DNA from: a virus
Taxonomy: Duplodnaviria; Heunggongvirae; Uroviricota; Caudoviricetes
IMG/VR virus record: IMGVR_UViG_2693429686_000003
DNA length: 34,347 bases
Reading direction: 5' to 3' (one strand)
Shown here: positions 1 through 34,347 of the stretch, piece by piece
How the letters are laid out: each line of letters begins with the position of its first letter
Position numbering within the stretch: the stretch's first letter is position 1
Notes under the pieces: generated by a model
What the model was told of the DNA's origin: nothing
Database searches by the model: none
The model's input: the letters and a program-made list of their open reading frames with translations, nothing else
Made by a program: the position numbers and the translations under genes

Positions 1-218
1 TGTAATGGGTTAAGTGATAACAGATGTCTGGAAATATAGGGGCAAATCCAATCGTCGCCGTATTCCCGTATTAACAGAGACCGTAGCCCGACGGGGAACT
101 CCTTCTGCGCGAGTGTGCGGGAATAATCAAAAACGATGCACACCGGGGTTACCGGGTACACATATTTCATCATGCCAGCGAGTCCGGTTCTGGCACGGAA
201 GAAACCGGACGTTATGAT

Positions 219-644
219 TTAGTGCGGAAATATTTGTGTAGTGTTCTGTATGTTCTCAGTAAAGAGTAATGAATTATCAAAGGTATAGTAATACCTTTTG
301 TTTTCGTGGATATTTGTAATCCATCTGAAAACCCCTGCTGTAGCAAGATTTTTCCTGTATTCGTAAAATGATAACTCTCCTGATTTGAATCCTTTTAAGG
401 TGGCTTCTATAAGGCATTTATTTTTTGAAAATCTTACATTTACAACCTTACCCTGTCCTTTTATTAAAACCGTATTATCGTTTTCAAGAACAAGATGAAT
501 ATTCTCTGTGGCTAAATAGTAAATGTAATGTGAGACATTGTGACGTTTTAGTTCAGAATAAAACCAGTGATAGTTTAAATTATTTCGCACTTTATCGAAT
601 ATTTGTTTAAAAATGGCAACCTGAGCCATTGTAGTACCTTCCAT
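219..644 (-). CDS. AT-rich prophage accessory protein of unknown function, possibly DUF1398 (YbcV/YdfO-like); true start may be the second Met at 629
   Basis: 141-aa ORF in the supplied track; visibly AT-rich against GC-rich structural genes; GGAAGG-like RBS before the internal Met at 629; family assignment is from memory of K-12 cryptic prophage genes and is unverified. Confidence 0.5.
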
Positions 645-686
645 GTGATATGAGGGGGCGTAGTCTGCACGATTATCTAAATTGCT

Positions 687-920
687 TCAATCTGGTCTAA
701 CCTGTTTTCTGAGCAATTCAGTAATGTCACTCTTTTCTTTGTTTGCTTCAGGCGAAACTCTTTTTTCTGAGCACAGTCTCCGGCGGCAGGCTTCAATGAC
801 CCAGGCTGAGAAATTCCCGGACCCTTTTTGAACAAGAGCGATGTTAATTTGTTCAATCATTTGGTTAGGAAAGCGGATGTTGCGGGTTGTTGTTCTGCGG
901 GTTCTGTTCTTCGTTGACAT
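687..920 (-). CDS. Small basic protein, YlcI/YnfO-like (DUF3950), possible ribbon-helix-helix DNA-binding fold
   Basis: 77-aa ORF starting MSTKNRTRRTTTRNIRFPNQMIEQINIAL, as recalled for YnfO-type proteins found next to terminase genes in cryptic lambdoid prophages; basic N-terminus then a predicted strand-helix pattern. Confidence 0.55.
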   Translation of the reverse strand: MSTKNRTRRTTTRNIRFPNQMIEQINIALVQKGSGNFSAWVIEACRRRLCSEKRVSPEANKEKSDITELLRKQVRPD

Positions 921-1104
921 GAGGTTGCCCTGTATTCAGTGTCGCTGATTTGTATTGTCTGAAGTTGTTTTTACGTTAAGTTGATGCAGATCAATTAATA
1001 CGATACCTGCGTCATAATTGATTATTTGACGTGGTTTGATGGCGTAGATGCACGTTGTGACATGTAGATGATAATTATTATCATTTTGCGGGTCCTTTCC
1101 GGCG

Positions 1105-1290
1105 ATCCGACAGGTTACGGGGCGGAAGGCGCGCGGGTTTTCGCTATTTATGACAATTTTCCGGTTTAAGGCGTTTCCGTTCTTCTTCGCCGTAACCTAA
1201 TGTTTTTATTTAAAACACCCCCTGAAAAGAAAGGAAACGACAGGTGCTGAAAACGGGCTTTTTGGCCTCTGTCGTTTCCTTTCTCTGTTT
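1105..1290 (+). promoter_or_regulatory. cos: cos packaging site: cosN at about 1120-1131, then cosB with R3 (about 1171-1190), an IHF-like AT-rich site (about 1199-1218), R2 (about 1229-1246) and R1 (about 1268-1284)
   Basis: Near-identity to the recalled lambda right-end/left-end junction (acaggttacgGGGCGG...CGCGGGTTTTCGCTATTTATGA...GGCGTTTCCGTTCTTCTTCG...GAAAGGAAACGACAGG...GTCGTTTCCTTTCTC) immediately upstream of nu1. Confidence 0.8.
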
Positions 1291-1308
1291 TTGTCCGTGG
1301 AATGAACA

Positions 1309-1828
1309 ATGGAAGTCAACAAAAAGCAGCTGGCTGACATTTTCGGTGCGAGTATCCGTACCATTCAGAACTGGCAGGAACAGGGAATGCCCGTTCTGCG
1401 AGGCGGTGGCAAGGGTAATGAGGTGCTTTATGACTCTGCCGCCGTTATAAGATGGTATGCCGAAAGGGATGCTGAAATTGAGAACGAAAAGCTGCGCCGG
1501 GAAGTTGAAGAACTGCGGCAGGCCAGCGAGACAGATCTCCAGCCAGGGACTATTGAGTACGAACGCCATCGACTTACGCGTGCGCAGGCCGACGCACAGG
1601 AGCTGAAAAATGCCAGAGACTCCGCTGAAGTGGTGGAAACCGCATTCTGTACTTTCGTGCTGTCGCGGATCGCAGGTGAAATTGCCAGTATTCTCGACGG
1701 GATCCCCCTGTCGGTGCAGCGGCGTTTTCCGGAACTGGAAAACCGACATGTTGATTTCCTGAAACGGGATATCATCAAAGCCATGAACAAAGCAGCCGCG
1801 CTGGATGAACTGATACCGGGGTTGCTGA

Positions 1829-1854
<26 letters not shown>
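1309..1854 (+). CDS. nu1: Terminase small subunit gpNu1
   Basis: 181-aa ORF essentially identical to recalled lambda Nu1 (MEVNKKQLADIFGASIRTIQNWQEQGMPVLRGGGKGNEVLYDSAAV...). Confidence 0.97.
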
Positions 1855-5535
<3,681 letters not shown>

Positions 5536-5555
<20 letters not shown>

Positions 5556-6855
5556 TCTCCCGCATATTGCCAGCATGGCTTTTAATGAGCCGCTGATGCT
5601 TGAACCCGCCTATGCGCGGGTTTTCTTTTGTGCGCTTGCAGGCCAGCTTGGGATCAGCTGCCTGACGGATGCAGTATCCGGCGACAGCCTGACTGCCGGA
5701 GAGGCACCCGCGGCGCTGGCGTTATCCGGTGATGATGACGGACCACGACAGGCCCGCAGTTATCAGGTAATGAACGGCATCGCCGTGCTGCCGGTGTCCG
5801 GCACGCTGGTCAGCCGGACGCGGGCGCTGCAGCCGTACTCGGGGATGACCGGTTACAACGGCATTATCGCCCGTCTGCAACAGGCTGCCAGCGACCCGAT
5901 GGTGGACGGCATTCTGCTCGATATGGACACACCGGGCGGAATGGTGGCGGGAGCATTTGACTGCGCTGACATCATCGCCCGTGTGCGTGACATAAAGCCG
6001 GTATGGGCGCTGGCCAATGACATGAACTGCAGCGCAGGTCAGCTGCTTGCCAGTGCCGCCTCCCGGCGTCTGGTCACGCAGACCGCCCGGACAGGCTCCA
6101 TCGGCGTCATGATGGCTCACAGTAATTACGGCGCTGCACTGGAGAAACAGGGCGTGGAAATCACGCTGATTTACAGCGGCAGCCATAAGGTGGATGGCAA
6201 CCCCTACAGCCATCTACCGGATGATGTCCGGGAAACATTGCAGTCCCGGATGGATGCAACCCGCCGGATGTTTGCACAGAAGGTGTCGGCATATACCGGC
6301 CTGTCCGTGCAGGCTGTGCTGGATACCGAGGCTGCAGTGTACAGCGGTCAGGAGGCCATTGATGCCGGACTGGCTGATGAACTTGTTAACAGTACCGATG
6401 CGATCACCGTCATGCGTGATGCACTGGATGCACGTAAATCCCGTCTCTCAGGAGGGCGAATGACCAAAGAGACTCAATCAACAACTGTTTCAGCCACTGC
6501 TTCGCAGGCTGACGTTACTGGCGTGGTGCAAGCGACGGAGGGCGAGAACGCCAGCGCGGCGCAGCCGGACGTGAACGCGCAGATCACCGCAGCGGTTGCG
6601 GCAGAAAACAGTCGCATTATGGGGATCCTCAACTGTGAGGAGGCTCACGGACGCGAAGAACAGGCACGCGTGCTGGCCGAAACCCCCGGTATGACCGTGG
6701 AAACGGCCCGCCGTATTCTGGCCGCAGCACCACAGAGTGCACAGACGCGCAGTGACACTGCGCTGGATCGTCTGATGCAGGGGGCACCGGCACCGCTGGC
6801 TGCAGGTAACCCGGCATCTGATGCCGTTAACGATTTGCTGAACACACCAGTGTAA
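5536..6855 (+). CDS. C: Head maturation protease gpC (S49/ClpP-like), GTG start
   Basis: The longest ORF (5401-6855) contains the lambda gpC sequence starting at VTAELRNLPHIASMAFNEPL; a GTG at 5536 gives 439 aa, the lambda gpC length, and overlaps the end of B. Confidence 0.93.
6250..6855 (+). CDS. nu3: Scaffolding protein gpNu3, nested in-frame in the 3' third of C
   Basis: In-frame ATG at 6250 (MDATRRMFAQ...) 606 nt before the C stop, matching the recalled lambda C/Nu3 nested arrangement. Confidence 0.7.
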   Translation: MDATRRMFAQKVSAYTGLSVQAVLDTEAAVYSGQEAIDAGLADELVNSTDAITVMRDALDARKSRLSGGRMTKETQSTTVSATASQADVTGVVQATEGENASAAQPDVNAQITAAVAAENSRIMGILNCEEAHGREEQARVLAETPGMTVETARRILAAAPQSAQTRSDTALDRLMQGAPAPLAAGNPASDAVNDLLNTPV

Positions 6856-6864
6856 GGGATGTTT

Positions 6865-7197
6865 ATGACGAGCAAAGAAACCTTTACCCATTACCAGCCG
6901 CTGGGCAATAGTGACCCGGCTCATACCGCAACCGCGCCCGGCGGATTGAGTGCGAAAGCGCCTGCAATGACCCCGCTGATGCTGGACACCTCCACCCGTA
7001 AGCTGGTTGCGTGGGATGGCACCACCGACGGTGCTGCCGTTGGCATTCTTGCGGTTGCTGCTGACCAGACCAGCACCACACTGACGTTCTACAAGTCCGG
7101 CACGTTCCGTTATGAGGATGTGCTCTGGCCGGAGGCTGCCAGCGACGAGACGAAAAAACGGACCGTGTTTGCCGGAACGGCAATCAGCATCGTTTAA
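6865..7197 (+). CDS. D: Head decoration protein gpD
   Basis: [27 protein letters not shown]... matches lambda gpD (110 aa) from the second ATG of the ORF. Confidence 0.94.
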
Positions 7198-7252
7198 CTT
7201 TACCCTTCATCACTAAAGGCCGCCTGTGTGGCTTTTTTTACGGGATTTTTTT

Positions 7253-8278
7253 ATGTCGATGTACACAACCGCCCAGCTGCTGGCGGCAAATGAGCAGAAA
7301 TTTAAGTTTGATCCGCTGTTTCTGCGTCTCTTTTTCCGTGAGAGCTATCCCTTCACTACGGAGAAAGTCTATCTCTCACAAATTCCGGGACTGGTAAACA
7401 TGGCGCTGTACGTTTCGCCGATTGTTTCCGGTGAGGTTATCCGTTCCCGTGGCGGCTCCACCTCTGAATTTACGCCGGGATATGTCAAACCCAAGCATGA
7501 GGTGAATCCGCAGATGACCCTGCGTCGCCTGCCGGATGAAGATCCGCAGAATCTGGCGGACCCGGCTTACCGCCGCCGTCGCATCATCATGCAGAACATG
7601 CGTGACGAAGAGCTGGCCATTGCTCAGGTCGAAGAGATGCAGGCAGTTTCTGCCGTGCTCAAGGGCAAATACACCATGACCGGTGAAGCCTTCGATCCGG
7701 TTGAGGTGGATATGGGCCGCAGTGCGGCGAACAACATCACACAGTCCGGCGTCACGGAGTGGAGCAAGCGTGACAAGTCCACGTATGACCCGACCGACGA
7801 TATCGAAGCCTACGCGCTGAACGCCAGCGGTGTGGTGAATATCATCGTGTTTGACCCGAAAGGCTGGGCGCTGTTCCGTTCCTTCAAAGCCGTCAAGGAG
7901 AAGCTGGATACCCGTCGCGGCTCTCATTCCGAGCTGGAGACAGCGGTAAAAGACCTGGGCAAAGCGGTGTCCTATAAGGGAATGTATGGCGATGTGGCCA
8001 TCGTCGTGTATTCCGGACAGTACGTGGAAAACGGCGTCAAAAAGAACTTCCTGCCGGACAACACGATGGTGCTGGGGAACACTCAGGCTCGCGGTCTGCG
8101 CACCTATGGCTGCATTCAGGATGCGGACGCACAGCGCGAAGGCATTAACGCTTCTGCCCGTTACCCGAAAAACTGGGTGACCACCGGCGATCCGGCGCGT
8201 GAGTTCACCATGATTCAGTCAGCACCGCTGATGCTGCTGGCTGATCCTGATGAGTTCGTGTCCGTTCAACTGGCGTAA
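7253..8278 (+). CDS. E: Major capsid protein gpE
   Basis: MSMYTTAQLLAANEQKFKFDPLFLRLFF... near-identical to lambda gpE (341 aa) from the internal ATG at 7253. Confidence 0.96.
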   Translation: MSMYTTAQLLAANEQKFKFDPLFLRLFFRESYPFTTEKVYLSQIPGLVNMALYVSPIVSGEVIRSRGGSTSEFTPGYVKPKHEVNPQMTLRRLPDEDPQNLADPAYRRRRIIMQNMRDEELAIAQVEEMQAVSAVLKGKYTMTGEAFDPVEVDMGRSAANNITQSGVTEWSKRDKSTYDPTDDIEAYALNASGVVNIIVFDPKGWALFRSFKAVKEKLDTRRGSHSELETAVKDLGKAVSYKGMYGDVAIVVYSGQYVENGVKKNFLPDNTMVLGNTQARGLRTYGCIQDADAQREGINASARYPKNWVTTGDPAREFTMIQSAPLMLLADPDEFVSVQLA

Positions 8279-8281
8279 TCA

Positions 8282-8305
8282 TGGCCCTTCGGGGCCATTT
8301 TCTCT
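8282..8305 (+). terminator. Possible stem-loop (atggccc-ttcg-gggccat) followed by a T-rich stretch between E and Fi
   Basis: Perfect 7-bp inverted repeat with tetraloop directly after the E stop codon, followed by ttttctctctg. Confidence 0.3.
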
Positions 8306-8319
8306 CTGTGGAGGAGTTC

Positions 8320-8718
8320 ATGACGAAAGATGAACTGATTGCCCGTCTTCAGGAGCTGGGTGAGCAATTGAACCGCGATGTCAGTTTGACGGGAACGAAA
8401 GAAGAACTGGCGCTTCGTGTGGCAGAGCTGGAAGAAGAGCTTGATGACACGGATGAAACTGCCGGTCAGGACACCCCTCTCAGCCGGGAAAATGTGCTGA
8501 CCGGGCATGAAAATGAGGTGGTATCAGCGCAGCCGGATACCGTGATTCAGGATACGGCTGAACTGGTCACGGTCGTGGCACTGGTGACGCTGCATACTGA
8601 TGCACTTCACGCCACGCGGGATAAACCTGTGGCATTTGTGCTGCCGGGAACGGCGTTTCGTGTCTCTGCCGGTGTGGCAGCCGAAATGACAGAGCGCGGC
8701 CTGGCCAGAATGCAATAA
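8320..8718 (+). CDS. Fi: DNA packaging/head assembly protein gpFi
   Basis: MTKDELIARLQELGEQLNRDVSLTGTKEELALRVAEL... matches lambda gpFi (132 aa); GGAGG RBS at 8312-8316. Confidence 0.92.
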   Translation: MTKDELIARLQELGEQLNRDVSLTGTKEELALRVAELEEELDDTDETAGQDTPLSRENVLTGHENEVVSAQPDTVIQDTAELVTVVALVTLHTDALHATRDKPVAFVLPGTAFRVSAGVAAEMTERGLARMQ

Positions 8719-8729
8719 CGGGAGGCGCT

Positions 8730-9083
8730 GTGGCTGATTTCGATAACCTGTTCGATGCTGCCATTGCCCGCGCCGATGAAACGATACGCGGGTACATGGG
8801 AACGTCAGCCACCATGACATCCGGTGAGCAGTCAGGTGCGGTGATACGTGGTGTTTTTGATGACCCTGAAAATATCAGCTATGCCGGACAGGGCGTGCGC
8901 GTTGAAGGCTCCAGCCCGTCCCTGTTTGTCCGGACTGATGAGGTGCGGCAGCTGCGGCGTGGAGACACGCTGACCATCGGTGAGGAAAATTTCTGGGTAG
9001 ATCGGGTTTCGCCGGATGATGGCGGAAGTTGTCATCTCTGGCTTGGACGGGGCGTACCGCCTGCCGTTAACCGTCGCCGCTGA
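8730..9083 (+). CDS. FII: Head-tail connector protein gpFII (GTG start)
   Basis: 117-aa ORF matching lambda gpFII (MADFDNLFDAAIARADETIRGYMGTSAT...). Confidence 0.94.
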   Translation: MADFDNLFDAAIARADETIRGYMGTSATMTSGEQSGAVIRGVFDDPENISYAGQGVRVEGSSPSLFVRTDEVRQLRRGDTLTIGEENFWVDRVSPDDGGSCHLWLGRGVPPAVNRRR

Positions 9084-9094
9084 AAGGGGGATGT

Positions 9095-9673
9095 ATGGCC
9101 ATAAAAGGTCTTGAGCAGGCCGTTGAAAACCTCAGCCGTATCAGCAAAACGGCGGTGCCCGGTGCCGCCGCAATGGCCATTAACCGCGTTGCTTCATCCG
9201 CGATATCGCAGTCTGCGTCACAGGTTGCCCGTGAGACAAAGGTACGCCGGAAACTGGTAAAGGAAAGGGCCAGGCTGAAAAGGGCCACGGTCAAAAATCC
9301 GCAGGCCAGAATCAAAGTTAACCGGGGGGATTTGCCCGTAATCAAGCTGGGTAATGCGCGGGTTGTCCTGTCCCGCCGCAGGCGTCATAAAAAGGGGCAG
9401 CGTTCATCCCTGAAAGGTGGCGGCAGCGTGCTTGTGGTGGGTAACCGTCGTATTCCCGGCGCGTTTATTCAGCAACTGAAAAACGGCCGGTGGCATGTTA
9501 TGCAGCGTGTGGCCGGGAAAAACCGTTACCCCATTGATGTGGTGAAAATCCCGATGGCGGTGCCGCTGACCACGGCGTTTAAACAGAATATTGAACGGAT
9601 ACGGCGTGAACGTCTTCCGAAAGAGCTGGGCTATGCGCTGCAGCATCAACTGAGAATGGTAATAAAGCGATGA
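9095..9673 (+). CDS. Z: Tail completion protein gpZ
   Basis: 192-aa ORF matching lambda gpZ. Confidence 0.95.
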   Translation: MAIKGLEQAVENLSRISKTAVPGAAAMAINRVASSAISQSASQVARETKVRRKLVKERARLKRATVKNPQARIKVNRGDLPVIKLGNARVVLSRRRRHKKGQRSSLKGGGSVLVVGNRRIPGAFIQQLKNGRWHVMQRVAGKNRYPIDVVKIPMAVPLTTAFKQNIERIRRERLPKELGYALQHQLRMVIKR

Positions 9674-10065
9674 AACATACTGAACTCCGTGCAGCCGTAC
9701 TGGATGCACTGGAGAAGCATGACACCGGGGCGACGCTTTTTGATGGTCGCCCCGCTGTTTTTGATGAGGAAGATTTTCCGGCAATTGCCGTTTATCTCAC
9801 CGGCGCTGAATACACGGGCGAAGAGCTGGACAGCGATACCTGGCAGGCGGAGCTGCATATTGAAGTTTTCCTGCCTGCTCAGGTGCCGGATTCAGAGCTG
9901 GATTCGTGGATGGAGTCCCGGATTTATCCGGTGATGAGCGATATCCCGGCACTGTCAGATTTGATCACCAGTATGGTGGCCAGCGGCTATGACTACCGGC
10001 GCGACGATGATGCGGGCCTGTGGAGTTCAGCCGATCTGACTTATGTCATTATCTATGAAATGTGA
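9670..10065 (+). CDS. U: Tail tube terminator protein gpU
   Basis: 131-aa ORF matching lambda gpU; 4-bp overlap with Z. Confidence 0.95.
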
Positions 10066-10072
10066 GGACGCT

Positions 10073-10813
10073 ATGCCTGTACCAAATCCTACAATGCCGG
10101 TGAAAGGTGCCGGGACCACCCTGTGGGTTTATAAGGGGAGCGGTGACCCTTATGCGAACCCGCTTTCAGACGTTGACTGGTCGCGTCTGGCAAAAGTTAA
10201 AGACCTGACGCCCGGCGAACTGACCGCTGAGTCCTATGACGACAGCTATCTCGATGATGAAGATGCAGACTGGACTGCGACCGGGCAGGGGCAGAAATCT
10301 GCCGGAGATACCAGCTTCACGCTGGCGTGGATGCCCGGAGAGCAGGGGCAGCAGGCGCTGCTGGCGTGGTTTAATGAAGGTGATACCCGTGCCTATAAAA
10401 TCCGCTTCCCGAACGGCACGGTCGATGTGTTCCGTGGCTGGGTCAGCAGTATCGGTAAGGCGGTGACGGCGAAGGAGGTGATTACCCGCACGGTGAAGGT
10501 CACCAATGTGGGACGTCCGTCGATGGCAGAAGATCGCAGCACGGTGACGGCGACGACCGGCATGACGGTGACACCCGCCAGTGCTTCCGTAGTGAAAGGG
10601 CAGAGCACCACGCTGACCGTGGCATTCCAGCCGGATGGCGCAACCGACAAGAGCTTCCGTGCGGTGTCTGCGGATAAAACAAAAGCCACCGTGTCGGTCA
10701 GTGGTATGACCATCACCGTGAAAGGTGTTGCTGCAGGCAAGGTCAACATTCCGGTCGTATCTGGTAATGGTGAGTTTGCTGCGGTTGCAGAAATCAACGT
10801 CACCGCCAGTTAA
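10073..10813 (+). CDS. V: Major tail tube protein gpV with C-terminal Ig-like domain
   Basis: [30 protein letters not shown]... matches lambda gpV (246 aa) from the internal ATG at 10073. Confidence 0.95.
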
Positions 10814-10828
10814 TCCGGAGAGTCAGCG

Positions 10829-11251
10829 ATGTTCCTGAAAACCGAATCATTTGAACATAACGGTGTGACCGTCACGCTTTCTGAACTGTCAGCCCTGCAG
10901 CGTATTGAGCATCTCGACCTGATGAAACGGCAGGCAGAACAGGCGGAGTCAGACAGCAACCGGAAGTTTACTGTGGAAGACGCCATCAGAACCGGCGCTT
11001 TTGTGGTTGCGATGTCCCTGTGGCATAACCATCCGAAGAAGACGCAGATGCCGTCCATGAATGAAGCCGTTAAACAGATTGAGCAGGAAGTGCTTACCAC
11101 CTGGCCCACAGAGGCAATTTCTCATGCTGAAAACGTGGTGTACCGGCTGTCCGGTATGTATGAGTTTGTGGTGAATGATGCTCCTGAACAGGCAGAGGAC
11201 GCCGGGCCTGCAGAGCCTGTTTCTGCGGGAAAGTGTTCGACGGTGAGCTGA
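10829..11251 (+). CDS. G: Tail assembly chaperone gpG
   Basis: 140-aa ORF matching lambda gpG. Confidence 0.95.
   Translation: MFLKTESFEHNGVTVTLSELSALQRIEHLDLMKRQAEQAESDSNRKFTVEDAIRTGAFVVAMSLWHNHPKKTQMPSMNEAVKQIEQEVLTTWPTEAISHAENVVYRLSGMYEFVVNDAPEQAEDAGPAEPVSAGKCSTVS
11227..11233 (+). promoter_or_regulatory. Programmed -1 ribosomal frameshift heptamer G GGA AAG producing the G-T fusion
   Basis: GGGAAAG sits in the G frame as G GGA AAG near the G 3' end, and the T frame opens in the -1 frame here, as in lambda. Confidence 0.85.
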
Positions 11252-11667
11252 GTTTTGCCCTGAAACTGGCGCGTGAGATGGGGCGACCCGACTGGCGCGC
11301 CATGCTTGCCGGGATGTCATCCACGGAGTATGCCGACTGGCACCGCTTTTACAGTACCCATTATTTTCATGATGTTCTGCTGGATATGCACTTTTCCGGG
11401 CTGACGTACACCGTGCTCAGCCTGTTTTTCAGCGATCCGGAGATGCATCCGCTGGATTTCAGTCTGCTGAACCGGCGCGAGGCTGACGAAGAGCCTGAAG
11501 ATGATGTGCTGATGCAGAAAGCGGCAGGGCTTGCCGGAGGTGTCCGCTTTGGCCCGGACGGGAATGAAGTTATCCCCGCTTCCCCGGATGTGGCGGACAT
11601 GACGGAGGATGACGTAATGCTGATGACAGTATCAGAAGGGATCGCAGGAGGAGTCCGGTATGGCTGA
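11233..11667 (+). CDS. T: gpT reading frame, expressed as the gpGT fusion by -1 frameshift
   Basis: 144-aa ORF matching the lambda T region (…LSFALKLAREMGRPDWRAMLAGMSSTEYADWHRFY…) directly after the slippery site. Confidence 0.9.
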   Translation: MFDGELSFALKLAREMGRPDWRAMLAGMSSTEYADWHRFYSTHYFHDVLLDMHFSGLTYTVLSLFFSDPEMHPLDFSLLNRREADEEPEDDVLMQKAAGLAGGVRFGPDGNEVIPASPDVADMTEDDVMLMTVSEGIAGGVRYG

Positions 11668-14221
11668 ACCGGTAGGCGATCTGGTCGTTGATTTGAGTCT
11701 GGATGCGGCCAGATTTGACGAGCAGATGGCCAGAGTCAGGCGTCATTTTTCCGGTACGGAAAGTGATGCGAAAAAAACAGCGGCAGTCGTTGAACAGTCG
11801 CTGAGCCGACAGGCGCTGGCTGCACAGAAAGCGGGGATTTCCGTCGGGCAGTATAAAGCCGCCATGCGTATGCTGCCTGCACAGTTCACCGACGTGGCCA
11901 CGCAGCTTGCAGGGGGGCAGAATCCCTGGCTGATCCTGCTGCAACAGGGTGGTCAGGTTAAGGACTCCTTCGGCGGGATGATCCCCATGTTCAGGGGGCT
12001 TGCCGGCGCGATCACCCTGCCGATGGTGGGGGCCACCTCGCTGGCGGTGGCGACCGGTGCGCTGGCGTATGCCTGGTATCAGGGCAACTCAACCCTGTCC
12101 GATTTCAACAAAACGCTGGTCCTTTCCGGTAATCAGGCGGGACTGACGGCAGATCGTATGCTGGTCCTGTCCAGAGCCGGGCAGGCGGCAGGGCTGACGT
12201 TTAACCAGACCAGCGAGTCACTCAGCGCACTGGTTAAGGCGGGGGTAAGCGGTGAGGCTCAGATTGCGTCCATCAGCCAGAGTGTGGCGCGTTTCTCCTA
12301 TGCATCCGGCGTGGAGGTGGACAAGGTCGCTGAAGCCTTCGGGAAGCTGACCACAGACCCGACGTCGGGGCTGACGGCGATGGCACGCCAGTTCCATAAC
12401 GTGACGGCGGAGCAGATTGCGTATGTTGCTCAGTTGCAGCGTTCCGGCGATGAAGCCGGGGCATTGCAGGCGGCGAACGAGGCCGCAACGAAAGGGTTTG
12501 ATGACCAGACCCGCCGCCTGAAAGAGAACATGGGCACGCTGGAGACCTGGGCAGACAGGACTGCACGTGCATTCAAATCCATGTGGGATGCGGTGCTGGA
12601 TATTGGTCGTCCTGATACCGCGCAGGAGATGCTGATTAAGGCAGAGGCTGCGTTTAAGAAAGCAGACGACATCTGGAATCTGCGCAAGGATGATTATTTC
12701 GTTAACGATGAAGCACGGGCGCGTTACTGGGATGATCGTGAAAAAAAACGCCTGGAGCGGGATGCAGCCCAAAAGAGGGTAGATCAACAGCGTCAACAGG
12801 ACAAAAATGCGCAGCAGCAGAGCGATACCGAAGCGTCACGGCTGAAATATACCGAAGAGGCGCAGAAGGCTTACGAACGGCTGCAGACGCCGCTGGAGAA
12901 ATATACCGCCCGTCAGGAAGAACTGAACAAGGCACTGAAAGACGGAAAAATCCTGCAGGCAGATTACAACACGCTGATGGCGGCGGCGAAAAAGGATTAT
13001 GAAGCGACGCTGAAAAAGCCGAAACAGTCCGGCGTGAAGGTGTATGCGGGCGATCGTCAGGAAGACAGTGCTCATGCGGCCCTGCTGACGCTTCAGGCAG
13101 AACTCCGGACGCTGGAGAAGCATGCCGGAGCGAATGAGAAAATCAGCCAGCAGCGCCGGGATTTGTGGAAGGCAGAAAGTCAGTTCGCGGTACTGGAGGA
13201 GGCGGCACAACGTCGCCAGCTGTCCGCACAGGAGAAATCCCTGCTGGCGCATAAAGACGAGACGCTGGAGTACAAACGCCAGCTGGCTGCACTTGGTGAC
13301 AAGGTTACGTATCAGGAGCACCTGAATGCGCTGGCGCAGCAGGCGGATAAATTCGCACAGCAGCAACGGGCAAAACGGGCAGCCATTGATGCGAAAAACC
13401 GGGGGCTGACTGACCGGCAGGCAGCGCGGGAAGCCACGGAACAGCGCCTGAAGGAACAGTATGGCGATAATCCTCTGGCGCTGAATAACGTCATGTCAGA
13501 GCAGAAAAAGACCTGGGCGGCTGAAGACCAGCTTCGCGGGAGCTGGATGGCAGGCCTGAAGTCCGGCTGGAGTGAGTGGGAAGAGAGCGCCACGGACAGT
13601 ATGTCACAGGTTAAAAGTGCAGCCACGCAGACCTTTGATGGTATTGCACAGAATATGGCGGCGATGCTGACCGGCAGTGAACAGAACTGGCGCAGCTTCA
13701 CCCGCTCCGTGCTGTCCATGATGACAGAAATTCTGCTTAAGCAGGCAATGGTGGGGATTGTCGGGAGTATCGGCAGCGCCATTGGCGGGGCTGTTGGTGG
13801 CGGCGCATCCGCGTCAGGTGGTACAGCCATTCAGGCCGCTGCGGTGAAATTCCATTTTGCAACCGGGGGATTTACGGGAACCGGCGGCAAATATGAGCCA
13901 GCGGGGATTGTTCACCGTGGTGAATTTGTCTTCACGAAGGAGGCAACCAGCCGGATTGGCGTGGGGAATCTCTACCGGCTGATGCGCGGCTATGCGGAAG
14001 GTGGTTATGTGGGCGGTGCCGGAAGTCCGGCGCAGATGCGGCGGGCTGAAGGCATTAATTTTAATCAGAACAATCACGTGGTGATTCAGAACGACGGTAC
14101 GAATGGTCTGCCAGGTCCACAGATGATGAAGGCCGTGTATGACATGGCCCGCAAGGGTGCCCGTGATGAAATTCAGACACAGATGCGTGATGGTGGCCTG
14201 TTCTCCGGAGGTGGACGATGA
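11660..14221 (+). CDS. H: Tail tape-measure protein gpH
   Basis: 853-aa ORF, identical length and near-identical to recalled lambda gpH. Confidence 0.97.
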   Translation: MAEPVGDLVVDLSLDAARFDEQMARVRRHFSGTESDAKKTAAVVEQSLSRQALAAQKAGISVGQYKAAMRMLPAQFTDVATQLAGGQNPWLILLQQGGQVKDSFGGMIPMFRGLAGAITLPMVGATSLAVATGALAYAWYQGNSTLSDFNKTLVLSGNQAGLTADRMLVLSRAGQAAGLTFNQTSESLSALVKAGVSGEAQIASISQSVARFSYASGVEVDKVAEAFGKLTTDPTSGLTAMARQFHNVTAEQIAYVAQLQRSGDEAGALQAANEAATKGFDDQTRRLKENMGTLETWADRTARAFKSMWDAVLDIGRPDTAQEMLIKAEAAFKKADDIWNLRKDDYFVNDEARARYWDDREKKRLERDAAQKRVDQQRQQDKNAQQQSDTEASRLKYTEEAQKAYERLQTPLEKYTARQEELNKALKDGKILQADYNTLMAAAKKDYEATLKKPKQSGVKVYAGDRQEDSAHAALLTLQAELRTLEKHAGANEKISQQRRDLWKAESQFAVLEEAAQRRQLSAQEKSLLAHKDETLEYKRQLAALGDKVTYQEHLNALAQQADKFAQQQRAKRAAIDAKNRGLTDRQAAREATEQRLKEQYGDNPLALNNVMSEQKKTWAAEDQLRGSWMAGLKSGWSEWEESATDSMSQVKSAATQTFDGIAQNMAAMLTGSEQNWRSFTRSVLSMMTEILLKQAMVGIVGSIGSAIGGAVGGGASASGGTAIQAAAVKFHFATGGFTGTGGKYEPAGIVHRGEFVFTKEATSRIGVGNLYRLMRGYAEGGYVGGAGSPAQMRRAEGINFNQNNHVVIQNDGTNGLPGPQMMKAVYDMARKGARDEIQTQMRDGGLFSGGGR

Positions 14222-14547
14222 AAACCTTCCGCTGGAAAGTGAAACCCGGTATGGATGTGGCTTCGGCCCCTTCTGTAAGAAAGGTGCGCTTTGGTGATGG
14301 CTATTCCCAGCGAGCGCCTGCCGGGCTGAATGCCAACCTGAAAACGTACAGCGTGACGCTTTCTGTCCCCCGTGAGGAGGCCATGGTACTGGAGTCGTTT
14401 CTGGAAGAGCACGGGGGCTGGAAAGCCTTTCTGTGGACGCCGCCTTATGAGTGGCGGCAGATAAAGGTGACCTGCGCAAAATGGTCGTCGCGGGTCAGTA
14501 TGCTGCGTGTTGAGTTCAGCGCAGAGTTTGAACAGGTGGTGAACTGA
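14218..14547 (+). CDS. M: Tail tip protein gpM (copy 1)
   Basis: 109-aa ORF matching lambda gpM (MKTFRWKVKPGMDVAS...). Confidence 0.95.
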   Translation: MKTFRWKVKPGMDVASAPSVRKVRFGDGYSQRAPAGLNANLKTYSVTLSVPREEAMVLESFLEEHGGWKAFLWTPPYEWRQIKVTCAKWSSRVSMLRVEFSAEFEQVVN

Positions 14548-15245
14548 TGCAGGATATCCGGCAGGAAACACTGAATGAATGCACCCGTGCGGAGCAGTCG
14601 GCCAGCGTGGTGCTCTGGGAAATCGATCTGACAGAGGTCGGTGGAGAACGTTATTTTTTCTGTAATGAGCAGAACGAAAAAGGTGAGCCGGTCACCTGGC
14701 AGGGGCGACAGTATCAGCCGTATCCCATTCAGGGGAGTGGTTTTGAACTGAATGGCAAAGGCACCAGTACGCGCCCCACGCTGATGGTTTCTAACCTGTA
14801 CGGTATGGTCACCGGGATGGCGGAAGATCTACAGAGTCTGGTCGGCGGAACGGTGGTCCGGCGTAAGGTTTACGCCCGTTTTCTGGATGCGGTGAACTTC
14901 GTCAACGGAAACAGTGACGCCGATCCGGAGCAGGAGGTGATCAGCCGCTGGCGCATTGAGCAGTGCAGCGAACTGAGCGCGGTGAGTGCCTCTTTTGTAC
15001 TGTCCACGCCGACGGAAACAGATGGCGCTGTTTTTCCGGGACGTATCATGCTGGCCAACACCTGCACCTGGACCTATCGCGGCGATGAGTGCGGTTATCA
15101 CGGTCCGGCGGTCGCGGATGAATATGACCAGCCAACGTCCGACATCACGAAGGATAAATGCAGCAAATGCCTGAGTGGCTGTAAGTTTCGCAATAACGTC
15201 GGCAACTTTGGCGGCTTCCTTTCCATTAACAAACTTTCGCAGTAA
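14547..15245 (+). CDS. L: Tail tip protein gpL (copy 1)
   Basis: 232-aa ORF matching lambda gpL. Confidence 0.95.
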   Translation: MQDIRQETLNECTRAEQSASVVLWEIDLTEVGGERYFFCNEQNEKGEPVTWQGRQYQPYPIQGSGFELNGKGTSTRPTLMVSNLYGMVTGMAEDLQSLVGGTVVRRKVYARFLDAVNFVNGNSDADPEQEVISRWRIEQCSELSAVSASFVLSTPTETDGAVFPGRIMLANTCTWTYRGDECGYHGPAVADEYDQPTSDITKDKCSKCLSGCKFRNNVGNFGGFLSINKLSQ

Positions 15246-15250
15246 ATCCC

Positions 15251-15994
15251 ATGACAGAGACAGAATCAGCGATTCTGGCGCACGCCCGGCGATGTGCTCC
15301 AGCGGAGTCGTGCGGCTTCGTGGTAAGAACGCCGGAGGGGGAAAGATATTTCCCCTGCGTGAATATCTCCGGTGAGCCGGAGGCGTATTTCCGTATGTCG
15401 CCGGAAGACTGGCTGCAGGCAGAGATGCAGGGTGAGATTGTGGCACTGGTCCACAGCCACCCCGGTGGTCTGCCCTGGCTGAGTGAGGCCGACCGGCGGC
15501 TGCAGGTGCAGAGTGATTTGCCGTGGTGGCTGGTCTGCCGGGGGGCGATTCACAAGTTCCGCTGTGTGCCACATCTTACCGGGCGGCGCTTTGAGCACGG
15601 GGTGACGGACTGTTACACGCTGTTCCGGGATGCTTACCATCTGGCGGGGATTGAGATGCCGGATTTTCATCGTGAGGATGACTGGTGGCGTCACGGTCAG
15701 AATCTCTATCTGGATAATCTGGAGGCCACAGGGCTGTATCAGGTGCCGTTGTCAGCGGCGCAGCCGGGCGATGTGCTGCTGTGCTGTTTTGGTTCATCGG
15801 TGCCGAATCATGCCGCCATTTACTGTGGTGACGGCGAGCTGCTGCACCATATTCCTGAACAACTGAGCAAACGAGAGAGGTATACCGACAAATGGCAGCG
15901 ACGCACACACTCCCTCTGGCGTCACCGGGCATGGCACGCATCTGCCTTTACGGGGATTTGCAACGATTTGGCCGCCGCATCGACCTTCGTGTGA
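15251..15994 (+). CDS. K: Tail tip assembly protein gpK (copy 1), with MPN/JAB-like HSHPGG motif and NlpC/P60-like C-terminal region
   Basis: 247-aa ORF; residues 49 onward match lambda gpK as classically annotated (199 aa); the upstream extension starts 6 nt after the L stop. Confidence 0.92.
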   Translation: MTETESAILAHARRCAPAESCGFVVRTPEGERYFPCVNISGEPEAYFRMSPEDWLQAEMQGEIVALVHSHPGGLPWLSEADRRLQVQSDLPWWLVCRGAIHKFRCVPHLTGRRFEHGVTDCYTLFRDAYHLAGIEMPDFHREDDWWRHGQNLYLDNLEATGLYQVPLSAAQPGDVLLCCFGSSVPNHAAIYCGDGELLHHIPEQLSKRERYTDKWQRRTHSLWRHRAWHASAFTGICNDLAAASTFV

Positions 15995-16563
15995 AAACGG
16001 GTGCCGAAGCCATCCGGGCGATGGCCACACAGCTCCCTGCGTTTCGTCAGAAGCTGAGCGACGGCTGGTATCAGGTGCGTATTGCCGGGCAGGATGTTAG
16101 CACGTCCGGATTAACGGCACAGTTACATGAGGCTCTGCCTGACGGCGCTGTGATTCATATTGTTCCCAGAGTCGCCGGGGCCAAGTCAGGTGGTGTATTC
16201 CAGATTGTCCTGGGAGCAGCCGCCATTGCCGGATCATTCTTTACCGCCGGAGCCACCCTTGCAGCATGGGGGGCTGCCATTGGTGCCGGTGGTATGACCG
16301 GCATTCTGTTTTCTCTCGGTGCCAGTATGGTGCTCGGCGGTGTGGCTCAGATGCTGGCACCGAAAGCCAGAACTCCCCGCACACAGACAACGGATAACGG
16401 TAAGCAGAACACCTATTTCTCCTCACTGGATAACATGGTTGCCCAGGGCAATGTTATGCCTGTTCTGTATGGTGAAATGCGCGTGGGGTCACGTGTGGTA
16501 TCTCAGGAGATCAGCACGGCAGACGAAGGGGACGGTGGTCAGGTTGTGGTGATTGGTCGCTGA
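15892..16563 (+). CDS. I: Tail tip assembly protein gpI (copy 1)
   Basis: 223-aa ORF matching lambda gpI; overlaps the K 3' end by about 100 nt as in lambda. Confidence 0.93.
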   Translation: MAATHTLPLASPGMARICLYGDLQRFGRRIDLRVKTGAEAIRAMATQLPAFRQKLSDGWYQVRIAGQDVSTSGLTAQLHEALPDGAVIHIVPRVAGAKSGGVFQIVLGAAAIAGSFFTAGATLAAWGAAIGAGGMTGILFSLGASMVLGGVAQMLAPKARTPRTQTTDNGKQNTYFSSLDNMVAQGNVMPVLYGEMRVGSRVVSQEISTADEGDGGQVVVIGR

Positions 16564-16623
16564 TGCAAAATGTTTTATGTGAAATCGCCTCCGGGCGGTT
16601 TTATCGTTTATGGAGCATGACGA

Positions 16624-19152
<2,529 letters not shown>

Positions 19153-19196
19153 NTGAGGTGTACTGGCAATAGCGGACACTACCATTTGTTCTTTTT

Positions 19197-20015
19197 TTAA
19201 GCAGCCATCTGATGATATTTTTCCCTGAAGGCTGCCGGGGAGATATTCCCCAGACGAGAGTGACGACGCTGACGATTGTAGAAAATCTCAATGTATTCCC
19301 GTATTACTGAGATGGCTTCATCCCGGTTATTAAAACGATAGTGGCTCAGGCTCTCATTTTTCAGCGTTCCCCAGAAGCTTTCCATCGGAGCGTTGTCGTA
19401 ACAGTTACCTTTACGCGACATTGATGTTTTCAGACCAGACTGCTCCTGTATGACCCGGTAATCGTATGCGCAGTACTGTGAACCTCGATCAGAGTGGTGG
19501 ATTAGCCCGGCAGGTGGGCGCTGGCTCCTGAGCGCCATAAACAGGGCTTTACCTGTCAGCTCTTTTGTCATGCGCTCTCCCATGGCGTAGCCGACAATTT
19601 CGCACGTATAAACATCTTTGATGCCAGCGAGGTACAACCATCCCTCCTGTGTGGCAACATACGTCAGGTCCGCCACCCAGACCTGATTTGGTGCTGTAGG
19701 AGCGAACGTCTGGTTCAGCAGATTTGGCGCAACTGGCAGATTGTGGTTCGAGTTCGTAGTCGCTCTGAACTTGCGTTTCTGCTTACAGCGTAGCCTTAGC
19801 TCCTTACGAAGACGTGCCAGTCGGTCACGACCAACGATGATGCCATTCTCTGCCAGCTCCGTCTGGAGCCGCCGGGTTCCATATGTTTCGCGAGTGCGGA
19901 TATGTGCCACCTTAATCTCCAGTTTTAGCCGCTCATCACTTTGTTTTCTGTCTGAGGGTTCATGCTGTACCCAGTTGTAATAACCGCTCCTGGATACACC
20001 AAATACCTGACACAT
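19197..20015 (-). CDS. IS3-family transposase OrfB (DDE integrase domain); made in vivo as an OrfAB fusion
   Basis: 272-aa ORF with the recognisable IS3-family catalytic region (…VWVADLTYV…HSDRGSQY…GNCYDNAPMESFWGTLK…). Confidence 0.9.
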   Translation of the reverse strand: MCQVFGVSRSGYYNWVQHEPSDRKQSDERLKLEIKVAHIRTRETYGTRRLQTELAENGIIVGRDRLARLRKELRLRCKQKRKFRATTNSNHNLPVAPNLLNQTFAPTAPNQVWVADLTYVATQEGWLYLAGIKDVYTCEIVGYAMGERMTKELTGKALFMALRSQRPPAGLIHHSDRGSQYCAYDYRVIQEQSGLKTSMSRKGNCYDNAPMESFWGTLKNESLSHYRFNNRDEAISVIREYIEIFYNRQRRHSRLGNISPAAFREKYHQMAA

Positions 20016-20050
20016 CGCTTCAATGGGAAATTGTTGTCGCCATTGTTCGA

Positions 20051-20353
20051 TTAACGCGTATTTTTCAGCGACTCCTGTGCAAAATACGCTGTTGCTTTTT
20101 TTAATATATCTCGCTCAAGGCGAGCTTCATTTAACGCCTTACGCAGTTGCAGAATTTCAGATTCCAGTTCAGCCACCGTGCGGGAACCAGGAGTACCGAG
20201 CCCTTTTCTGGCGGCGGTAACCCATTGTCCTAAAGTGCCTTCAGGAAGAGATAATCGGGAAGCGCCTTCACTGATCGAAAGTTGATTTTCAGGAACCGTT
20301 CTGACAGCTTCGGCTTTGAACTCTTTAGAGTAACGTTGGGTTTTTCTGCTCAT
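20051..20353 (-). CDS. IS3-family transposase OrfA (HTH DNA-binding, leucine-zipper-like C-terminus)
   Basis: 100-aa ORF MSRKTQRYSKEFKAEAVRTV..., as recalled for IS600 OrfA. Confidence 0.88.
   Translation of the reverse strand: MSRKTQRYSKEFKAEAVRTVPENQLSISEGASRLSLPEGTLGQWVTAARKGLGTPGSRTVAELESEILQLRKALNEARLERDILKKATAYFAQESLKNTR
20096..20102 (-). promoter_or_regulatory. A7 slippery run (T7 on the plus strand) at the orfA 3' end: predicted -1 frameshift site for OrfAB
   Basis: The minus strand reads ...TTA AAA AAA GCA... in the orfA frame just before its stop; A6G/A7 motifs are the usual IS3-family frameshift signal. Confidence 0.6.
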
Positions 20354-20417
20354 TATTAGCTCCTTCTGATGCCATTCTATTTCAGGAAGGAGTGTCCGTT
20401 AAACTCAGGCTACCTCA

Positions 20418-20757
20418 GTCTGCTGATTTGAGTCGCTACAGTGGCACGGTGGTTAACCGTCCGACGTTTTTTGCTTTTGCAAAAGGCGCGGGTGTGATGG
20501 GGGAAGCGGGACCTGAAGCCATTCTGCCACTGCGTCGCGGTGCTGATGGTAAGCTGGGGGGTGTGGCGGATACTGGTGGTTCAGGCATGGTGATGTTTGC
20601 CCCGCAGTACAACATTGAGATCAATAACGATGGCACGAACGGGCAGATAGGTCCGGCTGCCCTGAAGGTGGTTTATGACCTCGGGAAAAAAGCGGCCGCG
20701 GACTTTATGCAACAGCAGGCCCGTGATGGTGGCCGGTTAAGTGGAGCATACCGGTAA
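20418..20757 (+). pseudogene. H: 3' fragment (about 110 codons) of a divergent tape-measure gene H, fused to the IS end
   Basis: The translation aligns with the C-terminus of gpH (…NNDGTNGQIGPAALKVVYD…RDGG…) but differs from H copy 1; its stop overlaps the M2 start as H/M do. Confidence 0.8.
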
Positions 20758-21086
20758 TGGAGACGTTTCACTGGAAAGTGCGCCCGGATATGAATGTGGT
20801 ATCAGAGCCGAAAGTGGTGACAGTGAAGCTGGGCGATGGTTATGAACAGCGTCGTGCGGCGGGACTGAATAACCAGTTGTCGACTTACAGCGTGAAGATA
20901 CGTGTTCGTAAAGGTGAACACCCATTTTTAAAAGCCTTTCTGGAACGGCACGGTGGCGTCCGCGCATTTCAGTGGACGCCACCTTATGACTGGAAGCCGA
21001 TCAGGGTGGTTTGTCGTAAATGGTCGGCAAGCGTGGGGGCGTTGTGGGTAACCATAACGGCAGATTTTGAACAGGTCGTGGCATAG
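20757..21086 (+). CDS. M: Tail tip protein gpM (copy 2, divergent allele)
   Basis: 109-aa ORF METFHWKVRPDMNVVSEP..., same length as copy 1 and visibly divergent from it. Confidence 0.9.
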   Translation: METFHWKVRPDMNVVSEPKVVTVKLGDGYEQRRAAGLNNQLSTYSVKIRVRKGEHPFLKAFLERHGGVRAFQWTPPYDWKPIRVVCRKWSASVGALWVTITADFEQVVA

Positions 21087-21095
21087 GAGGCTCTG

Positions 21096-21794
21096 ATGCA
21101 GGATATTCCACAGGAAACACATCATGAGACGACACGCCTCACTCAGTCAGCCCAGGTGGTGCTCTGGGAAATCGATCTGACAGAGGTCGGTGGAGAACGT
21201 TATTTTTTCTGTAATGAGCAGAACGAAAAAGGTGAGCCGGTTACCTGGCAGGGGCGGCAGTATCAGGCATACCCCATTCAGGGGACGGGATTTGAACTGA
21301 ACGGCAAGGGCAGTGCTGCCCGTCCGACACTGACGGTTTCTAACCTGCACGGAATGGTCACCGGGATGGCGGAAGACCTGCAGAGTCTGGTCGGCGGAAC
21401 GGTGGTCAGGCGTAAGGTTTACGCCCGTTTTCTGGATGCGGTGAACTTCGTCAACGGAAACAGCGACGCCGATCCGGAACAGGAGGTGATCAGCCGCTGG
21501 CGCATCGAGCAGTGCAGCGAACTGAGCGCGGTCAGTGCCTCTTTTGTGCTGGCCACACCAACGGAGACGGATGGCGCGGTTTTCCCGGGGCGTATCATGC
21601 TGGCGAATACCTGTATGTGGACTTACCGTTCTGATGAGTGTGGTTACACGGGCAGGGCAGTGGCTGACGAGTTCGACAAACCAACGACGGATATCCGGAA
21701 GGACAAATGCAGCAAGTGTATGCGCGGGTGTGAGTTGCGCAACAATACCGGTAATTTCGGCGGTTTCCTTTCCATCAATAAACTTTCTCAGTAA
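21096..21794 (+). CDS. L: Tail tip protein gpL (copy 2)
   Basis: 232-aa ORF; the N-terminal ~25 residues differ from L copy 1 and the rest is nearly identical. Confidence 0.93.
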   Translation: MQDIPQETHHETTRLTQSAQVVLWEIDLTEVGGERYFFCNEQNEKGEPVTWQGRQYQAYPIQGTGFELNGKGSAARPTLTVSNLHGMVTGMAEDLQSLVGGTVVRRKVYARFLDAVNFVNGNSDADPEQEVISRWRIEQCSELSAVSASFVLATPTETDGAVFPGRIMLANTCMWTYRSDECGYTGRAVADEFDKPTTDIRKDKCSKCMRGCELRNNTGNFGGFLSINKLSQ

Positions 21795-21798
21795 ATCC

Positions 21799-22542
21799 AT
21801 GACACAGACAGAATCAGCGATTCTGGCGCACGCCCGGCGATGTGCGCCAGCGGAGTCGTGTGGCTTCGTGGTAAGAACGCCGGAGGGAGACAGGTATCTT
21901 CCCAGCGAGAATATCTCCGGTGAGCCGGAGGAACGGTTCCGGATGGCTCCGGAGGACTGGCTGCGGGCACAAATGCAGGGTGAGATTGTGGCGCTGGTCC
22001 ACAGTCATCCCGGTGGTCTGCCCTGGCTGAGTGAGGCTGACCGGCGGCTGCAGGTGCAGAGTGATTTGCCGTGGTGGCTGGTCTGCCGGGGGGCGATTCA
22101 CAAGTTCCGCTGTGTGCCGCATCTCACCGGGCGGCGCTTTGAGCACGGGGTGACGGACTGTTACACGCTGTTCCGGGATGCTTATCATCTGGCAGGGATT
22201 GAGATGCCGGATTTTCATCGCGGGGATGACTGGTGGCGTAACGGTCAGAATCTCTATCTTGACAATATGGAGGTGACGGGTTTTTACCGTGTCGCACTGA
22301 CAGAGGCACAGCCGGGCGATGTGCTGCTGTGCTGTTTTGGTTCATCGGTGCCGAATCATGCCGCCATTTACTGTGGTGACGGCGAGCTGCTGCACCATAT
22401 TCCTGAACAACTGAGCAAACGAGAGAGGTATACCGACAAATGGCAGCGACGCACACACTCCCTCTGGCGTCACCGGGCATGGCGCGCATCTGCCTTTACG
22501 GGGATTTACAACGATTTGGTCGCCGCATCGACCTTCGTGTGA
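21799..22542 (+). CDS. K: Tail tip assembly protein gpK (copy 2)
   Basis: MTQTESAILAHARRCAPAESCGF... begins at the ATG 5 nt after the L2 stop; nearly identical to K copy 1. Confidence 0.92.
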   Translation: MTQTESAILAHARRCAPAESCGFVVRTPEGDRYLPSENISGEPEERFRMAPEDWLRAQMQGEIVALVHSHPGGLPWLSEADRRLQVQSDLPWWLVCRGAIHKFRCVPHLTGRRFEHGVTDCYTLFRDAYHLAGIEMPDFHRGDDWWRNGQNLYLDNMEVTGFYRVALTEAQPGDVLLCCFGSSVPNHAAIYCGDGELLHHIPEQLSKRERYTDKWQRRTHSLWRHRAWRASAFTGIYNDLVAASTFV

Positions 22543-23081
22543 AAACGGGGGCTGAAGCCATCCGGGCACTGGCCACACAGCTCCCGGCGTTTCGTCAGAA
22601 ACTGAGTGACGGCTGGTATCAGGTGCGCATTGCCGGGCGTGATGCAGGTGAAACCGAATTGTCTGCCCGTCTTAATGAGCCGCTGGCAAATGGTGCAGTG
22701 ATCCACATAGTACCGCGTCTGGTGGGAGCTAAAAGTGGCGGTGTGTTTCAGGCGGTGCTGGGGGCGGCTGTTATGGCGGTTGCTATATGGATGCCGGGGG
22801 TAGGAATTATGGCGAGTAATCTGCTGTTTTCTCTCGGTGCCAGTATGACGCTTGGCGGTGTTGCACAGATGCTGGCACCGAAAGCCAGAACTCCCCGTAC
22901 ACAGACAACGGATAACGGTAAGCAGAACACGTATTTCTCGTCACTGGATAACATGGTTGCCCAGGGCAATGTTCTGCCCGTTCTGTACGGTGAAATGCGC
23001 GTGGGGTCACGTGTGGTTTCTCAGGAGATCAGCACGGCAGACGAAGGGGATGGTGGTCAGGTTGTGGTGATTGGTCGCTGA
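22440..23081 (+). CDS. I: Tail tip assembly protein gpI (copy 2; 213 aa with a divergent central segment)
   Basis: Matches gpI at both ends; the central hydrophobic segment differs from copy 1. Confidence 0.92.
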   Translation: MAATHTLPLASPGMARICLYGDLQRFGRRIDLRVKTGAEAIRALATQLPAFRQKLSDGWYQVRIAGRDAGETELSARLNEPLANGAVIHIVPRLVGAKSGGVFQAVLGAAVMAVAIWMPGVGIMASNLLFSLGASMTLGGVAQMLAPKARTPRTQTTDNGKQNTYFSSLDNMVAQGNVLPVLYGEMRVGSRVVSQEISTADEGDGGQVVVIGR

Positions 23082-23141
23082 TGCAAAATGTTTTATGTGA
23101 AACCGCCTGCGGGCGGTTTTGTCGTTTATGGAGCGTGAGGA

Positions 23142-26100
23142 ATGGGTAAAGGCAGCAGTAAGGGGCATACCCCGCGCGAAGCGAAGGACAACCTGAAATC
23201 CACGCAGTTGCTGAGTGTGATTGATGCCATCAGCGAAGGGCCGGTTGACGGTCCGGTGGATGGATTAAAAAGCGTGCTGCTGAACGGTACGCCGGTCCTG
23301 GACAGCGAGGGGAAGACAAACTTTTCCGGTGTTACGGTGGTGTTCCGTGCAGGTGAGCAGGAGCAGACACCGCCGGAGGGTTTTGAATCCTCCGGCTCCG
23401 AGACGGTGCTGGGTACGGAAGTGAAATATGACACGCCGATCACCCGGACCATCACGTCGGCAAACATCGACCGTCTGCGCCTGACCTTCGGTGTGCAGGC
23501 ACTGGTGGAAACCACCTCAAAGGGTGACCGGAATCCGTCGGAAGTCCGCCTGCTGGTTCAGATACAGCGTAACGGTGGCTGGGTGACGGAAAAAGACATC
23601 ACCATTAAGGGCAAAACCACTTCGCAGTATCTGGCCTCGGTGGTGGTGGGTAACCTGCCGCCGCGCCCGTTTAATATCCGGATGCGCAGGATGACACCGG
23701 ACAGCACCACAGACCAGCTGCAGAACAAAACGCTCTGGTCGTCGTACACCGAAATCATCGATGTGAAACAGTGCTACCCGAACACGGCGCTGGTCGGCGT
23801 GCAGGTGGATTCAGAGCAGTTCGGTAACCAGCAGGTGAGTCGCAATTATCATCTTCGCGGGCGCATTCTGCAGGTGCCGTCGAACTATAACCCGCAGACG
23901 CGGCAATACAGCGGTATCTGGGACGGAACGCTTAAGCCAGCATACAGCAACAACATGGCCTGGTGTCTGTGGGACATGCTCACTCATCCGCGCTACGGCA
24001 TGGGGAAACGTCTTGGTGCGGCAGATGTGGACAAATGGGCGCTGTATGTCATCGGCCAGTACTGCGACCAGTCAGTGACGGACGGATTTGGCGGCACGGA
24101 GCCGCGCATCACCTGTAACTCTTACCTGACCACACAGCGTAAGGCGTGGGATGTTCTCAGTGATTTCTGCTCGGCGATGCGCTGTATGCCGGTATGGAAC
24201 GGACAGATGCTGACGTTCGTGCAGGACCGACCGTCGGATAAGGTGTGGACCTATAACCGCAGTAATGTGGTGATGCCGGACGATGGCGCGCCGTTCCGCT
24301 ACAGCTTCAGCGCCCTGAAGGACCGCCATAATGCCGTTGAGGTGAACTGGATTGACCCAGATAACGGCTGGGAGACGGCGACAGAGCTTGTGGAGGATAC
24401 GCAGGCCATTGCCCGTTACGGTCGTAATGTCACGAAGATGGATGCCTTTGGCTGTACCAGCCGGGGGCAGGCACACCGAGCCGGGCTGTGGCTGATTAAA
24501 ACGGAACTGCTGGAGACGCAGACCGTGGATTTCAGCGTGGGTGCTGAAGGGCTTCGTCATGTACCGGGCGATGTCATTGAAATCTGCGATGATGATTATG
24601 CCGGTATCAGCACCGGTGGTCGCGTACTGGCGGTGAACAGCCAGACCCGGACGCTGACGCTCGACCGTGAAATCACGCTGCCGTCCTCCGGTACCACGCT
24701 GATAAGCCTGGTTGACGGAAGTGGCAATCCGGTCAGCGTGGAGGTCCAGTCCGTCACCGACGGCGTGAAGGTGAAAGTGAGCCGGGTTCCTGACGGCGTT
24801 GCAGAATACAGCGTGTGGGGGCTGAAGCTGCCGACGCTGCGCCAGCGTCTGTTCCGCTGCGTGAGTATCCGTGAGAACGACGACGGCACGTATGCCATCA
24901 CCGCCGTGCAGCATGTGCCGGAAAAAGAGGCCATCGTGGATAACGGGGCACACTTTGACGGTGACCGGCGCGGCACGGTGAATGGTGTCACGCCGCCAGC
25001 GGTGCAGCATCTGACCGCCGAAGTCACCGCAGACAGCGGGGAATATCAGGTGCTGGCGCGATGGGACACGCCGAAGGTGGTGAAGGGTGTGAGCTTCCTG
25101 CTTCGCCTGACCGTGGCAGCGGACGACGGCAGTGAGCGGCTGGTCAGCACAGCCAGGACGACGGAAACCACATACCGCTTCAGGCAGCTGGCGCTGGGGA
25201 ATTACAGTCTGACAGTCCGGGCGGTAAATGCCCGGGGGCAGCAGGGCGATCCGGCGTCGGTATCGTTCCGGATTGCGGCACCGGCAGCGCCTGTCACTAT
25301 TGAACTGATACCGGGGTATTTTCAGATAACGGCGGTCCCGAAACTGGCTGTATATGACCCGACGGTGCAGTTTGAGTTCTGGTTTTCGGAAAAGCGGATT
25401 GCGGATATCAGGCAGGTTGAAACCACAGCACGCTATCTTGGCACGGCGCTGTACTGGATAGCCGCCAGTATCAATATCAGGCCGGGCCATGATTATTATT
25501 TTTACGTTCGCAGTGTGAACACCGTTGGCAAATCGGCATTTGTGGAGGCCATCGGTCGGGCGAGCGATGATGCAGAAGGTTATCTGAATTTTTATAAAGG
25601 GTTGATCAATAAAACGCATCTCGGCAAGGAGTTGTGGACGCAGATTGATAACGGTCAGCTTGCGCCGGACCTGACTGAAATCAGGACGTCCATTACGAAT
25701 GTCAGCAATGAAATCACGCAAACCGTCAATAAAAAACTGGAAAATCAGAGTGCTGCAATCCAGCAGATACAGAAAGTTCAGGTTGATACAAATAATAACC
25801 TGAACAGCATGTGGGCTGTGAAGCTGCAACAGATGAAGGACGGACGCCTTTATATTGCGGGTATCGGTGCCGGTATTGAGAATACGCCAGCAGGAATGCA
25901 GAGTCAGGTGCTGCTGGCGGCAGACAGGATTGCGATGATTAATCCTGCGAATGGCAACACAAAGCCGATGTTTGTTGGTCAGGGCGATCAGATATTCATG
26001 AACGACGTGTTCCTGAAATGCCTGACGGCTCCGACCATTACCAGCGGCGGTAATCCTCCGGCATTTTCCCTGACACCTGGCGGACGGCTGACGGCGAAAA

Positions 26101-26621
26101 ATGCCGATATCAGCGGTAACGTGAACGCGAACTCCGGGACGCTCAACAACGTCACGATTAATAAGAACTGTCGGGTTCTGGGAAAATTGTCCGCGAACCA
26201 GATTGAAGGCGATCTCGTTAAAACAGTGGGCAAACCTTTCCCACGGGACTCCCGGGCACCGGAGAGGTGGCCATCAGGGACCATTACCGTCAGGGTTTAT
26301 GACGATCAGCCGTTTGATCGGCAAATTGTTATTCCCGCGGTGGCGTTTCGCGGTGCTAAACATGAGCGGAAGAATAACAATATTTATTCGTCATGCCGCC
26401 TGATAGTGAAGAAAAACGGTGCTGAAATTTATAACCGAACGACCCTGGATAATACGCTGATATATACGGGTGTTATTGATATGCCTGCCGGTCACGGTCA
26501 CATGACGCTGGAGTTTTCTGTATCGGCATGGCTGGTAAATGGCTGGTATCCCACAGCAAGTATCAGCGATTTGCTGGTTGTGGTGATGAAGAAAGCCACT
26601 GCAGGCATCACGATTAGCTGA
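23142..26621 (+). CDS. J: Central tail fibre/host-specificity protein gpJ (copy 2, intact, 1159 aa)
   Basis: Full-length ORF collinear with lambda gpJ (1132 aa); the N-terminal ~840 residues are almost identical to J copy 1. Confidence 0.96.
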
Positions 26622-26640
26622 ATTTTATAACCCAGATACG

Positions 26641-26666
26641 GGCACCAGAAATGGTGCCTTTTTTAT
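26641..26666 (+). terminator. Rho-independent terminator after J copy 2 (ggcacc-agaaat-ggtgcc + T6)
   Basis: Perfect 6-bp stem with T-run, 20 nt after the J2 stop and before the lom RBS. Confidence 0.7.
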
Positions 26667-26688
26667 TGCAGAAAAGCGAGAGGTAATT

Positions 26689-27288
26689 ATGCGTAAAGTT
26701 TGTGCAGCCATTTTGTCCGCAGCCATTTGCCTGGCCGTATCCGGTGCGCCTGCATGGGCGTCTGAACATCAGTCCACGCTGAGCGCCGGGTATCTTCAGA
26801 CCCATACTGATATGCCAGGCAGCGATGACCTGAAGGGCATTAACGTGAAATACCGTTATGAGTTTACGGACACGCTGGGGCTGATTACGTCATTCAGTTA
26901 TGCCAACGCTGAAGATGAGCAAAAAACGCATTACAGCGATACCCGCTGGCATGAGGATTCCGTGCGTAACCGCTGGTTCAGCGTGATGGCGGGGCCGTCT
27001 GTGCGCGTGAATGAATGGTTCAGCGCGTATGCGATGGCGGGCGTGGCTTACAGCCGTGTGTCGACCTTCTCCGGGGATTATCTCCGCGTAACTGACAACA
27101 AGGGGAAAACGCACGATGTGCTGACCGGAAGTGATGGCGGTCGCCACAGCAACACGTCTCTGGCGTGGGGGGCTGGCGTGCAGTTTAACCCGACCGAATC
27201 CGTGGCCATTGACCTTGCTTATGAAGGTTCCGGCAGTGGTGACTGGCGCACTGACGGTTTCATCGTGGGTGTCGGTTATAAGTTCTGA
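26689..27288 (+). CDS. lom: Outer-membrane beta-barrel protein Lom (Ail/Lom family), copy 1, intact
   Basis: 199-aa ORF with signal peptide (MRKVCAAILSAAICLAVSGAPAWA) and a C-terminal aromatic residue; lambda Lom-like. Confidence 0.93.
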   Translation: MRKVCAAILSAAICLAVSGAPAWASEHQSTLSAGYLQTHTDMPGSDDLKGINVKYRYEFTDTLGLITSFSYANAEDEQKTHYSDTRWHEDSVRNRWFSVMAGPSVRVNEWFSAYAMAGVAYSRVSTFSGDYLRVTDNKGKTHDVLTGSDGGRHSNTSLAWGAGVQFNPTESVAIDLAYEGSGSGDWRTDGFIVGVGYKF

Positions 27289-27314
27289 TTAGCCAGGTAA
27301 CACAGTGTTATGAC

Positions 27315-27340
27315 TGCCCGCTGGTTCAGGCGGGCTTTTT
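27315..27340 (+). terminator. Terminator-like hairpin after lom copy 1 (gcccgc-tggttcag-gcgggc + T5)
   Basis: Inverted repeat plus T-run directly after the lom stop. Confidence 0.55.
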
Positions 27341-27351
27341 GTGGGGTGAAT

Positions 27352-27678
27352 ATGGCAGTAAAGATTTCAGGTGTACTGAAAGATGGGGCGGGTAAACCTG
27401 TCGTAAATTGTGCGATTGAACTGCGGGCCAGAAGAACCAGTCCGACCGTTGTGGCACACGTTGTTGCCACTTGCGTGACGGACAATAACGGTGCTTATGT
27501 GATTGAGGCTGAGCCGGGGTATTACGAGGTTGCGCTTCACTGTAACGGCTGGCAGCCAACCCGTGTCGGGGATATTGATGTGGCACCGACTGATGCACCG
27601 GGGACACTGAACGCGTTTCTGAATGCACCAAAGGATGGTGATTTACGTCCGGAGGTGATGAAGTGTCAGCGCCAGTGA
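27352..27678 (+). pseudogene. stf: 5' fragment of a side tail fibre gene (stf allele B, about 104 codons), cut by the IS21-like end
   Basis: [17 protein letters not shown]... matches the conserved Stf N-terminus and diverges from the full stf at 29903; after …DLRPEVMK the sequence becomes the IS end (TGTCAGCGCCAGTG…). Confidence 0.8.
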
Positions 27679-27907
27679 TATAAGACGGTAATTCGCCATT
27701 TGGATTGTCCGCTCCACCCAACATGTTGTTTCCTTAAGGTTCTCACACCAGAAAGGACATCAACATGCTGAGCAGAGAGGACTTTTACATGATAAAGCAA
27801 ATGCGCCAGCAGGGCGCGTACATCGTCGATATTGCGACTCAGATTGGTTGCTCTGAACGGACGGTCAGACGCTACCTCAAATACCCTGAACCGCCAGCCA
27901 GAAAGAC
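27664..27907 (+). mobile_element. istA: Left end of an IS21-family element, including the first 47 codons of istA (27765-27907), truncated by the scaffold gap
   Basis: The terminus starts TGTCAGC…; ORF MLSREDFYMIKQMRQQGAYIVDIATQIGCSERTVRRYLKYPEPPARK matches my recollection of the IS21 IstA HTH N-terminus; it runs into NNNN. Confidence 0.6.
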
Positions 27908-27911
27908 NNNN
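27908..27911. other. Assembly gap (NNNN), a scaffold join
   Basis: Four ambiguous bases; sequence context changes abruptly from the IS21 istA 5' end to mid-J. Confidence 0.95.
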
Positions 27912-29251
27912 TTGAGCTGACGCCGGGCTATTTTCAGATAACCGCCACGCCGCATCTTGCGGTTTATGATCCGACGGTACAGTTTGAGTTCTGGTTCTCG
28001 GAAAAGCGGATTGCGGATATCAGGCAGGTTGAAACCACAGCACGCTATCTTGGCACGGCGCTGTACTGGATAGCCGCCAGTATCAATATCAAACCGGGCC
28101 ATGATTATTACTTTTATATCCGCAGTGTGAACACCGTTGGCAAATCGGCATTCGTGGAGGCTGTTGGTCAGCCGAGTGATGATGCATCCGGTTATCTGGA
28201 TTTTTTCAAAGGCGAGATAGGGAAAACCCATCTGGCTCAGGAGCTGTGGACGCAGATTGATAACGGTCAGCTTGCGCCTGACCTGGCTGAAATCAGGACG
28301 TCCATTACGGATGTCAGCAATGAAATCACGCAGACCGTCAATAAGAAACTGGAAGACCAGAGTGCGGCAATTCAGCAGATACAGAAGGTTCAGGTTGATA
28401 CAAATAATAACCTGAACAGCATGTGGGCTGTGAAGCTGCAGCAGATGCAGGACGGACGCCTTTATATCGCGGGTATTGGTGCCGGTATTGAGAACACCCC
28501 TGACGGCATGCAGAGTCAGGTGCTGCTGGCGGCGGACAGGATTGCGATGGTTAATCCTGCGAATGGCAACACAAAACCGATGTTTGTTGGTCAGGGCGAT
28601 CAGATATTCATGAACGACGTGTTCCTGAAACGCCTGACGGCCCCCACCATTACCAGCGGTGGAAATCCATCGGCATTTTCCCTGACTCCGGACGGAAAGC
28701 TGACCGCTAAAAATGCGGATATCAGTGGCAGTGTGAATGCGAACGCCGGGACGCTCAACAATGTCACGGTAAATGAAAACTGTACGATTAAGGGCATGCT
28801 GGAGGCGACTCAGGTCAGAGGTGACTTCGTTAAAGCTGTATCCAAATCATTTCCGAAACAGGCTGGTACGTGGGGTAACACGGAAACACCAAACGGGACG
28901 GTTACAGTCACCATAAGCGATGATCATAACTTTGACCGCCAGATTATTATTCCGCCCATTATTTTTAACGGTATAGCGTATGACGATCCGGGGAGCGGAA
29001 ATAACCCAGGAGGCACGCGATACACGGGTTATGGTTTTGAAGTTCGCAAAAACGGCGTATTAATCGCATCCAGAGAAACTAAAGGTGCCATTCCCGGTAG
29101 TTACAGTGCAGTTATTGATATGCCTAGTGGTGGTGGTAGCGTCACTCTGGAGTTTAAGATTTTCCAGAAAGGCAATCAGGGGGCAGGCAATATCACCGAC
29201 TGTACGGTGATTGTGACCAAAAAAGCGGCTTCCGGCATCAGTATTCGTTGA
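27912..29251 (+). pseudogene. J: 3' portion of J (allele 1), residues about 775 to the end, with a C-terminal domain unlike J copy 2
   Basis: 27912-28118 is identical to 18946-19152 (end of truncated J copy 1) and continues in the J frame (ORF 28127-29251 lies within it); the last ~145 residues differ from J copy 2. Confidence 0.85.
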
Positions 29252-29273
29252 AATATTTATAACCCCAATAAAT

Positions 29274-29299
29274 GGCGTCAGGAATGACGCCTTTTTTAT
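29274..29299 (+). terminator. Rho-independent terminator after J allele 1 (ggcgtca-ggaa-tgacgcc + T6)
   Basis: Perfect 7-bp stem and T-run; the stem sequence differs from the 26641 terminator but keeps pairing; downstream sequence is identical. Confidence 0.7.
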
Positions 29300-29321
29300 T
29301 GCAGAAAAGCGAGAGGTAATT

Positions 29322-29838
29322 ATGCGTAAAGTTTGTGCAGCCATTTTGTCCGCAGCCATTTGCCTGGCCGTATCCGGTGCGCCTGCATGGGCGTCTGAAC
29401 ATCAGTCCACGCTGAGCGCGGGGTATCTTCATGCCCGGACCAACGTTCCCGGCAGTGATGATCTGAACGGGATTAACGTGAAATACCGTTATGAGTTTAC
29501 GGATACGCTGGGGCTGGTGACGTCATTCAGCTATGCAGGAGACAAGAATCGCCAGCTGACCCGTTACAGCGATACCCGCTGGCATGAAGATTCCGTGCGT
29601 AACCGCTGGTTCAGCGTGATGGCGGGGCCGTCTGTGCGCGTGAATGAATGGTTCAGCGCGTATGCGATGGCGGGTGTGGCTTACAGCCGTGTGTCGACTT
29701 TTTCCGGGGATTATATCCGCGTAACTGACAATAAGGGGAAAACGCACGATGTGCTGACCGGAAGTGATGACGGTCGCCACAGCAACACGTCTCTGGCGCA
29801 CTGACGGTTTCATCGTGGGTGTCGGTTATAAATTCTGA
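29322..29838 (+). pseudogene. lom: lom copy 2 with an 83-bp internal deletion giving a frameshift and premature stop at 29804
   Basis: Identical to lom copy 1 in most of its length; sequence jumps from …acgtctctggcg to cactgacggtttcatcg…, omitting 83 bp present in copy 1, with the 6-bp repeat ctggcg at both deletion borders. Confidence 0.75.
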
Positions 29839-29865
29839 TTAGCCAGGTAACACAGTGTTATGACA

Positions 29866-29891
29866 GCCCGCCGGTTCAGGCGGGCTTTTTT
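29866..29891 (+). terminator. Rho-independent terminator after lom copy 2 (gcccgcc-ggttca-ggcgggc + T6)
   Basis: Perfect 7-bp stem and T-run. Confidence 0.65.
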
Positions 29892-29902
29892 GTGGGGTGA
29901 AT

Positions 29903-32900
29903 ATGGCAGTAAAGATTTCAGGTGTACTGAAAGACGGCACAGGAAAACCGGTACAGAACTGCACAATCCAGCTGAAAGCAAAACGTAACAGCACCACGGT
30001 GGTGGTGAACACGCTGGCCTCAGAAAATCCGGATGAAGCCGGGCGTTACAGCATGGACGTTGAGTACGGTCAGTACAGCGTTATTCTGTTGGTGGAAGGA
30101 TTCCCGCCGTCACATGCCGGGACCATCACCGTGTATGAAGATTCCCGACCCGGTACGCTGAATGATTTTCTCGGTGCCATGACGGAGGATGATGCCCGTC
30201 CGGAGGCACTGCGCCGTTTTGAGCTGATGGTGGAAGAGGTGGCGCGTAACGCGTCCGCGGTGGCACAGAACACGGCAGCCGCGAAGAAATCAGCCAGCGA
30301 TGCCAGCACATCAGCCCGTGAGGCGGCAACCCATGCGACTGATGCTGCAGATTCAGCACGTGCAGCCAGCACGTCAGCCGGACAGGCCGCTTCGTCGGCT
30401 CAGTCAGCGTCTTCCAGCGCAGGAACGGCATCAACAAAGGCCACTGAAGCCTCAAAAAGTGCTGCCGCTGCAGAGTCCTCAAAAAGCGCGGCGGCTACCA
30501 GTGCCGGTGCGGCGAAAACGTTAGAAACGAATGCGGCAGCGTCACAACAATCAGCAGCCACTTCTGCATCCACCGCGACCACGAAAGCGTCAGAAGCTGC
30601 CACCTCAGCCCGGGATGCGTCGGCTTCAAAAGAGGCGGCAAAATCATCAGAAACGAACGCATCATCAAGCGCCAGTAGCGCAGCTTCCTCGGCGACGGCG
30701 GCTGCAAATTCTGCGAAGGCGGCCAAAACGTCCGAGACGAACGCCAGGTCTTCTGAAACGGCAGCGGGACAGAGTGCCTCAGCTGCGGCAGGCTCAAAAA
30801 CAGCGGCTGCGTCGTCTGCCAGCGCCGCGTCAACAAGTGCCGGGCAGGCCTCAGCCAGTGCCACCGCCGCCGGAAAATCGGCAGAAAGCGCCGCATCATC
30901 CGCTTCAACAGCCACAACGAAGGCTGGCGAAGCCACTGAGCAGGCCACGGCAGCAGCGAGGTCAGCTTCCGCAGCGAAGACATCCGAAACGAACGCGAAA
31001 GCGTCGGAAACCCGTGCAGAATCCTCAAAAACGGCTGCCGCATCGTCCGCCAGTTCGGCGGCGTCATCGGCATCATCGGCGTCTGCTTCAAAAGATGAGG
31101 CGACCAGACAGGCGTCAGCAGCGAAGGGCAGCGCCACGACGGCATCCACGAAGGCGACAGAGGCTGCTGGTAGTGCGACGGCAGCAGCTCAGAGCAAAAG
31201 TACGGCGGAATCTGCAGCAACGCGCGCTGAGACAGCGGCAAAACGGGCAGAGGATATTGCATCCGCCGTGGCGCTTGAGGATGCGAGCACGACGAAAAAG
31301 GGGATAGTACAGCTCAGTAGTGCGACTAACAGCACTTCCGAGTCACTGGCGGCAACACCAAAAGCCGTTAAGGCCGCGTATGACCTGGCTAACGGGAAAT
31401 ACACCGCACAGGATGCAACGACAGCACAGAAAGGGATAATCCAGCTAAGCAGCGCGACCAACAGCACGTCTGAAACGCTGGCGGCAACGCCAAAGGCAGT
31501 AAAAGCAGCCAATGACAATGCTGAGAAACGTCTGCAGAAAGATCAGAACGGTGCGGATATCCCTGGCAAAGACACCTTTACGAAAAATATTGGTGCCTGC
31601 CGTGCCTTCGGTGGGTCAGTAAGCACAACAACAGGAAACTGGACGACTGCACAGTTTATCGAGTGGCTGGATTCTCAGGGAGCATTTAACCATCCATACT
31701 GGATGTGCAAGGGTTCCTGGTCTTATGGCAATAATAAAATCATTACTGATACTGGCTGCGGTAATATTCATCTCGCCGGAGCTGTCATTGAAGTAATGGG
31801 GATAAAGTCAGCGATGACGATCCGCATTACCACTCCGACCACATCCAGCGGTGGCGGAACAACCAACGCCCAGTTTACCTATATTAATCACGGAACAGAT
31901 TATTCACCTGGCTGGCGAAGGGACTATAACTCCAGAAATAAGCCAACGGCATCAGAGATCGGGGCGCTACCGTCAGGTGGAACAGCAGTATCATCAGTTA
32001 ATCTGGCTTCAAAAGGTCGGGTAGCCGCGCTGACAGACAATACGCAGGGGGCAGCAGGTCTTGAGTTATACGAGGTGTATAACAACGGATATCCAACAGC
32101 GTATGGAAATATCATTCACCTGAAAGGGATGACAGCCGTTGGCGAAGGTGAGTTACTCATCGGCTGGAGTGGTACAAGCGGTGCTCATGCTCCGGCATTT
32201 ATTCGTTCACGACGGGATACGACCGACGCAAACTGGTCGCCGTGGGCGCAGCTTTACACCTCGGCTCATCCTCCTGCAGAGTTTTATCCAGTCGGTGCAC
32301 CAATCCCGTGGCCATCAGATACCGTTCCGTCTGGTTATGCCCTGATGCAGGGGCAGACTTTTGACAAATCTGCTTACCCGAAACTTGCAGCCGCTTATCC
32401 GTCAGGCGTGATCCCTGATATGCGTGGCTGGACGATTAAGGGCAAGCCCGCCAGTGGTCGTGCCGTATTGTCTCAGGAACAGGATGGCATTAAATCGCAC
32501 ACCCACAGCGCCAGCGCATCCAGTACGGATTTGGGGACGAAAACCACATCGTCGTTTGATTACGGCACTAAATCCACGAATAACACCGGGGCGCATACGC
32601 ACAGTCTGAGCGGCTCTACAAGTTCAGCTGGGGCCCACCAACATAGTCAGACTGGGCCCAGAACGAATAGCGGGAGTCAACCTACTGGAATGTTTCCGGC
32701 AGGGAGTACTCAAGTTAGCGGGACTAATCAGGTTGGTATCAGTGGCTCATTAACCAGTGGCACCTCCCAATGGGTAGGTAAATCATCTTCAGAAGGAAAC
32801 CATACACACTCACTGTCCGGCACAGCAGCATCTGCGGGTGCACACGCGCATACTGTCGGTATTGGTGCTCATACGCACTCTGTTGCGATTGGTTCACATG

Positions 32901-32986
32901 GACACACCATCACCGTTAACGCTGCTGGTAACGCGGAAAACACCGTCAAAAACATCGCATTTAACTATATTGTGAGGCTCGCATAA
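29903..32986 (+). CDS. stf: Side tail fibre protein Stf: conserved N-terminus, long Ala/Ser/Thr-rich repeat region, two phage-tail-fibre repeats (…[14 protein letters not shown](S/T)[11 protein letters not shown]…), His-rich C-terminus
   Basis: N-terminus ([30 protein letters not shown]…) and C-terminus (…[31 protein letters not shown]) match lambda Stf; the ORF is 1029 aa from GTG 29897 against 774 aa in lambda. Confidence 0.93.
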
Positions 32987-33567
32987 TGGCATTCAGAATG
33001 AGTGAACAAGCACGGACCATAAAAATTTATAACCTGCTGGCCGGAACTAATGAATTTATTGGTGAAGGTGACGCATATATTCCGCCTCATACAGGTCTGC
33101 CTGCAAACAGTACCGATATTGCACCGCCAGATATTCCGGCTGGTTTCGTGGCTGTTTTCAACAGTGATGAGTCATCGTGGCATCTCGTTGAAGATCATCG
33201 GGGTAAAACGGTTTATGACGTGGCTTCCGGCGACGCGTTATTTATTTCTGAACTCGGCTCATTACCGGAAAATGTCACCTGGTTATCCCCGGAAGGGGAG
33301 TTTCAGAAGTGGAACGGCACAGCCTGGGTGAAGGATACGGAAGCAGAAAAACTGTTCCGGATCCGGGAGGCGGAAGAAACAAAAAACAGCCTGATGCAGG
33401 TAGCCAGTGAGCATATAGCGCCGCTTCAGGATGCTGTGGATCTGGAGATCGCAACGGAGAAAGAAACCTTGTTGCTGGAAGCTTGGAAAAAGTATCGGGT
33501 GTTGCTGAACCGTGTTGATACATCAACTGCACCGGATATTGAATGGCCAGTAGCACCTATAGGGTAA
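32986..33567 (+). CDS. tfa: Tail fibre assembly chaperone Tfa
   Basis: 193-aa ORF matching lambda Tfa ([61 protein letters not shown]…); start overlaps the stf stop (TAATG). Confidence 0.94.
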
Positions 33568-33650
33568 ATTCGTAATGATTACCTAAATACGTTATTCTTT
33601 TGTTAAAAAAGTGATTTTGCTATAGGTAGGGAGTATGTTCTTGGATTAAG

Positions 33651-33684
33651 AATAAAAAATCGCCATGAAAGAGCTTCATGGCGA
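33651..33684 (-). terminator. Rho-independent terminator on the minus strand (10-bp perfect stem tcgccatgaa/ttcatggcga, 5-nt loop, then TTTTTTATT on the minus strand)
   Basis: Plus-strand aataaaaaa-tcgccatgaa-agagc-ttcatggcga; the T-run follows the hairpin only on the minus strand, so it would end a leftward transcript from the AT-rich region. Confidence 0.6.
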
Positions 33685-34316
33685 GTACATAAACGTACAA
33701 AATGTGATGAAAGTAGAGTGGCGTAAGCCACTATATTAAGATATGACAATAGCGAAGAAAAGTAAATAACATTTTATGGACGTTTAATTGTTAATTATAA
33801 AAACTAGAGTGCCCGATATTGTTTATCTTGCTTTAAAATAATGTACTCAAACCAAATTTTTGAGCTAAAAGCTCAAATAATATAAATGCAATAATAATGT
33901 TTAATAAGACAATTAGCTTGCTTTGTATTTTCATTTCGGAATACTGTTAAGTAACTTTGATGACCCTAACAATAGATCGGAATTTTCTTAGAGTCAATGG
34001 TCACTGTTTTTGCTTGCAAAGCAAATGTTTTGGTGGTTATAAGTCGTCTTAATATAGTCACGCATGCAACTTGTTCCATGCGGAGATTAAAGATTGGAAT
34101 ATAACGCGAAGATGGAATTAAATTACATTTGCAATAATTAATTTATTATTACTCAATAATTACCGATATTATTATTGTAAATTAATCATTAGAATGCAAA
34201 AAGAAATGTAACGGCAAAATAAGAGGACGATAGCTGAGAAAAAAGCGTGCTTTCCCAATCTGGGGCAAATCACGTCTGAATGACACCTGAAAACAGGTGG
34301 TAGCCTCAAGAAGGCT

Positions 34317-34347
34317 GGTGATGCTGCCAACTTACTGATTTAGTGTA
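34317..34347 (+). mobile_element. First 31 bp of an IS1 element (terminal inverted repeat GGTGATGCTGCCAACTTACTGAT…), cut by the window edge
   Basis: Exact match to the recalled IS1 terminus GGTGATGCTGCCAACTTACTGATTTAGTGTA. Confidence 0.8.

Follow-up and report, generated by a model that had tools for sequence, protein, structure and literature searches.

The left end of the 34,347-nucleotide window (the whole stretch of phage DNA analysed here) carries two minus-strand genes that belong to familiar families of lambda and of most E. coli genomes and that are already known as a pair: a DUF3950 (YlcI/YnfO) gene and, downstream of it, a DUF1398 (YdfO/YbcV/YcgX/lambdap78) gene (Table 1). Both are real, selected genes and not chance ORFs (median dN/dS of 0.067 for codons 1-50 of the DUF3950 gene, with only four non-synonymous changes at dS values of up to 1.5; median dN/dS of 0.22 for the DUF1398 gene). 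With slightly better than even confidence, the region is interpreted as the Qin-type right-arm accessory region of a lambda-like prophage; its two genes would be separate accessory genes read in the direction opposite to the late operon, and the DUF1398 gene would be regulated by the host.

Table 1. Features of the accessory region and its flanks (window positions; minus-strand motifs are given from the higher to the lower position).
Feature	Position	Strand	Remarks
Conserved block of about 110 nt	51..160	+	bounds the variable cargo slot on the left
Hairpin GTCCGGTT-N13-AACCGGAC	182..210		9 nt past the DUF1398 stop
DUF1398 gene (YdfO/YbcV/YcgX/lambdap78 family)	219..629	-	136 aa; the 141-aa version starts at 644
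Conserved promoter/operator block ahead of the DUF1398 gene	661..706 (or 661..697)	-	includes two sequence blocks invariant across paralogues
Candidate -35 TTGAAG	690..685	-	17-nt spacer to candidate -10 CAGACT (667..662)
PdhR-box-like sequence AACAGGTTAGACCAGAT	706..690	-	overlap with the stop codon (TGA, 689..687) of the DUF3950 gene
DUF3950 gene (YlcI/YnfO family)	687..920	-	77 aa; PF13132 (E 2e-20) and NF041551
13-nt inverted repeat ATCAATTAATACG / CGTCATAATTGAT (candidate operator or promoter element)	990..1022		70-100 nt ahead of the DUF3950 gene
cosN, 12-nt cohesive end GGGCGGAAGGCG (lambda: GGGCGGCGACCT)	1120..1131	+	right edge of the region
Nu1	1309..1854		

The cargo slot and the mosaic junction within the DUF3950 gene

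The position of cosN was assigned by comparison with the lambda cos sequence; the alignment with lambda (record J02459) stops at window position 1119 (lambda base 48502). Given the positions of cosN and Nu1, the sequence-only reading was right to place the gene pair just upstream of cos; the lysis region, which it had named as the other neighbour, lies outside the window (the window edge is 218 nt past the DUF1398 stop) and is found immediately to the left in near-identical prophages and phages. The proposed slot for accessory cargo between the lysis genes and cos was likewise borne out: its limits are the conserved left-hand block, which Nu1-type phages, HNH-type phages and lambda share at 82-100% identity and which shows a weak RNA-like consensus structure, and approximately codon 50 of the DUF3950 gene; elsewhere the slot is occupied by lambdap79, a TonB_C protein or small ORFs. 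As in morons, the DUF1398 gene combines an atypical G+C content (31.4% versus 54.7% for the window) with insertion between conserved phage genes and variable occupancy of the site. A search for known RNA families within positions 1..1400 gave no match.

The product of the DUF3950 gene was recognized by the Pfam model (72.8 bits versus a cut-off of 25) and by the NCBIfam model YlcI_YnfO_N (35.2 bits versus a cut-off of 30), and near-identical copies bear the YlcI/YnfO name in NCBI annotation. The protein, called basic in the earlier reading, is very basic (pI 10.9) and has no hydrophobic segment; its first 50 residues are nearly invariant and its C-terminal tail is hypervariable. The AF2 model of the single chain contains helices at residues 19-32 and 34-52 (pLDDT about 85); codons 1-50 probably encode a ribbon-helix-helix domain, which would dimerize and bind DNA. 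A mosaic junction falls inside the gene at about codon 45-50: DNA homology to HNH-type phages spans only position 920 to approximately 773-786, and the G+C content (44.4% for the entire gene) shifts from 48.7% in codons 1-50 to 36.9% in the tail. On account of these coinciding changes the variable tail was assigned to the AT-rich DUF1398 segment, and the junction accounts for the variability of the DUF3950 tails.

A consensus scan for a promoter of the 77-aa gene found none. The upstream inverted repeat is present with both halves in lambda (DE3 locus) and in two further loci of the comparison (L157, L005) and with one half only in L058, and neither half occurs in the HNH-type phages compared; no operator upstream of the DUF3950 gene is common to Nu1-type and HNH-type phages.

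The DUF1398 gene and its flanking elements

The DUF1398 protein matched Pfam PF07166 over profile positions 1-119 of 119 (E 3e-43; 147 bits versus a cut-off of 22) and E. coli YdfO, whose structure has been available since 2006 (PDB 2HH8), with E 1e-69 over 140 residues (approximately 80% identity by eye). Both families had been guessed correctly from the sequence. The two minus-strand ORFs then described (219..644, 141 aa; 687..920, 77 aa) are present, as is the AT-rich and Tyr/Asn-rich character of the former (Asn 11% and Tyr 7.4% in the 136-aa protein). However, its start is most likely the inner ATG at 629 and not that at 644, since a Shine-Dalgarno sequence (GGAAGG, 642..637) is located 7 nt upstream of the inner ATG and none precedes the outer one, the NCBI annotation of near-identical E. 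coli copies, e.g. of strain D3, gives a CDS of 411 nt, and diverged paralogues lack the equivalent of the outer ATG. The protein has neither a signal peptide nor a hydrophobic segment, and only G84, G99, W103 and Y114 are conserved across phyla; from its sequence, it appears to be small, soluble and devoid of conserved catalytic residues. Its predicted structure (pLDDT 48) gave no usable model for comparison with the alpha+beta fold of 2HH8, and a profile search for remote relatives among solved structures returned 2HH8 only. An exhaustive representative search yielded 189 clusters at E < 1e-3, many of them fragments; a word-indexed search started from the Epilithonimonas member retrieved 41 close relatives only.

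The labels "head protein" (PHROG 413) and "envelope protein" (COG5562) that are attached to DUF1398 found no support: the gene lies outside the structural module and on the opposite strand, its product is devoid of signal peptide and hydrophobic segment, homologues are present in non-phage chromosomes, and the knock-down of lambdap78 leaves plating unreduced (PMC10695390). Both labels appear to be inherited annotation. The listing of YdfO as essential in one in-silico paper is likely an artefact of a short multi-copy gene.

Upstream of the gene, the blocks GAYCWGATTGA and AT..TGCA.ACTA are invariant in the lambda, DLP12-type, Qin-type and ycgX-type paralogues, the coding sequences of which are saturated at synonymous sites. 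The DUF1398 gene is therefore predicted to carry its own promoter, from which it would be transcribed; a simple consensus scan proposed an alternative promoter at 699..672. The PdhR-box-like sequence recurs at the 3' end of Qin ynfO, where only the central spacer base differs, and genomic SELEX placed PdhR sites at the homologous positions in Qin and DLP12 (PMC7660256); a scan of viral contigs with the 14-mer AGACCAGATTGAAG hit mostly unrelated-looking contigs, consistent with chance matches. The downstream hairpin, a possible terminator, appears in predicted folds and is conserved in lambda and L058; it was missed by the terminator scan, and a clear U tract is absent on the minus strand.

Distribution of the two families and competing interpretations

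The 1320-nt region including cos and the start of Nu1 was matched in 5106 of 5426 complete E. coli genomes (in 2634 over at least 80% of the query). Among phage records, DUF3950 was found in 152 and DUF1398 in 43, and at least 109 records contain DUF3950 without DUF1398: it adjoins HNH-type packaging genes with other cargo downstream, and in HNH-type and Stx phages it occurs without DUF1398. Conversely, lone DUF1398 genes reside in chromosomes of Escherichia (ycgX type), Citrobacter, Klebsiella, Kluyvera, Raoultella, Salmonella diarizonae, Epilithonimonas and Chryseobacterium, and the diverged chromosomal copies have no DUF3950 gene within 4 kb and no conserved neighbour. Many apparently non-enterobacterial genome and metagenome loci that consisted of lambda-identical contigs of about 3.5 kb or 48.5 kb were disregarded as probable lambda contamination.

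In the window, the two genes are separated by 57 nt (from the DUF3950 stop to the start at 629) on the same strand and share one reading frame, with the TGA and 14 codons between the ORFs. A natural in-frame fusion exists in which the TGA is changed to a Trp codon (P0013, 233 aa). Programmed stop-codon read-through and a fusion protein were nevertheless ruled out, because the start-to-start distance varies (290, 291, 292 or 293 nt in 78 of 80 related viral contigs) and the TGA is kept in all 80.

The sequence-only reading had compared the pair to a type II toxin-antitoxin or regulator-effector layout; in such a system, the 77-aa ribbon-helix-helix protein would repress or neutralize, or both, a DUF1398 toxin or abortive-infection effector. 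Several features agree with this proposal: a small basic gene of this type lies directly upstream at a short distance, its conserved N-terminal domain and variable tail are reminiscent of ribbon-helix-helix antitoxins, its 3' end overlaps the DUF1398 promoter block, adjacency is maintained in 79 of 80 contigs of the 77-aa type and in one diverged pair (64 aa plus 136 aa), and the P0013 fusion joins both products; the DUF3950 copy present in nearly every E. coli could, moreover, act in trans. Obligate co-inheritance was not found, however, in view of the unequal phage counts and the many chromosomes, including those of Flavobacteriales, with DUF1398 only; nor do the genes appear to form a single autoregulated bicistronic operon, as the promoter block stands ahead of DUF1398 alone and the pair is interrupted in lambda and DLP12 by a gene on the opposite strand. 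The tail variability reflects the mosaic junction inside the gene, the reading-frame register between the genes is not conserved, and DUF1398 is without a catalytic motif. None of the 5027 defence-system models of PADLOC-DB 2.0 matched significantly (the 141-aa protein reached E 0.025 with Csx23 as its best hit, and the 77-aa protein had no hit), and for overexpressed YdfO and YbcV the publications report scored phenotypes and no lethality (PMC4077768, PMC2853380). A toxin-antitoxin function is thus considered very unlikely, and the two genes are regarded as separate accessory genes; repeated adjacency in lambdoid phages together with the P0013 fusion makes some functional link between them possible. 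Assignment to well-characterised non-defence families, named in the sequence-only reading as the outcome that would refute it, did not result either, since both families, although confidently assigned, are uncharacterised.

A role of one or both genes in conflicts between phages or with defence systems, whether by excluding superinfecting phages, by defending the lysogen or by inhibiting a host defence system, is unlikely but deserves more weight than a toxin-antitoxin function. The DUF1398 gene is AT-rich, prophage-borne and non-essential, and the same slot elsewhere holds lambdap79, which activates the Vulcan NADase defence system; escape phages delete lambdap79 by recombination with Qin, which generates the arrangement seen in the window (bioRxiv 10.64898/2026.09.04.749371). 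The defence-model search mentioned above speaks against such a role, as do the DUF1398 homologues that are ordinary genes of Flavobacteriales chromosomes and of varied enterobacterial surroundings; full-text literature searches, furthermore, returned neither a functional study of either family nor a published phage phenotype for either gene. Alternatively, the 77-aa protein might not be cargo at all and might act as a DNA-binding packaging accessory on cos or on terminase expression. This would agree with the constant position of DUF3950 directly beside a packaging module (Nu1/cos or HNH/terminase), with its reported presence in capsid-forming phage-inducible islands that encode their own terminase (PMC13612085), with the very strong purifying selection on its N-terminal domain and with the inverted repeat between gene and cos. 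The gene runs, however, in the direction opposite to the late operon. Its upstream region shows no conservation between Nu1-type and HNH-type phages, and HNH-type phages lack the inverted repeat. Packaging of lambda DNA in vitro needs terminase, IHF and gpFI, and a packaging factor of the DUF3950 kind is not known for lambda; the cryptic prophages DLP12 and Qin, which no longer form virions, keep the gene. A packaging function is in consequence judged highly improbable.

Under the favoured interpretation of two separate accessory genes, the very basic first 50 residues of the YlcI/YnfO protein would probably assemble into a DNA-binding ribbon-helix-helix dimer of the Arc/Mnt kind; the DUF3950 gene would represent the fixed element of the slot beside the packaging module of Nu1-type or HNH-type terminases, its C-terminal tail changing with the cargo downstream, and the DUF1398 gene would be a self-contained AT-rich unit of promoter, coding sequence and hairpin. 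The latter seems dispensable for lytic growth, as lambdap78 was non-essential in a CRISPRi screen (PMC10695390), and its K-12 homologues are under metabolic and stress control of the host and are transcribed from the cryptic prophages (PMC4077768, PMC7660256): ybcV mRNA was 10-fold lower in a pdhR mutant (PMC7660256), and ydfO was induced 12- to 116-fold by ionic liquid (PMC4077768). Transcription in K-12 is also reported for the DUF3950 gene ylcI (PMC12288877). YdfO overexpression is cited as raising oxidative-stress resistance (PMC4077768), and a glycogen phenotype was scored for YbcV in an overexpression screen (PMC2853380). The DUF1398 protein would most likely bind a host component and thereby alter the lysogen's physiology or its tolerance of stress; this modulation of host physiology draws on the few K-12 expression and overexpression reports. 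The fold and DNA binding of the 77-aa protein, the activity of the promoter, prophage expression and any advantage for the host are inferred.

A farther-reaching version of this proposal is distinctly unlikely, though less so than a toxin-antitoxin function: the YlcI/YnfO N-terminal domain could be a conserved Arc-like repressor that serves, next to the packaging genes in lambdoid phages and in capsid-forming islands, as a fixed anchor for a slot in which cargo is exchanged, the 3' end of its gene being overwritten by incoming cargo; it might control cargo promoters or a phage or host target in the lysogen, with DUF1398 as a host-regulated module binding and modulating a specific host or phage protein, e.g. 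in stress signalling or phage conflict. If true, this would provide the first function for ybcV, ydfO, ycgX, ylcI and ynfO of E. coli K-12 and for two lambda ORFs.

Significance and relation to known systems

The gene pair is not new: lambda has it, as do the DLP12 and Qin prophages of E. coli K-12 and the majority of sequenced E. coli. A function for the two families would close a small gap in our picture of the best-studied phage and account for five K-12 genes. The slot is biologically active, as lambdap79 is a reported defence trigger and recombination with Qin yields the arrangement of the window (bioRxiv 10.64898/2026.09.04.749371). For annotation, the results offer the mosaic junction inside DUF3950 as the explanation of its divergent tails and leave the structural labels on DUF1398 unsupported.

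The Arc and Mnt repressors of phage P22 are, like the 77-aa protein, small basic proteins encoded in the late region of a temperate phage, and appear to share with it the order strand, helix, helix, with the strand motif N(I/L)R(F/W)P and the G-x-S turn aligned in register; the similarity is non-significant (P 0.015 and 0.21). The lambda morons bor and lom resemble the DUF1398 gene in their atypical G+C content, promoter-like element, downstream hairpin, location between conserved modules and dispensability for lytic growth; in contrast to the outer-membrane proteins Bor and Lom with their known phenotypes, however, the DUF1398 protein is apparently soluble, and its possible terminator is non-canonical.

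Among the direct relatives, lambda possesses lambdap78 and a mostly unannotated 64-aa DUF3950 ORF at about 48138..48302, and DLP12 the genes ybcV, ybcW and ylcI. Both share with the window the DUF1398 gene (76% identity), the N-terminal domain of DUF3950 (94-96%), the left block and cos/Nu1 as flanks, and the promoter block of DUF1398; they differ by the plus-strand gene lambdap79 or ybcW between the two genes and by a different tail on the 64-aa DUF3950 protein. The window thus lacks lambdap79, the reported Vulcan trigger (bioRxiv 10.64898/2026.09.04.749371). The ynfO-ydfO pair of Qin (E. coli K-12, beside nohA) agrees with the window in families, order, strand and adjacency and lies next to a Nu1 homologue. 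Qin YnfO also comprises 77 aa and ends in an almost identical tail, with two differences among the last 27 residues (P0122/P0123); the DUF1398 protein of the window shows 76% identity to the Qin-type copies of loci L007 and L008. Unlike Qin, the prophage of the window has a complete set of packaging, head and tail genes, together with a variant cosN.

Gene layout, family identity and structure

The sequence-only reading had placed two small minus-strand genes upstream of cos, and both open reading frames were confirmed (see table); its description of the larger gene as AT-rich and Tyr/Asn-rich likewise held (G+C of 31.4% for 219..629, 44.4% for 687..920 and 54.7% for the entire window; 11% Asn, 7.4% Tyr). 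The first 218 nt look non-coding, an AT-rich spacer lies between the 77-aa gene and cos, and Nu1 and terminase A come after cos. The match to the lambda record stops exactly at window 1119; the cohesive end that follows reads GGGCGGAAGGCG between lambda-like flanking cos sequences, differs at 6 of 12 positions from the lambda cohesive end, GGGCGGCGACCT, and is presumably common to phages PhiR49_1, Kati and Chlobot (region identity 97.7-98.6%). ATG 629 is the most likely start of the larger gene (136 aa) in place of 644, because it has a GGAAGG Shine-Dalgarno motif 7 nt upstream (none precedes ATG 644), the NCBI annotation of near-identical E. coli prophages gives a 411-nt CDS, and diverged paralogues are missing the upstream ATG. 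Farther along the window, the tail-tip region (14547-29800) is duplicated and rearranged.

Features of the window
Feature	Position	Strand	Remarks
Slot left edge, ~110-nt conserved block	51..160	plus	common to lambda, Nu1-type and HNH-type phages
Larger ORF (DUF1398)	219..644	minus	141 aa
Candidate -10, CAGACT	667..662	minus	17-nt spacer to -35
Candidate -35, TTGAAG	690..685	minus	fits conserved blocks
Alternative promoter	699..672	minus	consensus scan
PdhR-box-like AACAGGTTAGACCAGAT	706..690	minus	matches reported PdhR SELEX site inside ynfO-ydfO (PMC7660256)
77-aa ORF (DUF3950)	687..920	minus	77 aa
cosN, 12-nt cohesive-end sequence	1120..1131		placed by lambda comparison
Nu1	1309..1854	plus	
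Terminase A	1829..3754	plus	
First L/K/I/J set	14547-19172		J split at 18282, truncated by IS3-family element
IS3-family element	19197-20353		rve and HTH_Tnp_1 domains
Second L/K/I/J set, intact	21096-26621		90-95% identity; ends with full 1159-aa J
lom	26689-27288		
Third J copy	28127-29251		C-terminal fragment
Second lom-like copy	29255-29798		
stf	29897-32986		
tfa	32986-33567		

The suggested Pfam families were borne out: the larger protein covered the entire DUF1398 model (E 3e-43) and aligned over its full length with YdfO of E. coli (PDB 2HH8, NMR structure; E 1e-69), and the 77-aa protein (pI 10.9) matched DUF3950 (E 2e-20) and NCBIfam YlcI_YnfO_N. The pair of uncharacterised families is already known; the published literature searched gave no functional assignment for either, and neither protein contains a hydrophobic segment. 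For DUF1398, the labels "head protein" (PHROG) and "putative envelope protein" (older annotation) were rejected as unsupported, because the gene lies on the opposite strand away from the structural module, its product lacks both a signal peptide and a membrane segment, non-phage chromosomes also carry homologues, and knock-down of the lambda homologue leaves plating unreduced (lambdap78 was non-essential in a CRISPRi screen; PMC10695390).

According to the AF2 model of the 77-aa protein (mean pLDDT 70.6, core ~85), an extended segment (13-18) is followed by helices 19-32 and 34-52; a further helix, 60-72, has lower confidence. Foldseek, a PDB profile search and Pfam returned no fold relatives; hhalign placed NIRFP/NLRWP and the G-x-S turn in register with Arc (P 0.015; Mnt: P 0.21), and a ribbon-helix-helix fold is probable. 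In DUF1398, conservation across phyla is limited to G84, G99, W103 and Y114, which argues against an enzyme; weak mutual alignment of its N- and C-terminal halves (P 0.0065) hints at an internal duplication. Both genes are under purifying constraint: across unique DNA variants of the compared loci, median dN/dS was 0.067 for codons 1-50 of the 77-aa gene (only four non-synonymous differences in the most distant pairs, dS ~1.5) and 0.22 for DUF1398.

Mosaic junction and putative DUF1398 control region

DNA homology between the window and HNH-type lambdoid phages (HNH endonuclease beside the packaging genes) begins exactly at the ATG of the DUF3950 gene (920) and ends at 773-786, i.e. codon 45-50; at that junction G+C falls from 48.7% to 36.9%, and in protein alignments residues 1-50 are nearly invariant, the tail being unrelated across lineages. 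These observations indicate that the tail is encoded by AT-rich cargo DNA, which, judged from its sequence, also carries the predicted DUF1398 promoter. The block bounding the slot on its left (82-100% conserved) lies in lambda between bor and lambdap78. RNAalifold predicted a long plus-strand stem with mostly one-sided G-U changes and two compensatory pairs; the covariation term was small, the single-sequence fold not unusual, and Rfam gave no match. In one phage record a 53-aa minus-strand ORF is annotated on this block, but HNH-type copies carry a 1-nt indel difference.

In a 100-nt upstream alignment of DUF1398 copies (window, lambda, DLP12-type, Qin-type, ycgX-type, Citrobacter, other Escherichia), the blocks GAYCWGATTGA and AT..TGCA.ACTA (window 661..697) were invariant, even though synonymous sites in the coding sequences have reached saturation; DUF1398 would thus possess its own control region with a predicted promoter. 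In a pdhR mutant, mRNA of ybcV, the DLP12 copy, was down 10-fold (PMC7660256). Since distant paralogues keep only the right half of the PdhR-box-like palindrome, PdhR may not be the principal regulator. An imidazolium ionic liquid induced the Qin copy, ydfO, 12- to 116-fold in a paper that also cites YdfO overexpression for greater oxidative-stress resistance (PMC4077768). ydfO responds to DicC overexpression as well. Overexpression of ybcV altered glycogen content (PMC2853380).

Independent genes or a functional pair

The toxin-antitoxin layout proposed from the sequence, with a DUF3950 protein and a DUF1398 effector, is in keeping with the common adjacency of both genes in lambdoid phages (79 of the 80 viral contigs that carry the 77-aa type; a diverged 64-aa and 136-aa pair is likewise adjacent). 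It did not withstand the tests of co-occurrence and operon structure, and is improbable: DUF3950 occurred in 152 and DUF1398 in 43 records of the GenBank phage collection, so that at least 109 phages, Stx-converting phages included, have DUF3950 alone, and DUF1398 stands solitary in chromosomes; a conserved upstream block with a candidate promoter also precedes DUF1398 copies. In HNH-type contigs, DUF3950 lies 41 nt from the HNH start, and what comes next is not DUF1398: small ORFs, a TonB_C protein and the lysis cassette occupy that place. Conversely, DUF1398 genes of 34-53% identity (Escherichia, Citrobacter, Klebsiella, Kluyvera, Raoultella, Pseudocitrobacter, Salmonella diarizonae) had neither DUF3950 nor Nu1 within 4 kb, their neighbours being ordinary, non-conserved chromosomal genes; in Flavobacteriales, DUF1398 adjoins an esterase or is flanked by DUF885 and a DinB-like gene. 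The pairing is not obligatory; a looser regulatory link may exist. In some E. coli lineages, TGA to TGG in the 77-aa gene (645-686 region) gives a 233-aa DUF3950-DUF1398 fusion, whose sequence represents a cluster of 761, not necessarily all fusions.

A role of one or both genes in phage conflict is rather unlikely: the defence-system model library gave nothing significant for either protein. In its favour, the slot can carry cargo involved in such conflict: lambdap79, the plus-strand gene between the lambda pair, activates Vulcan, a defence system, and phages that escape it lose lambdap79 via recombination with Qin (bioRxiv 10.64898/2026.09.04.749371), resulting in the gene order of the window. 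YlcI/YnfO proteins are listed among those of Enterobacter capsid-forming islands (PMC13612085); a packaging-related role for the 77-aa protein is nevertheless very doubtful. The best-supported reading is that of two independent accessory genes in one cargo slot: a conserved DNA-binding protein, probably Arc-like, encoded by a gene with a 3' end that varies with the cargo, and an AT-rich, self-contained, host-regulated DUF1398 gene that would act in the lysogen instead of in lytic growth.

Distribution and relation to lambda, DLP12 and Qin

Of 5426 complete E. coli genomes, 5106 matched the 1320-nt region that spans the pair, cos and the Nu1 start, at a median of three places each; in 2634 a match extended over at least 80% of this region. 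Phages PhiR49_1, Kati, Chlobot and ev099 carry near-identical copies. Lambda right-arm DNA with both genes also occurred in assemblies labelled Pseudomonas, Kitasatospora, Brevibacillus, Flavobacterium, Staphylococcus, spider and others (loci L011-L034 and L043-L047, and many ~3.5-kb ENA contigs among proteins P0018-P0120; typically ~3.5 or 48.5 kb). Contamination by lambda control or cos-vector DNA is the probable source and makes the host range of both families look too wide. The third K-12 DUF1398 paralogue, ycgX, is not part of a prophage (PMC3509220; loci L039-L042); in E. coli and Shigella it is chromosomal, flanked by bluR and iraM, and its upstream promoter block is that of the prophage copies, although the proteins are only 44% identical.

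By sequence comparison, the gene pair of the window is the lambda/DLP12/Qin module. In lambda, the plus-strand lambdap79 comes after lambdap78 (76% identity to the window copy), and then, ~200 nt from cos, a 64-aa YlcI-type ORF that neither the lambda nor the DE3 reference record lists. DLP12 shares this arrangement (ybcV, ybcW, ylcI), with convergent transcript overlap of ybcW and ylcI in K-12 RNA-seq (PMC12288877), whereas Qin has that of the window, ynfO being followed directly by ydfO.

Follow-up and report, generated by a model that had tools for sequence, protein, structure and literature searches.

Gene organization of the window

The sequence analysed here (the window) is the whole contig CXBT01000039.1, 34,347 nt in length, of the S. 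sonnei assembly GCA_001248315.1, which is a scaffolded draft. It shares 99.9-100% identity with closed S. sonnei chromosomes, except for a lower value in the middle piece of the first J gene (18187-19152). The lambda-like head and tail genes of a first prophage run from Nu1 to the tape-measure gene H (853 aa) and are followed by M, L, K, I and J, the last of which begins at 16624. Upstream of Nu1, positions 1-1000 are AT-rich (GC content 0.40, compared with about 0.57 in the phage genes) and include a DUF1398 gene at 219-644 (minus strand). The 5' piece of the first J, which was called allele 1 in the preliminary description, was taken from the ORF listing (16624-18185, plus strand); it is 99.9% identical to closed S. 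sonnei genomes and stops at a scaffold join, a single N at 18186 with the same J stretch on both sides. The middle piece (18187-19152, plus strand) has 16 mismatches in 964 nt against the closed genomes. It ends at a second single-N join (19153), which separates J from the terminus of an insertion sequence. This multi-copy element of the IS3 family (19154-20417, minus strand) contains orfA (20051-20353) and orfB (19197-20015), with the Pfam domains HTH_Tnp_1 and rve.

A second set of tail genes follows, all on the plus strand. It starts with a truncated tape-measure 3' end, H' (121 aa, 20392-20757), and continues with M, L, K and I up to 23081. The next gene in the ORF listing is J copy 2 (23142-26621), an intact lambda-type tip attachment protein of 1159 aa within an IS-bounded prophage remnant. 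Its Pfam domains are FNIII-A_GpJ, Phage-tail_3, Ig_J, Phage_Tail_Tip and Ig_GpJ_C, and its receptor-binding domain cassette occupies 26157-26618. The conserved 3' flank of this cassette is lom (199 aa, 26689-27288; Pfam Ail_Lom). Behind it lie a truncated side-tail-fibre N-terminus, stf' (122 aa, 27310-27678; PF08400, profile positions 1-104 of 134), and the opening 143 nt of an istA gene of the IS21 family (27765-27907), which were recognized by sequence inspection and mark the end of a repeat-bounded contig. The istA counterparts called in other assemblies (L004, L023) run on as IS21-type transposase.

An NNNN scaffold join (27908-27911) comes next, and is followed by 1340 nt of J 3' sequence (27912-29251, plus strand) with the second receptor-binding domain cassette at 28769-29248. 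The 3' flank of this cassette is a truncated lom' in the ORF listing (160 aa, 29322-29804, plus strand). The stf gene (1029 aa, 29897-32986; phage_tail_N, Phage_fiber_2 and Collar) and the tfa gene (193 aa, 32986-33567; Caudo_TAP) of a lambda-like prophage complete the series on the same strand. The sequence from 27912 to 34347 is 100% identical to locus L015 of our collection. The position of J copy 2 (23142-26621, 1159 aa) was borne out, as was that of the 3' J fragment, which the preliminary description had placed at 28127-29251; the reading frame of the fragment is open from 27912.

Scaffold joins between two prophages

The two J sequences had been regarded as alleles. They are rather paralogous genes of two prophages that were made adjacent by scaffolding, and the two J 3' ends were not found contiguous in one element, as alleles or a tandem duplication would be. 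The 207 nt past the NNNN run (27912-28118) exactly match 18946-19152, which is the sequence just before the N at 19153. The N at 18186 is flanked on each side by 161 nt (18025-18185 and 18189-18349) of the same J stretch, with 94% identity. Merging of 16624-18185, 18350-19152 and 28119-29251 gave a 3498-nt ORF of 1165 aa without an internal stop codon, so that the 3' piece and the two 5' pieces together form an intact gene. Closed S. sonnei genomes, 53G (HE616528.1) and 75/02 (CP019689.1) among them, have a 1165-aa J that matches the merged sequence at 99.57% identity with no gaps; the alignments with gpJ genes of closed E. coli genomes were also gap-free, and the best of them reached 97.7%.

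Comparison with closed genomes, which are from other S. sonnei strains than the isolate of the window, showed that H, M, L, K, I, J, the truncated lom', stf and tfa are consecutive, with no insert. For example, in the closed chromosome CBDDMI010000001.1 the J region of the first prophage is located within 1,266,390-1,286,872, and an IS-H'-M-L-K-I-J(1159)-lom-stf'-istA' block is located within 1,941,794-1,962,159, with more IS copies around it. The two J loci of this chromosome are about 675 kb apart and belong to separate prophages; the copy 2 block of the window shares 99.8% identity with the second locus. Copy 2 J was also found on contigs of 5-10 kb in 37 other assemblies, as is expected of a repeat-bounded fragment. 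The N joins with duplicated flanks, together with the closed-genome arrangement, indicate that the tandem J layout is a scaffolding misjoin through multi-copy IS elements.

The layout might instead be real in this isolate, if an IS-mediated rearrangement had put the second tail module inside the first J and thereby produced one composite prophage. The contig was deposited in the tandem form, the joins were presumably backed by read-pair links, and S. sonnei is rich in IS copies. However, there are Ns at every junction (18186, 19153 and 27908-27911), and an exact 207-nt repeat lies at the flanks of the 8.7-kb block, a duplication that IS insertion does not make; the target duplications of IS3-family elements are 3-5 bp. 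The block also breaks off 143 nt into the IS21-family gene, with mid-J sequence directly next to it. Moreover, an uninterrupted J precedes the same truncated lom' in eight closed or large assemblies (1165 aa in seven, 1151 aa in one), and in the closed or large assemblies the copy 2 block sits elsewhere. A composite prophage is therefore extremely improbable, and a real IS insertion in J was rejected on account of the exact 207-nt duplication and the closed-genome evidence.

The preferred reading is that tail-tip genes from two different lambdoid prophages of S. sonnei are combined in the window, where the scaffolder joined them via insertion-sequence repeats, and we consider this explanation as a whole very likely. 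The first prophage is lambda-like and nearly complete (Nu1 through tfa), with a single intact 1165-aa J whose last ~155 residues are of the 434 type. The second is an IS-bounded remnant (H'-M-L-K-I-J-lom-stf'), whose intact 1159-aa J carries an end of the gpJ '1A2' or O157-prophage type. The middle piece of the first J (18187-19152, 966 nt) probably represents a blurred consensus of several J copies, since it has 16 mismatches while the flanking pieces are 99.9-100% identical to closed genomes; alternatively, it might come from a third J gene. More generally, scaffolded drafts with N-marked joins can make paralogous prophage genes look like tandem 'alleles'.

Divergence between the two J ends

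Alignment of copy 2 with the 3' J fragment confirmed the near-identity that had been noticed upstream of the divergent region: 192 of 214 residues (90%) are identical without gaps, up to and including the sequence GTLNNVT (residues 999-1005 of copy 2, nt 26136-26156; nt 28748-28768 in the fragment). Past this site, over the last ~155 residues, 64 of 151 aligned residues are identical (~42%), with 12 gap columns. The DNA comparison gave the same picture: identity is 86-97% in the upstream part of J, drops to 53-61% at about nt 26141 and stays in this range until the stop codon, and recovers to 88-96% in lom, 3' of both cassettes. The two ends had been said to diverge completely past GTLNNVT and to be unrelated. 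The breakpoint and the drop in identity stand; however, the ends can be aligned over their full length, and about 40-42% identity remains. BLASTP of the last 149 residues of one against the last 153 of the other, taken alone, gave 40% identity with an E value of 7e-31, and their global alignment scores 23 SD over 500 shuffles. The two J ends are homologous versions of one domain, which is also indicated by the profile, PDB and fold matches given below.

Further upstream (25541-25690, at about residues 820-870), both J proteins of the window have an alpha-helical shaft segment that has 28 more residues than its counterparts in lambda and lambda h434 and differs from them in sequence. It adds another mosaic boundary within J, 5' of the receptor-binding cassette.

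Identity and fold of the C-terminal domain

The divergent stretch had been taken for the gpJ receptor-binding domain, and the profile search agrees with this: both ends match the Pfam family PF12421 (Ig_GpJ_C), with 127.1 bits for copy 2 and 91.5 bits for the fragment (gathering cut-off 26.2 bits), from profile positions 1-2 to 134-135 of 135. The domain is located at the extreme C-terminus of J, after Phage_Tail_Tip (PF09327), and J itself within the M-L-K-I-J-lom gene order. Searches against the PDB gave whole-length matches for both ends. The end of copy 2 matched A8 gpJ (9wca) with an E value of 2.5e-61 and lambda gpJ (8xcj, 8iyk) with about 1e-38 to 4e-38; the corresponding values for the fragment were 1.5e-37 (9wca) and about 1e-28 (lambda gpJ).

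Fold was compared by a structure model for copy 2 and by sequence for the fragment. The AF2 model of the copy 2 end was built on a two-sequence alignment with a moderate pLDDT of 65.9, and it served for fold matching only. It is all-beta, and its best fold matches are 9wcb, 9wca, 8xck and 8xcj (TM 0.66-0.70, E values 6e-17 to 1e-13). The entry 9wcb is titled 'Open state of A8 gpJ 713 central tail fiber with OmpC G17 from E. coli EDL933'.

An alignment of ten sequences showed that the differences cluster in four variable blocks, three of which contain indels. The strands between the variable blocks are conserved and include GTxTVxxxDDxxFDRQ, NGxxI, VIDMPxGxGxxTLxF and SDxxVxVxKK. The lambda domain is Ig-like and has four loops at its bottom, which insert into the mouth of the LamB trimer on its extracellular side and set off the opening of the tail (PMC11101478). 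By analogy, the four variable blocks are probably the four receptor-contact loops described for lambda. The main text of the lambda-LamB structure paper gives loops L1-L4 without residue numbers (PMC11101478), and the matching of blocks to loops is for that reason inferred. The Ig-like C-terminal domain would be placed at the tip of a trimeric central tail fibre, with its bottom loops reaching into the mouth of a trimeric porin.

Type assignment against known gpJ variants

The lambda gpJ domain (8xcj, 8xck) belongs to the same Pfam family, PF12421, and has the same position in the protein. The preliminary description had found no match to lambda at either C-terminus, and indeed neither copy is of the lambda (LamB) type: both share 42-43% identity with the lambda domain and differ from it by indels within the variable blocks. 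Lambda gpJ binds LamB, whereas both window types are predicted to lack LamB binding. Alignment with other characterised domains, which had been proposed as a check, gave 94% identity of the fragment with h434, and 93% and 92% of copy 2 with PPompW_699 and 1A2, respectively. The two ends do not share one closest characterised domain, but correspond to two different domains with a shared receptor.

The fragment is assigned to the phage 434 (h434) type. Its last ~160 residues are 94% identical to, and of equal length with, those of the J protein of Lambda h434 imm21 (OM418627), from which it differs by about 9-10 substitutions. J of that phage is placed with its C-terminal end before lom, as in the J piece at 27912-29251. 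The end of copy 2 is only 47% identical to h434 J and is accordingly not of the 434 type. Among phage records, the fragment end is 95-99% identical to those of Evi, cdtI, Ayreon, Tritos and many Stx phages.

Copy 2 is assigned to the '1A2 / O157-prophage' type. The gpJ end named '1A2' corresponds to the J end of the O157 prophage PPompW_699 (LC567826), and copy 2 has the same length and indel pattern. About 12 of 161 positions differ between copy 2 and 1A2/PPompW_699, and five of these fall in one block, which reads HEKEHTD in 1A2/PPompW_699 and HERKNNN in copy 2. The supplement of PMC11338833 provided the 1A2 DNA as machine-read text that contains indels, and the sequence was therefore pieced together across reading frames; PPompW_699, a natural sequence free of such errors and 99% identical to 1A2, leads to the same type assignment. 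Phage records related to the copy 2 end (92-94%) include vB_EcoS-640R1, PPompW and many Stx2a phages.

The A8 gpJ (9wca, 9wcb), which is of the same family and fold, is the best PDB match for both domains. It represents a third type, with 66% identity to copy 2 and 48% to the fragment; over the types as a whole, it shares 62-66% with 1A2 ends and about 50% with 434 ends. Stx2a_JNE072859 has a J end with 99% identity to A8.

Receptor usage

The preliminary description had concluded that the two J ends probably recognise different receptors. The ends are of distinct specificity types, and this part of the claim stands; different receptors, however, are unsupported, since the closest characterised relative of each end uses OmpC. 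Phage 434 grows on K-12. When lambda carries the 434 J, its receptor is OmpC, as for phage 434 itself (PMC3509688, PMC11101478). Brodel et al. (2024) made fusions of lambda J with natural gpJ ends and used a strain lacking lamB for the screen (PMC11338833). Both A8 and 1A2 use OmpC, in the case of 1A2 in place of LamB (PMC11338833; bioRxiv 10.1101/2025.02.28.640725), and delivery of DNA by 1A2 via OmpC was demonstrated with a lamB/ompC-deleted host complemented with OmpC (PMC11338833). The two differ in the OmpC variants that they accept, as A8 works on those of MG1655 and EDL933, whereas 1A2 works on that of EDL933 only and not on that of MG1655; A8 and/or 1A2 were functional on 21 of the 23 OmpC variants tried (PMC11338833). 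By analogy with their 92-94% identical characterised relatives, we infer that both window domains would bind OmpC and that the OmpC variants accepted by each would differ; such a difference in variant range is plausible.

The earlier suggestion would have the two domains recognise different receptor proteins, for example OmpC and another porin or transporter. The domains are only about 42% identical, with indels among the variable blocks, copy 2 has a lineage-specific variable block relative to the assayed 1A2, and the OmpC binders 1A2 and A8 already differ in their OmpC variant range. Each domain, however, is 92-94% identical to one with an experimentally assigned receptor, which is OmpC both times, and the equally divergent third type, A8, has a solved complex with OmpC (9wcb), so that low identity between gpJ domains need not mean a different receptor. 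Two different receptor proteins are therefore unlikely. The 434, 1A2 and A8 ends, all of which use OmpC, teach more generally that divergent gpJ ends need not imply different receptors.

Within the preferred reading of OmpC use by both domains, a change of specificity in copy 2 can be considered. A handful of substitutions in lambda J reportedly suffices for the use of OmpF (Meyer et al. 2012), and a shift of receptor or of receptor variant in copy 2 is possible on that ground. It is conceivable, though quite unlikely, that the block HERKNNN (for HEKEHTD) is retuned to a Shigella/EIEC-specific OmpC variant or to another outer-membrane protein. If this were true, the two resident J genes would have truly different receptor specificities.

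Beyond the papers cited, the literature search returned none on the A8-OmpC structure or on systematic typing of lambdoid J ends. A 2026 preprint on genome-based prediction of phage receptors covers gpJ of Drexlerviridae and explicitly excludes lambda-type ends, and was unusable here.

Distribution and exchange of the cassettes

Among 5426 closed E. coli genomes, 3378 contain cassette DNA of the copy 2 type, at a median of two places per carrier, and 2113 contain the 434-type cassette. The number of J genes in the closed E. coli genomes has a median of 3 and reaches 15 places, so multiple J genes per genome are normal. The exact copy 2-type variant is the one seen in S. sonnei and a few closed E. 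coli genomes, such as CFSAN029787, in which a 99.8% identical cassette lies inside a complete prophage with an adjacent ipaH gene. This ipaH effector gene is frameshifted and is located just 3' of the tail fibre genes (17349-18991 of locus L014). These data suggest that the S. sonnei remnant descended from an ipaH-carrying lambdoid phage.

The pattern of two J ends is ordinary lambdoid phage mosaicism at the classical 'h' module and is already known; knowledge that lambdoid phages exchange the C-terminal host-range module of J dates back to the lambda h434 hybrids. The divergent cassette of ~460 nt, between the conserved upstream part of J and the downstream lom, corresponds to this host-range module, and its conserved flanks make it exchangeable among lambdoid phages by homologous recombination. 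Both types are characterised, and genomes of E. coli and Shigella carry them very frequently; the finding matters little past annotation.

It may also be asked whether copy 2 has any present function, or is a decaying relic in a defective remnant and uninformative on current host range. The copy 2 block has no head genes, is truncated by IS elements on both sides and contains nothing upstream of the 3' end of H; in one assembly (L025) the same J is split into products of 452 and 726 aa. Nevertheless, the 1159-aa ORF is intact in the window and identical in at least 39 blocks of the collection, and the 99.8% identical cassette of CFSAN029787 resides in a complete prophage. That copy 2 is such a relic is possible, if somewhat doubtful, and it is compatible with, rather than opposed to, the preferred explanation of two prophages joined by the scaffolder. 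Defective prophages can still pass such modules to incoming phages through recombination.

Neighbouring features

The truncated lom' at 29322-29804 encodes 160 aa, compared with the 199 aa of the lom 3' of copy 2, and this stretch has about 83 additional nt in closed E. coli genomes. The exact truncated protein was found in 1212 blocks of the collection, closed S. sonnei genomes among them, which indicates that the truncation is a real lineage feature and no assembly error. The closed genome has four copies of the IS3-family element (one of them partial), with 99.7-100% identity, no more than 20 kb from the second prophage remnant. One copy near this remnant (locus L023) interrupts an IS21-family istA gene. 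The multiplication of this element is typical of the IS expansion in S. sonnei.

The stf gene contains a low-complexity stretch rich in Ala, Ser and Thr, at roughly residues 110-470 (window positions 30200-31300). Several long ORFs that arise from this stretch are spurious, such as 30400-31149 on the minus strand and 30531-31307 on the plus strand.

Follow-up and report, generated by a model that had tools for sequence, protein, structure and literature searches.

An IS21 insertion in the side-tail-fibre gene of a defective Shigella sonnei prophage, and the doubtful gene order around it in a draft scaffold

Introduction

The window investigated here is a stretch of 34,347 nucleotides recorded as a virus of the Caudoviricetes (IMG/VR record IMGVR_UViG_2693429686_000003). 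It appears to contain two successive lom-stf modules of lambdoid phages, and in the first of them (27352-27907) the beginning of a side-tail-fibre gene (stf) is followed by what resembles the end of an insertion sequence and then by a run of Ns. The locus raises two questions: whether this stf was really interrupted by transposition, and whether the sequence after the Ns is the continuation of the disrupted gene. An earlier note on this DNA had proposed an insertion of the IS21 family and had asked whether the rest of the element and the 3' part of the gene lie beyond the gap.

IS21 is the type element of the IS21 family and comes from the IncP-alpha plasmids R68 and RP4, the latter being its classical home. 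It is inserted by IstA (a transposase with HTH and DDE regions) and IstB (an AAA+ ATPase), which create a short target duplication, of 4 bp for IS21. In Shigella, IS-mediated pseudogenisation is the best-documented feature of genome evolution.

Results

A truncated stf in a defective prophage

The ORF opening at the ATG in 27352 (plus strand) starts 63 nt after lom copy 1, itself preceded by a complete J of 1159 aa. This lom copy (26689-27288, plus strand) encodes a 199-aa Ail/Lom protein matching PF06316 over its full length (E 4e-129), and complete S. sonnei chromosomes with this junction carry the identical protein upstream of it. The first 104 codons of the ORF (312 nt, 27352-27663), here called stf', correspond to the N-terminus of lambdoid Stf proteins and match positions 1-104 from 134 of PF08400 (prophage tail fibre N-terminal, E 9.8e-37). 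The protein shares 50% identity with the second Stf N-terminus of the window, starting at 29903, so its earlier description as a divergent allele of about 104 codons is correct.

At the DNA level, 27300-27663 is 99.7% identical to the region of an intact 470-aa stf in the EIEC E. coli CFSAN029787, annotated as 'prophage tail fiber N-terminal domain-containing protein'; the same holds for eight further complete genomes. Each of these alignments ends at 27663. Nucleotides 1-312 of stf are 99.7-100% identical to the intact 1413-nt CFSAN029787 gene (WP_046880233.1), and the pairwise alignment places the break between ...GATGAAG and TGTCAGCG. From this point the stf' frame enters the insertion sequence for four codons (Cys-Gln-Arg-Gln) and reaches a stop codon at 27676-27678, the IS-encoded tail (27664-27678, plus strand) being seen both in the ORF listing (...EVMKCQRQ*) and in deposited S. 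sonnei proteins.

The domain and the gene position are those of a lambdoid stf, with the order J-lom-stf' in the window and the 3' part of stf plus a DUF4376 gene in complete genomes. The ORF is not complete, the fusion stopping at codon 108 inside IS21. We conclude that stf' belongs to the lambdoid Stf family but is cut off within its N-terminal domain, a pseudogene fragment rather than a functional gene, which agrees with the claim that the stf after lom copy 1 had been inactivated by an IS. Between lom and stf, both modules have a GC-rich hairpin and then a run of Ts (gcccgc-n8-gcgggc-ttttt; 27296-27340 and 29846-29890), which looks like an intrinsic terminator kept in the two.

The prophage carrying stf' is a defective remnant. 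Its left edge is a complete IS600 of 1264 bp (19154-20417, minus strand), 100% identical to the IS600 of S. sonnei pINV plasmids and containing ORFs of 100 and 272 aa with HTH_Tnp_1 and rve domains. The tape-measure gene is cut short by this IS600; the ORF that follows (20392-20757, 121 aa) is similar only to the C-terminal 52 residues of the tape-measure protein H. In FORC_011, the one genome examined upstream of the remnant, late-regulatory genes were found there and no head genes. Complete genomes vary upstream of the remnant's IS600, where nested or partial IS600 copies occur.

Identity of the insertion sequence

All 244 bases of 27664-27907 (plus strand) match the left end (nt 1-244 from 2131) of an IS annotated as IS21 (E 6e-124, no mismatches). 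The left terminus at 27664 begins with TGTCAGCGCC..., and a full copy of the element (L002:3501-5631) has 2131 bp with inverted termini TGTCA..CGCCA. The terminal inverted repeat is TGTCAGCGCCA at 27664 and TGTCAACGCCA at the right end of full copies in inverse orientation; these short imperfect repeats were read by eye, and an inverted-repeat search of the full IS did not report them. The TG...CA termini typical of the IS21 family are thus present, the left one in the window and both in full copies. A search for the IS21 right end elsewhere in the window revealed nothing beyond chance.

The istA gene starts with the ATG at 27765 and has 47 complete codons before the N run, being cut by the contig end (istA', 27765-27907, plus strand). 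Even this short segment matches the Pfam domains HTH_23 and HTH_7 and positions 1-38 of NF033546 (IS21 transposase, E 3e-5). In full copies, which are identical over the 244 bp of the window, istA is followed by istB: the 390-aa IstA reaches 284 bits with NF033546 (cutoff 160), and the 265-aa IstB reaches 302 bits with NF038214 (IS21 helper ATPase; cutoff 200). By BLAST, the full copy has 99.0% identity over 2130 from 2131 nt with the IS21 next to aph(3')-Ib in pRP4 (CP152305.1), and PGAP names the products 'IS21-like element IS21 family transposase / helper ATPase IstB [Shigella sonnei]'. The target duplication was also found, with GAAG on both sides of the element in CP179997.1 (positions 8972-8975 and 11107-11110 of locus L022). 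The duplication and the right end of the IS were read in other genomes, the window containing the left end only.

By sequence, every testable feature of IS21 is present, and the element is IS21 itself. As only 244 bp lie inside the window, it could be asked whether another member of the family, such as IS100 or an ISSso element, was involved, but those bases match without exception the 2131-bp copies that are 99.0% identical to the IS21 of RP4 and carry the PGAP name IS21, which leaves this option with a negligible chance. IS100 in particular is excluded by the length of 2131 bp, the 390-aa IstA, the 265-aa IstB and the 99% match with the RP4 element. The earlier note had described an IS21-family terminus with a 47-codon IstA HTH N-terminus directly after stf', to be abandoned if 27664-27907 resembled neither an IS21-family end nor istA. 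The complete match and the HTH hits agree with that description, and all its positions and codon counts were correct. Twelve IS are listed for S. sonnei 53G, IS21 among them, and IS600 is also on the published list (PMC7373316).

The junction in deposited genomes

An exact lookup of the 108-aa fusion protein returned one complete chromosome (CP010829.1) and seven short draft contigs with CX-prefix accessions. In PMC5447701, CP010829.1 is S. sonnei FORC_011, and assemblies with accessions of the CX prefix are cited as S. sonnei (Holt et al.). Together with a 122-aa form starting at an upstream ATG, the protein is found in hundreds of public S. sonnei genomes: the shorter form is on 8 contigs and the longer one on 533, all named S. 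sonnei. Every complete S. sonnei chromosome examined at this locus carries the stf'/IS21 junction with the Stf'-CQRQ* ORF. Of the seven draft contigs, six break off 38 nt past the stop, some 53 nt inside the IS, as short-read assemblies are expected to do at a multicopy repeat.

On the other hand, none of 5,426 complete E. coli genomes has the junction, considering places that cover at least 80% of 27300-27907. An exact search with 36 nt of the junction among the GTDB species representatives also found none, and our guess is that this collection includes no genome standing for S. sonnei itself. The exact junction is already known from public S. sonnei genomes, in which its product has a name. 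The site is not found by name as stf::IS21 in PMC7373316 or PMC12795559, their supplementary insertion tables aside.

As assembly errors are evident elsewhere in this low-quality scaffold, the junction itself might be taken for a chimera in which an intact stf was joined to an unrelated IS copy. The presence of the identical junction in complete chromosomes of independent origin and in draft contigs from Sanger sequencing, together with one genome showing both IS ends with matching 4-bp duplications, makes such an artefact practically out of the question.

Simple, nested, deleted and duplicated forms of the locus

The locus was retrieved through the lom protein and dissected by BLAST, resulting in 11 junction loci (L003 and L013-L022) from ten complete chromosomes. 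The simplest arrangement is that of CP179997.1, with stf nt 1-312, IS21 nt 1-2131 and stf nt 309-1413 between the GAAG flanks, as in a simple insertion. The stf is followed there by the DUF4376 gene and then by sitDCBA. This chromosome probably belongs to the ancestral lineage 1, an assignment based only on the neighbouring accession CP179999, which is a plasmid of lineage 1.5 (PMC12795559).

Eight of the other ten loci (L003, L013-L016 and L019-L021) have a nested form. In these, IS21 nt 1-428 are followed by a complete IS600 flanked by the duplication GTT, IS21 nt 424-1098, an inverted IS600 truncated at nt 1177, and stf from nt 746 onward. This form has lost 1033 bp of IS21 (nt 1099-2131) and 433 bp of stf (nt 313-745). 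A further deletion is found in CP045526.1 (L017, 8976-9433), where IS21 nt 1-425 are followed by 33 unassigned bases and stf from nt 746, both IS600 copies and the middle piece of IS21 being gone.

In S. sonnei 75/02 (CP019689.1; L018 and L019) the whole H'-M-L-K-I-J-lom-stf'::IS21' module is tandemly duplicated with IS600 at the joint: in this one strain the remnant has truly been duplicated through an IS. The S. sonnei draft contig CXFU01000079.1 has repeated 5' segments of stf, with the 1029-aa stf of the other locus adjoining sitDCBA, and is another chimeric short-read assembly between the two tail-fibre loci.

The N joins of the window

The window contains Ns at three places, 18186 (one N), 19153 (one N) and 27908-27911 (four Ns). 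Masking was considered as their origin and rejected, since duplicated overlapping sequence flanks each of these positions. In a self-comparison, 18946-19152 is repeated exactly at 27912-28118 (207 bp), and a 161-bp segment of J at 18025-18185 recurs at 18189-18349 with 94% identity. The latter repeat (18025-18349) straddles the single N at 18186 and breaks the reading frame of J; it looks like unmerged ends of paralogous J contigs, with no real duplication.

Compared with S. sonnei Ss046 (CP000038.1, L011), 10767-18185 is collinear with 99.9% identity and 27912-33109 is collinear with 100% identity. The prophage is uninterrupted in Ss046, with the order H-M-L-K-I-J(1165 aa)-lom'(160 aa)-stf(1029 aa), and the window piece 18187-19152 bridges and overlaps both collinear blocks. 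J is uninterrupted in this genome and in ten more, that is, in all 11 complete chromosomes. The sequence following the NNNN (27912-29251, plus strand) is the 3' part of this J, continuing that of 16624-19152; it has nothing to do with the disrupted stf.

At 7 and 16 positions, the J pieces adjoining the Ns disagree with every one of the eleven complete genomes, while 27912-29300 is identical to nine of them and differs at one position from the other two. The 16 mismatches to all 11 genomes belong to the 966-bp piece 18187-19152, and 13 of 17 differences correspond to the paralogous J allele of the remnant (23142-26621). Judged by these differences, the piece is probably a consensus of mixed paralogues, but it could instead be a third J fragment truncated by IS600. 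Since a single N (19153) separates this fragment from the IS600, the reading of a J interrupted by IS600 is not trustworthy.

In the complete genomes where both were seen, the two lom-stf loci are about 0.7 Mb apart, for example at 1.27 and 1.96 Mb in CP023645.1 and at 2.84 and 3.57 Mb in CP179997.1. The NNNN at 27908-27911 thus has flanks from distant loci and is a scaffold join rather than a short unsequenced gap within a single locus, so that the sequence after it is very probably not the continuation of IS21 or of the disrupted stf. Complete genomes put the rest of both at the locus linked to sitABCD, either intact (CP179997.1) or rearranged by IS600. In no genome examined are the two lom-stf loci neighbours, and their tandem look in the window would come from the N joins.

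From the complete genomes of other isolates, we infer that the block 19153-27911 (IS600, H', M, L, K, I, J, lom and stf'::IS21') was very probably mis-scaffolded into the J of another prophage, as the unmerged contig ends and the mixed-paralogue consensus suggest. Its contig reaches 244 bp into a multicopy IS, beyond a typical k-mer, which we guess to be a product of gap-filling.

The join at the NNNN could also be real, resulting from an IS-mediated deletion or recombination that fused about 248 bp of IS21 to J, in which case the lom-stf modules would be truly in tandem. The scaffold itself places both modules together, and S. sonnei does rearrange and duplicate this module through IS600, as in the tandem duplication of 75/02. 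However, the block has Ns exactly at both of its edges with overlapping J sequence (207 bp exact and 161 bp with 94% identity), as expected for unmerged contig ends and not for transposition. In addition, J is uninterrupted in every one of the complete chromosomes compared, all 11 junction loci (from ten complete chromosomes) continue IS21 to at least nt 425, and the J pieces beside the Ns show the mismatches of mixed paralogues. We consider a real fusion improbable, and the misplacement of the block by the scaffolder is kept as the preferred reading.

The second module

The stf after lom copy 2 was said to be intact, and so it is: the ORF has its full length (1027/1029 aa) and is the same in Ss046, and in the window an intact tfa comes after it. 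In contrast to the 199 aa of copy 1, lom copy 2 (29322-29804) encodes 160 aa, lacking about 77 bp that match 27166-27242. The same 160-aa lom occurs in Ss046 and in other complete S. sonnei genomes, which indicates a real pseudogene. The tfa (32986-33567) encodes 193 aa with PF02413 and is intact in the window and in 10 complete chromosomes; in Ss046 it lacks about 62 bp at window positions 33110-33172 and is frameshifted.

Discussion

We suggest, with a probability of about 93%, that the first stf of the window is a pseudogene made by transposition, with IS21 inserted in the stf of a decayed prophage, and that a scaffold join then connected it to another prophage. IS21 was inserted between nt 312 and 313 of the stf of an S. 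sonnei lambdoid remnant, duplicating the 4 bp GAAG. The insertion parts the N-terminal (tail-attachment) domain of Stf from the remainder of the protein, with translation ending after 108 residues. The distal receptor-binding part and a putative assembly gene are unlinked from stf', and partly deleted in most lineages.

In most S. sonnei lineages, an IS600 then entered istA at nt 428 of IS21 (target duplication GTT), and a second, inverted IS600 is associated with a deletion that took IS21 nt 1099-2131 and stf nt 313-745. The forms found in different genomes can be ordered as an intact stf (as in EIEC), a simple IS21 insertion, and then the IS600 insertion and deletion, an order that we infer from comparing them. 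As for the window, the draft contig stops 244 bp into IS21, where the scaffolder would have joined it through the NNNN to the J of the other prophage.

Since the prophage was already defective, the insertion in stf would be neutral decay and not a regulated switch. This is how we read it most simply, and no evidence for a regulatory or adaptive role was found. The 108-aa stub, composed of the Stf N-terminal domain and CQRQ, is fixed across S. sonnei, and it could be imagined to be expressed and functional. In such a case it might, for instance, compete on the tails of superinfecting lambdoid phages for the site where fibres attach. Because the S. sonnei clone is young, the fixation of the stub is uninformative about selection, and we regard a function for it as very unlikely.

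The biological importance of the insertion is small, as the locus is just another pseudogene that an IS has made in a defective prophage. What is new and useful is that the gene order across the N joins of the window (18186, 19153 and 27908-27911) is unreliable, and readings such as two tandem lom-stf modules or a J interrupted by IS600 should be distrusted. The series of states (intact stf, simple IS21, nested IS600 with deletion, and further deletion or tandem duplication) shows in textbook fashion how IS elements bring about decay step by step, and could be used to mark lineages.

Comparison with known systems

The nearest intact relative is the stf of CFSAN029787 (WP_046880233.1), which occupies the same place after J and lom and has the same N-terminal domain. 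The gene of the window differs in being cut at codon 104 from 470, with its 3' part and the DUF4376 gene absent from the window. The downstream neighbourhood is also different, with sitABCD in S. sonnei and ipaH in the EIEC strain.

The element resembles the IS21 of RP4 in its 2131 bp, TG...CA termini, 390-aa IstA followed by a 265-aa IstB, 4-bp duplication and 99.0% identity. It differs from it by a divergence of about 1%, being an enterobacterial isoform. In addition, this copy is broken by IS600 and lacks nt 1099-2131 in most S. sonnei genomes, and only nt 1-244 are in the window.

Reference genomes of S. sonnei contain about 480-500 IS and about 660-710 pseudogenes each (PMC12795559). The stf::IS21 insertion is the same in kind as the IS-driven pseudogenisation and prophage decay described for Shigella (Hawkey et al. 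2020, PMC7373316; PMC12795559), with which it shares an IS-interrupted gene, nested IS600 insertions and an IS-associated deletion. It is a case of ordinary IS-driven prophage decay, a process already known.

Follow-up and report, generated by a model that had tools for sequence, protein, structure and literature searches.

An apparent IS600 insertion in gene J of an S. sonnei prophage scaffold is very probably a draft-assembly artefact

The exact 207-bp repeat that makes gene J look interrupted by IS600 in this prophage is best explained, with a probability that we put at about 0.93, by a draft-assembly artefact, i.e., the false scaffold join of one contig (C3) between two overlapping contigs (C2 and C4) of a single intact J gene. 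The window, meaning the whole stretch of 34,347 nucleotides analyzed here, is the complete draft scaffold CXBT01000039.1 (GCA_001248315.1), and all of the 21,206 bases compared were the same in both. As expected of such an artefact, both copies of the repeat abut gap characters, dropping C3 and merging the overlaps restores J and its locus, and the intervening piece sits elsewhere in finished genomes. The repeat holds no new biology, and its value is mainly one of caution.

Characters other than A, C, G and T were found in the window at three sites only, a single N at 18186, another at 19153 and the NNNN at 27908 to 27911. These sites are piece boundaries that split the scaffold into four contigs, C1 to C4 (Table 1), of which C1, C2 and C4 carry parts of one J gene (J1) and C3 carries a second tail module (module 2) with its own complete J (J2). 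C1 showed 96 to 97.5% identity to phage lambda and its relatives over 18 kb, and its segment from 10192 to 18185 was 99.9% identical to S. sonnei Ss046, 53G and 75/02. C4 matched S. sonnei 75/02 (locus L020) and one further locus (L016) at every one of its 6436 bp. C3 stops inside an IS21-family element.

Table 1. Features of the window, with positions counted from its first letter
Feature	Position	Strand	Size	Remarks
C1	1-18185	+		Lambda-like prophage late region, from the terminase genes to the first 1562 nt of J1 (start 16624)
Join C1/C2	18186	.	single N	Contig ends overlap imperfectly and are unmerged
C2	18187-19152	+	966 bp	Internal piece of J1
Repeat, copy A	18946-19152	+	207 bp	3' end of C2; maps to Ss046 locus L024, 8591-8797
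Join C2/C3	19153	.	single N	Apparent "IS600 insertion point"
C3	19154-27907			IS600, H', M, L, K, I, J2, lom, stf', IS21'
IS600	19154-20417	-	1264 bp	Full-length, at the left end of C3; orfB 19197-20015, orfA 20051-20353
Module 2	20418-27288	+		H' 3' remnant (to 20757; last 340 bp of the tape-measure gene), M, L, K, I, J2, lom
J2	23142-26621		1159 aa	Complete second J, in module 2
lom, module 2	26689-27288		199 aa
stf' into IS21-family left end	27352-27907	+		stf' 27352-27678 (108 aa); IS21 left boundary approximate (about 27664); istA' start 27765
Gap C3/C4	27908-27911	.	NNNN	Residual scaffold gap
C4	27912-34347	+		3' part of J1 (to 29251), lom1, stf, tfa
Repeat, copy B	27912-28118	+	207 bp	5' end of C4
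lom1	29322-29804		160 aa	In C4
stf	29897-32986			In C4
tfa	32986-33567			In C4

A previous reading of the sequence alone had reported the identity of the two copies, and direct comparison within the window agreed at all positions (207/207). When both copies were compared outward, the identity could not be extended to the left or to the right. Copy A is followed by the N at 19153 and then by the IS600 terminus (TGAGGTG), while copy B is preceded by the NNNN and continues from 28119 onwards into open J, as had also been noticed. The corresponding stretch of the J2 paralogue (25300 to 25506) was only 89.4% identical, and at that level 207 consecutive matches would arise with a P of about 8e-11, so the exact match is due neither to chance nor to ordinary paralogy. 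In finished Ss046, both copies map to a single interval, positions 8591 to 8797 of its J1 locus (L024).

The finished chromosomes referred to here are those of S. sonnei Ss046 (CP000038), 53G (HE616528), 75/02 (CP019689) and FORC_011 (CP010829) (PMC5447701). Comparison of the J1 locus returned 10 loci, six of them on contigs larger than 4.7 Mb, and four of these six are the named finished S. sonnei chromosomes. The order H (853 aa)-M-L-K-I-J (1165 aa)-lom (160 aa), followed by stf (usually 1027 to 1029 aa) and tfa and with J uninterrupted, was found in eight of the 10; J was 1165 aa long in all four named chromosomes, two loci had broken or shorter J calls, and IS600 was found inside J in none of the 10. 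Along the Ss046 locus the pieces of the window were collinear, with positions 1 to 7994 corresponding to C1 (99.9%), 7834 to 8797 to C2 (98.3%) and 8591 to 13788 to C4 (100%), and the reference overlaps of C1/C2 and C2/C4 measured exactly 161 and 207 bp. Merged at these overlaps, the three contigs yielded a J open reading frame of 3498 nt with one terminal stop (1165 aa), indicating that the 3' piece of J is the direct continuation of the 5' pieces in the window. When C3 and the overlaps were removed, the window aligned to 75/02 without gaps over 15,026 bp, with 15 mismatches. Because the Ss046 locus is collinear, the merged frame open and the merged window gap-free, C2 and C4 are adjacent overlapping pieces of J, and the 207-bp repeat is their unmerged overlap within one intact gene. 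The intact J allele that the sequence-only reading had placed elsewhere in the genome is thus not needed, since C1, C2 and C4 supply it within the window itself. Altogether, these three contigs resemble the lambda-like prophage of Ss046, 53G and 75/02 (intact 1165-aa J, 160-aa lom, stf and tfa) at 99.9 to 100% identity and with equal gene order, and the draft differs from it by 15 J2-type bases in J1 and by the foreign contig C3.

The duplication at the C2/C4 ends was correctly recognized in that reading, but a similar one around the N at 18186 had escaped it. There, the ends of C1 and C2 (18025 to 18185 and 18189 to 18349) overlap by 161 bp at about 92% identity, and both flanks map to one reference interval (L024, 7834 to 7994). 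This join makes J1 seem frameshifted, with two open reading frames of 552 and 297 aa that the public record annotates as genes. It bears the signature of an unmerged overlap without any IS element.

As judged by its matches in other genomes, C3 is a real, IS-bounded remnant of a different and degenerate prophage. S. sonnei FORC_011 and Ss046 both have its module 2 segment, at 99.8% identity, and both of its junctions are present in other assemblies, IS600/H' in hundreds of them and stf'/IS21 in six IMG/VR contigs; the latter had no match among the GTDB species representatives, a collection in which a suitable genome of S. sonnei is evidently missing. In most drafts, a C3-like segment forms a separate IS-bounded contig of 5 to 10 kb. 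The order in finished chromosomes is Q antiterminator, IS600 and H'-M-L-K-I-J-lom-stf'::IS21::IS600, followed by transporter genes. In all three chromosomes in which both loci were located, module 2 and J1 lie about 675 kb apart in like orientation: Ss046 (module 2 at 1,862,591 to 1,882,956 and J1 locus at 2,538,456 to 2,558,938), CBDDMI010000001 (1.94 and 1.27 Mb, respectively) and JBEAAC010000002 (3.04 and 3.72 Mb). Doubt had already been cast on J-5'/IS600/module 2/IS21/gap/J-3' as the real linear order, and the uninterrupted J of finished S. sonnei together with this distance bears it out. Regarding the nested IS elements of this remnant, the tail-fiber gene of module 2 ends after about 104 codons in the IS21-family element that interrupts it, and this element is itself broken by IS600 in the complete chromosomes examined, and in FORC_011 (L008, 10001 to 13811) genes of an ABC-3/ZnuA-family transporter are found just past IS21/IS600.

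The left end of C3 differs from the finished version of this lambdoid remnant, with which it otherwise shares both IS junctions. Matching copies of the element carry the RefSeq label "IS3-like element IS600 family transposase." In six longer loci (three multi-Mb chromosomes and three draft contigs), the IS600 adjoining H' consists of just the last 255 to 482 bp, fused to another IS600, so the full-length copy in C3 is probably a collapsed consensus, in which the draft would have merged the nested or tandem copies to the left of H' into one. Strains differ in the IS600 fused to the H'-side fragment, which may be either full-length or internally deleted (loci L037, L032 and L008, near 8460 to 9990). 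Read directly in Ss046, the outer flank of the fused IS600 is Q-side DNA (...GGATAGAGTG followed by TGAGGTG) and not J, and the gene order of the other chromosomes agrees with this.

The sequence-only reading had taken the end of copy A for an IS insertion point in J and had considered the coexistence of IS600-bearing and IS-free forms. A real insertion of IS600 in J1, carried by a fraction of the sequenced population or by another copy of J1 and assembled along with the uninterrupted form, would explain why C2 stops one base (the N) before a precise IS600 terminus, and active copies of IS600 are indeed numerous in S. sonnei, with several in each 20-kb locus. We nevertheless consider it very unlikely. 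Insertion of an IS3-family element is expected to leave a short (3-bp) direct target duplication at its flanks, and none is present around this IS600, where the left side reads ...TTATA(N) and the right side GTCTGC... (ATA(N) versus GTC). No J sequence follows on its far side either, which is the 3' end of the H (tape-measure) gene of the other prophage, in the ancestral IS600/H' junction shared by so many assemblies. The J/IS600 junction was found in no finished genome searched; neither IS600 junction was found in complete E. coli genomes, and a pattern scan of IMG/VR gave no match to J/IS600, with the qualification that the N of the pattern may miss a literal N. A single sequence, CP101292, matched with at least 80% coverage (87%), but its match spans about 600 bp more than the query and belongs to a different site. 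In addition, the sister draft CXAW01000054 (L038) is joined at other positions of both J1 and IS600, its J1 part breaking off at reference position 7805 and its module 2 part starting 99 bp before H', and the artefact of identical type at 18186 involves no IS. The case thus shares with a genuine IS600 insertion the precise terminus adjoining a coding sequence, but it differs in the absence of a target duplication, in a distal flank that comes from another locus and in the uninterrupted target within the same assembly. Coexisting forms need not be invoked, and the outer end of this IS600 abuts Q-side DNA in finished genomes. Because J is uninterrupted in finished genomes, C3 lies elsewhere, the outer end of its IS600 is never at J and breakpoints differ in sister drafts, we see no evidence for IS600 in J, and the supposed insertion point is only a contig join marked by N.

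A genuine rearrangement, in which prophage recombination through J/J2 or IS600 homology brought module 2 into J1 or beside it, seems to us extremely unlikely. The tail modules of the J1 prophage and module 2 are direct repeats with 88 to 95% identity, and a similar adjacency of J1 and module 2 is seen in more than one draft, both of which would suit recombination. However, direct repeats about 675 kb apart, as in the three chromosomes, would give a deletion or duplication of 675 kb rather than an insertion of 8.7 kb, and recombination does not predict that contig ends at the N joins overlap perfectly or almost so, nor that merging leaves the frame open. The breakpoints also vary between drafts. 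The sister drafts CXAW01000054, CXFM01000166 and IMG/VR contig L006 chain paralogous modules through N joins at different places: CXFM01000166 has two copies of module 2 in series and then a piece of the J1 locus, and L006 has two J2 pieces followed by a J1 contig that runs unbroken through the supposed insertion site. In CXFO01000210.1 (L005/L011; 1 to 1079 versus 1070 to 4748; window equivalent 24039 to 24188), where no N is present, about 150 bp of J2 were seen to be duplicated in tandem, which suggests that some false merges in sister drafts carry no gap character.

Returning to the assembly artefact, we infer that it arose by a false join followed by gap filling. The window is a short-read draft scaffold of an S. 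sonnei isolate, made of four contigs joined at N sites, with C1, C2 and C4 as consecutive overlapping pieces of one lambda-like prophage with an uninterrupted J. The scaffolder very probably threaded C3, a remnant with paralogous M-L-K-I-J-lom genes bounded by IS600 and IS21, between C2 and C4. Gap filling would then have grown the contig edges along their true neighbors, C2 rightwards and C4 leftwards over the same stretch of J1, and the presence of C3 in between would have kept the two extensions apart, leaving the 207-bp duplicate with one N on one side and four on the other. The edge of C3 would have run through the consensus IS600 and halted at the terminus, where the many genomic copies diverge, and this stop would make it seem as if IS600 had inserted into J.

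Such behavior is consistent with the software probably involved. The neighboring accession prefixes CXBN, CXBR and CXBV are S. sonnei drafts from the collection of Holt et al. 2012 (PMC5447701), and from these neighbors CXBT was presumably made by the Sanger pipeline of Velvet, SSPACE and GapFiller. In this pipeline, SSPACE links Velvet contigs on as few as five read pairs and 120 GapFiller iterations follow, and its authors call SSPACE and GapFiller greedy and prone to false joins (PMC5320598). GapFiller adds single bases to each edge of a gap, requires overlapping extensions and a fitting size before it closes the gap, and stalls in repeats with balanced alternatives (PMC3446322). With misjoins of this type at prophage and IS repeats, the window shares N-marked joins, unmerged overlapping contig ends, contig ends at the IS600 terminus and inside IS21, a scaffold stop about 25 bp before IS1, an order in conflict with finished genomes and recurrence in sister drafts; nothing substantive sets it apart, the assembler run for CXBT being the presumed one. 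Reference-guided contig ordering (ABACAS-like) was discarded as the cause, since it would yield one pseudomolecule and not a 34-kb scaffold.

The merged J1 differs from the reference J1 (five S. sonnei loci, including three named finished chromosomes) at 15 positions, and at all of them (15/15) it has the base of J2. They are located at 17103 to 17226, 18165 to 18174 and 18487 to 18615 (J positions 480 to 603 and 1542 to 1828). Compared with Ss046, C2 had 16 mismatches, all between 18191 and 18615, of which 13 were the J2 base and three were of neither type. Its 5' 430 bp are a mosaic of J2-type and other paralogue bases, and its 3' 537 bp are identical to the reference J1. No exact natural source of the 5' part was found, as the closest of the 9,009 J places examined in complete E. 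coli genomes reached 97.1%; its best match among the fetched loci (99.3%) was in other drafts and in J2 context. The bases of neither type hint at a third J paralogue or a chimera of the assembly graph, and the J2-type bases are most simply explained by paralogue cross-talk in the short-read assembly. A real conversion of J1 by J2 across 675 kb is an unlikely alternative source of them, and a minority subpopulation with IS600 in J1 is likewise unlikely.

These results call for caution among users of CXBT01000039.1 and its sister drafts, which hold chained paralogous prophage tail modules. As annotated, J of CXBT01000039.1 consists of open reading frames of 552 and 297 aa and then a 374-aa 3' fragment, with an apparent disruption by IS600. 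Such scaffolds, or the IMG/VR contigs derived from them, would mislead the scoring of prophage integrity, IS sites, J pseudogenization and tandem tail modules.

Some minor features of C4 were also observed. The scaffold ends at 34347, about 25 bp short of the insA gene of IS1 in complete genomes (L016, 15026 to 15326); short-read contigs typically break in this way at multicopy IS elements. The lom1 product is 160 aa long compared to 199 aa for that of module 2, due to an 83-bp deletion. All 10 loci returned, the finished S. sonnei chromosomes among them, have the truncated lom, as do 1212 blocks in the collection index, so the truncation is real and widespread. Finally, the tfa region from 33109 to 33173 differs in length by about 63 bp from Ss046 and 53G, while 75/02 and L016 match it exactly.

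Follow-up and report, generated by a model that had tools for sequence, protein, structure and literature searches.

The region downstream of the tail fibre assembly gene

The window, i.e. the whole stretch of 34,347 nucleotides that has been analysed, is a lambda-like prophage of the type that has attB-lambda, on the side of ybhB/bio, as its integration site. The final gene of its rightward late operon is the tail fibre assembly gene tfa (32986-33567, plus strand), which is present in the list of open reading frames (ORFs) and whose relatives are annotated as tail fiber assembly protein; the only match from an Rfam search of the whole window, to IS009 (RF02111), is located within tfa, at 33329-33527. 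An earlier note on this DNA had described the approximately 750 bp after tfa (33568-34316) as AT-rich and devoid of ORFs of 60 aa or more, and both descriptions are accurate: the GC content of this region is 0.315, versus 0.552 for positions 1-33567 and 0.485 for tfa, with a range of 0.27-0.365 in a 200-nt profile, and the ORF list contains no ORF of at least 60 aa there, the longest being those of 52 aa (34172-34330, extending into IS1) and 48 aa (33603-33749). The 48-aa ORF has been rejected as a gene, with start losses, stops and frameshifts in many of the variants that we have compared.

Relatives that are free of IS1, among them the isolated phages mEp332, PhiR70_1 and ev099, have a spacer of approximately 1.5 kb after tfa; an AraC-family gene on the plus strand comes next, then remnants of IS elements, and finally either int/xis or the junction with the host. 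Mosaic in structure, the spacer begins with a module of 578 bp (33568-34145): the module also occurs at the Qin/ydfJ site (approximately 96% identity), where it is located behind a tfa remnant, and beside the sit operon (80-93% identity), it has the same boundaries in these three genomic contexts, and related phages either carry it as a whole or lack it. A second tfa 3' remnant follows the module in the Qin-site copy (L006) and in the sit-adjacent copy of 80% identity (L007). The right part of the module (34016-34145), which ends at the boundary common to the Qin-site and sit-adjacent copies, is located upstream of the promoter candidate that is introduced below, and is possibly regulatory. 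Comparison of the copies places next to the module an AT-rich joint (34146-34231) that is specific to the attB-lambda prophage type, followed by the left 85 bp (34232-34316) of a unit of approximately 245 bp, which is encountered close to the termini of many E. coli prophages and is here cut by IS1.

The IS1 end that the earlier note had recognised is the left end (inverted repeat) of the element, at 34317-34347 on the plus strand: these 31 nt match, without a single difference, the beginning of a 768-bp element, annotated as IS1A, that occurs at the same junction in strain 2009C-3133 (L002), the window containing the end of the element only. In strain 2009C-3133, the insertion is accompanied by a 551-bp deletion toward the AraC gene; looking beyond IS1, as the earlier note had recommended, leads to this gene, which is located downstream of the 245-bp unit in the IS1-free relatives, and the protein of which is nearest to YdeO (149 bits) and GadX (111 bits), both scores being far below the equivalog cut-offs. 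The 245-bp unit (L001 6668-6912) terminates in a part that resembles the 3' part of tRNA-Ser(CGA), presumably a tRNA-Ser fragment, by its likeness to serU; ARAGORN reports no complete tRNA at this unit. The note had also suggested, as one possibility, that IS1 disrupted the cargo after tfa and left a remnant of it. What IS1 splits is the separate 245-bp unit upstream of the YdeO/GadX-like AraC gene; the leftward unit, which is the subject of this analysis, is complete and untouched, 320 bp away from IS1.

The terminator and the promoter candidates of the leftward unit

Our search for conserved elements is based on 34 distinct sequences of the module, sampled from more than 100 loci. Most of them are 96-100% identical, and the informative comparison is with one lineage of approximately 80% identity (L007/L106).

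The leftward unit ends at an intrinsic terminator on the minus strand (33650-33684), found by scan and by RNAfold, which consists of a stem-loop at 33684-33660 and a U-run at 33659-33654. The stem, TCGCCATGAAG-CTC-TTTCATGGCGA, is followed by TTTTTTATTC (six T), and comprises 11 pairs in the scan, or 10 pairs around a 5-nt loop, at -15.2 kcal/mol, in RNAfold. The hairpin lacks a T-run after it on the plus strand, and thus it is only leftward transcription that the terminator would end, exactly as the earlier note had it. The region contains two terminator-like sites, compared with 0.6 +/- 0.7 expected from shuffles. Across 13 distinct variants the stem is invariant but for a sole change at the loop-closing pair (G-U to A-U); the U-tail at the 3' end, a feature of intrinsic terminators that base-pairing small RNAs (sRNAs) also carry, is present, with the U-run being interrupted (UUUCUUAUU) in two lineages.

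A prediction of minus-strand promoters, which was among the checks listed in the earlier note, has returned as its best site a promoter-like sequence at 33969-33997, referred to here as P1: a -35 element TTGACT (33997-33992), a 17-bp spacer and a -10 element TATTGT (33974-33969), located 35 nt upstream of the ATG of the conserved ORF that is described in the next section, with a predicted start near 33961 and, from there, a leader of 27 nt. The hexamers and their spacing are kept in all lineages, with exceptions in single variants, while the flanks have diverged; in the diverged lineage the -10 element is TATCGT. Promoter-like sites are not in excess in the region (4 in the scan, versus 3.7 +/- 2.4 expected by chance), and for this reason the argument for P1 rests on its position and its conservation. 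A second candidate has been read from the sequence: a TATAAT hexamer (33799-33794, minus strand) that could be the internal promoter of a separate sRNA; the hexamer forms a conserved island within an otherwise diverged spacer and is changed to TACAAT in the diverged lineage. No recognisable -35 element accompanies this hexamer, and the promoter scan makes no call there.

A conserved ORF of 33 codons

Between P1 and the terminator, an ORF scan has located an ORF of 33 codons on the minus strand (33833-33934; ATG at 33934-33932, TAA at 33835-33833), which the earlier reader had missed and which encodes the peptide MKIQSKLIVLLNIIIAFILFELLAQKFGLSTLF. It is the sole conserved ORF in the region, and none of the 34 distinct variants of the module disrupts it or alters its length; the peptide changes among the variants are I18V and A24D, to which the diverged lineage adds five others, most of them conservative. 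The 18 nucleotide differences that separate the window from the lineage of 80% identity are distributed 7:1:10 over the three codon positions, corresponding to dN 0.094, dS 1.03 and a dN/dS of 0.09, a substitution pattern that shows coding-type selection. No recognisable Shine-Dalgarno sequence precedes the ORF. RefSeq annotates nothing under the region among the matches listed.

Two other elements had been proposed in the same area. The palindrome that the earlier note regarded as a possible operator does exist, as TTTGAGCT-TTT-AGCTCAAA at 33877-33859; it is located inside the ORF (codons 20-25), where it is read as the codons F-E-L-L-A-Q-K, and it is broken in lineage L007/L106, where GAGCT has become AAACT, so that we have rejected it as an operator and as a separate element. 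Similarly, the weak minus-strand ORF of 35 codons that the note had found by hand is present as an ORF of 37 aa at 33966-34079, but does not qualify as a gene: many variants have ACG or AAG in place of its ATG, and in others the frame is shifted or interrupted by stops.

The relationship of the peptide with YncL

The peptide has the appearance of a single-pass small membrane peptide, and the profile and pairwise comparisons indicate that it is distantly related to YncL. The only family match for three variants of the peptide is NCBIfam YncL (NF000537), with E-values of 1.3e-5, 3.7e-5 and 7.5e-5 and with residues 1-28 of the 30-position profile being covered. The HMM scores of the three variants are 25.0, 23.5 and 22.5 bits, compared with a curated cut-off of 35 and with 68.6 for the YncL of E. 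coli K-12; since the score is below the curated cut-off, we call the peptide YncL-like and not a YncL equivalog, and the 25 bits are to be read as those of a short and hydrophobic peptide. None of ten composition-matched shuffles of the peptide matches YncL. In a BLASTP comparison with K-12 YncL, 28 residues align with 39% identity and 64% positives (E 2e-7). Pfam, PHROGs and PADLOC contain no match for the peptide. Gene callers hardly ever predict the peptide: among the 15 billion proteins of one collection, it occurs as one cluster with two members, each on one contig, and a profile-free search of 1.84 billion proteins has returned the peptide itself and a frameshifted variant only; the frameshifted variant of the ORF occurs on two short contigs. 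A tblastn search of phages gives no match, not even in the phage records with identical DNA, presumably owing to low-complexity filtering.

The build of the peptide is that of YncL: approximately 30 residues, one hydrophobic helix, S5, a basic residue at position 6, N12, a basic residue at position 26, F27 and G28. K-12 YncL (b4598, 31 aa; "stress response membrane protein YncL") is of the same size class, and both peptides open with two or three residues that are polar or basic, continue with a hydrophobic helix of 18 residues, and then have a basic residue and F-G, with M1, S5, K/R6, L10, N12, A16, L19, F20, L22, K/R26, F27 and G28 in common. The two genes differ in their setting: K-12 yncL is chromosomal, between patD and ortT, and has a Shine-Dalgarno sequence (AAGGUGG), whereas the ORF of the window is phage-borne, after tfa, and lacks one; the unit of the window has a long conserved 3' UTR, whereas K-12 yncL is followed only by a short hairpin that bears no similarity to it. 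YncL is a stress-induced inner-membrane peptide of E. coli, the overproduction of which depolarises the membrane, condenses the nucleoid and lowers viability (PMC12542507).

The conserved structured 3' block

The part of the leftward unit that is adjacent to the terminator (33685-33775, minus strand; hereafter, the 3' block) stands out by its conservation and its fold z-score, and is a candidate for the body of an sRNA derived from the 3' end of the transcript. It comprises a hairpin of 6 bp (33732-33717, AGUGGC-UUAC-GCCACU) and a C/U-rich, single-stranded linker (33716-33685, CUACUUUCAUCACAUUUUGUACGUUUAUGUAC); the fold energy of the 3' block and the terminator together is -34.6 kcal/mol, versus -14.6 +/- 2.7 for shuffles (z -7.5). 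The 3' block is the most conserved part of the module, better conserved than the ORF, from which it is separated by a poorly conserved spacer of approximately 75 nt, and its best conserved core extends over 33734-33655.

Across the variants, no reading frame accounts for the conservation of the 3' block; a plus-strand ORF of 24 aa inside it (33665-33739) has been rejected, since each of the four differences that the diverged lineage has there would be non-synonymous. The alignment fold contains one compensatory pair among 40 pairs, with the rest being invariant or wobble-compatible and with little diversity among the variants; the covariation term is -0.23 kcal/mol. The changes in the stems are mostly compatible with pairing, including one series from G-C through G-U to A-U. 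Because there is only one compensatory pair, the structure of the 3' block is supported by thermodynamics and conservation, and not by covariation. The covariance-model search that the earlier note had recommended finds no Rfam family at its gathering threshold in the 3' block, the sub-threshold matches being MicC and Esr41; within the window there is no site of at least 10 nt that is complementary to the linker. A full-text search of the literature has located the RNA and peptide sequences of the unit in no paper.

The arrangement of this conservation, i.e. a peak beside the terminator, a variable spacer and coding sequence upstream, makes the 3' block a candidate by its resemblance to 3'-UTR-derived sRNAs, in which conservation likewise peaks at the 3' end of the mRNA (reviewed in PMC9438474), as exemplified by KilS from the 3' end of kilR in the Rac prophage (PMC8175672). 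MicC (RF00121) is similar in length and layout, and its model has a sub-threshold minus-strand match at 33646-33773 (22.8 bits, E 0.87), but this is well short of the gathering score of 90, the seed of MicC, AUGCCUUUAU, is absent, and 46% of shuffles pair with the ompC leader at least as well. A MicC or Esr41 relative has thus been rejected, with Rfam scores far below threshold and ompC-leader pairing no better than that of shuffles.

A precedent for the position is PasB, an Hfq-dependent sRNA of 83 nt in EPEC E2348/69, where a lambdoid prophage encodes it antisense between the tail genes I and J (PMC8550237; bioRxiv 10.64898/2026.05.13.724894), and which shows that lambdoid tail regions carry antisense Hfq-dependent sRNAs; by analogy, the leftward unit may be another such case. 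Like the RNA candidate of the window, PasB is antisense in a lambdoid tail region, with a -10 element of the TATAAT type and an intrinsic terminator; remnant prophages and strains other than EPEC frequently carry PasB as well, and IS009, a frequent neighbour of PasB, also adjoins the element of the window. In contrast, PasB is located between I and J and not after tfa, and its expression is proven, the RNA of the window being a candidate only. PasB itself is absent from the window: the locus is different, and the local alignment score is 16, versus 14-15 +/- 2.3 for shuffles.

These observations bear on the possibility that the unit encodes a small RNA only, i.e. an Hfq-type sRNA of approximately 110-135 nt that would extend from the TATAAT hexamer to the terminator, with the 33-codon ORF being incidental. 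Such an RNA would explain why the 3' block outdoes the ORF in conservation beyond a spacer of 75 nt that is itself poorly conserved, why TATAAT/TACAAT persists as an island in this spacer, and why hairpin, U-rich linker and terminator with U-tail are laid out as they are, and it would have PasB as a precedent; nevertheless, a dN/dS of 0.09, the 7:1:10 pattern and a frame that is intact in 34 variants are unexpected for non-coding DNA, the match to YncL argues for coding, and the hexamer is without a -35 element and uncalled by the scan. We therefore consider an sRNA without a gene rather unlikely, the gene reading being the stronger of the two. An sRNA and a peptide gene are not mutually exclusive.

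Conservation across lineages and distribution of the unit

Relative to the window, the identity of lineage L007/L106 is 0.53-0.63 between the tfa stop codon and the terminator, rises to 0.90-0.97 over 33643-33732, falls to 0.53-0.67 over 33763-33837, and is 0.77-0.87 over the 33-codon ORF, 0.83 at P1 and 0.57-0.63 beyond P1. The ORF, P1 and the 3' block are thus kept across lineages. A further stretch (34033-34092) that appears conserved in L007 has been rejected as a regulatory block: it is approximately 98% identical to the Qin-site type, and hence its conservation reflects recombination, not selection. The sampled variants fall into approximately four independent lineages, which recombine with each other, one recombinant having its crossover inside the 3' block; with so few lineages exchanging sequence, part of the conservation may be recent exchange.

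On these grounds, it may be asked whether the region is a functionless AT-rich joint of the mosaic, between tail-fibre modules and cargo, which has spread recently and provides homology for recombination, its hairpins doing nothing but ending or stabilising transcripts. The identity of 96-100% among most copies, the crossovers inside the block, the tfa 3' remnants that flank the module in some genomes, the lack of covariation and the absence of a RefSeq gene among the matches listed are all compatible with such a joint; against it, the conservation in the diverged lineage is sharply uneven and tracks the promoter, the ORF (with changes of synonymous type), the 3' block and the terminator, while the neighbouring ORFs decay, which leaves this explanation with little probability.

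The block of 161 bp with the terminator occurs in 827 of the 5,426 complete E. coli genomes, and is always chromosomal; the full 749 bp are carried by the isolated phages mEp332, PhiR70_1 and ev099 (four phage records from three phages). Outside E. coli, a protein-pattern scan of 185,579 species genomes has confirmed no relatives, and an 18-mer scan has returned 52 matches, all in unrelated taxa and none in Enterobacteriaceae.

Interpretation of the leftward unit

Phage morons have their own promoter and terminator and a deviant base composition, and are inserted between phage genes, as is the case for lom and bor of lambda. The leftward unit, which follows the last gene of the late operon, resembles them as a unit of (predicted) promoter, gene and terminator, and has 31.5% GC, compared with 55% for the phage: its composition is deviant (0.315 versus 0.552) and it is present or absent as a block, its terminator is clear, and its predicted promoter is a consensus match that is conserved in the lineages. 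It is unlike them in that its predicted product is a peptide of 33 residues that is missed by annotation pipelines, and in that its RNA block is more conserved than its coding part. We consider it probable that positions 33650-33997, together with the upstream region to approximately 34145, constitute a self-contained moron that is oriented against the tail-fibre operon and that encodes a YncL-like peptide with a conserved structured RNA tail. The earlier note had anticipated accessory cargo after tfa, a view that the analysis supports, and a leftward transcript from within 33685-34316, for a small RNA or a small protein; a conserved leftward unit with an ORF and a candidate sRNA is indeed found there, even though the specifics that the note had sketched do not hold.

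We propose that P1, a promoter of the sigma-70 type, would fire in lysogens and would produce an RNA of approximately 308 nt, starting near 33961. The transcript would consist of the 27-nt leader without a good Shine-Dalgarno sequence, the coding sequence of the 33-residue single-pass membrane peptide, and a 3' UTR of approximately 150 nt, the last 80-120 nt of which would form the hairpin, the C/U-rich single-stranded stretch, and the terminator hairpin with its U-tail. Leftward transcription would stop at the intrinsic terminator, approximately 85 bp short of the tfa stop codon, and therefore no antisense RNA would enter the late genes. The peptide would insert in the inner membrane and, by analogy with YncL, might lower the membrane potential or alter the membrane physiology of the lysogen. 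The 3' block would accumulate as a stable, 3'-end-derived small RNA, either through processing or from the internal TATAAT; alternatively, it would stabilise or control the mRNA of the peptide.

A peptide of this kind could also belong to a system that resembles type I toxin-antitoxins, in which it would be a depolarising toxin, its translation being held by the structure of the mRNA or by an antisense RNA, and the system would stabilise the prophage or abort superinfection. A small, single-pass hydrophobic peptide with charged ends, the missing Shine-Dalgarno sequence, the long and structured UTR, and the depolarisation and loss of viability in cells that overproduce YncL (PMC12542507) would all suit such a system. 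On the other side, our search has found no candidate for the antitoxin RNA, PADLOC gives no match, and YncL itself is not classed as a toxin. A hok-like fold-back of the leader on the 3' UTR does occur in the minimum-energy fold, and one A-U to G-C exchange in it looked compensatory by eye, but the energy of the duplex is no better than that of shuffles in any of the four lineages compared, 0.10-0.85 of the shuffles being at least as good, and the fold-back is therefore not supported. Taken with this evidence, a toxin-antitoxin system appears improbable.

The moron with its YncL-like peptide and RNA tail may be extended to a more ambitious proposal: that it is dual-function cargo, one transcript giving rise both to a YncL-like peptide that tunes the membrane potential of the lysogen and to a trans-acting 3' small RNA that regulates host genes, the whole being a host stress peptide that was copied by temperate phages and has spread to approximately 15% of E. 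coli. We regard this extension as speculative and, on balance, unlikely to hold in full. If it were true, the peptide could keep superinfecting phages out, weaken the effect of antimicrobial peptides or promote dormancy; if the sRNA reading were true, Hfq chimeras centred on CUACUUUCAUCA would define the targets of the RNA. The system is easy to test, because mEp332, which bears the unit, has been isolated on K-12 MG1655.

Annotation routinely overlooks both small membrane peptides and the small RNAs that prophages carry. If the leftward unit is expressed, approximately one in seven E. coli genomes would have received from phages an additional copy of a stress peptide, the chromosomal relative of which depolarises the membrane; the unit would then represent a new function of lysogenic conversion, and would offer a handle on the purpose of YncL-type peptides.

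Recombination around the 578-bp module

In two of the loci that were compared with the window, the 578-bp module (window 33568-34145), which is located directly after tfa, has another tfa 3' end behind it, and both ends point in the same direction. The first of these loci is the copy at the Qin/ydfJ site (L006 5580-5700), and the second is the sit-adjacent copy (L007 5546-5645), which belongs to the lineage that is approximately 80% identical to the window. The module is thus bracketed by tfa 3' sequences at both loci, a hint at the way in which recombination may move it.

The variants of the L105/L037 type are recombinants, with a left flank that resembles the 80% lineage and a right part that resembles the lineage of approximately 93% identity; the crossover falls within the conserved 3' block (window 33643-33732), which acts as a recombination joint. 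One strain, NCTC9064 (L162 2571-2581), has lost 80 bp that correspond to window 33721-33800, and with them the 5' half of this block and the TATAAT hexamer; it retains the ORF and the terminator.

Small RNA candidates and the tail genes

The coding sequence of tfa wholly contains a full-length match to the Rfam family IS009 (RF02111; window 33329-33527, plus strand, 218 bits), and this “sRNA candidate” family may be just a model of conserved tfa coding DNA. IS009 has been named among the frequent neighbours of PasB (Pas-sRNA preprint, bioRxiv 10.64898/2026.05.13.724894), a proven sRNA that is located in antisense orientation between tail genes I and J of E2348/69 (L164 2762-2844, minus strand); a search for a PasB copy in the window found none.

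The tail fibre gene itself (window 29897-32986, plus strand, 1029 aa) contains a long low-complexity stretch, rich in Ala, Ser and Thr, that produces a number of long but spurious ORFs (109-258 aa) in the remaining frames and on the complementary strand.

The unit and the cargo gene beyond the module

A unit of approximately 245 bp lies beyond the module, present in part in the window (34232-34316) and in full in the IS1-free relative L001 (6668-6912). The full copy terminates in a tRNA-Ser(CGA)-like sequence, of which it contains the 60-odd nt at the 3' end; in the O26 strain RM8426 (L008 3001-3206), the unit is shorter (approximately 206 bp) and terminates at the tRNA anticodon region, and on each side of it lies a copy of a sequence annotated “capsid protein”, the two in direct orientation. 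Many E. coli prophages have the unit close to their ends, and it resembles the relic of an attachment site or a small mobile unit.

The cargo gene that follows the spacer in L001 (7506-8249), beyond the position of the window's IS1, encodes a 247-aa AraC-family regulator, nearest to the acid-resistance regulators YdeO and GadX; the isolated phages mEp332, ev099 and PhiR70_1 have this gene, and IS remnants come after it. Strain 2009C-3133 (L002 6750-7517) has IS1 at the window's junction and, relative to L001 (6750-7300), a 551-bp deletion on the right side of IS1, a side that the window does not reach. Through this deletion the tRNA-Ser fragment is lost and IS1 is now located 206 bp from the start of the AraC gene, where it might drive or change the expression of the regulator.
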